Source: Candidatus Undinarchaeales archaeon
GTDB lineage: Archaea; SpSt-1190; JASMDC01
NCBI GenBank assembly: GCA_030753015.1
Contig: JASMDC010000035.1
Location: 1 to 36,044, forward strand
Length of the DNA: 36,044 nt
Direction of reading: 5' to 3'
Part shown: piece by piece, positions 1 to 36,044 of the stretch
Numbering within the stretch: position 1 is the stretch's first letter
How the letters are laid out: the number at the start of each line of letters is the position of its first letter
The notes under the pieces: model-generated
Told to the model about the DNA's origin: nothing
Seen by the model: only the letters and a program-made list of their open reading frames with translations
Databases searched by the model: none
Made by a program: the position numbers and the translations under genes

Positions 1-62
1 CCATGCAGATTTCCCTTTCGACTCCATCCCCTCCCTCTCGTAAGGGGACTTCCCGTCGAAAC

Positions 63-80
63 AAAAAAGAGTTAAATATA
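63..80 (+). promoter_or_regulatory. Archaeal-type promoter (purine-rich BRE + TTAAATAT TATA box) for the giant NlpC/P60 protein gene
   Basis: AAAAAAGAG-TTAAATATA at 63-80, an AT-rich island in GC-rich DNA about 65 nt upstream of ATG 144. Confidence 0.55.
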
Positions 81-143
81 CGACGAACCATAGAATTTTC
101 ATTGAACAGGGGGTGCTCCGTCGGTCGACGGGGCGATGGGACG

Positions 144-3100
144 ATGGCTGGACGTATAGTTCGATCGGCAGCGGTGTTGCTCTGCGCATGGCTCGTACTT
201 GTCGCCATCGCTGCGGACGCTCCCGCTGGCAGCGATAACGTGTGCTGCGAGGGGTCCAGCGGCGCAAGCATGGCCACGCGCCAAGAGTGCACGTCCGGTG
301 GTGGTAAGGTCTCGTCCGACACGGTCCAGGCCCCCGCGAAGCCCGAGGACGATCTCATCTCCGGCAGCGGGACGGGTCCTGCTCCCCTGAACGTCGAGGA
401 CCTCAATTGCGACTCGTCCAAGATGGGCAACATCGATGCCCGTAACATGTGCGAGCATCTCAAGAAGATGGGCTCGTCCTACGATAGCATAGACGGTTTC
501 ATGTTCGGCAAGGACGGGACGGGAGGTCTTATGGGCCACCTGGAGGAGCTGCACGCCGCGCTCGTCAAGCAGTGCGCCAACTGCACCGATACGCACAAGG
601 ACTTCCAGGCGACCACGTACGATGACTGCGCCAAGACCGGCGGCGGTCGCGCCGGGAACCTCGCCTTCGATATCAATGCCATCGCCGCGGCCACCACCGA
701 CCAGTTCGGACCTGCCATCTGTGATGATGCGGGGAAGTTCGTCTGCCTCGCCAACGACGCTCGCAAGTGCATGGCCCGCGAGGGGAGTAAGAGCGGTGCG
801 CTCGAGGGCGCCCGCCAGTGCGGTGTATGTGTGGTGGTATCCTGCTGCGCGGGGAAGAAGGTCCTGCCCGGCGGGTTCGAGGACCCCGATGCCGCGGCCG
901 GAGCGTGCAACGAGGACAAGATAAATCCGAAGGAGGGTCCGTGCCCCGATTCCCGGACGTGGGAGTGCACCGTCAAGGACGGGCCTCTGAAGAAGAAGCA
1001 GAAGGACGATCTTGGGATCCATGGCGCCCGGGGCCTGTGCGATAAGCCCAGTGCCGCCGCCTCGTGCTCGAAGACGGGCCAGGGGAAGCCGCCTGCGGGG
1101 TGCACGTCCGCATCGTCCGGTGCCTGCTCATTGACGGGCAATCCTACCAGATGCAAAAATAAGATCTGGGGCGACAGCCCGTCCACCGATTCGGGGAAGA
1201 GCGACAACTCGGCGATGAAGTGGTGCGTGGACGACGGTGGCGACAAGAAGCGCCGACCGGCCATATGCAAGTACAAGGACGCGTGCAGTGGATGCAAATG
1301 GGAGGAGGGCGGCCCCAGCGAAACGCGCAGCAAGGACTACGACAAGAACGTCCTCGAATGCTACGGTTACAAGGACGCCAATCCCAGGTGCGAGCAGGAG
1401 GGTATCAGCGAGGACGAGGTGAAGAAGCACACATACTGCTTTGCCAACACCGACCAGTACCACCGGTACACGTGCGACAAGGACGGGAACTGCAAGGACA
1501 GGGACTCCGTGAGCGCCGTGGTGGAGGTGACGCCCGCGGAGAACGCCGTCGTGCTCCCTGCTGCCCTCGCCGAGTGCCAGGTGCGGGTGGCCAACCTCAA
1601 GGACGTGTGCACCGTCTCGGGCTCTAAGACCTTCGGCAAGGGCGGGACCGATATTACCCCCTGTGCCCTGGCCCCGATCGTCAAGGAGATGATGGAGTAC
1701 ATCGAGAACTTCCACTACCGTTACCTGGGCTCGGGAGGCGTGAAGGACCAGATCCAGACCATGTGGGGCAAGCTGAAGTGCAAGGGCGAGCTGGGCGGCC
1801 CCGGGGTCGATCCGAAGGCTGCGATGAAGGGGGGCGGGACGGACAACGGCCAGGTCGCCACCCAGGTGGCCGCGGACGAGAAGAAGAAGGAGGAGGAGCG
1901 GGCCAAGAAGGGCTCGGCCGACTCCAGCGCCATCGTCAGCGAGGCGAACACCTGGAAGGGTACGCCTTATGTGTTCGGAGGGAACACCCGCAGGGGTATC
2001 GACTGCTCCGGGTTCACCCAGCAGGTCATGCGCAAGAACGGCGTGAACATCCCACGGACGGCGGCCAGCCAGTGGGCGGCCTGCCAGCGTAGCGGCGGGA
2101 CGTACGTGAGCGCCAACGAGCTCCAGTCGGGCGACCTCCTCTACTTCCAGAATACCTACAAGAAGGGCGTCAGCCACACGGGTATCTACGTGGGCAACGA
2201 CCAGTACGTCCACGCACCCAAGACAGGTGACGTGGTGCGGACCGTGCGGTTCTCCACCTCGCGGCACTACAAGAGCCACTGGAAGGGCGCGTGCCGGTTC
2301 ACGGGCCTGAAGGGCGGCAGCCCGCCGGGCGGGACCACGGGCACGGGAGCCACGCCCGAGCAGATCAAGGCGAACACCATCACCACCGAGATGCGCACCG
2401 TGGGCTCGCTGCGGAAGGAACAGGCCGAGTTCGGTATCGGGATGAAGGAGTTCCAGGGCCGGGTGAAGAAGCTCATCACCCTCGCCAAGGCCGAAAAGGG
2501 GCTGCATTGGGACATCACGACCAAGCACGACGACTTCGGCAAGGCATTCGATCCGGCGACCTTCGTCACCAAGGAGGGCCACCTCCGGCCCACGATGAAC
2601 TCCGGCAAGGACAAGGACGCGCCCATGTACGAGGGGTACGCCTGGTCGATCGCCAAGGAGGACGAGACGTTGTGCCAACTGGAGGCCTCCAAATGCAAGG
2701 ACGCTGATGGCGGCGCCCTCGCTGACACCGAGAAGGCGCGGACCAAGCTCATCGAGCGGACCAAGGCCGCCGTGGAGAAGGACTGTAAGGGCTGCCACCT
2801 CCTGCCCCAGGTCATCGGCAAGTGCAAGAACCCGTCGAAGGCATGCCGGTCCGAGAAGGACAAGTGCGTGGAGGACGGGCTCTCCTCGTCCGTGGACTTC
2901 GACCGCCATCGCAACACGGACGCCTGGGGCGGCTCTGCGCTCAAGACCGTGGAGAACCTCAAGGGACTGCCCGACGAGGTGTTCACCAAGATCGACGGGT
3001 GCTACGATTACGCCATCGACAAGGTCGATCCCGCCCAGGAATGCAAGGGCAAGAACGACGGGTTCAAGTGCTCCGACGGCAAATGCTGCTCGGGCGAGTG

Positions 3101-6032
3101 CACCGATGCGACTGCGTGCAATGCGTACGGTCCCTCGGGCCCCGGCGGTCCCGGCCAGCAACCACCCGGCGGTCCCGCGCCCAGCCCCACTCCGCCCCCG
3201 GGTGAGGAGGAGGGAATGCCCGGTGGCGAGGAGGAAGAGCCGCTTCCCGGAGAGGAAGAGGGAGAGGAGCCTGGCGAGGAGGAAGAGGAAGATCCCGACG
3301 AGGAGGAAGAGGAAGATCCCGGCGAAGAGGAGGAAGAGGGTCCGGACGATCCCGAGGCCCGCCTCTCGTGCCACGATGCACGGCGCACCGATCCCTGCAC
3401 GCTCGACGACGAGGACGGATTGTGCTGCACCGGCGACGACAAGCTCTACTGCCTGGCTGGTGCGGACGAGTGCCCGGACGACCCGACCTTCGCCCAGGAG
3501 TGCGAGGGCCAGGACGACGGTGCTCCCTGCTTCGAGGAGCGCGGGAAGCCACAGGGCATTTGCTGCGTTCCGACGGACGGTGACGTGTCCGTATGCCGGC
3601 TCGGCGCATCCTACTGCCGGACGCGCTTCGACGAGGAGGACCTGGACGCCACCAATCCCGTCGAGTGCAACGAGGCCTGCCAGCAGTGCTTCGACACACC
3701 CAACTCACACTGCCAGGCCCGTGCAGGGGTCTGTGTGTGCGAGATGGGACGCGAGTGGCGGACCACCGGTCAGAAGTGTCCACAGAGCGTCCCCCCGCCC
3801 ATGAACGCCCGCTACCAGGCGTGCTGCGAGGCGCTGTTCGCTGACGTGCTGGTGATCGAGCCGCCCGAGGCCATGGACGGGCCCTTCATCGAGGGTGACG
3901 CGACCTACGCGGCAGGGACCGCCGTGACCCTCCGACTACGGAACCCGGACGCGTCATCGGTCCATGTGTGCGGCGAGTGGTGGCGCGCGTTCGCCTCCGT
4001 CGAGGGCTGGACCGAGGTGCAACAGGTAGAGAAGGACCTCCCTGTCGGGTGCATGGCCGTGCCATCGAGCGCCGCCGTAAACTGGGACCTGGAGGGCGTC
4101 ATCGACGAGGAGGACGAGCCCGGACCGCTGGGGGTCGGGAGCTACAAGGTGGAGATGTGCTACTGTACCGCGGTGGCCGGTGATGACTGCCTGACGGGCG
4201 CACGGCGGTGCGTCGAGCACAGGTTCCGCGTCGTGGACCCCGGGTCCACCTTCGGCGAGGGTGACCTGTCCATGTGCATGACGCCGTCGGGGCTCACCAC
4301 CGGCGTCAGCTACGACCGGTGCCGCACCGTCAGCTCGGGCACGGGATTCTGCTGCTCTCTAGGGTTCGAGGAACGGGCCCTGCCCCTGGACTGCAGCGGT
4401 GTCGAGGACGGGTACGAGGACCCGGTGCTCGACGAGTGCAACGTGCGGAACCCGGGAGAGACGCGGCTGGCCGAACGCTGCCGCGACCTCGCCCTGGAGG
4501 AGGACGTGGCCTGCGAGGAACGGTGCCTGGCCGATAACCCGGGACAATCCTCACAGGAGGTCTGCCTCCGCGACGAGTGCGGTGCTGACCCCCTCCTCAC
4601 CGAGCGTCTGGTCGGGTGCGGACCCTACGAGGAGTGCCTTAAGGTGGAGAAGGCCCTCCATCCCGACCTCAAGGTGACCGTGGACATGGTGAGGGGCAGT
4701 GAGTTCTCCACCACCTTCTACGCGGGTGAGCCCGCTCAGGTCGAGGTGGGGGTGTACAACGCCGGTCAGTTCGGCTTCTCGGGCGCAGTTGAGACCGCCA
4801 TTATCAACCTTGTCGCGTGCGACTGCCCGACCTGTCCCGCAGGCTACACATGCGATTGCGAATGCCAGGAGGAGCGCACCGCCACGGCAACCCGCGAGCT
4901 CACGCTCCTCCGACCGGGAGAGACCTTCCTGTACCGCACCGACACCATACCGCTCGCAGAGTCCCTGGCCAACGGGACCGTCCAGCCGGTAGCGACGGTG
5001 GCCCGGACCGGTTCGCCCGTGGCCGAGGCCCGGGGCGAGCTCGTCCACGTACTGGAGATGGGACAGCTGGAGGTCACCGAGGCCTGGTTCGAGATGGGCG
5101 GTGAGCGTGCCACAAGCGCCTATCCGGGCGCGGAGATAACTGGTATGGCCGAGCTATCCTCGCAATGGTTCCCGCTGAACGTGAGCCTCTACCTGGAGAT
5201 CGATGGTGTCGAGATCGAGGGCACCCGCACTACTGTGGAGGTCACTGAGCCCGTTAGCAGCCTGTCCATGACCACCCTACCCTGGGAGGTGGCCGCCGAT
5301 AGGATCGATGCGTTGGCACGCATGGGTGTCGAGGTGGTATCCCCTGACGGCGACGTCCTCATGAAGCGGACGCTGCTCGAGCAGGGGACGGGAGCAGCGG
5401 ACTGCGGTGGTTCGGTGATGACCACCGCCTGCTACGAGGGCAGGGGGAGCGTCCTCCGTTCCTACCCCGCAGGCTTCCTGGAGGTGCGACCCCTCAGGCT
5501 CCGCGTGACGGACGCGTACTTCATGAACCCCGACGGGAACGCTGTCAACACCCTCTACGAGGACACCGAGATGCGGGCCGTGGTGGTCGTCGACAACGGC
5601 GCCCCCCTCGCCTTCACCGGCGTCCTGGAGGCCATAGTCGCCGGGGACGACGGGGCCGATGTGGCCCAGGGACATGCCCTGGTCGATACCGAGCTCCCGG
5701 CCCGTGGTGGCACAAAGCGTCTAGAGACGCCATCGTTCCAGGCCACCAGGGGCTCGACCTACACCATCCGCGTCCGTGCGGCGGGGACGGACGGTACCGT
5801 CTGGAACGACCAGCTCGTCAGCAAGTATCTCTTTCCCCACGGGACGCTGGTGGTGATCGACGAGGAGGAGGTGGCCGACGAGCGCAACGACATCAGCACG
5901 CACCTCATCTTCACGGCGTGCGAGGTGCGGGTGTCGTGCGGAGCGTGCCTGCCGGTGTGCGAGCTCCATGTGGACCCTACGACCTGTTCCCTCTCGACCC
6001 AGCACTGCGGGTGCGAGTGCAAGCTCAGCTAG
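144..6032 (+). CDS. Giant secreted Cys-rich protein (1962 aa) with internal NlpC/P60 (C40) peptidase domain, acidic linker and C-terminal Ig/CARDB-like beta domains
   Basis: The ORF track starts at 3, but ATG 144 gives a signal peptide (MAGRIVRSAAVLLCAWLVLVAIAADA) downstream of a TATA box. NlpC/P60 motifs GTPYVFGG..GIDCSGF..IPRTA..GDLLYF..SHTGIYVG..VHAP at ~1923-2300. No obvious C-terminal TM anchor. Confidence 0.85.
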   Translation: MAGRIVRSAAVLLCAWLVLVAIAADAPAGSDNVCCEGSSGASMATRQECTSGGGKVSSDTVQAPAKPEDDLISGSGTGPAPLNVEDLNCDSSKMGNIDARNMCEHLKKMGSSYDSIDGFMFGKDGTGGLMGHLEELHAALVKQCANCTDTHKDFQATTYDDCAKTGGGRAGNLAFDINAIAAATTDQFGPAICDDAGKFVCLANDARKCMAREGSKSGALEGARQCGVCVVVSCCAGKKVLPGGFEDPDAAAGACNEDKINPKEGPCPDSRTWECTVKDGPLKKKQKDDLGIHGARGLCDKPSAAASCSKTGQGKPPAGCTSASSGACSLTGNPTRCKNKIWGDSPSTDSGKSDNSAMKWCVDDGGDKKRRPAICKYKDACSGCKWEEGGPSETRSKDYDKNVLECYGYKDANPRCEQEGISEDEVKKHTYCFANTDQYHRYTCDKDGNCKDRDSVSAVVEVTPAENAVVLPAALAECQVRVANLKDVCTVSGSKTFGKGGTDITPCALAPIVKEMMEYIENFHYRYLGSGGVKDQIQTMWGKLKCKGELGGPGVDPKAAMKGGGTDNGQVATQVAADEKKKEEERAKKGSADSSAIVSEANTWKGTPYVFGGNTRRGIDCSGFTQQVMRKNGVNIPRTAASQWAACQRSGGTYVSANELQSGDLLYFQNTYKKGVSHTGIYVGNDQYVHAPKTGDVVRTVRFSTSRHYKSHWKGACRFTGLKGGSPPGGTTGTGATPEQIKANTITTEMRTVGSLRKEQAEFGIGMKEFQGRVKKLITLAKAEKGLHWDITTKHDDFGKAFDPATFVTKEGHLRPTMNSGKDKDAPMYEGYAWSIAKEDETLCQLEASKCKDADGGALADTEKARTKLIERTKAAVEKDCKGCHLLPQVIGKCKNPSKACRSEKDKCVEDGLSSSVDFDRHRNTDAWGGSALKTVENLKGLPDEVFTKIDGCYDYAIDKVDPAQECKGKNDGFKCSDGKCCSGECTDATACNAYGPSGPGGPGQQPPGGPAPSPTPPPGEEEGMPGGEEEEPLPGEEEGEEPGEEEEEDPDEEEEEDPGEEEEEGPDDPEARLSCHDARRTDPCTLDDEDGLCCTGDDKLYCLAGADECPDDPTFAQECEGQDDGAPCFEERGKPQGICCVPTDGDVSVCRLGASYCRTRFDEEDLDATNPVECNEACQQCFDTPNSHCQARAGVCVCEMGREWRTTGQKCPQSVPPPMNARYQACCEALFADVLVIEPPEAMDGPFIEGDATYAAGTAVTLRLRNPDASSVHVCGEWWRAFASVEGWTEVQQVEKDLPVGCMAVPSSAAVNWDLEGVIDEEDEPGPLGVGSYKVEMCYCTAVAGDDCLTGARRCVEHRFRVVDPGSTFGEGDLSMCMTPSGLTTGVSYDRCRTVSSGTGFCCSLGFEERALPLDCSGVEDGYEDPVLDECNVRNPGETRLAERCRDLALEEDVACEERCLADNPGQSSQEVCLRDECGADPLLTERLVGCGPYEECLKVEKALHPDLKVTVDMVRGSEFSTTFYAGEPAQVEVGVYNAGQFGFSGAVETAIINLVACDCPTCPAGYTCDCECQEERTATATRELTLLRPGETFLYRTDTIPLAESLANGTVQPVATVARTGSPVAEARGELVHVLEMGQLEVTEAWFEMGGERATSAYPGAEITGMAELSSQWFPLNVSLYLEIDGVEIEGTRTTVEVTEPVSSLSMTTLPWEVAADRIDALARMGVEVVSPDGDVLMKRTLLEQGTGAADCGGSVMTTACYEGRGSVLRSYPAGFLEVRPLRLRVTDAYFMNPDGNAVNTLYEDTEMRAVVVVDNGAPLAFTGVLEAIVAGDDGADVAQGHALVDTELPARGGTKRLETPSFQATRGSTYTIRVRAAGTDGTVWNDQLVSKYLFPHGTLVVIDEEEVADERNDISTHLIFTACEVRVSCGACLPVCELHVDPTTCSLSTQHCGCECKLS
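3201..3344 (+). repeat. Six tandem 24-nt (8-aa) acidic repeats, consensus GEEEEEDP, in a Pro/Glu linker
   Basis: GEEEGMPG GEEEEPLP GEEEGEEP GEEEEEDP DEEEEEDP GEEEEEGP read directly; units 4 and 5 differ by one nucleotide. Confidence 0.85.
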
Positions 6033-6225
6033 CAACCGGACCTATCGGGTATAAGATAAGAACGCAGAGAGACCGGGGAAGCCGGTGAAGAGCTAGCCAC
6101 GGAAGCGCTCTGAGGTCGCCCCCGATCCCCCTGCGATTAAATATTACGATTAGTCTATAGGTCGCTCTGCTATATAACCATTGTCATGGCGGACAGCATA
6201 CGTCGCGGACGAGAGCTCCCGGGAC

Positions 6226-7680
6226 CTATTTCGTTTCCTGGTCGCGCTCCAGCTCTTCGCGCCAGAGCCGAGCCGTGGCCTTGATGTGCCCCACGCTGTC
6301 GCCCAGTGTCGTCCAGTTCTCGGGCACCTGCCCGTCGTAGCGCTCACCTGTCCGCAGGACCAGGTCCTCGATGCCCTCGGCGACCTTTTCCAGTTCACCG
6401 GCCTCAGCGGGATCTGTGATGTTCTCGATGGCGTCGTCCCAGTCGCGACCGGTCCATACCTCGAGGGCGTGGGTCAGCGCGGCCACGTAGCCCTCACGCT
6501 TCACCTCCAGCTCCTCCCGGACCACCTTGTCGTGCCCCTGTGAGTACCCGTGCATCCGCTCGAGCGCACCGGTGTTCTCGACACGGAGCACCTCGAACAC
6601 GCGCGAGTAGTCAGCGTTGCGCTCCACCAGCTCGTCGAACACCGTGGCATCCTGGGCGTACACCCGGGCCATGGTGTCGGTGACCTCGTCGATGTCCTCG
6701 AGCATCTTGAAGGCTGCGTTCCCTGCCACCAGCAGCTCCTTGCCCTCGATCTCCTTGTTGGTGAGGGTGCCCAGCTCGTGGACATTGAGCCGGGTCATGA
6801 GGTCGGACACGCCCTCGTAGACGTCCTCGACAGCTCCCTTGTAGGGATCGAGCGCACCATCGAAGCTGGAGCGGAACACCTTCTTACCGATGGTCTTCCA
6901 CACCTTCAGGCCATCGCCGCCGTCCGCTTCGTTCTTGGTACGCCGCAGCGACTCCACGAGGTAGGTGTTGAAGTCGGCGGGGACGGTGAAGTCCAGCGCC
7001 TTCTGGGGGAGTGGGATGACGACATCGGCGTTCTGTGTCTTGCCGAAGCGCTCGGTCTTCACGTCCGAGAGCTGGAGATAGCCATCGCTGTAATCAGTGA
7101 GGATGCCACGGTACTCGCGACCACTTGGGTCCTTGACGGCAACGCCGTACCCGACCAGGTGCTCAAGGTTATCGTCCCAGCTACCGCCGATGTTATCGAA
7201 CACAGCCTGAGCGCCCTCGGTGGTCACCGAGCCACCCATGTACATGCTGGCGCCCATGGAGGTGGCGCGGCTCACGGCGTTCACGGAGTTCGCCAGGGGT
7301 GCCTTGGTCCGGTCCCAGAACTTGTGGAGCCAGCCCCGACCCGTCCCATGCTGCACGAGCTTGGAGAGCTCGGTGTCGCGCTTGGCGAGCTTCTTGTCGC
7401 CCAGGTCCTGCTCGAACCGGGTGACGGAGTACACCTCGCTGGGGGAGTAGATGGTCTGGTTGGCGGCCACGTAGGAGCCGTTGACGTCGAGAAGGATGTT
7501 GTCGTGGTCGTCGATCTGGAGTACCTTGCCTCGGATCTGGTAGTCCTCCGAGGCGGTGTTGAGGGATACGTAATCACCGTCGAAGTCGCCAAGGCACCTG
7601 TCGGTGCCGTTGTACAGGAACCCGCGCGCCAGTAGACCGGCTGTTACCGCGCCGAGCACGAAATGACCTGGATCGAGCAT
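6226..7680 (-). CDS. Hypothetical membrane-anchored protein (484 aa) with two Sm/LSM-like beta segments and a helical acidic C-terminus
   Basis: Long ORF with GC3-rich codons, GGTGAT SD at 7686-7691 and upstream TATA box; N-terminal hydrophobic segment; segments RGKVLQIDDHDNILLDV and LVGYGVAVKDPSGREYRGILTDYSDGYLQLSDV. Confidence 0.75.
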   Translation of the reverse strand: MLDPGHFVLGAVTAGLLARGFLYNGTDRCLGDFDGDYVSLNTASEDYQIRGKVLQIDDHDNILLDVNGSYVAANQTIYSPSEVYSVTRFEQDLGDKKLAKRDTELSKLVQHGTGRGWLHKFWDRTKAPLANSVNAVSRATSMGASMYMGGSVTTEGAQAVFDNIGGSWDDNLEHLVGYGVAVKDPSGREYRGILTDYSDGYLQLSDVKTERFGKTQNADVVIPLPQKALDFTVPADFNTYLVESLRRTKNEADGGDGLKVWKTIGKKVFRSSFDGALDPYKGAVEDVYEGVSDLMTRLNVHELGTLTNKEIEGKELLVAGNAAFKMLEDIDEVTDTMARVYAQDATVFDELVERNADYSRVFEVLRVENTGALERMHGYSQGHDKVVREELEVKREGYVAALTHALEVWTGRDWDDAIENITDPAEAGELEKVAEGIEDLVLRTGERYDGQVPENWTTLGDSVGHIKATARLWREELERDQETK

Positions 7681-7728
7681 AATGCATCACCATTAATCTG
7701 TGAGTGATAGACCGCGCTCCGAAGCCTG

Positions 7729-7744
7729 TATTTATAGTTTCCCC
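7729..7744 (-). promoter_or_regulatory. Archaeal promoter (GGGGAAAC BRE + TATAAATA) for the 484-aa gene
   Basis: Reverse complement of 7729-7744 reads GGGGAAACTATAAATA, about 50 nt upstream of ATG 7680. Confidence 0.65.
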
Positions 7745-7792
7745 TGATGGTCTATCCCGGGGGAAGACGGTGCAGGGCCCCACCGTTCCGGC

Positions 7793-10700
7793 CTAGGGAT
7801 GGAATCCGTGCAGCCCCTTGTCCTCTCCCTCGTCCTTCTTCTTGGGCTTCCCCCCGGTCGTGTCCGGGGGCTGCTGCGGGGCTTGAGGTGGCTGCGGGAC
7901 CTGTGGTTGGCCCATGGCCCCGGGATGGAGACCGTGGGCTGCTTGCTGAGCACCCTGGTCGCTCGCCGGCTGCTGCCCTGACGGCCCCCACCCGTGCTGT
8001 TGCTGTTGCTGCTGACTTTGTATCTGCGGGGAATGGACGGTCTGGGCGCCGTAGTAGGCCCGCTGGCCGTAGTATTGGCTCCCACCGTAGTACTGCTGTT
8101 GCGGACCGTAGAACTGCTGTTGTCCCTGCTGGTATCCATCCATGGCAGCAGCGCCGGTCGCTTTGTCAATGCCCATACCGGGGAACACCTGCCGCTTGAG
8201 GGCGAGGGCGAGGGCGCCGATGATCACCAGAACCTCGATGAAGTCCTTGATGTTGGCGAGCTCACCGATCTTGTCGATCACAGCGACCGCCCCTACTTCG
8301 ACGGTGACCTTGTGTTCGATCGTGGCATTGGGCATGCCCACAGGCAGAACCTTGATGGTGAGCTCATGCTCCCCCGGTACGACCCCCTGGACGTCCACCG
8401 AGAGCGGTAGGGTGGCGTCCTCGTCGATTACCACCTTATGCCGGGCGGTCCACGATAGCCCTATGGCTTTGGTGTCCGCTTTCAGGGAGATGTCGAACGC
8501 TTCCCGTAATGAGCCCGTGTTCTTCACCGTGAAGGCCAGCAGCCGTGTCTCCTGCTCAACCATCTCGAGCGATCCCGGGCCCTCGATGTCGGCCGAGCAC
8601 ACGCAGTCGGGCGATGTGCGGCAGTCCTCGCCGACGCCCGGTTCGCACGTATCGTCGACGCACTGGTCGGGACCGCAGTCCAGAGCGCATGTCACGCACT
8701 CGGTGGCATTCTCGCACGTCCCGTCGCCGCATCCGCCACGGCAGGAATGGCTCTCCAGATCGCATGTCATGGTGCTCGGGCAGCCGCAGTCCTCGCAGCA
8801 TGAGCTCGAGCCTTCGTCAGGGCTGTCGCATTGACCGTCGCCGCAGGTGACCCGGTTGCATCCTATTTCGTTGGCACCGGCGCGGGACGAGTCGCAGATG
8901 AATCCGAGCATGCACAAGCAGTCCTTGGGGGCGAGGATACAGTCCTCGCCCAGTGCCGTGTCGCACACACCGTTCCCGCGGCAGTCCAGGATCGAGCAGT
9001 CGGCCGGGCATTGGCCGCACTCGTTCTGGCACTTGCCGTCACCGCACTCGGCGGTGGCGCATCGGTCGGATGCGTCACAGGTGAATCCCTTCTCGCACAT
9101 CCCCTCGCATGTGCATGAGTCGCCGCCGGCACCGCGGAGCACGCATCCCCCCGCGCCGTCACACACCCCCAGCTCGCACACGCTCCCGCACGACCGCATC
9201 TCGGGGATGCACTGGCCGCCAAAGCACTTGTCCTCGGTGCAGGGATTCCCGTCATCGCACCCACAATCTTCGGGACAGGTGTTGCAGTCCTCGGTGGCCT
9301 CGCACACGCTGTTGGGGCATTCGGCGGTGCAGGCGTTGTGCGGGTCGGAGGGGCAGGGGTCCTCGTCGTCCGGGATGCCGTCCAGGTCGCGGTCTGACAG
9401 GCACGCGTCGTCGGCACAGATGAACGTGACCTCGAACGCGGTCCTGCAGGCCGTGTCGGGTTCGGTCATATTGCCGCACCGTGCGCACCCGACGGACGGT
9501 TCGCACACGAGACCCTCGCTGGTGCACGCCCTCTCCAGACCGGGGGTGCACACGCCCTCCACGCACGAGAACGTGATGTGGGCGTTCTGGTGACAGAGCC
9601 CGGCGCAGTCGTCGTCGTTGGCGCAGGATTTGCAGGCATTCTTGGGATCGCGTGGGCACGGGTCCGTGTCGTCGCCGAACCCGTCGCCGTCGAAGTCCGG
9701 AGCACATCCCTTGGGTTTGTCCGAGGACGGATCGCACGTCTCGCCCTCCTGACACCCGCAGTCCTGGAGACATCGACCGCAGTTCTCGCTCGGGTCGCAC
9801 ACACCGTTCCCGCACAGCCGCTGACACTTGCCGTCGCGGCACCCGAAGGCCGAGCCGTAGGTGAATGAGGCCGTGCAGTTGATATCTGCTGTACATCCGA
9901 CGCATCCCTCCCGGGAGCACACGGCGCCCGACTCCGTGCAGTTGGTCGAAGGACGCTCCTTGCACACGTAGTTGTCGCATCCCTGCCCGCTGAACACGTT
10001 GTGCTCGCAGGAGTAGCGACAGTTCTCGTTACGGAAGCAGGAGGCCACCTTGCAGAAGAGGCCCTCGATGTCGCAAGCATAGTTGGGTCCGTACTGCGAC
10101 TGGCACTGCTCGTTGGAGATGCAGGAGAGGCAGCCGGACGGGAGCTGGCATACCTGGTTGATACCGGTGGCGGAACAGTCGTGGATGTTCTCTACCTGGA
10201 TCTCGCACCGCATGTCGCTACAGGAATAGTCGAGGAAGGAGTAGCGCTGGCAGGTGTCCTCACAATGGCCGTCCTCGAGGCAGGACACGCACCCGCGCTC
10301 GCTGTTGCACTGGAGGTCCAGATCGCCGCAGGACGACTCCGTCACGTTACAGACGCCAGCGCTGCAGGTGCTGTTGAGGTAGGTGCGTCCGTCCGTCCCG
10401 CCGCACTCGTCGGCGCACCCGGGCGCAGTGGCGCTGCATTCGCCCACCTCGGAGCACGCACCGGGCGCGTTCCCGGAGCAGCAGGGCTGGGCCAGGGAAG
10501 AGCACGCCAGCTGGGCTGTGTCCTGGGCGCACCGCACTTCACCCGCACATCCCGCGCTGCCGCACGCTTTCCCGGGCTCGAATCCCGGTGGCGGTGCCAC
10601 GCACTGGCCACTGCAGCAGAACCCGCTCCCCGAGGCGGTTACGCAGGGTGCGTGGTCGGGCTCGCACGAGCCCTTGCACAGCCAGTCCTTGTTGGGATCG

Positions 10701-13700
10701 TCCACGCACATAGGGGCCGCCTCACCGCAGTTGTCCACCTGGCCGTTGGGGCAAGTGACTGCCTGACTGCATGTCCCGGAACCGGGATCGCACACCAGTT
10801 CCCCGCCGCACTCGCAGTCCTTTGTGCACAGATCGCCCGCGCCCTTGGTCTGGATCGGGACGCATGCTCCCGCTACGCAGCACTGGGAGGCGCAATGGGT
10901 CTCGGACGAGCAACCGCTCATGCACGTGCCCACGGTGCCATCACAAACGTAGTCGCCGCACTCCTGCGCCGTCGTCCCGTCAAACGCGCCGAGACCGGTG
11001 CACGTGGAGGTCATGGTCCGCTCGTCGTTGCACACGTCACTGCCGGCGATGTCGCACTGCCATTCGTTGCTCTGGCATGCAACGAGGCCCCCGGGGCACG
11101 GTTCGGTCCCGCACGCCCCGCGTGGCGTCCATAGGAGGTCGGGCATCGACTGGCACCCGGTCCCGCAACAGTACCCTGCCGTGGACCCGTGCTCACAAGC
11201 GGCGGCGCCGAAGGCGGCGCACGAAGCGCAGCGGTCGAGGCCGCCGATACCGTCCGTATCGAGGCAAGGGAAGAGATCCTGGCAATCGCCGCTCGACGTG
11301 CAGCCCTCCCGGCACTGGCCAGCGGACGGATCGCAACGGTAGGGCGAGCAGTCGCCCCTGCTCTCGAAGGTCCCGGTGGTCGAGCACTGGCCCCGGCGGG
11401 CGAGGTCATCGGAGCATACAGGATCGTCCAGGGAGTCACAGGCCCAGGAGCCGTCCCTACAGGTCACCGCCCCGGTGCAGTTGCCCGCGCCGCACGCGTT
11501 GCTGGGCGTCCATGCGGGCAGCGGCATGCCTTGGCAAGAGTCACCGCAGCAGAATCCCGTCGCACCGTCCAGGTCGCACACAGATGCCTCGTGCTCGACG
11601 CATCCACTGCAGCTGTCGGGCGCTCTGTCGCCGTCCACGTCGATGCAGGCTGCGGGCGCTAGGCATTGCTCGTTGGATACGCACCCGGTGAGGCACTCTC
11701 CCGAGGCATCGTCGCACCGGTAGGGGGCGCACAACTTCGCCTGGGCAGCGTTGAACACACCCGTCAGGCTGCAGGTGGACGACTTGTCCTGGGAACAGGC
11801 CGCACGTCCCGCGGAGCTGCACTGCCAGCTTCCGGTCGCGCACGCCACTATACCGTCGCACGGGGCCTCCCCGCAGGCGACCCCTGGCGTCCAGTCGAAG
11901 ATGAGCATGCCCGCGCACTCTCCACCACAGCAGTACCCGGCCTGGATGCCTTCCTGGCACTGCTTTGTAGCATGGTTGGAGCAGGTGGAACAGGTGTCCA
12001 GCCCGCCCGTGCCGTCGGTGTCGATGCACGACAGTCCGTCCTGGCAATCGGTGTCCGAAGCGCATGCTGCGCCTTCCCCTGCCAGGTCCGTGCAGGTGTT
12101 GGTGTTGCTGTCGCAGAATCCGGCCGCGCACTCGCAGCCCTTCGCACAGTCGGCGCCGTTGGGGAGCTTGGTCACGTAGCACAGGTCGTTGCAGCAGGCA
12201 CCCTCGCCGTCCCCCGTGTAGCACAACCGGCCCGTCTCCATCCCCGCACAGGAGCTGCAAGTGTCAACGAGGCTGTCACCGTCGCTGTCCCGGCACACGT
12301 CGGCGCACAGCTGGCCCACGCAGCACACGCCGCTCTGGCCCATGTTGTCGGTGGCAGGATTGCCGTTGTCCTCACCAGGGTGGCAGGCGCCGCACTGGCC
12401 ACCGGCACCGGTCTTGTCGATGCACAGCCCGCTGGCGCACTGCCCGCCGTCGGTGCAGGTTTGGCCGTCGCGGAGGAGGCAGGAGCCCCCGATGCACTGG
12501 TAGCCGGCCTGGCAGGGGCAGTCAAGGAGGCAAGTGCCGCAGTCCTCGCCCGCCTCGCACTTCCCGTTGCCGCAGCAGACGAGGGCCGCCTCTCCGGCCT
12601 CGTTGCAGTCCGGGTCCGTCCCGAAACACTCGGACGACAGGCAGATGGCGTCGCAGACCGCGGGGCACGCGGTGCACTGGGGGGGCACCGTGGCGCAGAA
12701 CTCGCCCCCGCTGCAGGTGACGCACGTACCGCCCACGCAGGAGCAGGAGTTGGCACTGCCCTCGCACTCGCTGGAGTCGTCCGCGGTGCACGCACCACCG
12801 GAGCAGTCGCTGCACCCGGGGCAGGCGGTGTAGCCGCAGGTGGACGAGCAGGTCCCCTCCGTCGCGGAGCAGATGGCGCCACCGCCCACATCGAGTCCGT
12901 CGCACTGGGTGGACACGCTCGCTCCGTTCTGGCCGTTGCACTCGGCATGGCACTCCGTGTCGCCCTCGGCCGTCCCGTCGGCCTCGCAGCAGTCCTGGGG
13001 ACAGGAGGCGTGGTCCTCGCCCGTTCCGTCATCACAGGAGCCATCACCGCACATGGTCCCTTGCAGGTATGTGACGGTGACACCGTACAGATCGGGAGAG
13101 CTGGTATGGGGAGTGGACAGATCGAACCTGTACTGGAAGTACCGGTTGTCAGCAACACCCGGGGCCTGGGGCGAGGTAATGGCGATGGTCGTGAACTCCT
13201 CGCCCGTGCACGAGGGATCATCGCAGCTCCGCACCTTTGGCGTGAGCTCTAGGAAGCCCCGTGCGTAGTGGTCCTGGATCTCGGCGGCGGAGAGCGCCCT
13301 GTCGTAGATGGCCACCTCGTCGAACGTGTTGGTATCGTACCTGCCCACGAAGAGGTCGTACGAGTTGGTGACGATGGCCCCAGTGAGCTCTTTAGACTTC
13401 TGCATCTGGCCGTTGACGTATATCTTCTGCTGAGCGCCCGCGGGAGCGGTCCGGTCATAGGTGAGCGCCACGTGGTACCATCCGGACGACAGCGTGGTCG
13501 ATATCTTCTGTCGGTTGATCCTGCCGACGACCGAATCGGAGTCGATGGTGAGCGCGTAGGCCCCGGGCTTGACGATACCACGGTCCGGGGCCAACCACAC
13601 GGTCTGCAGGAACCCGTCGTCGTTCGGGCCGCGGTAGGCGATGGCGAACACGGTGTCGGTGACCGGGACGATGACCGGTCTTCGTGCGAATGTGCCCTCG

Positions 13701-15232
13701 AACTGATTGGAATTGATGACGGCAAGCCCGCTCGTCCCGTCCTCGCCGATGGATACCATCTTCACCACTCCATACGTGTTGTGATTGGAGTAGACGAGGG
13801 CGAACAGGTCGTGATCGATGTGGACGATGTCAGGCTCGTACCCTTTCTGGGAATCGGAGGCGAACTGCAGAAGGGCAAGGGTCTCGTCCCCGATCTGGCC
13901 GTTGTCGGCGATGGACACGGTCCTGATCTCTCCGTGGTCGCTGTCCCCCCGGTAGGCGATAGCGAACACGTTCCCCGCCACGTTGACGATCACAGGCTCA
14001 TAGACCTTGTAGCATGTGCCCTCGGCATCTGTGTTGATCGAGAGCGTGTCGATGACCGCGCCGATGGTCCCTTTTTTGTCGATGGACACGGTCTTGAGAT
14101 ACCCGCAGTCGTTGTCCCCCCGATAGACGATGGCGAACACGGTGCCGTCCACATGGCTGATGCGCGGCTCGTATCCCTTCGTTCCGTCGAACTCCAGGGA
14201 GGAGCCGGTCTTGGCCACTCCTGTGCCATCTGCAGAGATGGTCACGGTCTCGAGCACTCCTGCGTCGTTGTCCGTTCGGTAGACCACGGCGTACACGGTG
14301 CCTTTGACATGCACGATATCAGGGTCCAGACCGGTGTCGGCGAACTTCAGGTCACCAAGGACCTTGGAACCAATGGTCCCCGTAGGGCTGATGGACACTG
14401 TCTTGATCTTCCCGTCCTGGTTGTCGAACTTGCTGAACGCGATGGCATATATGTCGCCAGTCACATGAATGAGGACGGGCTGGTCGCCGTGGCCATCGAA
14501 CTCCTTGGTACCAAGTGCCTTGTTCCCGATCGGCCCGTCATCTGCAATGGACACGGTCTTCACGTACCCCTTGTCCGCGGAGGCGCCGCGATAGGCGATG
14601 GCATACACGTCGCCGTCCACGTGGATGATGTCCGCCCAAGAGCCTGCGCTCGTGTCGAACTCAAGGCCGCCCGCAACTGAATCGGGATGCTCCCATTCCG
14701 GTCCGAGCTTCACAAATGCTTCGATCGTAATGGCATCGGTGATGTCCAGGCTAGCAGCGTCCGCGATGGTGACCACGTCGTCCCATCCGCCGAACTGGAT
14801 GCCCGTGCCGAACCGGCCCTCGGCCTCGTACGTGGGACCGCCGGAAGCGGTACCGTGGTTCCCCTGGCCCGAGGCGTCCTGGGGCGCGCCCCCCGTTTCG
14901 TCCAGGTGGAGGAGGAGCACGTTCCCGGTCATGTCGGCACCACCGCGCATGGTCTCGATCCCCCTGTTGTCGGGGAACGGCTTGTCGTACGGCGCGCCCC
15001 GCTCCCACGCGATGGACTGCCACTGGGAGTCTGTCTGGGCGTCGAACACCTTGGATGTGTAGGTGCCGGATCCCCCCGAGGTGAGCTGGACGTGATCGGT
15101 GCTCCACAGGGTGCTTGAGTAGGTGCCCTCATCGAAGCTCTCCTTGTCGTCCGTCTCCCAGACGTCGGCCGCGGCAAGGGCAATGAGCAACAAGAGGACG
15201 ACCACAGGCCGGATATACCTCCCACTACTCAT
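7793..15232 (-). CDS. Giant type I membrane surface protein/adhesin (2479 aa): signal peptide, LamG-like domain with inserted 7-repeat beta-propeller, ~1500-aa Cys-rich repeat stalk, Ig-like domain, TM helix, Gln/Tyr-rich cytoplasmic tail
   Basis: ATG 15232 gives MSSGRYIRPVVVLLLLIALAAA, 24-31 nt after a TTTAATAA box (ORF track extends to 15301). LamG motifs LLLHLDE..DASGQGNHG..TIEAFVK and WYHVALTYD..IYVNG..DEVAIYDRALSAAEI; CGDGxC..ExCxxCPxDC repeats; TM FIEVLVIIGALALAL-KR. Confidence 0.85.
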   Translation of the reverse strand: MSSGRYIRPVVVLLLLIALAAADVWETDDKESFDEGTYSSTLWSTDHVQLTSGGSGTYTSKVFDAQTDSQWQSIAWERGAPYDKPFPDNRGIETMRGGADMTGNVLLLHLDETGGAPQDASGQGNHGTASGGPTYEAEGRFGTGIQFGGWDDVVTIADAASLDITDAITIEAFVKLGPEWEHPDSVAGGLEFDTSAGSWADIIHVDGDVYAIAYRGASADKGYVKTVSIADDGPIGNKALGTKEFDGHGDQPVLIHVTGDIYAIAFSKFDNQDGKIKTVSISPTGTIGSKVLGDLKFADTGLDPDIVHVKGTVYAVVYRTDNDAGVLETVTISADGTGVAKTGSSLEFDGTKGYEPRISHVDGTVFAIVYRGDNDCGYLKTVSIDKKGTIGAVIDTLSINTDAEGTCYKVYEPVIVNVAGNVFAIAYRGDSDHGEIRTVSIADNGQIGDETLALLQFASDSQKGYEPDIVHIDHDLFALVYSNHNTYGVVKMVSIGEDGTSGLAVINSNQFEGTFARRPVIVPVTDTVFAIAYRGPNDDGFLQTVWLAPDRGIVKPGAYALTIDSDSVVGRINRQKISTTLSSGWYHVALTYDRTAPAGAQQKIYVNGQMQKSKELTGAIVTNSYDLFVGRYDTNTFDEVAIYDRALSAAEIQDHYARGFLELTPKVRSCDDPSCTGEEFTTIAITSPQAPGVADNRYFQYRFDLSTPHTSSPDLYGVTVTYLQGTMCGDGSCDDGTGEDHASCPQDCCEADGTAEGDTECHAECNGQNGASVSTQCDGLDVGGGAICSATEGTCSSTCGYTACPGCSDCSGGACTADDSSECEGSANSCSCVGGTCVTCSGGEFCATVPPQCTACPAVCDAICLSSECFGTDPDCNEAGEAALVCCGNGKCEAGEDCGTCLLDCPCQAGYQCIGGSCLLRDGQTCTDGGQCASGLCIDKTGAGGQCGACHPGEDNGNPATDNMGQSGVCCVGQLCADVCRDSDGDSLVDTCSSCAGMETGRLCYTGDGEGACCNDLCYVTKLPNGADCAKGCECAAGFCDSNTNTCTDLAGEGAACASDTDCQDGLSCIDTDGTGGLDTCSTCSNHATKQCQEGIQAGYCCGGECAGMLIFDWTPGVACGEAPCDGIVACATGSWQCSSAGRAACSQDKSSTCSLTGVFNAAQAKLCAPYRCDDASGECLTGCVSNEQCLAPAACIDVDGDRAPDSCSGCVEHEASVCDLDGATGFCCGDSCQGMPLPAWTPSNACGAGNCTGAVTCRDGSWACDSLDDPVCSDDLARRGQCSTTGTFESRGDCSPYRCDPSAGQCREGCTSSGDCQDLFPCLDTDGIGGLDRCASCAAFGAAACEHGSTAGYCCGTGCQSMPDLLWTPRGACGTEPCPGGLVACQSNEWQCDIAGSDVCNDERTMTSTCTGLGAFDGTTAQECGDYVCDGTVGTCMSGCSSETHCASQCCVAGACVPIQTKGAGDLCTKDCECGGELVCDPGSGTCSQAVTCPNGQVDNCGEAAPMCVDDPNKDWLCKGSCEPDHAPCVTASGSGFCCSGQCVAPPPGFEPGKACGSAGCAGEVRCAQDTAQLACSSLAQPCCSGNAPGACSEVGECSATAPGCADECGGTDGRTYLNSTCSAGVCNVTESSCGDLDLQCNSERGCVSCLEDGHCEDTCQRYSFLDYSCSDMRCEIQVENIHDCSATGINQVCQLPSGCLSCISNEQCQSQYGPNYACDIEGLFCKVASCFRNENCRYSCEHNVFSGQGCDNYVCKERPSTNCTESGAVCSREGCVGCTADINCTASFTYGSAFGCRDGKCQRLCGNGVCDPSENCGRCLQDCGCQEGETCDPSSDKPKGCAPDFDGDGFGDDTDPCPRDPKNACKSCANDDDCAGLCHQNAHITFSCVEGVCTPGLERACTSEGLVCEPSVGCARCGNMTEPDTACRTAFEVTFICADDACLSDRDLDGIPDDEDPCPSDPHNACTAECPNSVCEATEDCNTCPEDCGCDDGNPCTEDKCFGGQCIPEMRSCGSVCELGVCDGAGGCVLRGAGGDSCTCEGMCEKGFTCDASDRCATAECGDGKCQNECGQCPADCSILDCRGNGVCDTALGEDCILAPKDCLCMLGFICDSSRAGANEIGCNRVTCGDGQCDSPDEGSSSCCEDCGCPSTMTCDLESHSCRGGCGDGTCENATECVTCALDCGPDQCVDDTCEPGVGEDCRTSPDCVCSADIEGPGSLEMVEQETRLLAFTVKNTGSLREAFDISLKADTKAIGLSWTARHKVVIDEDATLPLSVDVQGVVPGEHELTIKVLPVGMPNATIEHKVTVEVGAVAVIDKIGELANIKDFIEVLVIIGALALALKRQVFPGMGIDKATGAAAMDGYQQGQQQFYGPQQQYYGGSQYYGQRAYYGAQTVHSPQIQSQQQQQQHGWGPSGQQPASDQGAQQAAHGLHPGAMGQPQVPQPPQAPQQPPDTTGGKPKKKDEGEDKGLHGFHP
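10890..12028 (-). repeat. Three tandem ~127-aa Cys-rich repeats, each opening with a CxDxDG..DxC motif
   Basis: Units start at 12028 (CIDTDGTGGLDTC), 11647 (CIDVDGDRAPDSC) and 11266 (CLDTDGIGGLDRC), exactly 381 nt apart; shared G(Y/F)CCG, WTP..ACG, W.C and Y.CD motifs. Confidence 0.85.
13586..14677 (-). repeat. Seven ~52-aa repeats (LEFD..G..PxIxHV.G.VYAIAYRG...G.xKTVSI..xG), probable 7-bladed beta-propeller
   Basis: Seven alignable units counted in the translation; the fold assignment is inference from repeat number and length. Confidence 0.8.
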
Positions 15233-15368
15233 GGGAAGATTTCTGTGCTTGACGATTATTAAAGCTTGGGCCGGCAGGTCATCTGGGGGGCCCGTAAACA
15301 AGCATCCGGTGTCCGCGGTTCTTTTACTGAAGGTTTATCTATAGTGAAATTATCTACCGTATAGGGAG
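15233..15368. promoter_or_regulatory. Divergent promoter region for the two large surface protein genes
   Basis: Minus-strand TTTAATAA at 15256-15263 (24-31 nt before ATG 15232, implying a leaderless mRNA); plus-strand TTTATCTATA at 15334-15343 before ATG 15369. Confidence 0.6.
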
Positions 15369-17453
15369 ATGGCTCAGGACCAGTCCTATTACTACCAGTA
15401 CCGACAGGACACTCCTCAGTACGCCTACGGTCAGTACAATCAGCAGTATCAACAGCAGGCGGCCTATGGCGCCCAGCAGGGCTACCAGCCGGGGCAAGGC
15501 TATCAGGCACAGGCGCCGCAGTATGATGGCCAGCAGGCCTATCCGGCCCAGCAGCCATATCCGGCCCAGCAGCCAGAGCCACCCGAGGAGCCACAAGAGT
15601 CGTCATCCGGTAGCGGGATGTGGCTTGGGCTCGCGCTCGTGCTCGTGGTCCTCGTCGCCGGAGGCTACTTCCTAATGGACAGCCAGGGTGTGGGGGCCGG
15701 GACGGGCACAGGGGGATCCCCAGGCAATGGCACAGGTACTGCCGGAGGTGAGCCGGATGTCAGCGGGAAACCAGGACCTGTCGGGGAAGCGACACCGACC
15801 GGAGGACCCGGGCCGACCGGTACACCGGTACCTTCGGATGGACCATCACCTACGGAGGGACCAACACCGACCGAGGATCCCGGCCTCGGGCTTCCTCTAG
15901 GGATAGGCCTTCCCATCATCGACTGCATGACATTACAGGCCATAGAGAACGACCTTGACGGCGACTATTTCCTCGCCATGGACATAGATTGCTCGGGGAC
16001 GAGGATCTGGAACGGTGGACTGGGGTTCGTTCCCCTCAGCAACTACAGGGGCAGCTTCAACGGCCGGGGACAAACGATATCGGGTCTGTACATAAACCGA
16101 CCAGAAGAGTACATCGGCCTCTTCGGGCAGACCCAACGCGCCACCATCACCGATCTCCGGCTGGAGGGCGTCGACGTGACCGGGACCAAGTACGTGGGGG
16201 GTTTGAGCGGCAAGGACGATGGGAGCGTCATTGAAGGCACGTCCGTTAGCGGTAGTGTGTCCGGGGATGAGCACGTCGGTGGCCTGGTGGGCGATGGTAT
16301 CAGGAGCAAGATAAAGGACTGTGAGGCTGACGTGGACGTGTCCGGTAGCACGAGCATTGCAGGCCTTGTCGGTCACTTCAGGGGCGAGTACATCGACGGA
16401 TCCTCCTCGAGCGGGAGCGTGATCGGCGACGATTACGTGGGGGGATTGGCCGGGGGTGTCTATGAGGGCACGATCAAGGGCTCGCACTCCACGGCCAGCG
16501 TCGTGAGCGAAGGAGCCCTCGCCTTCAAGGGCGAGACCGGGGGACTGGTCGGACGTAACTGGGGCGCCGAGATAATCGACTGCTACGCTACCGGGAACGT
16601 GAAGGGTCGTTTCACGACCGGCGGGCTGGTCGGAGCAAATCAGGACCTCATCGAAGGGTCCTATGCGACCGGGGACGTCATCGGTGAACGCTGGGTGGGA
16701 GGGCTCGTTGCCAGCCTGGCCAGCACCGGTACCATCAAGGACTCGTACGCCACGGGTAGCGTCACCGGGAACGACACGTTCGTGGGGGGTCTTGTGAGCT
16801 TCAGCGACGGCGGGATCGTCACCGGTTCATACGCGACAGGGAAGGTCACAGGGGCCGACAACGTGGGTGGGCTCATGGGCGACAACCTGGGTGACATCGA
16901 GAACTGCTACGCCACCGGCGTTGTGAGCGGCACCGAAGCGGTAGGCGGGCTGGTGGGCATCAACATCCCGGAACAGGGAGTGATACTCAACTCCTATGCT
17001 ACCGGCGGCGTGGCCGGTATCAACGTCACCGGGGGGCTCGTGGGTTCCGGGTACGGTACCATCACCAATTCGTTTTCAACAGGCAGCGTGAAGGGCGCAG
17101 CGCCTGTGGGTGGATTCGTGGGGATCACGTCCATGATATATGGACGGCTGGAGAACAACCACTGGTACGACCATGCCGGGAACCCGGGCGGAGGTTTTAC
17201 GTCCGACTGCATGATGCTATTCCAGGAATCCGCATGCACGCCCGAGGGCTGCACGTGGAAGGAGAAAGAGGGATTCAAGGGCCAGTTCTACTGCCAGGGG
17301 CAGTACCTGGGCAATGAGAACGCCGAGCCGGTTGAAGACAAGGCGAAGTTCTACGATCCGAAGAATCCACCTCTGGACACCTGGGACTTCGAGAAGGTTT
17401 GGCAGAAAAGAGACGATGATTATCCAGTTCTCAGGGCCATAGTTCAGGGATGA
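15369..17453 (+). CDS. GLUG-motif repeat surface protein (694 aa), type II membrane topology with Gln/Tyr-rich N-terminal cytoplasmic tail
   Basis: QY-rich N-terminus, TM MWLGLALVLVVLVAGGYFL, G/P/T linker, LQAI..DLDGDYFLAMDID..FNGRGQTISGLYI..GLFG head, then more than 10 SYATGxV.G...VGGLVG repeats. Confidence 0.9.
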   Translation: MAQDQSYYYQYRQDTPQYAYGQYNQQYQQQAAYGAQQGYQPGQGYQAQAPQYDGQQAYPAQQPYPAQQPEPPEEPQESSSGSGMWLGLALVLVVLVAGGYFLMDSQGVGAGTGTGGSPGNGTGTAGGEPDVSGKPGPVGEATPTGGPGPTGTPVPSDGPSPTEGPTPTEDPGLGLPLGIGLPIIDCMTLQAIENDLDGDYFLAMDIDCSGTRIWNGGLGFVPLSNYRGSFNGRGQTISGLYINRPEEYIGLFGQTQRATITDLRLEGVDVTGTKYVGGLSGKDDGSVIEGTSVSGSVSGDEHVGGLVGDGIRSKIKDCEADVDVSGSTSIAGLVGHFRGEYIDGSSSSGSVIGDDYVGGLAGGVYEGTIKGSHSTASVVSEGALAFKGETGGLVGRNWGAEIIDCYATGNVKGRFTTGGLVGANQDLIEGSYATGDVIGERWVGGLVASLASTGTIKDSYATGSVTGNDTFVGGLVSFSDGGIVTGSYATGKVTGADNVGGLMGDNLGDIENCYATGVVSGTEAVGGLVGINIPEQGVILNSYATGGVAGINVTGGLVGSGYGTITNSFSTGSVKGAAPVGGFVGITSMIYGRLENNHWYDHAGNPGGGFTSDCMMLFQESACTPEGCTWKEKEGFKGQFYCQGQYLGNENAEPVEDKAKFYDPKNPPLDTWDFEKVWQKRDDDYPVLRAIVQG
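15540..15575 (+). repeat. Perfect 18-nt tandem duplication (YPAQQP x2)
   Basis: TATCCGGCCCAGCAGCCA twice. Confidence 0.9.
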
Positions 17454-17585
17454 CCGTTGACCTGCCTGCCGTATCAGCAGAGCTTTAGATGATTCGAGTT
17501 AAGGCTACTACCTTCAGACTCCATCTACGAATATAGATGCCGTTTTCTACGAAGACGTGTCCCTAGCTCCGAGACATACAGAACC

Positions 17586-17948
17586 TCAGTCCCGTGTACA
17601 GAAGTCGCAAGTCTCAGGGACATCCTCAAGGCTGCGATGGATGTCACACAGGATTCTATCCTGCATCTCATGCTTGCAGATCTCGCACACTCTCATAAGG
17701 AATAGGGGCCTCTCCAGACCATCGTACATCTCGCGTGCGAGCGCCTTCACCTTGTCGGTCCCATTCTTAGAGAGCTTCAGCACCCCTCCTCGCTTATCCT
17801 TCAGGTAATGGGAGACCGCTGGTTGGGTGAAACCCAAGAGTTTCGCGATTTCCCTTTGGGATAGGCCGAGACGTTCGAGCTCCTTGGCGATCCCTCTGCG
17901 GATAGGTGGGAGGAGATACCTTATTGTGAGCTCACATGGAAGCAACAT
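17586..17948 (-). CDS. Archaeal HTH transcriptional regulator (COG2522-like) with C-terminal Cys/His metal-binding motif
   Basis: Start ATG 17948 after GAGGGGAGG SD; PCE..LLPPIRRGIAKEL..GLSQREIAKLLGFTQPAVSHYL..KRG HTH; CxxC..CxxH..CxxC tail. Confidence 0.85.
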   Translation of the reverse strand: MLLPCELTIRYLLPPIRRGIAKELERLGLSQREIAKLLGFTQPAVSHYLKDKRGGVLKLSKNGTDKVKALAREMYDGLERPLFLMRVCEICKHEMQDRILCDIHRSLEDVPETCDFCTRD

Positions 17949-17971
17949 GGTCCTCCCCTCAGAACTCCTCC

Positions 17972-17991
17972 AAAATAACAATTGTTATTTT
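17972..17991. promoter_or_regulatory. Perfect 20-bp palindromic operator AAAATAACAATTGTTATTTT in the regulator's own promoter
   Basis: Exact inverted repeat 24-43 nt upstream of ATG 17948, adjacent to an AT-rich TATA-like tract. Confidence 0.7.
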
Positions 17992-18197
17992 TATTATTTC
18001 CTACCCGCGGTGTTTGCACCCTCATAAGGAGAACCGGGTCGGCCCCGCCGTTCGTAGGATGATCGCCGTGAACCGGAATGACTTGAACATCGTGGTCGAT
18101 GGTGCAACACTCCGAGAACGGGTATATAGACACGGTTCCCGGTTCCTAGATGGATGTGATATCGAGATCACATATCGCCAAGGGATTGCCTTGCAGT

Positions 18198-19583
18198 TCA
18201 CCTCGCGGCCTCGAGCTGGTTGACCGCCTCCACGACCTGGGCGATGACGGTGTCCGAGGAGATCGTCGCGCCGGTTATGGTGTCGAAATCATTATTCGCG
18301 ACGGGTGACGACGCACCGGTGAACTGGCTGGAGAAGGCAGCCTCCAGGATCCGTGCACCGATGCCCGGGGTCTCATGCTGCTCGAGGATCTTGATGCCGG
18401 TCACGGTTGCAGGAACGCCAGCTGAGACATCCATGCCCACAAGCATCTTTATCGATCCGTGGTATCCACTGGCTTCCATGAGGAGCGCGTACCCTGCGAC
18501 CTCCCCGCCAGAGTAGCCCGCGTATACCTGACGTACTCGTCCCCTGTCGCCGGGATACACAGGCTCGTCGGAGACGAGCTTGTGCTCCCCAAGCCCTTCA
18601 AAACGCTCGGCCAGCGGGTACACCTCTTTCAGGTCCACCTGTTTGACCTCCTCGATGGTTGGAAGGGGCGTTGGGATGGGAGTTGGAACTGGCGTCAGAG
18701 CTGGTGTGGGGCCGGTGGTGGTGGATGGAGCGGGCGTTGGTGATGGCGTCGGGACGGGAGTGGGTGCAGGTGTCGGCTCAGGCGTCGGTACAAATCCGAA
18801 GGGGGTACATGTGTTGGCATCCTTGAGGTCCGTGCATTCCACCGCTTCCGAGCGTTCGATATCGCCCGCACTCACCCACACACGTACCAATATACCCGTG
18901 CCGGTCCGAACGATATAGATGGTGGATGAGCCGTCCAGAACAGAGGTGACGACCTCGATGTCTTCCACTAGCGGGTAGGCCTCCTTCAGCGCCGTCATCA
19001 GCGCTTGAAACCTATCCCTTCCATCGGTCCCTGTAGCGCTACCGGGGGAAGGAGCCACGGTGGTGGCTGAGGGCGACGGCGTTCGCCCGGGTGTTGGCTC
19101 CGCCTTGATGGGAGTGCATGACCGGATTTCCGACGGGTCCGTGCATTGGACCACCTCCGAGCTGTCGATGCGACCATCTGTAGTCCGGATCCGCACCAGG
19201 CCGATCGTGTCGGCCCTTACAAGGTAGGTGCTCAATGGGCCTGCGTGGGCGGATGTCATGAGCTCGGAGTCCGAGGAAGCGTATCTCTGTGAGAGATGGT
19301 CAATGACCTCCGCCGGGATATCGTTCGCTCCCCAGAACAGGAAGACGAGGACGGCCGTGATGAAGAGCAGGATGAGACCCAGCATGGCTATGTCCAGCCG
19401 GCGGCCCGCCAAGGGGCTATCCGCGGCCACCTCGGCCGGGGGTGACGTCATCAAGGCCCGGTCGAGTGCGTCCTCGACGTCCTCGGGAGCGTACTCTTGG
19501 GAGAGCAGATACTCGCGGATCTGATCGCCGTCATAGCCCTGGGAGAGGTACGAAAGCACATATTCATCAAGCTCTGTACCCAA
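18198..19583 (-). CDS. Membrane-anchored protein with duplicated Cys-containing module, Pro/Thr linker and C-terminal RnfG-like FMN-binding domain
   Basis: TTG start; N-terminal YV..YLSQGY...QIREYLL..EY....VEDAL helix motif; TM helix; GYHGSIKMLVG..GIKILEQHETPGIGARI..DTITGATISS (covalent FMN [S/T]GAT motif). Confidence 0.85.
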   Translation of the reverse strand: MGTELDEYVLSYLSQGYDGDQIREYLLSQEYAPEDVEDALDRALMTSPPAEVAADSPLAGRRLDIAMLGLILLFITAVLVFLFWGANDIPAEVIDHLSQRYASSDSELMTSAHAGPLSTYLVRADTIGLVRIRTTDGRIDSSEVVQCTDPSEIRSCTPIKAEPTPGRTPSPSATTVAPSPGSATGTDGRDRFQALMTALKEAYPLVEDIEVVTSVLDGSSTIYIVRTGTGILVRVWVSAGDIERSEAVECTDLKDANTCTPFGFVPTPEPTPAPTPVPTPSPTPAPSTTTGPTPALTPVPTPIPTPLPTIEEVKQVDLKEVYPLAERFEGLGEHKLVSDEPVYPGDRGRVRQVYAGYSGGEVAGYALLMEASGYHGSIKMLVGMDVSAGVPATVTGIKILEQHETPGIGARILEAAFSSQFTGASSPVANNDFDTITGATISSDTVIAQVVEAVNQLEAAR

Positions 19584-19598
19584 GTATACTGTTGCCCC

Positions 19599-20561
19599 CT
19601 AAGTTTGTCCGTCAATGAATTTGATGTAAGTATTGATGTACTTGTAGATGTCGTCCGGGGAGATGGCTACCGCCAACCCCTTCTGCTCCTTTGCGCACTG
19701 CAGCGCGGCGAACAGAATCGCACCCGTTGTGGGTCCCACGAGAAGGCCCCCCTTCCTTGCTAAAAGGATTCCGGTCCTGTAGGCGTCCTCGTCCGAGACC
19801 GAGATGACCTCGTCAATAAGCGACATGTCAAGTATCTTCGGGACAAGGTCATCCCTCAGACCCGTTATCCTCTTCATCCCAGGCAGGTTGTGCTCTGCCG
19901 TTTCCGGCTCGATCCCTATCACTTTGATATCGGGTTTCTTCTCCTTTAGATACTTGCTCACACCAGTTATCGTCCCACACGTCCCGAACGCAGCGAAGAA
20001 ATAATCGATCTTGCCTCGTGTCTGTCGCCAGATCTCCGGACCCGTCGTCTCGTAGTGCGCTCGAACGTTCAGTTCGTTCTCATACTGGTTCGGGTAGACA
20101 TACGAGCCCTCGTTCCGTGGGCTCTCAGCGATGCTCTTTGCCAAGCCCCGTGCTCCCTCGTTCGGGAACAACGGACACAGGCCGTCGTCCGCCTCCCAGA
20201 GCTCGACGCCCAGGAGTCTCAACAGCTTCTTCTTCTCCTCCGGGATCCGATCAGGTACGGCGATCTCGACGGGGATGCCCCTGGCGTTCGCCAACGATGC
20301 CAAGGCGATGCCGGTATTACCTGAGGAGGGCTCGATCAAGGACTGGCCTTTCTTGATCCCGGCATGCTCCAACATCGATAAGGCGATCCTGTCCTTGACG
20401 GAACCGAAGGGATTGTACCGCTCCAGCTTGAGGTAAATCGGAAAGCCAGGATGTGGATTGATACCCTCGTTCACCCGTACCATCGGTGTCGGATTCTCCG
20501 GGTTCGAGATGAGGCCCTCTATGCTATCGTAGACCCTGAGCTGATCGTTCGGTCCTGTCAT
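19599..20561 (-). CDS. cysK: Cysteine synthase family protein (PLP-dependent, CysK/CysM)
   Basis: KLERYNPFGSVKDRIA (PLP lysine), SSGNTGIALA, NQYEN, HYETTGPEIW, GTCGTITG; GGAGGTG SD. The CysK versus CysM subtype is not resolved. Confidence 0.9.
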   Translation of the reverse strand: MTGPNDQLRVYDSIEGLISNPENPTPMVRVNEGINPHPGFPIYLKLERYNPFGSVKDRIALSMLEHAGIKKGQSLIEPSSGNTGIALASLANARGIPVEIAVPDRIPEEKKKLLRLLGVELWEADDGLCPLFPNEGARGLAKSIAESPRNEGSYVYPNQYENELNVRAHYETTGPEIWRQTRGKIDYFFAAFGTCGTITGVSKYLKEKKPDIKVIGIEPETAEHNLPGMKRITGLRDDLVPKILDMSLIDEVISVSDEDAYRTGILLARKGGLLVGPTTGAILFAALQCAKEQKGLAVAISPDDIYKYINTYIKFIDGQT

Positions 20562-20592
20562 ACATACACCTCCTTGGTATAGAGAGCGGCAC

Positions 20593-20859
20593 CTAGCCCT
20601 TCTTGATGATTATTTTTCGGGAGGTCTTGTCCACGTCGGTGGTCTCGAGCACCGTGCACCCGAGCTTATCAGCGGCGCTGAGGATGGTCTCGAAGGACGG
20701 TACGTTGTCGGTAACCACCTCGAGCACATCCCCGGAGGAGAGCGTCTTCAAGGCCCTCCTCACAAGGACCTCAGGGTAGGGGCAGGAGTATCCCAACGCA
20801 TCCAGTGCGTACCGCCCCTTTTCAAGTTCCTCAAGACCGAGCTTTCCATGTGATGTCAT
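20593..20859 (-). CDS. tusA: TusA/SirA family sulfur carrier
   Basis: LDALGYSCPYP (CPxP) and GDVLEVVTDN motifs; GAGGTGA SD. Confidence 0.9.
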   Translation of the reverse strand: MTSHGKLGLEELEKGRYALDALGYSCPYPEVLVRRALKTLSSGDVLEVVTDNVPSFETILSAADKLGCTVLETTDVDKTSRKIIIKKG

Positions 20860-20860
20860 C

Positions 20861-22357
20861 CTATTTCACCTCTAGTTGTACCATCGATCCCAGTTCCTCT
20901 GCTGAATGTGATGCGCAGAACTCTGCGAAGTCCGCAAAACCCTCCTTCAGACAGTAGTCCACGAGCCTCTCGATCACGTCCCTCACGTGCTCCGGGTCCA
21001 CCTTCTTCGCCACGAGCTTGCTGAGCTGCGCCTTCTCTCCAAGCCTGCCGCCGAGGTAGATGTGGTATAACTCCCTGGCCTCGCTCGCGCTCACCGGAAT
21101 GCCCATCAGGCCTATGTCCCCAGTCGTCCGCAAGCAACAATCGTTCGGGCACCCGGACACGTACAGCCTCAGCTTCAGGTCATCGAGAGCCGTGCCAAAG
21201 CGACGCTCTAGATGCTCGACGATCCCCCTCGCCATCTGCTTTGGATAGGGTTCTGCGGCTTTTCCACAGAAGTCGGCCGCGCAGCCGATTGCCGTCCATC
21301 GGAGCGGCGGGCCCCGAACTGGCAGGTCTATGTCCCCAAGCTGCTTCAGGGCGTCCTCCAGCCCGTCCTGGGGGATGTTCACGAGGATCATGTTCTGGAA
21401 CGTGGTGTTCCGAACCTCGCCGCTCCCGAACTCGTCGACGATGTCGGACACGCGCCGCATGCGCTCGCTGGAAAGGATCCCCCCGATCAGCGGGATGGTG
21501 ATGAAGTAGTTTCCGTCCTTCTGTTCCTGGATCCCGCTGTGCTCTTCGCCGCTTATCCTCGGGCGGACCTCGAGCGGCTCCAGCTTCCTGCCCAGCTTTT
21601 CTTCGAGCTTCTCCCTCACCTGCTGGACGCCCCAGTTCGCGACCAGGTACTTGAACCGCGCCTTCGCCTTGCTCTCGCGGTTGCCGTGGTCCCGGTGGAT
21701 CTCGGCCATGGCCCGGGTGACGTCGAAGACATCGGAGGGCTTGATGAACGCGCCCAGCGGCTCGGCGAGCCTCGGCCCCGGCTGCGTCGCCCCGACCCCT
21801 CCACCGATGAGGGCAGCGAATCCAACCTCACCCTCATGCTCCACGGCGAACAGCCCTATGTCCTGGACCTCGGGCTTGGTGCACCTGATATCACACCCCG
21901 TGATCGAGATCTTGAACTTCTTGGGCATGTCGAGGAAGTCCCGGTTGCCGATGAAGAAATCGTTCATCTTCTTGGCCAGCGGCCGGACGTCGATGAGCTC
22001 GTCCCTGTCGACGCCTGCTACCGGGCACACGACGATGTTCCGAACATCGCCGTACCGCGCCCCCGGAAAGGCCTGGCCGCATTTGTCGGTGGTGAATCCG
22101 AGCTTCTCCATCCGGGCAAAGGCCTTCGGCGCATGCTCACCCTCTATCCAGTGGAGCTGTATGTCCTGTCGATCCGTGATCTCCGTATAGCCGCGGCCGT
22201 AGTCGTCGGACATCTGGGCGATGGCGCGGAGCTGTTCAGATGTCAATGTCCCGGCCGGGACCTTTATCCTGAGGAACTGATGGGAGCCGAGCCCCCGGTC
22301 TCTTCCCAGAGAATATCTGTCCATGAACCGCATGAGGTCGTCGGTTTCTATCTCCAT
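20861..22357 (-). CDS. sir: Ferredoxin-dependent sulfite (nitrite/sulfite family) reductase, siroheme/[4Fe-4S] hemoprotein
   Basis: LRIKVPAG, ITDRQDIQLH, VRNIVVCP, MPKKFKISITGC, KARFKYLV, CAADFC...SGCPNDC ligands; the operon context favours sulfite. Confidence 0.9.
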   Translation of the reverse strand: MEIETDDLMRFMDRYSLGRDRGLGSHQFLRIKVPAGTLTSEQLRAIAQMSDDYGRGYTEITDRQDIQLHWIEGEHAPKAFARMEKLGFTTDKCGQAFPGARYGDVRNIVVCPVAGVDRDELIDVRPLAKKMNDFFIGNRDFLDMPKKFKISITGCDIRCTKPEVQDIGLFAVEHEGEVGFAALIGGGVGATQPGPRLAEPLGAFIKPSDVFDVTRAMAEIHRDHGNRESKAKARFKYLVANWGVQQVREKLEEKLGRKLEPLEVRPRISGEEHSGIQEQKDGNYFITIPLIGGILSSERMRRVSDIVDEFGSGEVRNTTFQNMILVNIPQDGLEDALKQLGDIDLPVRGPPLRWTAIGCAADFCGKAAEPYPKQMARGIVEHLERRFGTALDDLKLRLYVSGCPNDCCLRTTGDIGLMGIPVSASEARELYHIYLGGRLGEKAQLSKLVAKKVDPEHVRDVIERLVDYCLKEGFADFAEFCASHSAEELGSMVQLEVK

Positions 22358-22400
22358 TTCAGTGCCCCCTGCATCGTATGTCAGATTGAAACATCTATTG

Positions 22401-23369
22401 TCACACTTCCTTGAGCCATCGCGCAGCGTCTTTTGCGAAGTAGGTGATGATGAGGTCCGCTCCGGCCCGCTTGATGCTGGTCAGCACCTCCATGGCCGTC
22501 GCCCTCTCGTCCAGCCACCCGGATCTGGCCGCGGCCTTCACCATGGAGTACTCGCCGCTGACATTGTACGCTGCGGTTGGATGACCGAACCGTTCCTTCA
22601 CCCGCCGGATGATGTCCAGGTACGGTAGGGCCGGTTTGACCATGACGATATCGGCGCCCTCGTCGATGTCCAGGGCCACCTCCCGCAAAGCCTCCTCCCC
22701 GTTAGCAGGGTCCATCTGGTAGCTTCGTCGATCCCCGAATTGGGGAGTCGAGTACGCCGCCTCGCGAAAGGGACCGTAGAAGGAGGACGCGAACTTGGCA
22801 GCATAGGACATGATACCGATGTGCTCGTACCCTGCACCGTCGAGCGCGGTCCTGATGGCACCCACCCGCCCGTCCATCATGTCCGACGGCGCCACCATGT
22901 CAGCTCCCGCCTCTGCGTGGGACCGTGCGACCTTGGTAAGCAGGTCGAGAGAGGGATCGTTGAGCACGCTGCCGTCCGAGACCACGCCGCAGTGACCCGA
23001 TGTAGTGTACTGGCAGAGGCACACATCGGTGATGACCACCAGTCTGTCGCCGTAGGCCTCCTTGAGTGCGGTAACGGCCTGCTGCACTACACCCTCCGAA
23101 GACGAGGCAGAGGACGCATTTGGGTCCTTTTTCAGGGGGATGCCGAAGAGGAGCACCGCAGGGATTCCGAGGTCCACCACGGACCGGGCCTCTTCCACTA
23201 CGCCCTCGTATGGGACGTGGAAGACGCCCGGCATCGAGGGGATCTCGCTCTTCTCGGTGATGCCCTCCCGCACGAACAAGGGTGCGACCAGGTCGTTGAC
23301 GCTCAGCTGCGTCTCCCGCATCATCCTCCGGATGGCCTCCGAGCGGCGGAGCCTCCGGGGTCGTATCAC
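22401..23369 (-). CDS. hemB: Porphobilinogen synthase (Zn-type)
   Basis: [56 protein letters not shown]; the true start may be CTG at 23384 (see findings). Confidence 0.97.
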
Positions 23370-23439
23370 CGGGAAGCCGGACAGGACGATCCCCCCTTGG
23401 TAAAGATCACGTTCTCGTTATAATACAAAATTGGCATGT

Positions 23440-24771
23440 TCACCCACCCCCTCCACTCACCATGCTCCCGAAAGCGCGGTCGGCGATGGCGATAGTCTCC
23501 TCGATGTCATGGTCCGAATGTGCAGTGGAGACGAACCCGGACTCGAACTGTGATGGTGCGAGGTTGACACCTGCGGACTGGAGCGCCCAGAAGAACCTTG
23601 CGTACCGTGCCGTGTCCGATCCTTTGGCAGTTGCATGGTCCCGGACCTCCGTTGTTGTGAAGAACATCGAGAACATGGACCCTACTCTGGTGGGGAAGAC
23701 ATCCACGCCATGTTCTTCGGCAGCAGCTGTCAGACCCTTGTCGAGAGTGGACGATGCCCGCTCGAGACGATCGTACACACCTTCACGTCCAAGGACCTCG
23801 AGGGTCTTGATACCTGCGCGCATCGCAACGGGATTCCCCGAGAGAGTCCCTGCTTGGTAGACCTTACCGATGGGTGCGACCTGTTCCATTATGTCCCTCC
23901 TTCCTCCGTAGGCCCCTACGGGGAATCCCCCGCCGATGACCTTTCCTAGACAAGTTAGGTCCGGGACAACGCCGAACCGGCCCTGCGCTCCGTTGTACCC
24001 GACCCGGAACCCTGTGATCACCTCGTCGAACACGAGCAGGATGTCCTCGCGGTCGCAGATCTCCCGTAGACCCTCCAGGAATCCCTCACGTGGCGGTACG
24101 ACACCCATGTTCCCGCACACGGGCTCGAGGATGATGCACGCGATCCTGCCACGGTGGTTCTTCACGACGGTGTCAACAGCGAGAAGGTCGTTATATGGGA
24201 GCGAGATGGTGTTCCTCGCAAAGTCAGCAGGCACGCCCTTGCTGTCGGGAACACCAAGGGTCAGTCCGCCTGATCCGGCCTGGATGAGGAGATGGTCCAC
24301 ATGACCGTGGTAACAGCCATCGAACTTGATGATAATGTCCCTGCCCGTGAATCCCCGGGCGAGACGGATCGCGGACATGGTGGCCTCGGTGCCGGAGTTG
24401 ACCATTCGCACAAGCTCCACGGCGGGCAGCGCTTCCACGATCATCCTGGCCAGTGTGGACTCCATCTCGGTGGGTGCACCATAGCTCACACCCCGCTCGG
24501 TCTGGTCCCGCACGCACGCCATCACCTCGGGGTGGGCATGGCCGAGGATGAGGGGACCCCAGGAGCACACATAGTCGATGTACTCCTTCCCGTCGACATC
24601 ATGGATCCTCGATCCCGTGGCCCGTGACACGAAGAACGGATTCCCCCCCACACCACTGAAGGCACGGACCGGGCTGTTGACTCCTCCTGGGATATAGCTT
24701 TTCGCAAGGTCGAACAACTTCTTCGAGCGTTCCCCACGTTCCGGGACATGAGTTCCTGTATCGTTCATCAT
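23440..24771 (-). CDS. hemL: Glutamate-1-semialdehyde 2,1-aminomutase
   Basis: IPGGVNSPVRAF, NSGTEATMSAIRLARG, FDEVITGFR, LGKVIGGGFPVG, YQAGTLSGNP. Confidence 0.97.
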   Translation of the reverse strand: MMNDTGTHVPERGERSKKLFDLAKSYIPGGVNSPVRAFSGVGGNPFFVSRATGSRIHDVDGKEYIDYVCSWGPLILGHAHPEVMACVRDQTERGVSYGAPTEMESTLARMIVEALPAVELVRMVNSGTEATMSAIRLARGFTGRDIIIKFDGCYHGHVDHLLIQAGSGGLTLGVPDSKGVPADFARNTISLPYNDLLAVDTVVKNHRGRIACIILEPVCGNMGVVPPREGFLEGLREICDREDILLVFDEVITGFRVGYNGAQGRFGVVPDLTCLGKVIGGGFPVGAYGGRRDIMEQVAPIGKVYQAGTLSGNPVAMRAGIKTLEVLGREGVYDRLERASSTLDKGLTAAAEEHGVDVFPTRVGSMFSMFFTTTEVRDHATAKGSDTARYARFFWALQSAGVNLAPSQFESGFVSTAHSDHDIEETIAIADRAFGSMVSGGGG

Positions 24772-26321
24772 GGTACTCGTTCCCCTCCGTCCTCAGAGGT
24801 CGTATCTCGTAGATGGCTCTCGAGCGCTGCCACGAGGCCCTCCATGGTCGACGTCGTCGCTACAACATCAGACTCGATACCAAGTTCCCTGACCGCCGCA
24901 GCGGTCACAGGACCGATGCAGGCGATGGTGGCCGCGCCCCCTGCAAGGAGCTCGGTCCCCTGGCTCCCTATGCCCTTGAAGAACGTCTTGACCGCTGAAG
25001 GGCTCAGGAAGGTGATGGTGTGGAGCCCTCCCGACTCGAGTTGCGCGATGAGGCGTTCTCCGTCGAAGTCGCATTCCACGGTCCGGTAGACGGGGAGGTC
25101 ACGGACCTCGGCCCCCATCCGGGATAGCCCGTCCGGGAGCGCGGGGTTGGCCCCGGCTGCCCGTGGGATAAGGACCTTCTTCCCCTCCAGTGACCTTTCG
25201 CGCAGCACGGCCAAGAGTCCGTTCGATGTGAACACTTCTGGCACTACGGAAACGGTCACGCCTCGTGACTCCAGCTCTTTTGCGGTCACGGGTCCGATGG
25301 CCCCGACGGAGGACCGGGAGAGCGTTTGTGGCGAAACGCCGCAAGCATCCATCCTGTCAAGGAAGGTACGGACTCCGTTGACGCTTGTGAAGAGCACCCA
25401 ATCGTAGTGGTCGATCCGCAGGACCTCCTCCTCGATCGCCCTTGTATCGTCCAGACCCTCCACCGCGATGACCGGCACGACCTCGGGGACCGCACCAGCA
25501 CCGGTGAGGAGCCGGCTGAAGGTATCGGCCTGTGCTTTCGGTCTCGTTACGAGGACGGTCTTCCCGGCAAGCGGGCTTGGCACGAACCAACTCAGCCTCT
25601 CTCCCAGAGGTACCACGTCACCGATCACGATAACCGCCGGAGGTCGGATGCGTGCATTGGCAGCTTGTTCCACAAGCTCGCACAGGGGAGCATTGACGGT
25701 CCGCTGACGATGTGTCGTTCCGTCCTCTATGATCGCTGCGGGGGTGCCTGCATCGACACCCGCATCGAGGAGGTTCTGCACGATGTGTGAGAGGTTCGCC
25801 ACGCCCATGAGGATGACTAGGGTCTGGGCACGGTCGGTGAACTCGTTCCATCGGATGGACGGAACGGTCTTTATCGGGTCCTCGTGTCCTGTGAGGCAGA
25901 TGAAGGAGGAGGCATGTCGTCTATGTGTCAGAGGGATCCCTGCATAGGCGGGTACTGCGATGGCCGACGAGATGCCAGGGACTATCTCGAACTCGATCCC
26001 GGCCTCGACCAGACGTTCCGCCTCCTCACCGCCCCGACCGAACACGAAGGGATCGCCCCCTTTCAACCGGACAACTCGCTTTCCCTTTAATGCTAGGTCG
26101 ACGAGGATGTCGTTGATCTCCTTCTGGCTACGGCCTTCCCCTCCCGGAACCTTCCCGACATGGATGAGCTTGCATCCAGCTCCTACCTCGGAAAGGAGCA
26201 CAGGGTCCACCAGACGGTCGTACACGACGACGTCCGCGTTCCGGATCACCTCCATCCCCTTGACGGTGATGAGCCCGGGATCCCCCGGCCCCGCTCCTAC
26301 GAGATAGACCTTGCCAGCCAT
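24768..26321 (-). CDS. cobA: Fused uroporphyrinogen-III C-methyltransferase / uroporphyrinogen-III synthase (CobA-HemD)
   Basis: VYLVGAGPGDPGLIT, RLKGGDPFVFGRGGEE; C-terminal half PLAGKTVLVTRP, WVLFTSVNGV, AIGPVTA, CIGPVTA. Confidence 0.96.
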   Translation of the reverse strand: MAGKVYLVGAGPGDPGLITVKGMEVIRNADVVVYDRLVDPVLLSEVGAGCKLIHVGKVPGGEGRSQKEINDILVDLALKGKRVVRLKGGDPFVFGRGGEEAERLVEAGIEFEIVPGISSAIAVPAYAGIPLTHRRHASSFICLTGHEDPIKTVPSIRWNEFTDRAQTLVILMGVANLSHIVQNLLDAGVDAGTPAAIIEDGTTHRQRTVNAPLCELVEQAANARIRPPAVIVIGDVVPLGERLSWFVPSPLAGKTVLVTRPKAQADTFSRLLTGAGAVPEVVPVIAVEGLDDTRAIEEEVLRIDHYDWVLFTSVNGVRTFLDRMDACGVSPQTLSRSSVGAIGPVTAKELESRGVTVSVVPEVFTSNGLLAVLRERSLEGKKVLIPRAAGANPALPDGLSRMGAEVRDLPVYRTVECDFDGERLIAQLESGGLHTITFLSPSAVKTFFKGIGSQGTELLAGGAATIACIGPVTAAAVRELGIESDVVATTSTMEGLVAALESHLRDTTSEDGGERVP

Positions 26322-26333
26322 GTCAAACAGACC

Positions 26334-27266
26334 TCATGATCCTCCTTGTTGTTGTGGGGTTCCTTTGAGGAGGTCCAACCCCCCCAGTGAGACCAGTTTC
26401 TTTGCGAGCTTGCTTGCGGTCCCGGAACCGTCATCGGGAGATCCTTCACCCGCTAGGTCGATCCTCCATTTCCCGTCGGGGGATGCCACGGCCACCTGCA
26501 GACGAAGGACAGTGGAGGACATGCGGGCAAGCACGCCAATTGGGACCTGGCACCCTCCGCCAACCCCCTCAAGGAAGCAACGCTCCGCAGCAACCTCCTG
26601 CCGGCTCGAAAAGTGGTCCACCCTCTCCAGGATGGAACGTATCTCATCATCATCGGCTCTCGCCTCCACACCGATGGCGCCCTGCCCCGCAGCAGGCGTG
26701 ATGACGTCCTCGGGTATGACCGTGGTCCTGACATCTTCTGGTCGGAGCCGGAGGATGCCGGCCTGCGCCAGGATGACGGCGTCAAGCTCACCGGAGCGCA
26801 CCTTCTCGATCCGGGTGTCGACGTTACCCCTGATGTCCATGATGTTAAGGTCGGACCTTGCGTAGAGGGCAAGCGCTCGCCTCCTCAGGCTGCCGGTACC
26901 CACCTGAGCGGCGCTGTGGATATTCTCCAGGGTGCAACCATCCGTCGTGATGAGGGCATCCCGGGGATCCTCCCGCTCCAGGATGGCTCCAAGTGCGATC
27001 CCCTCGTCCCGCTCCACGGGGATGTCCTTCATGCTGTGCACGGCCACGTCCACACGGTCGTCCAGGAGCGCTCGGTCGATCTCCTTCACGAACATACCCT
27101 TGTCCTGCACCTTAGGTGTGCGATCACTCCCGACCGCATCCCCCGAGGTCCGTATCTTGACGATCTTTGTGTCCTGATCGGGGAACGCGCTACTCAGCTT
27201 TTCAACAAGGATCTCGGCCTGGCGCATGGCAAGCCTGCTACCTCGGGTCCCGATCCTCAATGTCAT
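26334..27266 (-). CDS. hemC: Hydroxymethylbilane synthase (porphobilinogen deaminase)
   Basis: RIGTRGSRLA, KGMFVKEI, AVHSMKDIP, GTGSLRR, IRGNVDTR, GGCQVPIG; ATGA overlap with hemA. Confidence 0.97.
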   Translation of the reverse strand: MTLRIGTRGSRLAMRQAEILVEKLSSAFPDQDTKIVKIRTSGDAVGSDRTPKVQDKGMFVKEIDRALLDDRVDVAVHSMKDIPVERDEGIALGAILEREDPRDALITTDGCTLENIHSAAQVGTGSLRRRALALYARSDLNIMDIRGNVDTRIEKVRSGELDAVILAQAGILRLRPEDVRTTVIPEDVITPAAGQGAIGVEARADDDEIRSILERVDHFSSRQEVAAERCFLEGVGGGCQVPIGVLARMSSTVLRLQVAVASPDGKWRIDLAGEGSPDDGSGTASKLAKKLVSLGGLDLLKGTPQQQGGS

Positions 27267-28552
27267 CTTCGCATCCCCTCGATGAGAAGTCGCTGGTCGG
27301 GCGCAGCGTCCAGTTCGAAGAGGTCACGGACGGATTCCGCCTGCCGCTCACCCTCCGCGGAGGTCGCCTGCATCCTCAGGTTCCTGACAGGGTCCTCGAG
27401 AATCTTCTTGGTGAGGCTACGGCTCATGTCATGGATGATTCTTCTGTCTCGCTCGGAGAGCTCGCCCAGCATGGCGAGTGCCCGCCTGAGCTCGCGTGAC
27501 CTGATGTCCTCGATCCTCGAGTAGAGGGATGAGATGATCGGTTCGATGTGGATGCGGGAGAGCCGAGCGGTGAACGTGGCCACCTCGTCCTCGACGATGT
27601 GTTCCGCTCGATGGGATTCCTTCTGGCGGTTCAGACGGTTCTCCTCGGCGATCCGGTCCAGCGAGTCCATGTCGTGGAGATGTACGCCTTGGATCTCCGT
27701 GATGGCCGGATCGAAGTCCCGGGGGACCGCGATGTCGATGATGTGGAGGTCTCGCTCGTTCTCCTGCCCCACCCGTGCCTTGATGACCCGTTCCATATCC
27801 TCTCGTCGTACGATGTGGCGCGGGGCGGCGGTCGAGCTGATGACCAGGTCCGCTTCCACGAGAGCGTCCTGGAGACGGTCGAGCCGCTGGGCCGTCCCTC
27901 CAAAGCGCCGGGCGATCCGTTCCGCCTTCGTAAAGGTCCGGTTGGCAAAGATGATCGTCCCCACTCCTTTTTCCGCGAGAATGCCCGCGATCAACTCAGC
28001 GTTCTTACCTGCGCCGATCACGAGCACCTGCTGGAGCCCTGTGTCGTCGAACAATCCTTCCGCGAGCTTGACCGCGGCCGAGGCCACTGAGACGGTCCCC
28101 CGAGACACACCTGTGACGGTTCTAACCCGCTTCCCGACGCAGACCGCTTTCTGGAAGATACGACCCAGGACCGGGCCCGAGGTCCCGTTCTCCTCGGAGG
28201 ATGCGAGCGCATCCCGGACCTGGCCAAGTATCTGACCCTCCCCGACCATGAGCGAGTCCAGGCTGGATGCCACACGGAACAGGTGCCTGATCGCGTCCGC
28301 ACCCGAGTAGGTATAGACCACGTTCCTGAGGGCCTCCATATCCGTTCCTGACGCTTCTCGGATTATCTCGAGCGTCGTTGCGATCAGGTCATCCGCGCTC
28401 TCTCCGACCGAGTAGACCTCCAACCGGTTGCACGTTGCCACCACGACCGTCTCAGTCATCCTCTGGCATGGTAGGAGATCGTTGACGCGGCGCAGGGTGC
28501 GCTTGGATGTGAACCGTCCCCGGACCGAGAGGGGGGTGGTCAGGTGGCTCAT
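27263..28552 (-). CDS. hemA: Glutamyl-tRNA reductase
   Basis: TCNRLE, HLFRVASSLDSLMVGEGQILGQV, VIGAG, DIAVPRD; the true start is probably ATT at 28573 (see findings). Confidence 0.96.
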   Translation of the reverse strand: MSHLTTPLSVRGRFTSKRTLRRVNDLLPCQRMTETVVVATCNRLEVYSVGESADDLIATTLEIIREASGTDMEALRNVVYTYSGADAIRHLFRVASSLDSLMVGEGQILGQVRDALASSEENGTSGPVLGRIFQKAVCVGKRVRTVTGVSRGTVSVASAAVKLAEGLFDDTGLQQVLVIGAGKNAELIAGILAEKGVGTIIFANRTFTKAERIARRFGGTAQRLDRLQDALVEADLVISSTAAPRHIVRREDMERVIKARVGQENERDLHIIDIAVPRDFDPAITEIQGVHLHDMDSLDRIAEENRLNRQKESHRAEHIVEDEVATFTARLSRIHIEPIISSLYSRIEDIRSRELRRALAMLGELSERDRRIIHDMSRSLTKKILEDPVRNLRMQATSAEGERQAESVRDLFELDAAPDQRLLIEGMRR

Positions 28553-28554
28553 CC

Positions 28555-29190
28555 CTACGACGACGATGTGAATTCCTCAACCCTCCGTACGATCTCTGTC
28601 TCAGAGGCCCCGCCTTTGAGTAGGTCCAGTAGCACCTGGTGTGGGATGGCATTGAAGAACGCCATCCTCTCCTCGACGTTCACCAGCCTTCTCTTGACCG
28701 TTGGTCTCAGGCTACCAAGGATGTCGAGGAGCCTTCCGTACTCCTCTCCATACAAATCCCCCAGCTCCAGCCGTATGCTCCTGGCCAGGGCCGGGCTCTT
28801 CCCGTCCGTGCCGACGGCTATGGTGAGAGATCCCCTTCGGAGCACGGATGGCATGATAAAGTCGCTGTCATCGCGGGAGTCCGCGACGTTGACGATGGTT
28901 CCGTTGGCGCGGGCATCACGAGAGACGGCCGAGTTCATGGCCAGGTCATCGGTGGCAGCGATGACGAGGAATGCATCCCGGACGTGTTGTACCTTGTACT
29001 CCTCTCGGATGTGGATCACCCTGCCCTCGCCCTCAAGTTCCGCGATCCCCGGAGTAACGTCCGGGCTGACCACCGTCACCTGCTCAGTACAGCGAAGGAT
29101 GGAGCGGACCTTGCGTTCAGCGACCGTTCCGCCGCCGACAACGACACACCGCCGATCTTCAAGATGGAGATTGACCGGGAACGCGTCCAC
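28555..29190 (-). CDS. sirC: Precorrin-2 dehydrogenase / sirohydrochlorin ferrochelatase (SirC/Met8p/CysG N-terminal type)
   Basis: VVVGGGTVAERK, VIAATDD, VNVADS..DFIMPS, TIAVGTDGKSPALA; GTG start with GGGGTGAT SD. Confidence 0.93.
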   Translation of the reverse strand: MDAFPVNLHLEDRRCVVVGGGTVAERKVRSILRCTEQVTVVSPDVTPGIAELEGEGRVIHIREEYKVQHVRDAFLVIAATDDLAMNSAVSRDARANGTIVNVADSRDDSDFIMPSVLRRGSLTIAVGTDGKSPALARSIRLELGDLYGEEYGRLLDILGSLRPTVKRRLVNVEERMAFFNAIPHQVLLDLLKGGASETEIVRRVEEFTSSS

Positions 29191-29252
29191 GCATCACCCC
29201 CCCTCTCCAGGCTTCTAGTCCTGATGTGCCTCCGTGCTCGAACGATCTCAGC

Positions 29253-30416
29253 TCAGATCCCTCCTCCATCCTGGTAGTGCATCGCTAGGATCTCGGCGAC
29301 CTCGCCTCGTGTGCACTCCTTCGGCAGGGACGCTCCGATTCTCAGGAGTTCACGTACCTTCGTACCGCTTAAGAATATGTGGTCGCTCTTTGGATGCGGG
29401 CACGTTTTAGTTGTGGCCATGGCATCGCATCTCTTGCAGTAGAAAGCATGGTCGAACATAATGGGCGTGATCGAGAGCTCCTCCATGGTGAACTCCAGAA
29501 AGAGATTCTGCGCGTCGAACGTGCCGTAATAGTTACCCACACCCGCGTGATCCCTCCCAACGATGAAGTGGGTGCACCCGTAGTTCTTCCGAACGAGCGC
29601 GTGGAAGATGGCTTCCCGCGGTCCCGCGTATCTCATGGCCGCTGGGAACACGCTCAATTGGACCCTGTCCTTCGGGTAGTATTCCTCTATGGCGGACTCG
29701 TAGGAGTTCAATATGACGTTGGCAGGTACGTCCCCCTTCTTGGTCTGTCCGACAAGAGGGTGGATGAGGAGTCCGTCGACGGTCTCCAAGGCGCACTTCT
29801 GGATGTACTCGTGCCCCCTGTGGATGGGATTCCGCGTCTGGAATCCCACCACTGTCCTCCAGCCCTTCTGCTCGAAGGACTTCCGCGTCAGAGCCGGATC
29901 GAGACAGTACTTCTCCAAGGAACCGTGGCCTGGTCTGCGGAGCAGGGTTACCTTCCCCCCCACGAGCGTCTCGCTGTCCGAGTAGATCTTATTCACACCT
30001 GGGTGGTCGATGTCAGTGGTCCGGAAGACGAGACTGGCTTCCTTCTCCTTGTCGCGGGTGAACTTCTCCTCGATCCTGATCGTCCCGAGGATCTCGCCCG
30101 CAGGTGTTGAGAGGGCACGCTCGTCGCCGACATCGATCCCCTTCGCTACTGTTTTCGTCACGGGGAGCGTGATAGGCAGTGACCAGATGAGGCCGTTGGA
30201 CAGCCTCATTTCCTCCACCACGCTCAGATAGTCCTCCTGCGTCATGAAACCCTCAAGGGGACTGAAGGCGCCAACTGAAATGAGCTCGAGATCGGCGATG
30301 GACCACTCATCGAGCTCTATCCGTTGGAGCTCACCGGCCTCACGGCACGCCTCTTTCCCTTTTCTCTCTGATACGGTCCTGTCGATGAGCCGGCCGCCAT
30401 GCGGTGAGATCGTCAT
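29253..30416 (-). CDS. sat: Sulfate adenylyltransferase (ATP sulfurylase, Sat type)
   Basis: Start reassigned to ATG 30416 ([11 protein letters not shown]) to remove the overlap with cysH; [41 protein letters not shown], CxxC..CPH, LSGTKVR. Confidence 0.97.
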
Positions 30417-30427
30417 TGCGTCACGTC

Positions 30428-31153
30428 CTAACACTGCTTTCTTCCCGGATGCAGACCGCATTCCTTGGTGTCGGGTGATTCCCACCACCAGCGACCAGCC
30501 CGGACGTTCTCTCCCGACTCGATCGCCCGGGTGCAGGGCTCGCATCCGATGCTCGGGAAGCCCTTGTCGTGGAGCTTGTTGTAAGGGATGTCGTTCTCCT
30601 TGATGTAGGCCCAGATCTCCTCCTCGCTCCAGTCGGCCAGCGGATTCAGCTTGACGAGCCCGTTCCCCTCGTCCCACTCCACCTTTGGCAGCCCCACCCG
30701 GGTGGTGGACTGGGCCCGGCGGAGGCCGGTGACCCACGCGTCAAGGACCGAGAGGGCCCTTTTGAGAGGTTCGACCTTCCTGATGACGCAGCATTCCCTT
30801 CGGTTGTCCACGCTCTCCTTGAAGGAGAAGAATCCCTTCTGCTCAGAGAGCTCTTGAAGGGCCTTCGTGTCGGGGGAGTAGACCACAAGCTCCTTGCCAT
30901 ACTTCTTCCTGACCTCCTCCATGACGGAGTAGGTATCCTCGTGGAGCCGTCCCGTGTCCAGGGTGAAAACCTTCACGTCAGGTCGGGCCTTCAGTGCCAG
31001 GTCCATCAGTACCACGTCCTCTGCCCCGAAGCTCGAGGCGATACCGATCTTGGGGGAGAAGCGGTCGATGGCCCATATAAGGACCTCCTTCGCGTCAGCA
31101 TTCTCAAGTTTTTTGTTCGCGGCTTCGATTTCTTCTTTGATTGATTCGTCCAT
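30428..31153 (-). CDS. cysH: Thioredoxin-dependent adenylylsulfate (APS) reductase, CysH family, [4Fe-4S] type
   Basis: [52 protein letters not shown]; AGGTGAT SD. Confidence 0.96.
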
Positions 31154-31171
31154 CTTGTATCACCTGTAATG

Positions 31172-31915
31172 TTAGATGAGCATGAGCTTGACTCCCGAGA
31201 GCGCGACCATCGAGCCGATGGCGAGGTTAATCCTCCTGTTCTCCATCGTTAGACAATAGTGGCTTCCGATCAACAATCCCGGTATGGCCCCCAGAGTGAG
31301 GTCGAACGTGAGGCTGTAGTCCACGATGCCCATTGAGATGAACGCCGCGGTGGCCGGGAGGGAGAGGAGCGCCATGATCATGAGGTTCGTGCCCACTGCC
31401 TTCCTCGGCTCGAGGCCGTTGATGTGTATGAGCGCTATGATGATGAACGGTCCGCCTATGGAGCTGATGCCCATGAGGAGGCCGATGAGGAGAAAGTACG
31501 ACACGAGGAGGACGTTCCTCCTAACGCTGAAATTCGACGGGTCGTGGGATTGATGCTTTTCTTCCTTCTTGAAGAGAAAGGACAGGGCCGCTGCGATGAG
31601 GATAACTCCGAGGAACTGACTAAGGAGCCATTCGGGGAGCGCTCCGAGAAGGCGGGCACCCACGAGGATCCCCGGGATCCCCCCGACCAGCACGGGCGGT
31701 ATGTACCGCAGGTCATAGTTGTCGTGCCCCATGTGCGTCATGGTCGCGATCGATTTCATGATGGTCCCGAAGAGCATGTTGGACGCGACGACGGTCCGGG
31801 GATCGATCCCGAAGATGGAGAAGAGGATGGCCATCCCTATGATTCCCATCCCGATGCTGGTCATCCCCACTACCCCCCCCACGAGGAAACCGACGAGCAC
31901 GTAGGCGGGATTCAC
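31172..31915 (-). CDS. TauE/SafE (TSUP) family sulfur-compound transporter, paralog 2
   Basis: Multi-TM protein; GFLVGGVVGMTSIGMG, AVGTNL, GAIPGLLIGS; GTG start. Confidence 0.88.
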   Translation of the reverse strand: MNPAYVLVGFLVGGVVGMTSIGMGIIGMAILFSIFGIDPRTVVASNMLFGTIMKSIATMTHMGHDNYDLRYIPPVLVGGIPGILVGARLLGALPEWLLSQFLGVILIAAALSFLFKKEEKHQSHDPSNFSVRRNVLLVSYFLLIGLLMGISSIGGPFIIIALIHINGLEPRKAVGTNLMIMALLSLPATAAFISMGIVDYSLTFDLTLGAIPGLLIGSHYCLTMENRRINLAIGSMVALSGVKLMLI

Positions 31916-32034
31916 GATCCGACATCACCACTCGATTGCCCGGACCCGCTCCCGGTGTCCAATGGGTCATTGTCCTGCGGAATGGAGATGGTCGGGCACA
32001 TTCTTCTCACCGAACCAATCCTACCACTCATCAT
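31912..32034 (-). CDS. Putative 40-aa small ORF coupling into tauE paralog 2
   Basis: MMSGRIGSVRRMCPTISIPQ...; ATGA overlap with the upstream 14-aa ORF and GTGA overlap with the tauE2 start. Confidence 0.3.
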   Translation of the reverse strand: MMSGRIGSVRRMCPTISIPQDNDPLDTGSGSGQSSGDVGS

Positions 32035-32075
32035 CTTACTCCAGCCGCACACCTGTTTAAGAGGTTATCGTCCAT
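32031..32075 (-). CDS. Putative 14-aa small ORF MDDNLLNRCAAGVR
   Basis: AGGTGA SD 5 nt upstream of ATG 32075, just after the tauE1 stop. Confidence 0.35.
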   Translation of the reverse strand: MDDNLLNRCAAGVR

Positions 32076-32091
32076 GCCTTTCACCTTTCGG

Positions 32092-32841
32092 TCAGAAGAG
32101 CATGAGCTTCATGCCCGAGAGTGCGATCATCGAGCTGAGCGCAAGATGCATGTTCTCCTGCTTCGACCTAACACAGAAATGGCTCCCGATCAGCAGTCCG
32201 GGAAGGGAACCGAGCGTAAGGTTCATGGCGAGCGGTATGTCCACGAGGCCCATGTGAAGGAAGGCGAGCGTGGCCGGGATCGAGAGGAGTGTCGCGATCA
32301 CCAGGTTCGTGCCCACGGCTTTTTGCGGTTCGAGGCCAAGGCCTCCGACGAACATGAGGATGAAGAACGTTCCGCTCCCCATCGAGCTCAAGCCTATGAC
32401 GAGACCTATGGAGAGGCTGCTTGCCATTATGCTAATCCTCGTACGACGGTTCATCGTTGATAGTTCATGTGGGTGGCTCTCCCCCTTCTTCTTCAAGAAG
32501 AAGGCGAGCGCTGCCGTCATGAGGATCGCTCCGAGGGACCTTCTCAGGATCCATTCCGGGAGCGCTCCGAGCAGTTGGGTCCCTATGAGAACTCCGGGGA
32601 TCCCACCCATAAGGGCCGGAATGATAACTGCCTTTTCGAGGTTCTTATAGCTGGCATGCCTCAGCGCAGCTATCGACTTCATGAGGGTTCCAAAGAGCAT
32701 ATTTGAGGCCACCACGACCTTCGGATTGATACCGAAGACGAAGAGAAGTGACGAGGCTCCAATGGTACCTAGACCTATCCCGCTCAATCCCACGAGCCCT
32801 CCCACGAGGAAACCGAGGATCACTAATGCTGGTTCTATCAT
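32092..32841 (-). CDS. TauE/SafE (TSUP) family sulfur-compound transporter, paralog 1
   Basis: Multi-TM protein; GFLVGGLVGLSGIG, GLSSMGSG, AVGTNL, GSLPGLLIGS; AGGTGAT SD. Confidence 0.9.
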   Translation of the reverse strand: MIEPALVILGFLVGGLVGLSGIGLGTIGASSLLFVFGINPKVVVASNMLFGTLMKSIAALRHASYKNLEKAVIIPALMGGIPGVLIGTQLLGALPEWILRRSLGAILMTAALAFFLKKKGESHPHELSTMNRRTRISIMASSLSIGLVIGLSSMGSGTFFILMFVGGLGLEPQKAVGTNLVIATLLSIPATLAFLHMGLVDIPLAMNLTLGSLPGLLIGSHFCVRSKQENMHLALSSMIALSGMKLMLF

Positions 32842-32866
32842 GTGGTATCACCTATCAGTATTCTTG

Positions 32867-32920
32867 TCAGAACGTTCTGCGCGCCTTGCCGCACTCTACT
32901 GAACGGCGGCAGACGGACAT
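32867..32920 (-). CDS. Putative leader peptide uORF3, MSVCRRSVECGKARRTF
   Basis: ATG 32920 to TGA 32867, two TGC codons, ends 25 nt before the tauE1 start. Confidence 0.35.
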   Translation of the reverse strand: MSVCRRSVECGKARRTF

Positions 32921-33003
32921 TGCTCCCACGAATCCCCGAAGGGGGTCGAGCGACCGCTCCCCGGATGTGAGGGCTCCGGGTCACTAAGAAGAAGAAATCG
33001 ACG

Positions 33004-33081
33004 CTACTGCTGGGATCCTTTGTGCTGCGACCGACAAAGGCACTCCCCCCAGGGGACCTTGCGATCGTTCACAGAGAGCAT
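33004..33081 (-). CDS. Putative leader peptide uORF2, MLSVNDRKVPWGECLCRSQHKGSQQ
   Basis: ATG 33081 to TAG 33004; same GECLCRS core, same frame and same core-to-stop distance as uORF1; followed by TTTCTTCTTCTT. Confidence 0.5.
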   Translation of the reverse strand: MLSVNDRKVPWGECLCRSQHKGSQQ

Positions 33082-33174
33082 ACCCGCCGGTAGCGAGAGG
33101 TGTTGTGCGTGGAAAGAAGAAAGGTTGCTACTCAGAAGGGGCCTGTGGATGCGACCGACAAAGGCACTCCCCCC
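33026..33174. repeat. Perfect 25-bp direct repeat (33026-33050 and 33150-33174) in the sulfur operon leader
   Basis: TGCGACCGACAAAGGCACTCCCCCC twice, 124-nt period; the flanks also share GCTACT and AAGAAGAAA. Confidence 0.95.
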
Positions 33175-33181
33175 GAGTCAT
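33128..33181 (-). CDS. Putative leaderless leader peptide uORF1, MTRGECLCRSHPQAPSE
   Basis: ATG 33181 lies 25 nt downstream of the TTTTATAA box, at the expected TSS; TAG 33128 is followed by CAACCTTTCTTCTTT. Confidence 0.6.
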   Translation of the reverse strand: MTRGECLCRSHPQAPSE

Positions 33182-33220
33182 ATCACAATAGTTATGTTTT
33201 ATAATTTATAAAAGTTTCGA
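33182..33220. promoter_or_regulatory. Promoter/operator of the sulfur operon: BRE + TATA (palindromic, possibly bidirectional) and ATAACTATTGTGAT operator
   Basis: Minus strand reads CGAAAC-TTTTATAA-ATTATAAAAC-ATAACTATTGTGAT-ATG; 33197-33213 is TTTTATAA-T-TTATAAAA; the operator at 33182-33195 matches the 17975-17988 core at 12/14. Confidence 0.75.
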
Positions 33221-33325
33221 ATTGCGCCCCCGTCGCTCTCAGAGAGCCTTGCACTGCTAGGTTAGTTGAGAATATAGGGGAAAGGAGTTTGTCTTTATGC
33301 AGGATCGACGCGATCGGGAGAGAAG

Positions 33326-34321
33326 GTGAGCATTGTGACGGTGGAGCCATCATTCCGTGACCTCTTCATCGAGATCACTGGTAAGTGCAACCTCAAATGC
33401 TGTCATTGCTTTCGGCCCGAATGTGAGGAGATCGATGTTCCCGTCAAGGAGCTTAAGGACCGGATTCACCAGGTCAAGTCCAACAACATCATCCTCACCG
33501 GAGGAGAACCGACACTACACCCGGACCTTCGTCACATCATTAGCATTGCAAAGGAGCGAGTTGGCGAGGATGGGAAGGTCATCCTGATCACGAATGCTGC
33601 AAGATGGTCCGAGGCGATCATGCGCACCATCTACGAGGCCGACGTGGTGAACGTATCACTCGACTGGGCTGATGACCGACATGACGAGAACAGGGGCATG
33701 AACGGGCTTCAAGAGAATGTTGGCAGGCTTATCGATCAGCTCACTACGATGACGATGCCGCACAAGGCTCGACCGAAGATAAACCTCTTGGTCACGATGT
33801 TCCATGAGAACATGGATGCCGATAACATAGACGCTATCGTCAGGTTCGCGCACGAGCACAACGTGGACGATATCGTCTTTGATAGGTATGTCCCTTGTTT
33901 CAGCAATCCTTCCGCTTTGACAACCGCGGAAATGAAAATCGCCCTCGAATCCCTCGACGCTCTGAGCTCGGAAGCAGACGCCTCCACGGGATCACCACAG
34001 ATCACAATATATGAAATCTTTGCCAACATACTCTACGGGTACTCGACACCGCGGTGCCGATGCAAGGGTAGGGTGTTCTGTGACATCTACGGGAAATGGT
34101 CGCCATGCCCCTTCTACCCGGTAAGGTTCGACAATCCATCGAAGGTGGTCCACGAGCGGGCACAGGAGGACCTTCCGGGAGCTTGCATCGGTTGTGAGCA
34201 TGCCGACAGCTGTCACGGTGGATGCCCTGCGACCCGTCTTGTCGTACATGGTACGCTTAAGAAACGAGATCCCCTGTGTCCGTTCAGGGTACCAATTGAT
34301 TTCCAGGAAAAAGGTGCCTAG
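33326..34321 (+). CDS. Radical SAM protein with C-terminal SPASM domain
   Basis: EITGKCNLKCCHC (CxxxCxxC), LTGGEPTLHPD, ITNA, NVSLD; SPASM CRC..G..SPCPF..CIGCEHADSCHGGCPA..DPLC; alternative GTG start at 33335 after AGGTGA. Confidence 0.92.
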   Translation: MSIVTVEPSFRDLFIEITGKCNLKCCHCFRPECEEIDVPVKELKDRIHQVKSNNIILTGGEPTLHPDLRHIISIAKERVGEDGKVILITNAARWSEAIMRTIYEADVVNVSLDWADDRHDENRGMNGLQENVGRLIDQLTTMTMPHKARPKINLLVTMFHENMDADNIDAIVRFAHEHNVDDIVFDRYVPCFSNPSALTTAEMKIALESLDALSSEADASTGSPQITIYEIFANILYGYSTPRCRCKGRVFCDIYGKWSPCPFYPVRFDNPSKVVHERAQEDLPGACIGCEHADSCHGGCPATRLVVHGTLKKRDPLCPFRVPIDFQEKGA

Positions 34322-34393
34322 AAATGACAGGTATCGATCGCCCGCCCGAACACCTTCTACATGAGTCGGGCCCGCTTCAAAGCATGGCCGTCA

Positions 34394-35665
34394 TCATTCG
34401 TCCTCGCCGATGAGCGGCAGGTCAGCGACCCGGGAGGTCTCGACGGTGAGTGCGCGGACGTCCGAGCGGTCCAGGTCTGCAGTGTCGTACCTCTTCGTGG
34501 TGATGGTGGACATCTGGACCTCCTGGAGAAGTGCCCCTCCGTAGTTCTCCACCCCTTCCTCGCCGTTGAACCGCGCAGCGTTCACCCAGGGGCGACCCAT
34601 CCCTGCCGCGTCGGCGCCGAGAGCCAGAGATTTCACGACCTGTGAGCCCTTGTAGATGCCCCCGGCTATTATCAGCGTCGGCAGGTCATTCTCGGCGTCC
34701 GGGAACTCCTCCGCGTACGCATCGAGCTCTGAGCGGGTCTTCCTGAGGAGAGCCAGCGTGGGCAGACCTACCTCGTTCATGACATCGGTGGGGGCCATTC
34801 CGGTCCCACCCTCGGAGCCGTCCACCGTGATGTTGTCAACGCCGGCCTCAGCCAGCGCATACACGATCTCGTGCATGTCGTTGAACCCACCGAGCTTGGC
34901 CCATACCGGCATATCGTACGTCTCCTTGAGGACCTTCACCTGGTCTATGAGACCTTCAATGGAGGGGGCGCCCGCTGCCGAATGGCGGATCCATGTGCCG
35001 TCGCCCATATCCTCCACGTGGTAACCGAGCTTTCGGTAGCGATCCACCTCCTGCGCATCGGTCAGCCGCACGATGCCGCCCAGGCCCGGCTTGGCGCCCT
35101 GACCCAGCTTGATCTCTATGCCGTCGGCTCCGTAGGCTGCGGCCTTGTCGAAGATGCCCAGAGCGATCTCGTTCTCGTTACCCTCGACGAGGATACCGCC
35201 GTAGCCCGTCATCTGGTTGGTGTGGTAGAGGTCGATGAGTTCCTTGAGCCGGTCCTCCCCGTGCGTCACCATGACGTTCTCGCCGATGACATAGGGTACG
35301 CCCTGCCTGGCCGCAGCGACCACGATCTGGTCGGCGACGCCGTTCGCGGCCTTGGTAGAGCCAAGGGCGCAGACCGTGGCCGGTATGTACGACGTGAGGC
35401 CGCCTATCTCGGTTGCGGTGTCCACGTCGGTGTAGACGGGATCCCGTCCCAGCTCGACCCGCTTGTCGTGGCCGCCGAAGAGCCGGGGCATGATCTGGAG
35501 GTCGTCGAGCCCGGGATACCCTTTCCGTGAGCTCCACGGGTGACTGCCGTACTTCGGGAAGGGTGTCTCTCCCGTCTCGGCCATATGCTTGATGCGCTTA
35601 TACATCTCACCATGGTCCTTTTCCTTGTGGTGGACCTCTTCAGGATCAAGATATGACTCTATCAT
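34394..35665 (-). CDS. Stand-alone FMN-binding glutamate synthase family protein (GltB FMN domain only)
   Basis: IEIKLGQGAKPGLGG, VWAKLG, ITVDGSEGGTGMAP, VGLPT, AGGI..GSQVVKSLALGADAAGMGR. Confidence 0.88.
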   Translation of the reverse strand: MIESYLDPEEVHHKEKDHGEMYKRIKHMAETGETPFPKYGSHPWSSRKGYPGLDDLQIMPRLFGGHDKRVELGRDPVYTDVDTATEIGGLTSYIPATVCALGSTKAANGVADQIVVAAARQGVPYVIGENVMVTHGEDRLKELIDLYHTNQMTGYGGILVEGNENEIALGIFDKAAAYGADGIEIKLGQGAKPGLGGIVRLTDAQEVDRYRKLGYHVEDMGDGTWIRHSAAGAPSIEGLIDQVKVLKETYDMPVWAKLGGFNDMHEIVYALAEAGVDNITVDGSEGGTGMAPTDVMNEVGLPTLALLRKTRSELDAYAEEFPDAENDLPTLIIAGGIYKGSQVVKSLALGADAAGMGRPWVNAARFNGEEGVENYGGALLQEVQMSTITTKRYDTADLDRSDVRALTVETSRVADLPLIGEDE

Positions 35666-35688
35666 GTGATGTCCGAGCCGGATAGCGG

Positions 35689-35721
35689 ATTAATATAGGT
35701 GCCGGTTTCCATTTGGAAACC
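35689..35721 (-). promoter_or_regulatory. TATA box and adjacent inverted repeat upstream of the glutamate-synthase-like gene
   Basis: TATATTAAT about 25-32 nt before ATG 35665; GGTTTCCA-TT-TGGAAACC at 35704-35721. Confidence 0.55.
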
Positions 35722-35904
35722 TTCATAGTCCGCCCTCGTTCCGAGGTGTAATCCCTGTGGTCCGGGCGGGCCATGACCACTTCCACCACACGTCCTACCT
35801 TATCTGACATGATGCCACATTTCTCCCCACGATTTCTTTCAAGGCCAGCAGCTCATCCTCACTGGGGCTCCTCGCGTTCATGAGGCCCGGGTCGAGGAGC
35901 TTCG

Positions 35905-36044
35905 ATGAAGGGCGGAATCCTTGGATCTAGCGTCGTCCAGGGCCACCGCCCGCCGCCTCAGGGGAGAATACCGAAGTCCGCCACGCTGAAGGGGCGGATG
36001 GAGAGGAAGCTCCTGACAAAGAACGGACGGGAGATGTACAAGAA
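35905..36044 (+). mobile_element. Transposase fragment, IS1182-like (5'-truncated remnant running off the window)
   Basis: Frame from ATG 35905 reads ...PPPQGRIPKSATLKGRMERKLLTKNGREMYK, resembling from recall the GRIP..RM.RKL.T..GR..Y segment that precedes VEPVFG in IS1182-family transposases; no upstream transposase body or terminal IR seen. Confidence 0.65.

Follow-up and report, generated by a model that had tools for sequence, protein, structure and literature searches.

A giant, putatively exported archaeal protein carries an intact NlpC/P60 domain that may be directed against bacterial murein

Evidence for direct antagonism of archaea towards bacteria is scarce, and archaeal murein hydrolases were first demonstrated functionally in 2025. 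Archaeal peptidoglycan hydrolases, exemplified by Halogranum salarium proteins with M23 + PG_binding_1, have been published, with killing of bacteria shown for two enzymes and antagonism towards bacteria as the proposed reading (Strock et al. 2025, PLoS Biol, PMC12352652). In the passages of that work that define the set, NLPC_P60 is among the listed catalytic domains, a Pfam cell-wall-binding domain is required on the same protein, and 32% of the proteins have a signal peptide. For Woesearchaeota, a passage of another study reads large lytic murein transglycosylases (GH23) as predatory or 'vampiristic' (Vigneron et al. 2022, PMC9723730), and the NlpC/P60 enzymes of Trichomonas reportedly target bacteria (see also PMC12612818).

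Here we analyze the window, i.e. the whole 36,044 nt of contig JASMDC010000035.1 from a Candidatus Undinarchaeales archaeon bin (G000), with a focus on a gene for a giant protein that carries an NlpC/P60 domain. The ORF occupies 3..6032 on the forward strand and comprises 2009 codons counted from the first ATG, and the gene call in public collections begins at M48 (nt 144), giving 1962 aa. Residue numbers count from nt 3, so that M48 is the start residue. The features are as follows.

72..80 (+): TATA-box-like element TTAAATATA, read from the sequence, with an A-rich stretch before it, preceding the start codon by about 64 nt
144..6032 (+): gene for the 1962-aa giant, predicted to be secreted; the full-length orthologue in L013 aligns end to end
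144..221 (+): putative N-terminal signal peptide or signal anchor (MAGRIVRSAAVLLCAWLVLVAIAADAP), the sole Kyte-Doolittle hydrophobic segment
222..1802 (+): N-terminal Cys-rich region, to aa 600, with 36 Cys; 42% identical to paralogue C25
1803..1922 (+): linker 1, G/K/E/A-rich and free of Cys, from sequence composition
1923..2303 (+): NlpC/P60 (MEROPS C40) cysteine peptidase domain, aa 641-767, from Pfam, PDB profiles and the structure model
2004..2006 (+): predicted catalytic Cys668 (DCSG), TGC in GIDCSGFT; Cys in 76 of 78 aligned domains
2082..2084 (+): Cys694, in a 5-residue insertion (WAACQRSGG) specific to the giant family, from the domain alignment
2175..2177 (+): predicted catalytic His725 (SHTG), CAC in GVSHTGIY; His in 78 of 78 aligned domains
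2211..2213 (+): predicted third triad residue His737 (VHAP), CAC in QYVHAPKT; His in 73 of 78 aligned domains
2292..2294 (+): Cys764, GACR as against GARR in bacterial homologues, from the domain alignment
2304..2375 (+): linker 2, G/S/P/T-rich, from sequence composition
2376..3128 (+): middle region, aa 792-1042, with 14 Cys; 46% identical to paralogue C25
3129..3356 (+): Pro/Glu-rich acidic spacer, 33 D+E in 76 aa, from sequence composition
3357..4259 (+): second Cys-rich region, aa 1119-1419, with 27 Cys, from the sequence and paralogue comparison
4260..6029 (+): C-terminal module common to 17 giants, from paralogue alignment; model pLDDT 82.5

The TATA-box-like element is likely the archaeal promoter of the gene. 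Export is predicted from the single hydrophobic segment of the protein, which is N-terminal (aa 48-77, Kyte-Doolittle) and follows a short basic n-region; the signal peptide may subsequently be cleaved. A C-terminal membrane segment is absent according to the hydrophobicity scan, and the 1962 aa contain 110 Cys. The N-terminal region (222..1802) has no Pfam, PDB-profile or Atlas match; for aa 73-600 and 792-1042, PDB profile searches gave 0 matches at E <= 1 and no usable Atlas match was obtained, and aa 792-1045 are modelled with low confidence (pLDDT mostly <50). In sum, about 1,250 residues of the giant are without a detectable homologue or fold (Pfam, Atlas and PDB profiles), and other activities may therefore dominate in the protein. 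Murein-binding domains (LysM, SH3b, PG_binding) are likewise absent from it at Pfam E <= 0.01.

Low-complexity linkers flank the NlpC/P60 domain, G/K/E-rich on the N-terminal and G/S/P/T-rich on the C-terminal side. The acidic spacer is the least conserved segment relative to the orthologue (69.7% identity, 6 gaps) and linker 1 the second least conserved between the species (75% identity), with a whole-protein dN/dS of 0.14 relative to L013. The gene is followed by a 484-aa ORF on the opposite strand and then by P0002; no small conserved gene is found 3' of it, and no phage, conjugation or contractile-sheath context surrounds the giant genes. Metatranscriptome contigs with at least 99% identity lie on the gene, including the domain, in three runs from two studies. 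This hints at transcription, graded as a hint because RNA-library contigs can contain DNA, and parts of the gene without such contigs were given no weight.

The only Pfam family detected in the giant at E <= 0.01 is PF00877 (E 3.2e-26, 91.8 bits versus a cut-off of 23). The match spans aa 653-761, i.e. nt 1959-2285, within the interval 1923-2300 that had been predicted at the outset, and the domain scores 97.8 bits in a genome scan with the same profile. Matches in the PDB comprise 27 distinct sequences at E <= 1e-5, with 7cfl as the best at 1.7e-21; the triad residues align, and Cys668 is placed on the catalytic Cys of 7cfl, CD1368 and 6b8c. The AlphaFold model of the domain (pLDDT 93-98) superposes on Acd24020, MepS, LytE and SagA with a target-normalised TM of 0.78-0.87 and an rmsd of 1.8-2.6 A, and Foldseek comparison to 7cfl, 9ubf, 8i2d and 6b8c yields a target TM of 0.85-0.87 and an rmsd of 1.8-2.6 A, in agreement with the papain-like alpha+beta NlpC/P60 fold. 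Profile score, nucleophilic Cys, catalytic His with third residue, and fold all assign the domain to NlpC/P60. The original prediction, made from the sequence alone, had claimed an intact domain of this type with a Cys/His/His triad, its Cys and first His at the codons listed above, bounded by flexible linkers in a secreted, Cys-rich protein of about 2000 aa; the present analysis bears this out, with export at the level of a prediction, and the evidence for the domain is much too strong to have arisen by chance.

The structural neighbours of the domain also include penetration devices and weapons, namely the diffocin baseplate hub-hydrolase 8v3w, Tn916-like hydrolases and Trichomonas NlpC proteins. 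The Trichomonas structures match the domain model at E of about 3e-7 to 5e-7, and phage minor tail proteins match the domain at about 42% identity.

Two cysteines set the domain apart from its homologues. The 5-residue insertion together with both Cys694 and Cys764 occurs in 7 of 9 giant-family rows of the alignment and in 0 of 69 other rows, and the two residues presumably form a disulfide pair. Between the species, the domain is 93.7% identical, and no other region of the giant has a dN/dS as low as its 0.077; it is under purifying selection and is the best-conserved part of the protein.

The 590-aa C-terminal module defines the wider context of the giant. G000 has 17 full-length copies of it, and G001, the other species of the genus (genome 3.6 Mb), has 19; among 17 genomes of the phylum, it is confined to this genus. 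The module is formed, in order, by helical repeats, four beta-sandwich domains and a Cys-rich tail (CLPxCELHVD...CxCxC). A protein homology search with it recovered only the giant itself and one 48%-identical giant; Foldseek detected only generic macroglobulin-type and Ig-like domain arrays (TMq 0.14-0.23), and a specific family is therefore not claimed. Variable cassettes are found in N-terminal and central positions of the family (NlpC/P60, M23, SLT, C-type lectin, FG-GAP and Kazal), the C-type lectin and FG-GAP units representing adhesion cassettes of other members. Murein hydrolase domains are present in 6 of the 17 giants, as NlpC/P60 (4/17), M23 (4/17) and SLT-type lytic transglycosylase with ES / GIMQ / GYNRG motifs (3/17), and paralogue C20 combines all three in one protein. 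The M23 motifs HxxxD and HxH are intact in C20, C53b and C41, and C21 is without the first His. The regions to either side of the NlpC/P60 domain align with the nearest paralogue, C25, which is otherwise collinear but lacks the domain, and the same four NlpC/P60 giants are retained in G001. These alignments demonstrate that the predicted NlpC/P60 domain is one interchangeable cassette in a genus-specific giant family. Not every copy is an enzyme, as the catalytic Cys is replaced by Gly in paralogue C53b (L022) and its orthologue L018, which are nevertheless conserved.

In a domain tree obtained by a quick method (78 rows, 122 columns), 7 of the 9 giant-family domains group together (SH-aLRT 91, not starred), and the C20 pair of NlpC/P60 domains sits on long branches in an unresolved comb, compatible with a single or with several origins of the family's NlpC/P60 domains. 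None of the phylum's 15 other genomes contains NlpC/P60; in a small-genome family of the phylum (f4), M23 occurs in 4/4 and SLT in 3/4. A metagenome scan with the database homologue P0019 gave a single match, an unrelated NlpC/P60 protein at 28% identity; another of the nearest database homologues, P0033, combines M23 with NlpC/P60. Further giants of the genome comprise alpha-2-macroglobulins, Kazal inhibitors, a gingipain-like C25 peptidase, BNR/sialidase-like and lectin proteins, as well as CW_binding_2 proteins, the latter domain occurring in 5 other giants and neither in the 1962-aa giant nor in the scanned family members.

The organism is an archaeon. SSU rRNA was not found in the bin with archaeal or bacterial models, and the domain of life was therefore decided from TBP, sigma-70 and Mur ligase. 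Profile searches detect 8 TBP repeat matches, corresponding to 4 genes in the bin, with control matches confined to the 4 archaeal control genomes, and 0 matches anywhere in the bin for sigma-70 region 2 and for Mur_ligase_M. As no Mur-type ligase is present, pseudomurein is not expected either, and an autolysin for the organism's own wall was rejected on the same ground. By genome-database placement, 15 genomes of 0.6-1.2 Mb belong to the same phylum and class as G000, and an 84%-identical relative is filed as Candidatus Undinarchaeota archaeon. The G000 genome itself measures 3.85 Mb at 98.9% completeness, three to six times the size of those of its phylum relatives, with ORFs of at least 900 codons taking up about 18%. 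The window further encodes haem and sirohaem synthesis (glutamyl-tRNA reductase through sirohaem synthesis) and assimilatory sulfate reduction (ATP sulfurylase, PAPS reductase and sulfite reductase). Seawater and marine metagenomes from 11 studies contain the organism, and in the open-access literature searched we found no description of it, of a large-genome Undinarchaeota lineage or of its giant protein family.

The marker genes thus confirm the organism as archaeal, as originally predicted. The accompanying description of the organism as DPANN-like stands as a taxonomic label, through its phylum Undinarchaeota, but not as a lifestyle, which, with a large genome that contains haem and sulfate-assimilation genes, is not DPANN-like. 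Strong support for the further claim, that the domain is aimed at bacterial murein, comes from its context, i.e. from sister giants with M23 and SLT domains and a genome without Mur ligase.

NlpC/P60 enzymes act on stem peptides, M23 enzymes on cross-links and SLT enzymes on glycan strands. The occurrence of three unrelated murein-specific classes in an organism that does not synthesize murein points to bacterial peptidoglycan as the substrate, and that murein is degraded at all, whether in attack or in scavenging, is quite probable. Based on the sequence and model comparisons, we lean towards an antagonistic, contact-dependent action on bacteria, with moderate confidence, according to the following putative mechanism. 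The giant would be exported through the Sec route and kept on or near the cell surface by the common C-terminal module, acting as a stalk, so that the NlpC/P60 cysteine endopeptidase, predicted to be active, is displayed outside the cell. There, it may cleave gamma-D-Glu-diamino-acid bonds, or MepS-like cross-links, in bacteria that are touched, and its action could combine with that of the M23 and SLT giants so that these bacteria are breached or lysed, in predation, parasitism or competition. As the archaeon makes no murein, it would not need an immunity protein. In seawater, the majority of bacteria are Gram-negative, and their outer membrane would keep an external enzyme away from the murein unless it is opened by another factor.

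This barrier does not apply to the exposed murein fragments on which a scavenger would feed, since these can be reached without crossing an outer membrane. Surface-bound giants could digest murein debris and dead bacteria in seawater for amino acids and peptides, as would suit a recurrent marine organism with a large and biosynthetically capable genome, and the gingipain-like, BNR/sialidase-like and lectin giants fit a degrader. However, AnmK was not found in the genome profile search and MurQ gave nothing above cut-off, arguing against dedicated MurNAc catabolism and leaving the sugar half of murein without such a route. Moreover, the hydrolases are not small enzymes free to diffuse but parts of 2000-aa scaffolds, whose paralogues include adhesins and protease inhibitors, and penetration devices are among the nearest structural relatives of the domain. 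We consider scavenging unlikely, although it survives best among the alternatives.

A substrate other than murein is improbable. Since poly-gamma-glutamate hydrolases and acyltransferases also belong to the NlpC/P60 superfamily, the domain could act on a gamma-glutamyl polymer or the organism's own surface glycoprotein, or function as an acyltransferase or self-processing protease; the lack of a murein-binding domain in the giant is compatible with this, and the family-specific insertion and Cys pair could alter specificity. Yet the closest matches in sequence and structure are all murein endopeptidases (33-40% identity), pseudomurein is not expected in a genome without a Mur-type ligase, and it would otherwise be difficult to account for the M23 and SLT domains that accompany it within single proteins and across the family, SLT chemistry being specific to MurNAc-GlcNAc strands. 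Even less credible is a catalytically silent domain, retained in an adhesin solely to bind murein or peptides: the conserved Gly-substituted copies (C53b and L018) indicate that non-catalytic use occurs in the family, but the giant and its orthologue retain all three triad residues with the surrounding motifs, and dN/dS is lowest precisely in this domain. The chance that the domain is an ordinary bacterial autolysin on a contig mis-binned into an archaeal genome is next to nil, for despite an estimated bin contamination of 5% and a window without a domain-diagnostic marker gene of its own, contig C53 of the bin joins a TBP gene with two NlpC/P60 giants that have the same C-terminal module, the tetranucleotide profile of the window is typical of the bin (r 0.984 versus a bin median of 0.985), the second species has the orthologue on a 153.8-kb contig recorded as archaeal, an archaeal-type TATA element precedes the gene and sigma-70 is missing from the whole bin, so that bacterial contamination was rejected on TBP, sigma-70, the C53 paralogues and the tetranucleotide profile.

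The favoured contact-dependent antagonism can be extended to a farther-reaching and rather doubtful reading, in which this large-genome, self-sufficient genus is a contact-dependent predator or ectoparasite of bacteria and its 17-19 surface giants are a purpose-built attack apparatus. Adhesin cassettes would then bind the prey, NlpC/P60, M23 and SLT would cut all three classes of murein bonds, and the alpha-2-macroglobulin and Kazal giants would shield the apparatus from prey proteases. If true, predation on bacteria would be shown for an archaeon for the first time, with bearing on the origin of the reduced, host-dependent DPANN lifestyle. The organism itself is odd, a recurrent seawater archaeon in a DPANN phylum yet with an outsized genome, and it maintains three hydrolase classes as exchangeable cassettes in scaffolds of about 2000 aa, in a large gene family that two species retain. 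If active, the enzymes represent candidates for new disulfide-stabilised lytic enzymes, and the organism a test case for archaeal predation on bacteria.

Compared to known systems, the domain is closest to the bacterial DL-endopeptidases Acd24020 (7cfl, C. difficile), LytE/CwlO (B. subtilis), MepS/Spr (E. coli) and SagA (E. faecium), with which it has Pfam family, triad, motifs and fold in common, at 33-40% identity and a target TM of 0.78-0.87. In contrast to these, it resides in a murein-free archaeon, mid-chain in a 1962-aa Cys-rich protein without LysM, SH3b or lipoprotein targeting part, and has the 5-residue insertion with the extra Cys pair seen in none of the 69 other homologues. Murein hydrolases built into long structural proteins, for local passage through a wall, are also known from the diffocin hub-hydrolase CD1368 (8v3w), Tn916-like hydrolases (4hpe, 9ubf) and phage minor tail or tape-measure lysins, and Enterococcus PrgK combines LytM, SLT and CHAP. 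Combinations of this penetration-protein type recur here as M23, SLT and NlpC/P60 in C20 and as SLT and NlpC/P60 in the database match P0104, but the constant part of the giants is a lineage-specific beta-sandwich module and mobile-element context is missing. As in polymorphic toxins and other cassette-swapping families, a constant module is present in many paralogues with variable cassettes, except that the constant part is C-terminal, the cassettes are internal or N-terminal, and no immunity gene is adjacent.

Trichomonas vaginalis is likewise a murein-free organism with acquired NlpC/P60 enzymes (6biq, 6bim and 8ev4, of lateral origin), which are, however, small proteins with bacterial SH3b-type domains from a different kingdom and only 26-29% identical. 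The Woesearchaeota with GH23 are also DPANN-affiliated archaea with murein-degrading enzymes, but those described by Vigneron et al. cleave glycan and belong to genomes of about 1 Mb, unlike that of the present organism. A parallel in biology is provided by the hydrolases of Strock et al., where murein-free archaea similarly appear to secrete bacterially derived murein hydrolases. Measured against the definition given in that paper, the giant has a listed catalytic domain (PF00877) and no wall-binding domain, and consequently falls outside it; a search by domain architecture, as in the published survey, would overlook these giants. While archaeal murein hydrolases as such are already known, and those set out by Strock et al. 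are of ordinary size, the novelty lies in a giant multi-hydrolase scaffold without a recognised wall-binding domain, spanning about 2000 aa and with up to three predicted catalytic classes.

The first long frame of the window (3..6032 on the forward strand, 2009 codons) encodes the giant, putatively secreted protein P0001. In public collections its copies begin with M48 (nt 144) and comprise 1962 aa; residues here are counted from nt 3.

Features of the window (coordinates, strand, content)
nt 72-80: the word TTAAATATA, upstream of the P0001 start
nt 2004-2006, plus: Cys668 of the NlpC/P60 triad
nt 2175-2177, plus: His725 of the NlpC/P60 triad
nt 2211-2213, plus: His737 of the NlpC/P60 triad
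6226-7680, minus: 484-aa ORF lying between the giants, without any Pfam match at E <= 1e-3
7793-15301, minus: second giant of 2502 aa with 9.7% Cys, showing no relationship to the C-module family described below
15369-17453, plus: 694-aa protein with GLUG motifs (PF07581, E 1.9e-33)
19599-31915, minus: haem/sirohaem cluster (hemA, hemL, hemB, hemC, cobA-hemD, sirohaem synthase)
19599-31915, minus: assimilatory sulfate reduction (ATP sulfurylase, PAPS reductase, sulfite reductase, cysteine synthase, two TauE exporters)

At E <= 0.01, Pfam recognizes a single family in P0001, NlpC/P60 (PF00877, aa 653-761, E 3.2e-26), with a score of 91.8 bits versus a cut-off of 23. The domain matches 27 distinct PDB sequences (E <= 1e-5), led by the C. 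difficile autolysin Acd24020 (7cfl, E 1.7e-21) and followed by the diffocin hub-hydrolase CD1368, SagA, Spr/MepS, LytE and Tn916-like hydrolases, to which the triad aligns residue by residue. The AlphaFold model of the domain, generated from a 30-row alignment, displays pLDDT values of 93-98 and fits these structures with target-normalised TM scores of 0.78-0.87. The domain agrees with NlpC/P60 membership in every sequence and fold criterion, i.e. as a predicted enzyme it is a plain member of the family. What the original prediction had recognized in the sequence, the domain and its three triad residues, holds in all details. One of the linkers flanking the domain is G/K/E-rich, the other G/S/P/T-rich. 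The sole hydrophobic segment of P0001 is N-terminal and the mature protein contains 110 Cys; neither a C-terminal anchor nor, in Pfam, a recognised wall-binding domain was found, and for ~1,250 residues searches detected no relatives.

P0001 aligns end to end with a full-length orthologue (locus L013), identity being highest of all segments in the NlpC/P60 domain (93.7%, compared to 70-75% in the spacers), with dN/dS of 0.077 for the domain and 0.14 overall. On sequence evidence, the catalytic unit is intact and constrained. Near-identical DNA is present in seawater and marine metagenome runs and in one hydrothermal-vent run, from 11 studies. Metatranscriptome contigs at least 99% identical to the gene, from three runs of two studies, cover parts of it that include nt 1966-2224 and 2226-2395, a hint of transcription from libraries of a type that can contain DNA.

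The window is one entire contig (C46) of the host genome, G000 (3.85 Mb on 117 contigs, estimated as 98.9% complete and 5% contaminated), which yielded no SSU rRNA within the bin. Eight TBP repeat matches correspond to four genes, using a search to which no control genome responded except the four archaeal ones, and sigma-70 region 2 has zero matches in G000. Contig C53 carries a TBP gene together with two paralogous NlpC/P60 giants, and by its tetranucleotide profile the window is an ordinary member of the bin (r 0.984; median 0.985; rank 24 of 55). The P0001 gene is therefore archaeal, and the markers uphold the origin originally claimed. A relative on a 153.8-kb contig labelled as Candidatus Undinarchaeota archaeon shares 84% identity over aa 16-1065. 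The Mur ligase middle domain also has zero matches in G000, and hence the organism makes neither murein nor pseudomurein. Among the 17 species genomes of the phylum, 15 measure 0.6-1.2 Mb versus 3.85 Mb for G000 and 3.6 Mb for its congener G001, and the rest of the window spans glutamyl-tRNA reductase through sirohaem synthesis, ATP sulfurylase, PAPS reductase, sulfite reductase and cysteine synthase. Given this genome size and these haem and sulfate-assimilation genes, the designation 'DPANN-like' holds as a phylum label but not as a lifestyle. No description of a multi-megabase Undinarchaeota lineage, or of a non-reduced lineage within a DPANN phylum, was found in the open-access literature searched.

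G000 contains four NlpC/P60 matches, each within an open frame of 1965-2252 aa, and orthologues of all four giants are present in G001; the other genomes of the phylum have none (0/15), and among 24 archaeal genomes at greater distance a single one gives a marginal match. BLAST among the long ORFs of G000 joins these giants into a larger family through a ~590-aa C-terminal module, the C-module; a profile of it detected full-length copies 17 times in G000 and 19 times in G001, but never in the remaining 15 genomes. Its model (pLDDT 82.5) comprises helical repeats, then four beta-sandwich domains and then a Cys-rich tail, with generic structural matches only (macroglobulin-type and Ig-like arrays, TMq 0.14-0.23). 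The region upstream differs among members. Using Pfam and a local profile, NlpC/P60 was identified in four of the 17 G000 giants, peptidase M23 likewise in four (HxxxD and HxH intact in the paralogues C20, C53b and C41, the first His missing in C21) and SLT-type lytic transglycosylase domains in three, with the motifs ES, GIMQ and GYNRG, which we take to be the family-1 signature. At least one murein hydrolase domain is thus found in 6/17; others carry C-type lectins, FG-GAP repeats or a Kazal domain. C20 unites SLT, M23 and NlpC/P60 in a single chain, and C53b M23 and NlpC/P60. The nearest P0001 paralogue, C25 (2850 aa), is collinear at aa 78-592 and 792-1042, i.e. on both flanks, and has no NlpC/P60, which accordingly behaves as a cassette. 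In C53b (locus L022; G000:C53:19371-25265, minus strand) the catalytic Cys of NlpC/P60 is replaced by Gly (DGAG/DGPG), as in its G001 orthologue L018, where Asn also takes the place of the third His. The M23 motifs of the L022 protein are kept, and the NlpC/P60 domain of this pair is probably a pseudo-enzyme retained for binding. The open-access literature searched yielded no description of the C-module family. In small-genome relatives of G000, family f4 of the same class (G005, G007, G009 and G011; 0.9-1.2 Mb), M23 is present in 4/4 genomes and SLT in 3/4, some in frames of 1203-2297 aa, whereas both NlpC/P60 and the C-module are absent; the phylum has thus come to carry murein hydrolases repeatedly, in different scaffolds.

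Overall, G000 has 157 stop-to-stop ORFs of at least 900 aa (18% of the genome), 63 with at least 4% Cys; the two longest span 8360 aa (C40:16588-41667) and 4159 aa (C51:104060-116536), the latter with 15% Cys and no Pfam match. Scanning of 40 further giants revealed, at loci L051, L063, L072, L048, L077, L026, L054, L060, L062, L065, L079 and L082, three alpha-2-macroglobulins with thioester domain, Kazal-type inhibitor repeats, a gingipain-like C25 peptidase of 2366 aa, bacterial-type CW_binding_2 in five, and TSP3, F5/8-type-C, LamG, VWA and BNR domains. Together, these constitute a set of extracellular interaction proteins that is unusual in an archaeon. The second giant of the window has a signal sequence, repeated beta-propeller-like units, LamG (PF13385, E 4.5e-13), long Cys-rich EGF-like repeat runs, one C-terminal membrane segment and a Gln/Pro-rich tail, and the neighbouring GLUG protein weakly matches the M26 IgA1-type metallopeptidase N-terminal region (E 5.6e-5, below cut-off).

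Among 1.84 billion database representatives, 43,875 proteins match the P0001 domain at E <= 1e-3, with top single-domain identities of only 50-57%. The best match, P0019 (1545 aa, 57%), is a giant-family member of another organism, consisting of an SLT-like region, NlpC/P60 and a C-module (42% identity to C41); its NlpC/P60 has the giant-type insertion and Cys pair, with Gln as third triad residue. A search of the metagenome collection did not recover the P0019 contig. The second match, P0033 (434 aa), is a nearly Cys-free M23 and NlpC/P60 two-domain protein, an architecture like that of C53b and C20 that hints at co-transfer of the domains. Plasmid and phage records all match below 60% identity, the best at about 40-45% (replicons of Bacillus, Clostridium and Ralstonia; Streptomyces phage minor tail proteins). 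The giant family is marked by a 5-residue insertion with Cys694, plus Cys764 (GACR instead of GARR). Insertion and both Cys occur in 7/9 giant rows and 0/69 other rows of a 78-row alignment, and the C20 pair has both Cys with a shorter insertion (30-row alignment). The domain phylogeny suggested with the original prediction groups seven of the nine giant-family domains (SH-aLRT 91) and is compatible with a single origin. Our interpretation is that the domain was acquired once, long ago, from bacteria and was then duplicated and shuffled, with a new putative disulfide.

P0001 has a putative N-terminal export signal, flexible tethers, the shared stalk-like C-module and sister hydrolases for other murein bonds. 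The three unrelated hydrolase classes have no known common substrate except murein, and it is chiefly their presence in one putatively exported family, in an organism that has no murein, that argues for bacterial peptidoglycan as substrate, which we consider probable for the NlpC/P60 domain of P0001. We propose that P0001 would be exported via the Sec route, fold with many disulfides and be retained on or close to the cell surface by the common C-module. The domain would then cleave murein stem peptides, as a DL-endopeptidase or MepS-like, in bacteria touched by the cell, with the M23 and SLT giants acting jointly on the contacted bacteria and no immunity protein being required by the archaeon. 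That the cutting is directed against these bacteria, be it as predation, parasitism or competition, is a reading towards which we lean slightly; Gram-negative outer membranes would shield murein from P0001, and further caveats are the one paralogue pair without catalytic Cys, the lack of a recognised wall-binding domain and of a C-terminal anchor, and the ~1,250 residues with no relatives detected. Scavenging, with the giants digesting wall debris rather than attacking bacteria, appears unlikely: in G000 AnmK is absent and MurQ has no match above cut-off, arguing against full murein catabolism, and the neighbours in the proteome are adhesin, alpha-2-macroglobulin, Kazal and CW_binding_2 giants, neither point being decisive. 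The interpretation in the original prediction is partly supported: bacterial murein as the target gains strong context from the M23/SLT giants and the missing Mur ligase, and the weapon role stays a candidate function.

Publications on archaea with exported murein hydrolases aimed at bacteria reportedly include Metcalf et al. 2014. According to Strock et al. 2025 (PMC12352652), such enzymes occur in 175 of 3,706 archaeal genomes, killing was demonstrated for two Halogranum enzymes, and the survey required a Pfam wall-binding domain, with NLPC_P60 on its list of catalytic domains. P0001, having no Pfam wall-binding domain, falls outside this definition, and the survey would have missed it. Predatory Woesearchaeota with GH23 enzymes are proposed by Vigneron et al. 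2022 (PMC9723730). In its general plan, the architecture of P0001 comes nearest to multi-hydrolase penetration proteins such as those in phage tails, conjugation systems and diffocin, but the genes around it are of none of these kinds. That an archaeon encodes a murein hydrolase is already published and no longer new; a giant, cassette-swapping, three-enzyme family in an unusual host organism is surprising and directly testable.

Follow-up and report, generated by a model that had tools for sequence, protein, structure and literature searches.

The window that we have analysed is the whole stretch of 36,044 nucleotides of contig JASMDC010000035.1, from a Candidatus Undinarchaeales archaeon (genome G000), whose minus strand carries a gene cluster that starts with a TauE/SafE-family membrane protein. 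The gene order by Pfam is TauE, TauE, PAPS reductase, ATP sulfurylase, sirohaem synthase, GluTR, PBG deaminase, UroM/HemD, GSA aminotransferase, ALAD, sulfite reductase and PALP (CysK-like); the original prediction, which was made from the sequence alone, had named a sulfate assimilation operon here, and the Pfam domains bear out this identity. The whole cluster is assumed to be one transcript. Ahead of the first gene, in a leader of 340 bases, lie three short upstream ORFs, located as originally described: uORF1 (33181-33128), with the product MTRGECLCRSHPQAPSE, uORF2 (33081-33004) and uORF3 (32920-32867). The leader is compared below with L025, the only diverged ortholog of this particular leader, whose TauE ortholog is 92% identical. 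The features of the locus are the following:

33205-33220, minus strand: archaeal promoter, with a BRE-like cgaaac followed by the TATA box TTTATAAA (33212-33205); kept in L025
33179-33181, minus strand: leaderless start codon AUG of the putative translated leader, in frame 0, predicted from geometry; the ATG is kept in L025
33157-33174, minus strand: predicted frameshift cassette 1, consisting of the SD-like G-run GGGGGGAG (33174-33167), spacer UGC (33166-33164), CUU (33163-33161), the Cys codon UGU (33160-33158) and C (33157)
33128-33130, minus strand: frame-0 stop UAG at the end of uORF1, where an unshifted walk halts, 9 codons past the shift site
33113-33122, minus strand: pyrimidine tract 1 (UUUCUUCUUU), within the +1 reading frame; kept in L025
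33033-33050, minus strand: predicted frameshift cassette 2, consisting of the G-run (33050-33043), UGC, CUU (33039-33037), UGU (33036-33034) and C (33033)
33004-33006, minus strand: second-frame stop UAG, proposed from the frame walk to end once-shifted ribosomes
32986-32997, minus strand: pyrimidine tract 2, two U of which are C in L025
32838-33181, minus strand: whole proposed translated path, in frame 0, then +1 at cassette 1 and +1 at cassette 2, ending at UGA (32840-32838), which overlaps the TauE AUG (32841-32839) as AUGA
32092-32841, minus strand: first structural gene, TauE/SafE-family membrane protein (Pfam PF01925, 8.3e-37), with the SD GGUGAU 5 nt before its AUG
19599-32091, minus strand: remaining cluster by Pfam and NCBIfam, with TauE, PAPS reductase, ATP sulfurylase, sirohaem and tetrapyrrole genes, sulfite reductase and a CysK/M-like gene

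Start of the leader

The ATG of uORF1 had been placed at a predicted transcription start, and a TATA element does lie at the distance that this placement calls for: the TTTATA hexamer starts at position -31 from the ATG, which is the leaderless geometry of this genome, where TATA-like hexamers peak at positions -31 to -29 relative to the initial ATG of long ORFs (37, 53 and 42 occurrences, versus a background of about 5) and where 181 of the 276 sites that combine such a TATA element with an ATG open ORFs of at least 100 codons. The start of transcription at the ATG at 33181 is a prediction from geometry only. Sequencing runs X15, X17, X19 and X20 yield DNA contigs that are identical to the window, and therefore add no new variants, together with a single RNA contig that spans positions 33238-33400, outside the leader. 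ORFs of 17-25 codons as such are not in excess over chance, and the same is true of uORF3.

The repeated cassette and the path of the reading frames

The two cassettes belong to an exact direct repeat of 25 nt (33174-33150 and 33050-33026), with a spacing of 124 nt; a 23-nt version of the repeat has two matches in the window, versus 0.00 expected from 100 shuffles, and these are also its only matches in the 3.85-Mb genome (control: 0). The spacing equals 1 modulo 3, i.e. cassette 2 is located in the +1 frame of cassette 1, and the frame of uORF2 is exactly the +1 frame of uORF1. The Cys codons of the window are arranged as C-x-C only.

A scripted walk that shifts by +1 at each cassette stays open up to the TGA within cATGAta, at nt 341, both in the window and in L025; a walk without a shift halts at nt 51 and a walk with a -1 shift halts at nt 47. 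Open paths by themselves are not rare, occurring, with frames fixed, in 754 of 20,000 shuffles (3.8%) for the window and in 6.8-9.4% for the cysK leader that is described below.

The comparison of leaders between orthologous operons, in which conserved upstream ORFs had been anticipated, has given a divided outcome: uORF1 retains its start, frame and stop in L025, where cassette 1 is also identical, but the ATG of uORF2 is AGG, uORF3 is absent and pyrimidine tract 2 is degraded. The frame between the cassettes is open in both the window and L025, and the distal 79 nt of the leader are only 51% identical, yet the end point of the path is the same. With the uORF2 ATG gone and the inter-cassette frame still open, L025 behaves as a putative +1 frameshift would predict.

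The search of 41 relatives with the leader DNA has returned noise only (best foreign E-value 0.0045), and of the phylum's 17 genomes, G000 alone has matches to the core pattern. The TauE query has retrieved from genome contigs one bacterial match, 26% identical, and no ortholog; in G001, a genome of the same genus, the operon was not found with the queries used, TauE giving no match and the PAPS reductase match being only 25% identical. With one mismatch allowed, the pattern has about 22 foreign matches in 401 genomes, versus about 10 in the control; the matches L041, L042, L050, L060 and L061 are located inside other genes and have been judged to be chance.

The cassette in the cysK-cysE and trpEGDCF leaders of the genus

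The cassette is also carried by two further leaders of the genus, in which the shift site is again at nt 18 counted from a TATA-positioned ATG, as it is for cassette 1 of the window. In the cysK-cysE leader (UUUUGUC), the +1 path ends on a TGA that overlaps the ATG of CysK, in both G000 and G001; in the trpEGDCF leader (CUUUGGC), the +1 frame is the TrpE frame, fused in frame, and the TrpE frame of G000 contains no ATG, GTG or TTG ahead of the LLES motif. An nhmmer profile recovers only these units and the two of the window, four in all, from the genome (E-value at most 1.1e-6, with the next match at 0.77). One Cys codon is invariant across the related leaders, and what sets the cysK and trp cores apart are third-position changes and CGG/AGG changes of Arg, in phase with the ATG. 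Among the other leaderless sORFs of G000 there are no obvious His-, Leu- or Phe-rich leaders, and the candidates C90, C50, C95 and C62 have nothing relevant downstream.

The cassette in a distant archaeal family

In family f10, an independent lineage of archaea, some members of which we take to be genetically tractable hyperthermophiles, a corresponding leader unit is present in 60 of the 97 genomes, versus 2 control matches, and a CysK/M-like gene is split at UUUUGCC in 69 of the 97, again versus 2 control matches; as the search patterns derive from the sites that they recover, the independent parts of these results are only the frames, the ATGA ends, the gene identities and the deletion variants. 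The 30 loci examined have one to three tandem UGG units upstream of a TrpB-like gene; the +1 path ends on ATGA in 28 of them and one more is an in-frame fusion, while one locus, which is situated before a transporter-like ORF (L070), misses the ATGA end. None of the 30 reaches ATGA without a shift, and none with a -1 shift. The leaders fall into 19 length classes, in all of which the frame rule is kept, and in three genomes with a 1-nt deletion in a unit, one shift fewer is needed and the path is kept. In the split CysK/M-like gene, frame 0 stops within 6 codons in 30/30 loci and the +1 frame continues for at least 230 codons in 29/30. An Rfam search with one f10 leader has given no match at E-values up to 1. 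Cassettes with other A-site codons (H after YTTT) were rejected, their recurrent match in the family being the end of a gene that lies ahead of one resembling an RNA polymerase subunit gene.

Anatomy of the proposed shift site

The determinants of the bacterial prfB frameshift are given as CUUUGA with an SD element 3 nt upstream (PMC10798248), and the cassette resembles this site in several respects: CUU is followed by U, so that re-pairing of tRNA-Leu on UUU is possible; the A site has a UGN codon, which is followed by C; an SD-like element is located 3 nt upstream and could pair with the 16S tail; frame 0 ends soon; and what is sensed would be the decoder of the A-site codon. A slippery codon that is able to re-pair in the +1 frame occurs as CUUU at both units of the window and in the trp leader, and as UUUU in the cysK leader and the f10 units, with the SD-like element placed 3 nt before it (GGGGGGAG, UGC and CUU in the window; AGGAGGGAU and AGGAGUGAU elsewhere). 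The G-runs are complementary, one base short of perfect, to the 16S tail ..GAUCACCUCCU of G001 and G283, G000 being without an assembled 16S. Past the site, frame 0 closes soon and the +1 frame would carry the functional reading, as seen in the ATGA paths and in the TrpE and f10 CysK-like genes that are fused in +1.

The A-site codon is a sense codon (UGU, UGC or UGG), and not a UGA stop that is read by the product of the gene itself; the element is therefore prfB-like in its proposed working, but not a member of the prfB type. It also differs from prfB in its archaeal host and in the occurrence of the sites in one to three tandem copies; moreover, the shift in the window would not make the product itself, but would carry the ribosome via two serial sites to the AUGA overlap with the first gene of the operon. 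UGU is the minor Cys codon, with 4711 occurrences versus 15104 for UGC; one tRNA-Cys(GCA) is present, as is tRNA-Leu(GAG), and the UGU of the A site should be slow to decode. The sequences show this anatomy and these frames, and show that they are conserved both in the present leader and at the related loci. The A-site codon tracks the pathway: the cysteine loci, of three kinds, have UGU or UGC, and the tryptophan loci have UGG.

Proposed mechanism

On the strength of this anatomy, we consider that the leader is probably a programmed +1 ribosomal frameshift switch with two stages, by which the supply of Cys-tRNA is sensed. Transcription would begin at or beside the AUG at 33181, where ribosomes would initiate leaderlessly, and the G-run 3 nt upstream of the slippery codon would pair with the tail of the 16S rRNA. 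When Cys-tRNA arrives, decoding would go on in frame 0 and end 9 codons later, at the UAG 33130-33128; when the A site stays empty, the peptidyl-tRNA(Leu) would slip from CUU to UUU (+1). The once-shifted ribosome would read into the second, identical cassette, where the choice would be repeated, and only twice-shifted ribosomes would reach the UGA that overlaps the AUG of TauE. At the AUGA, they might reinitiate, or the mRNA might be kept translated and so be protected from polarity. With two serial sites, the output would vary as the square of the shift frequency, which would provide a low leak and a steep response.

We infer the occurrence of the shift, the scarcity of Cys-tRNA as its driver and the way in which arrival at the AUGA raises the expression of the operon. 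The SD that TauE itself possesses would permit translation without coupling, which counts against a frameshift model.

Beyond the window, we lean towards the view that archaea possess a family of amino-acid-sensing +1 frameshift switches, i.e. prfB-like cassettes with a slow UGU/UGC or UGG codon in the A site, through which the supply of Cys- or Trp-tRNA would directly set the synthesis of Cys or Trp enzymes; the cassette would lie where a leaderless mRNA begins, in a series of tandem copies, or within the biosynthetic gene itself.

Alternative explanations

The original prediction was one of classical leader-peptide attenuation, where stalling at the Cys codons of uORF1 and uORF2 lets the RNA polymerase read through two oligo-U terminators. 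The leader shares with trpL-type attenuators and with the leaderless poly-Cys sORFs of mycobacteria, as reported (10.1101/834739), a short leaderless ORF with pathway-matched codons and the expectation that scarce charged tRNA leads to more expression; the mycobacterial sORFs are a precedent for a leaderless ATG with Cys codons, and both stops are indeed followed by pyrimidine tracts. Each core can also pair with downstream C/U-rich sequence (-14 to -23 kcal/mol), with some of the G-C pairs becoming G-U, but the inner pairings differ between species, and the folding of the whole leader is no more stable than that of shuffled sequences (z = 0.09). The longest U run in either tract is 3, and the loss in L025 of the uORF2 start and of the integrity of tract 2 speaks against both as conserved elements. 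There is here no conserved terminator/antiterminator pair, there are one or two Cys codons in place of runs, and the proposed read-out is a change of reading frame, not of RNA fold. Attenuation also leaves unexplained the +1 paths to ATGA, the start-less TrpE, the split of the f10 CysK-like gene within its coding region and the 1-nt deletion variants; we regard it as unlikely, and the ATGA-ending paths, the start-less TrpE and the deletion variants are the reasons for which we prefer the +1 frameshift to terminator read-through. What stands of the earlier idea is the translated Cys codons as the likely sensor, the two serial checkpoints and the sulfate-to-cysteine operon; what falls is the read-through of oligo-U terminators, together with uORF2 as an independent ORF, its ATG being lost in L025, and uORF3 as an element, which L025 lacks.

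Another possibility is that the +1 shift is real but constitutive or non-specific, serving as a fixed-ratio or “translational spacer” device or as a general response to translation stress. The anatomy speaks for shifting and not for its cause, and with a constant A-site factor, the level of shifting at sites of the prfB type is fixed (PMC10798248). A shift of this kind would be improbable, however, given the distribution of the codons: the sulfate leader and the cysK leader have UGU, the CysK-like gene of f10 has UGC, and UGG is located at trpE, the TrpB-like gene and one transporter-like locus, and no cassette has been found before unrelated genes.

That the 25-mer is an untranslated cis element, either a tandem aptamer resembling a riboswitch or the target of a sulfur-gene regulator that binds RNA or DNA, seems highly improbable: the core is identical in 24-25 of 25 nucleotides in four copies, synonymous positions included, it starts right at the predicted 5' end of the transcript and its 124-bp spacing would suit looping, but 15% of conserved TauE codons differ synonymously, and zero changes in 14 codons have P of about 0.1, so that the identity is weak evidence; furthermore, positions 32600-33500 have no relevant Rfam match at E-values up to 10 (two chance matches, at 4.5 and 6.5), dyad symmetry is absent by eye, the differences of the cysK and trp cores are in phase with the ATG, and the regularities of the frame path would be meaningless if the leader were untranslated.

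Two further candidates were rejected: sequestration of the TauE SD, for which the pairing partners differ between the window and L025, and a small ORF that starts from a UUG inside the core, which by eye closes early in unit 2 of L025.

Relation to known systems and significance

Slippage at a slow sense codon has a parallel in the CUU_AGG_C site of yeast Ty1, where slow decoding of the sense codon in the A site lets the tRNA-Leu of the P site slip on CUU (PMC5009743). The proposed slip of tRNA-Leu on CUU resembles Ty1 and also the “hungry codon” +1 shifting of Gallant; Ty1 differs in that it depends on a permanently rare tRNA and yields a fixed ratio, whereas in the proposed switch the slow codon would be a read-out of the end product of the controlled pathway. 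Starvation shifts in E. coli have been treated as errors, and we know of no proof for archaea that one sense codon can serve as a “hungry” trigger when the cells are not starved. In the antizyme system, a metabolic feedback loop has its sensor and its effector in one and the same +1 frameshift (PMC8211752). It differs from the proposed switch in that it is eukaryotic, shifts at a stop codon and senses polyamines instead of tRNA charging.

As far as we know, the coupling of amino-acid supply to the expression of biosynthetic genes in archaea is largely unknown, with no attenuator-like mechanism established. In our search of the literature open without subscription, supplements excepted, we have found no description of a Cys- or Trp-codon frameshift switch. 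A 2021 review of archaeal recoding gives one cellular programmed frameshift, the -1 shift in fucA1, and a +1 shift that is only suggested, for one halovirus (PMC8211752).

If the proposed reading is true, such switches would fill in archaea the role that attenuation plays in bacteria, and would represent the first +1 programmed frameshifting of archaeal cellular genes. The sensor would be simple and portable: a single sense codon in a prfB-like context would turn tRNA charging into a yes/no choice of frame, and serial sites would form a built-in ultrasensitive gate, the sensor being chainable for steepness. The device would also be at work in another family, distant from the first, where it precedes a TrpB-like gene and lies within a CysK-like gene. 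For annotation, such genes resemble pseudogenes or start-less genes, and their leaders resemble non-coding RNA.

The leader of the sulfate assimilation cluster

The three small open reading frames of the leader (uORF1, uORF2 and uORF3) are located where the original prediction placed them, and the sulfate assimilation operon that it described downstream is matched in gene content by Pfam and NCBIfam.

Features of the leader and of the surrounding genes
33326-34321, divergent: radical-SAM gene, upstream of the leader
33212-33205, minus: TATA box TTTATAAA, preceded by a BRE-like cgaaac; the ATG at 33181 is 31 nt on
33181-33128, minus: uORF1, product MTRGECLCRSHPQAPSE
33081-33004, minus: uORF2
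33174-33150 and 33050-33026, minus: 25-nt exact direct repeat, the core common to uORF1 and uORF2, spacing 124 nt
32920-32867, minus: uORF3
32841-32092, minus: TauE, first downstream gene (Pfam)
After the first TauE, minus: second TauE, PAPS reductase, ATP sulfurylase (Pfam, NCBIfam)
Cofactor genes in the cluster, minus: sirohaem synthase, GluTR, PBG deaminase, UroM/HemD, GSA aminotransferase, ALAD (Pfam, NCBIfam)
Last cluster genes, minus: sulfite reductase, CysK/M-like enzyme (Pfam, NCBIfam)

The cluster is a complete sulfate-to-cysteine set plus the cofactor pathway; it adjoins two giant ORFs, at 3-6032 (plus strand, 2009 codons) and 7793-15301 (minus strand, 2502 codons), and a GLUG-motif protein (15369-17453). 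The repeat core is found twice in the 3.85-Mb genome, both times in this leader, with a chance expectation in the window of 0.00 (23-nt version, shuffles). Each conserved block, hereafter the cassette, consists of a G-run (GGGGGGAG or AGGAGGGAU), 3 nt, CUU or UUU, UGU or UGG, and C. Between the two TauE paralogs is a spacer of 176 nt (31916-32091), where the nhmmer profile detects no cassette; at their 5' ends the paralogs share 86% of positions across 35 nt.

Archaeal promoters and numerous leaderless mRNAs are predicted in the genome that holds the window (G000): TATA-like hexamers peak at -31..-29 of the first ATGs of long ORFs (37, 53 and 42, background ~5), SD-like words peak at -13..-11, and of 276 sites with a TATA at -31..-29 of an ATG, 181 lead into ORFs that run for 100 codons or more. 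The TATA-to-ATG geometry of uORF1 is the same as that of the leaderless sites, which suggests that the ATG at 33181 is the leaderless start of uORF1.

Further leaders of this kind within the genus

A scan for leaderless small ORFs, combined with a degenerate pattern, has yielded two further leaders, both with orthologs in a second genome of the genus (G001).

Further leaders
G000:C34 (L029 2915-2675), minus: cysK-cysE leader, 240 nt, one cassette UUUUGUC at nt 18 from the ATG; G001 ortholog in L030
G000:C54 (L038 2434-1008), minus: trpE leader, product MKRRDHLWRRRKEAQR; G001 in L036/L039

The cysK-cysE leader, where a TATA-positioned ATG opens MRWRDRFCHRQYLSLQCAPFGIKV, precedes genes identified by Pfam and NCBIfam (cysK, 456.8 bits); the G001 leader is identical over the ATG and the following 34 nt and retains the frame and the stop, but not the second Cys. 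The trpE leader is located directly 5' of TrpE (Anth_synt_I_N and Chorismate_bind) in a trpEGDCF operon, and encodes the same peptide in G001 with one synonymous change. Aligned from the ATG, the three leaders have x-R/W-G/R-E/D-x-L/F-[C or W]-R/H-S/R in common and differ at third positions and by CGG/AGG (Arg) swaps; at codon 8 the two cysteine leaders have UGU, the tryptophan leader UGG. The nhmmer profile recovers only four units in G000 (E at most 1.1e-6; next match, E 0.77). In the phylum set of 17 genomes, 15 are of 0.6-1.2 Mb, and this genus is of 3.6-3.8 Mb.

The sulfate operon was not found in G001, the sister species, with the queries used, and L026 is identical to the window; the sole diverged ortholog of the sulfate leader is that of a metagenome contig, L025, with a TauE 92% identical to the window's. 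The leader is alignable and 349 nt long in both. The promoter is kept, and uORF1 retains its start, frame and stop; the uORF2 ATG is AGG, and uORF3 is without an ATG. The two cores are identical at 24/25 and 25/25 positions, pyrimidine tract 2 has two U to C changes, and the final 79 nt are 51% identical. The TauE genes differ at 62/750 nt, with synonymous differences at 35/228 conserved codons; at this rate, zero synonymous change in 14 core codons has P ~0.1, and taken alone the synonymous-site identity of the core is weak evidence.

Frame walks through the leaders

In the frame walk, a script starts at each ATG and steps +1 at every in-frame site. The sulfate leader shifts at nt 18 and 142 and is open to the TGA at nt 341, within cATGAta at the TauE start; the outcome for L025 is identical. 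The spacing (124 = 1 mod 3) puts unit 2 into the frame that a +1 shift at unit 1 would enter, so that uORF2 needs no ATG; this arrangement, with the ATG loss in L025, argues against a separately started uORF2. In both genomes, the cysK leader shifts once and is open to a TGA at nt 241 that overlaps the CysK ATG; the G001 leader has no upstream alternative ATG. The trp leader shifts once and continues in the TrpE frame through to the TrpE end. From the preceding stop down to the LLES motif, this frame has no ATG, GTG or TTG in G000 and one GTG in G001; the G000 TrpE lacks its own canonical start, and annotation would probably list it as a truncated gene or a pseudogene. No-shift and -1 walks end early in all leaders of this genus; for the G000 cysK leader, the -1 walk stops at nt 191, on a TGA in ATGA context that is not the CysK start.

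When the spacers are shuffled with frames fixed, the path is open in 754/20000 (window), 516/20000 (L025), and 1354/20000 and 1875/20000 (the two cysK leaders); open paths are thus not rare, and the argument draws its strength from their recurrence at several loci more than from a single path. All support comes from sequence comparison, related genomes are not independent of one another, and the search patterns were derived from the same sites that they later recovered.

Similar sites in a distant archaeal family

A 1-mismatch pattern search of 401 archaeal genomes has given matches in three genomes of a distant family, f10 (97 genomes of 1.7-2.4 Mb, which we take to be reminiscent of Thermococcales). 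The unit AGG..KGMUYGYUUUUGG occurs in 60/97 of these genomes, against 2 control matches, in 1-3 copies per genome, all at one locus each. In the 30 loci analysed (L068-L097), the leader is located 5' of a TrpB-like PLP enzyme (TIGR01415, 676-702 bits), and the serial +1 walk ends on a TGA overlapping the gene's ATG in 28/30, compared with 0/30 without a shift and 0/30 with a -1 shift. In L071 the leader is fused in frame to the enzyme; in L070 (genome G207) a Trp-type leader precedes a transporter-like ORF, and the walk ends 30 nt inside the ORF, not on ATGA. Read from its translation alone, this ORF resembles a sodium-dependent amino-acid transporter. The leaders have 19 combinations of site number (1-3) and length (93-269 nt), all of which obey the frame rule. 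Compared with their close relatives L072, L093 and L078, the loci L074, L089 and L092 carry a one-G deletion in the G-run of a unit. This unit is no longer in frame, and the path reaches the same ATGA with one shift less, so that a genomic 1-nt deletion substitutes for the proposed ribosomal +1. GATGCNCCATG is conserved just upstream in L068-L097, which makes the assignment of the leader ATG tentative.

A second f10 site, AGGGGGGAUGUNUUUUGCC, is found in 69/97 genomes, against 2 control matches, within a CysK/M-like gene that is split after ~30 codons at UUUUGCC, with UGC (Cys) as the A-site codon. In the 30 loci walked (L113, L115-L117, L120, L122-L146), frame 0 closes at most 6 codons past the site in 30/30, the +1 frame extends over at least 230 codons in 29/30, and the +2 frame in none. 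The match of the +1 part to cysKM begins at profile position 25 and has 177 bits against a curated cut-off of 344, falling short because the N-terminal part of the gene is in frame 0. The L140 copy looks degraded.

Relation to known +1 sites

The site at prfB combines CUUUGA with an SD that precedes it by 3 nt, and tRNA-Leu slips from CUU to UUU during the A-site wait (PMC10798248); the cassette has a similar CUU/UUU and SD-like run 3 nt upstream, but its A-site codon is a sense codon, UGU or UGG, instead of UGA. In Ty1 (CUU_AGG_C), as in the cassette, slippery CUU is paired with a sense A-site codon, followed by C; the Ty1 codon is slow, and +1 shifts are promoted by 'hungry' codons (PMC5009743). 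In G000, UGU is the less used of the Cys codons (4711 vs 15104 UGC), UUU is rare (2132 vs 26093 UUC), and one tRNA-Cys(GCA) and a tRNA-Leu(GAG) are present. The 16S tails of G001 and an f10 genome read ..GAUCACCUCCU (the G000 16S is unassembled), and the G-runs are the complement of this tail minus one base, which may be a deliberate bulge. The one-base shortfall is consistent over all cassettes against the 16S tails of L110 and L111 (AGGAG-UGAU, AGGAGG-GAUC).

Interpretation

These comparisons are best accounted for by programmed +1 frameshifting on a Cys codon, twice in series, which would gate the travel of the ribosome to the TauE start. Doubly shifted ribosomes would traverse the whole leader to the AUGA at this start, and their arrival could raise expression via reinitiation or by protecting the nascent RNA from termination; NTGA overlaps are described as the form of coupling seen most often in bacteria and archaea, and archaeal polarity is attributed to FttA (PMC12548453). 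Less likely rival explanations of the sulfate leader are a constitutive +1 shift and an RNA or DNA element that is not translated. Classical attenuation, as originally predicted, is likewise a less likely rival; L025 keeps neither the uORF2 ATG nor uORF3 and has two U to C changes in tract 2. The pyrimidine tracts could have a role only through the protection of nascent RNA from termination.

In the relevant section of a 2021 review of archaeal recoding, the sole cellular-gene case is the -1 shift of fucA1 (PMC8211752), and in that of a 2016 frameshifting compendium, hungry-codon shifts are treated as errors or Ty-type devices (PMC5009743). No account of a Cys- or Trp-codon frameshift switch was found in the full texts searched. 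The prfB-type +1 frameshift is known, while the sensor and the use would be new here: scarce Cys-tRNA would lead to more shifting and to more sulfate assimilation, a direction of control that we infer from the agreement between codon and pathway and by analogy with prfB.

Follow-up and report, generated by a model that had tools for sequence, protein, structure and literature searches.

A tandem repeat with Cys codons in the leader of an archaeal sulfate-assimilation operon: a possible ribosome-sensed cysteine leader

The spacer upstream of a sulfate-assimilation gene cluster in a Candidatus Undinarchaeales archaeon carries an exact 25-nt direct repeat, the two copies of which are spaced 124 nt apart and encode, on the minus strand and in the same frame, the motif G-E-C-L-C-R-S inside a short open reading frame (sORF). 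As judged from the sequences compared, the repeat and the selective constraint upon it are real. We tentatively read the region as a lineage-specific, ribosome-dependent, cysteine-sensing cis-regulatory leader RNA of a sulfate/siroheme/cysteine operon. The initial annotation of this DNA had proposed that both copies fold into a similar hairpin using different 3' arms, a claim that is only half right. Throughout the text, the window refers to the whole stretch of DNA that was analyzed (36,044 nt).

Genomic Context of the Repeat

The repeat lies in a 490-nt spacer between a minus-strand gene of the TauE/SafE family (Table 1) and a divergent, plus-strand radical-SAM gene that starts at position 33326 or, more likely, at a GTG at 33335. 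Downstream of the spacer, the minus-strand cluster encodes two TauE/SafE-family paralogues and then a thioredoxin-type APS/PAPS reductase (CysH), and continues on the same strand with ATP sulfurylase (Sat), a CysG N-terminal siroheme module, HemA, HemC, CobA-HemD, HemL, and HemB. The cluster also encodes a NirA/Sir-type sulfite reductase and a CysK/CysM-type cysteine synthase, and this gene content indicates that the repeat element is the leader of an operon complete for the assimilation of sulfate and the synthesis of siroheme and cysteine. Inspection of the neighboring genes revealed no candidate regulator gene beside the operon. The radical-SAM neighbor fits no named equivalog and scores below every NCBIfam cut-off, with the PapB family reaching only 52.6 bits (cut-off, 340).

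The genome is archaeal, with four TBP genes and a G+C content of 60%, and the DNA of the window is present in marine and seawater metagenome runs. DNA contigs from the sequencing runs were identical to the window over the parts of the leader that they covered (32829-33148, 33174-33343, and 33057-33210), with no natural variants among them. The single RNA library yielded contigs at 30527-30863 and 33238-33416 only, neither of which covers the leader.

Table 1. Features of the leader in 5' to 3' order of the minus strand, with positions in the window.
Feature	Position	Strand	Remark
Archaeal promoter	33205..33219	minus	BRE-like CGAAAC followed by TATA box TTTATAAA
sORF1, putative leaderless 17-codon ORF	33128..33181	minus	MTRGECLCRSHPQAPSE, stop UAG; Cys codons 6 and 8
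Hairpin 1	33130..33178	minus	Outer stem ACUCGGGGGG with CCUUCUGAGU; inner pairing differs between the two species
Core copy 1, invariant 25-mer	33150..33174	minus	24/25 positions kept in the relative L029
Pyrimidine tract 1	33111..33124	minus	CCUUUCUUCUUUCC; part of the repeated unit
Small spacer hairpin	33083..33097	minus	Stem of 6 bp with an ACC loop; immediately 5' of sORF2
sORF2, 25-codon frame	33004..33081	minus	MLSVNDRKVPWGECLCRSQHKGSQQ, stop UAG; translation doubtful
Segment A	33052..33067	minus	CGAUCGCAAGGUCCCC; upstream pairing partner of core 2 in minimum-energy and centroid folds
Core copy 2, invariant 25-mer	33026..33050	minus	25/25 positions kept in the relative L029
Variable 3' arm of copy 2	33009..33025	minus	Contains ACAAAGG and CCCAG of hairpin 2
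Pyrimidine tract 2	32986..32997	minus	UUUCUUCUUCUU; part of the repeated unit
Third, degenerate core copy	32950..32962	minus	GGGGAG followed directly by CGGUCGC
Shine-Dalgarno sequence and ATG of the first structural gene	32839..32853	minus	AGGUGAU; TauE/SafE family gene, 32092-32841

The Repeated Unit and a Third Copy

The two cores of the window are identical at all 25 positions, including the synonymous ones, as the initial annotation had stated, and the 17 nt that follow match at just 4 positions (hand count on the alignment). The similarity is not confined to the core, as the repeated unit spans approximately 70 nt and consists of the core, the 17-nt variable stretch, the sequence AGUAGC, which includes a UAG in frame, and a pyrimidine tract. 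In both copies, the UAG stop occurs exactly seven codons after the GECLCRS motif. A repeat search within the 25-mer identified no inverted repeat or dyad symmetry.

A third, degenerate copy located further downstream corresponds to the core minus exactly the 9 nt for Cys-Leu-Cys. The gapped pattern of this copy has three matches in the window, all within this leader, compared with 0.11 expected; genome-wide, the pattern occurs at five other places and a reversed control pattern at 11.

Promoter and Short Open Reading Frames

The TTTATA hexamer of the promoter begins 31 nt before the ATG of sORF1, and the BRE-like element, the TATA box, and their distance to the ATG are conserved in a metagenomic relative (L029, see below). 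When TATA-like hexamers were located relative to the ATG at 1328 crude gene starts of this genome, they peaked at -31, -30, and -29 (20, 30, and 21 matches, respectively, vs. 0-13 elsewhere from -45 to -16), and the Shine-Dalgarno-like motifs of other genes peaked at -16 to -9. The sharp TATA peak approximately 30 nt before the ATG suggests that leaderless messages are common in this genome, and sORF1 has the promoter geometry that is typical of the genome's leaderless genes.

In the relative, sORF1 keeps its frame, length, and stop despite seven nucleotide changes and has gained a third Cys codon (GCC to UGU), and each of the five codons that follow the motif differs from that of the window. 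The enrichment of Cys codons is modest (2 of 17 codons in sORF1, 2 of 25 in sORF2, and 3 of 17 in the sORF1 of the relative). That each sORF in the window contains just two Cys codons, and that these are non-consecutive, speaks against sensing by a ribosome. The ATG of sORF2 is AGG in the relative, which retains a GTG at 33072 in the same frame; neither the sORF2 start nor this GTG is preceded by a good Shine-Dalgarno sequence.

The initial annotation had placed the Cys codons within the 5' arm of the hairpins, such that a stalled ribosome would block folding. This description is true of hairpin 1, which a ribosome could plausibly block given the leaderless promoter geometry of sORF1, but it is weakened for the second copy by the loss of the sORF2 start codon in the relative. 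Hairpin 1 begins at position +4 and could itself hinder leaderless initiation.

Conservation in a Metagenomic Relative

The comparative set consisted of one metagenomic relative, the TauE of which is 92% identical to that of the window; another contig (L030) was identical to the window. Across the two cores, 49 of the 50 positions are kept in the relative. The four-fold degenerate sites of TauE, which were used as a measure of neutral divergence, differ at 25 of 133 positions (18.8%), and a single change among 50 core positions has a probability of P ~4e-4 against this background (binomial arithmetic). This comparison of two closely related sequences indicates that nucleotide-level constraint acts on the core.

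The other parts of the leader are conserved to different degrees. The segment comprising AGUAGC and tract 1 (33132-33108) is conserved at 24 of 25 positions and the segment with tract 2 (33008-32984) at 22 of 25, with two T-to-C transitions inside tract 2. Segment A differs by a single C to U change, the 3' arm of copy 2 by two substitutions, one of which turns a G-C pair into G-U, and the 17-nt variable stretch of copy 1 is identical at 11 of 17 positions. The 74 nt before the Shine-Dalgarno sequence of TauE (32929-32856) have an identity of 50%, far below the conservation of the first 250 nt at the 5' end of the leader.

In arm 1, the seven changes swap one inner helix for another, with the folding energy maintained overall. 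When substitutions were placed at random on these sites, 14% of trials did as well (p 0.14), so the changes are not significantly structure-preserving and the preservation of structure in arm 1 is only suggestive.

Folding of the Leader RNA

All pairings listed in the initial annotation for copies 1 and 2 (in copy 2, CUGGG with CCCAG and CCUUUGU with ACAAAGG) were present in the minimum-energy folds of isolated 54-nt units. Hairpin 1 had an energy of -22.7 kcal/mol in the window and -21.9 kcal/mol in the relative, and hairpin 2 had an energy of -17.6 kcal/mol as an isolated unit of the window. Compared with dinucleotide shuffles, copy 1 of the window gave a z of -2.02 (9 of 200 shuffles folded as well) and copy 2 a z of -0.55 (55 of 200); the corresponding values in the relative were -3.1 and +0.83. 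When the 5' part was fixed and only the 3' arm was shuffled (2000 shuffles each), copy 1 folded better than expected in both species (p 0.0225 in the window and 0.0055 in the relative), and the hairpin of copy 2 was not above chance (p 0.43 and 0.58, respectively). The plus-strand fold of copy 1 was not significant (z +0.18).

The proposal of two similar hairpins, with 3' arms that diverge yet keep pairing, is therefore supported statistically for copy 1, which beats its shuffled 3' arms, but not for copy 2. A CGGUCGCA loop had been assigned to both copies; this loop is partly paired in copy 1 of the relative, and no common secondary structure fits all four copies, i.e., the two copies in each of the two species. 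When the structures of hairpins 1 and 2 were imposed on the four-copy alignment, 65.8 and 76.7% of the cells were paired, respectively, vs. 38-58% for slid controls, and compensatory changes across the four copies were found in 0 of 19 and 0 of 15 pairs. The RNA-level constraint that had been deduced from the hairpins stands in the sense that the core is constrained at the nucleotide level, but the two hairpins are not one conserved structure.

In folds of the repeats in context, core 2 pairs in both species with segment A and not with the 3' arm of hairpin 2, and this pairing is within the range of shuffles (p 0.18 in the window and 0.13 in the relative). The whole 344-nt leader is no more stable than its shuffles (z -0.16). 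In the small spacer hairpin, RNAalifold on the window and the relative identified two of six pairs that are changed on both sides yet paired and one that is changed on one side. The survival of this hairpin through two double changes argues that the minus-strand RNA is under selection, and among the features compared between the two sequences it is the best evidence for such selection.

Several ways in which the fold could control the operon were considered and set aside. No bacterial-type terminator, i.e., a hairpin followed by a U-run, was found in the leader. The pyrimidine tracts contain no T-run longer than three and are unlike the T-runs that are enriched after the stop codons of this genome (TTTCTT, 1.8x; TTTTTT, 4.4x), and the leader has no terminator-like sites; a role of the tracts as ordinary terminators is not supported. 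A classical attenuator with 1:2, 2:3, and 3:4 pairings was rejected since minimum-energy folds with core 1 blocked showed no pairing between arm 1 and core 2. The masking of the ribosome-binding site was rejected as well, as blocking the core in silico did not consistently open the Shine-Dalgarno sequence of TauE, the unpaired probability of which was 0.35 when the core was free and 0.28-0.40 when it was blocked in the window, and 0.58 and 0.34-0.51, respectively, in the relative. A T-box-like reading was not supported because the interaction of tRNA-Cys with the core (-26.6 kcal/mol) is ordinary among tRNAs, with tRNA-Ser being the best (-31.5 kcal/mol). Box C/D sRNA and K-turn readings were judged by eye, and the box sequences do not fit.

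Searches for Further Copies and Related Leaders

The 25-mer has no occurrence in the 3.85-Mb genome beyond the two copies, with the one three-mismatch match falling inside a long ORF, and an nhmmer search of the same genome with the four units gave a best other match with an E value of 1.3. With up to three mismatches allowed, the motif had no match in the 16 other genomes of the phylum, and 400 archaeal genomes contained four matches in three genomes, vs. eight matches for a reversed control. The lack of another genomic copy is more in keeping with a local attenuator that evolves fast than with a binding site shared by a regulon. At the DNA level, the 419-nt leader had no match beyond chance in 40 relatives, and a six-frame search for the peptide motif yielded chance-looking matches only, including one between two genes (C37:14191) without nucleotide similarity. 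Rfam 15 gave no match to positions 32700-33400 on either strand at E values up to 10.

The TauE query retrieved only two distant bacterial matches from the genome contig collection. A genome of the same genus (G001) had no match to TauE and a CysH-like match of just 25% identity, and thus provides no orthologous leader. CysH was present at 47-53% identity in 8 of 150 other archaeal genomes, and no leader ORF with Cys codons was recognized upstream of cysH at these loci (the upstream regions of six loci were inspected and the other two were judged from the ORF map), with the limit that cysH need not be the first gene in those archaeal operons. In the ORF map, a neighboring ORF overlaps cysH without a spacer at one locus (L040), and the spacer is 28 nt at another (L045). 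At a third locus (L041), a frame that opens with ATG and includes a Cys-Cys pair continues into cysH, perhaps as an N-terminal extension. The known distribution of the element comprises two closely related organisms of one uncultured marine lineage.

A Cysteine-Sensing Leader and Its Alternatives

In the model that we tentatively favor, transcription most likely begins at the A of the sORF1 ATG (33181) and would produce a leaderless message. The leader consists of a tandemly duplicated unit and a decayed third copy, and each unit combines an invariant core coding for Cys-Leu-Cys with an anti-core stretch that evolves freely, a UAG in frame, and a pyrimidine tract. A ribosome translating sORF1 may read the supply of charged tRNA-Cys. 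If cysteine is short, the ribosome would stall at codons 6 and 8 and cover the core, such that hairpin 1 and the other pairings between core and anti-core would be blocked, with more read-through into the operon as the probable result. If cysteine is ample, the ribosome would leave at the UAG and the core would pair, and the transcript may then be ended, processed, or destabilized at or after the pyrimidine tracts. As proposed here, the core must pair with arm 1, segment A, and arm 2 in addition to encoding the sensing codons, which would place every base under constraint, synonymous sites included. We do not rate this model higher because its output step is missing. With greater reserve, we consider it possible that the element is an archaeal ribosome-sensed cysteine attenuator in a narrower sense, with a leaderless 17-codon ORF, a core that acts as a multi-partner pairing module, and an output without a hairpin terminator (e.g., factor-dependent termination or cleavage at the pyrimidine tracts).

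The invariance of 25 bases in four copies, including synonymous positions, exceeds what codon sensing needs, and it may also be that the core is an RNA site recognized independently of translation, either by a trans-acting protein, following a logic like that of PyrR or TRAP, or by a small-molecule ligand, as in tandem riboswitches. We regard this reading as rather unlikely, and similarly the idea that binding to the core decides which anti-core segment pairs. It would account for the core of copy 2, which is kept though its start codon is not conserved, for the third copy, which keeps both core ends and drops the Cys-Leu-Cys codons, and for the retention of structured neighbors on the minus strand. 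Recurrence is the rule for riboswitch classes and regulator sites, however, and the core matched no Rfam family, has no other copy in its own genome or in the 16 genomes of the phylum, and is found at no more than control frequency in the 400 archaeal genomes; moreover, its copies share no common secondary structure and no regulator gene candidate adjoins the operon. Strict base-by-base conservation would likewise be expected if the cores were DNA operators for a transcription factor, with site 1 (+8 to +32) blocking RNA polymerase or serving the divergent radical-SAM gene, which we consider improbable. A usual position for archaeal repressors is immediately past the transcription start, where core 1 overlaps the predicted start region on its downstream side; core 1 is also upstream of the divergent promoter. 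Site 2 would assist through cooperative binding or looping, an equally improbable addition. Site 2 is, however, 124 bp into the transcribed part of the leader, the 25-mer lacks dyad symmetry, the common unit runs past the core to the in-frame stop and the pyrimidine tract, and no further site occurs in the genome, where the one three-mismatch match falls inside an ORF. Strand-specific signals also favor RNA over DNA, i.e., the G-U pairs of hairpin 1, the plus-strand z value of copy 1, and the compensatory changes in the spacer hairpin. Both the RNA-site and the DNA-operator readings account for the synonymous identity, and for the copies that look untranslated, no less well than the ribosome-dependent model does, and they fit poorly with the occurrence at a sole locus, the asymmetry of the core, and the strand-specific signals.

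That the repeat is a functionless remnant of a tandem duplication is very improbable. The element is confined to one lineage and most of the proposed helices are no better than chance, as a remnant would have it, but a perfect 25-mer amid randomized flanks, in both copies and in both species, is unexpected under neutrality. The far better conservation of the 5' 250 nt of the leader compared with the 74 nt before the Shine-Dalgarno sequence also speaks against a remnant. Least probable of all, in our view, is that the sORFs encode GECLCRS micropeptides that bind thiols or metals or serve as precursors (RiPP) for the divergent radical-SAM/SPASM-like enzyme. The two frames do share a motif at an equal distance from the stop, and the radical-SAM neighbor weakly matches peptide-maturase models, such as PapB at a score far below its cut-off. 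Selection on a peptide does not explain the identity at synonymous sites, however, and none of the residues that follow the motif is kept in the sORF1 of the relative, in which the sORF2 start is also lost. In addition, sORF1 has only four residues before the motif, which is too short for the usual leader region of a RiPP, and the sORFs are located on the strand of the sulfate operon and within its leader rather than with the radical-SAM gene.

Comparison With Known Regulatory Leaders

In the trpL and hisL leaders of E. coli, a leader ORF rich in codons for the end product overlaps alternative RNA pairings upstream of the operon. The archaeal leader is similar in that a short ORF with Cys codons overlaps RNA that can pair alternatively before a biosynthetic operon, but it differs in having no terminator of a hairpin plus U-run and in that the alternative pairings are not statistically supported. 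Attenuation by PyrR and TRAP relies on repeated protein-binding sites along one leader or operon. Several strictly conserved RNA copies also occur here along one leader amid divergent hairpins, whereas no candidate for an RNA-binding regulator and no other genomic copy was found, and the copies lie in frames with Cys codons. Tandem riboswitch architectures include guanidine-II, with two similar small hairpins, and tandem glycine aptamers. These resemble the arrangement described here in that two similar short elements follow each other in a 5' leader and the conserved bases are on one side; the present element, on the other hand, belongs to no Rfam family, has no shared covarying structure, and is limited to two closely related organisms.

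The closest likeness is to mycobacteria, in which cysteine operons are attenuated by leaderless polycysteine sORFs (Canestrari et al. 2020, 10.1101/834739). The mycobacterial and archaeal elements share a short ORF with Cys codons that is leaderless, or putatively so in the archaeon, and comes first on a transcript of cysteine or sulfur genes, the placement of the Cys codons in RNA that can pair, and a stalled ribosome as the proposed sensor. The archaeal element differs in its host, in its promoter of TATA box and BRE, and in its tandem repeat with an invariant 25-nt core. The mycobacterial sORFs were defined by at least two consecutive Cys codons (10.1101/834739), whereas the codons here read Cys-Leu-Cys. 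Furthermore, a stalled ribosome is described as unmasking the ribosome-binding site in the mycobacterial Ms5788A case (10.1101/834739), whereas blocking of the core in silico did not consistently change the accessibility of the TauE ribosome-binding site. Intrinsic termination in Archaea is described as driven by poly-U without hairpins (PMC7289017), and the output step would on this account differ from that of trpL and hisL. On the basis of the sequence features, the element may best be filed as a lineage-restricted variant of Cys-codon leader control with a proposed mechanism.

Significance for Archaeal Sulfur Metabolism

The element is known to date from a single uncultured marine lineage, which restricts the evidence as well as its generality. 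Archaea couple transcription to translation, yet a full-text literature search, judged by title and abstract, found no archaeal leader-peptide attenuator. If the attenuator reading is true, the leader would be the first case of leader-peptide attenuation described in Archaea. If the core binds a factor or a metabolite instead, the element would represent a new cis-regulatory RNA of archaeal sulfur metabolism. The regulation of archaeal sulfate assimilation is little known, and a leaderless ORF with Cys codons at the head of a complete sulfate-to-cysteine operon offers a concrete element of approximately 200 nt for testing attenuation in Archaea.

Leader elements and gene neighborhood

Downstream of the two exact copies of the 25-nt core, the leader of the sulfate-to-cysteine operon contains a third, degenerate copy, and the nine bases absent from it are exactly those coding Cys-Leu-Cys. 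In the homologous leader of L029, a metagenomic relative, this copy differs from that of the window by one mismatch. The pairing of the small hairpin preceding sORF2, the 25-codon frame around the second core copy, also survives in L029, where two of its base pairs are substituted in both partners and a third in one partner. In another archaeon (L041), the cysH upstream region contains a short direct repeat, TTGGGGCACCC, present twice and located 3' of a conserved TATA-like box; this repeat could be an unrelated regulatory element for sulfate assimilation in that lineage.

Features of the window and of the L041 cysH locus
Feature	Position	Strand	Description
Giant ORF	3-6032	+	2009 codons
Giant ORF	7793-15301	-	2502 codons
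Single-strand gene cluster	18198-32841	-	Sulfate activation/reduction, siroheme, sulfite reductase, cysteine synthase
Third core copy	32950-32962	-	Degenerate; GGGGAG, then CGGTCGC without gap
Small hairpin	33083-33097	-	6 bp, ACC loop; immediately 5' of sORF2
Radical-SAM protein gene	33326-34321	+	Cys-rich C-terminal region, SPASM/twitch-like
cysH upstream region	L041:2205-2500	reverse	~190 nt, G+C-rich

The gene cluster encodes a complete siroheme pathway from glutamyl-tRNA and is followed by an RnfG/FMN-bind domain protein. The ribosome-binding context (AGGTGATAC, a few bases, ATG) is near-identical for TauE1 (context at 32847-32853) and CysH (context at 31160-31170), both on the minus strand. 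Searched with TauE, G001, a genome from the same genus, gave no match; searched with CysH, its sole match was 25% identical. The window's own genome measures 3.85 Mb, compared to 0.6-1.2 Mb for its classmates in the reference set, a size difference that is unusual for a single phylum as small as this one (17 genomes), and carries four TBP genes (contigs C44, C48, C53, and C65).

The radical-SAM protein reached no equivalog cut-off in NCBIfam, its top models (50-74 bits) being tungsten-cofactor maturase, MoaA, AhbD, NirJ, and PapB-type. An RNA-library contig covers 33238-33416 at this locus. As its gene adjoins the siroheme operon, the protein could be a tetrapyrrole-modifying enzyme.
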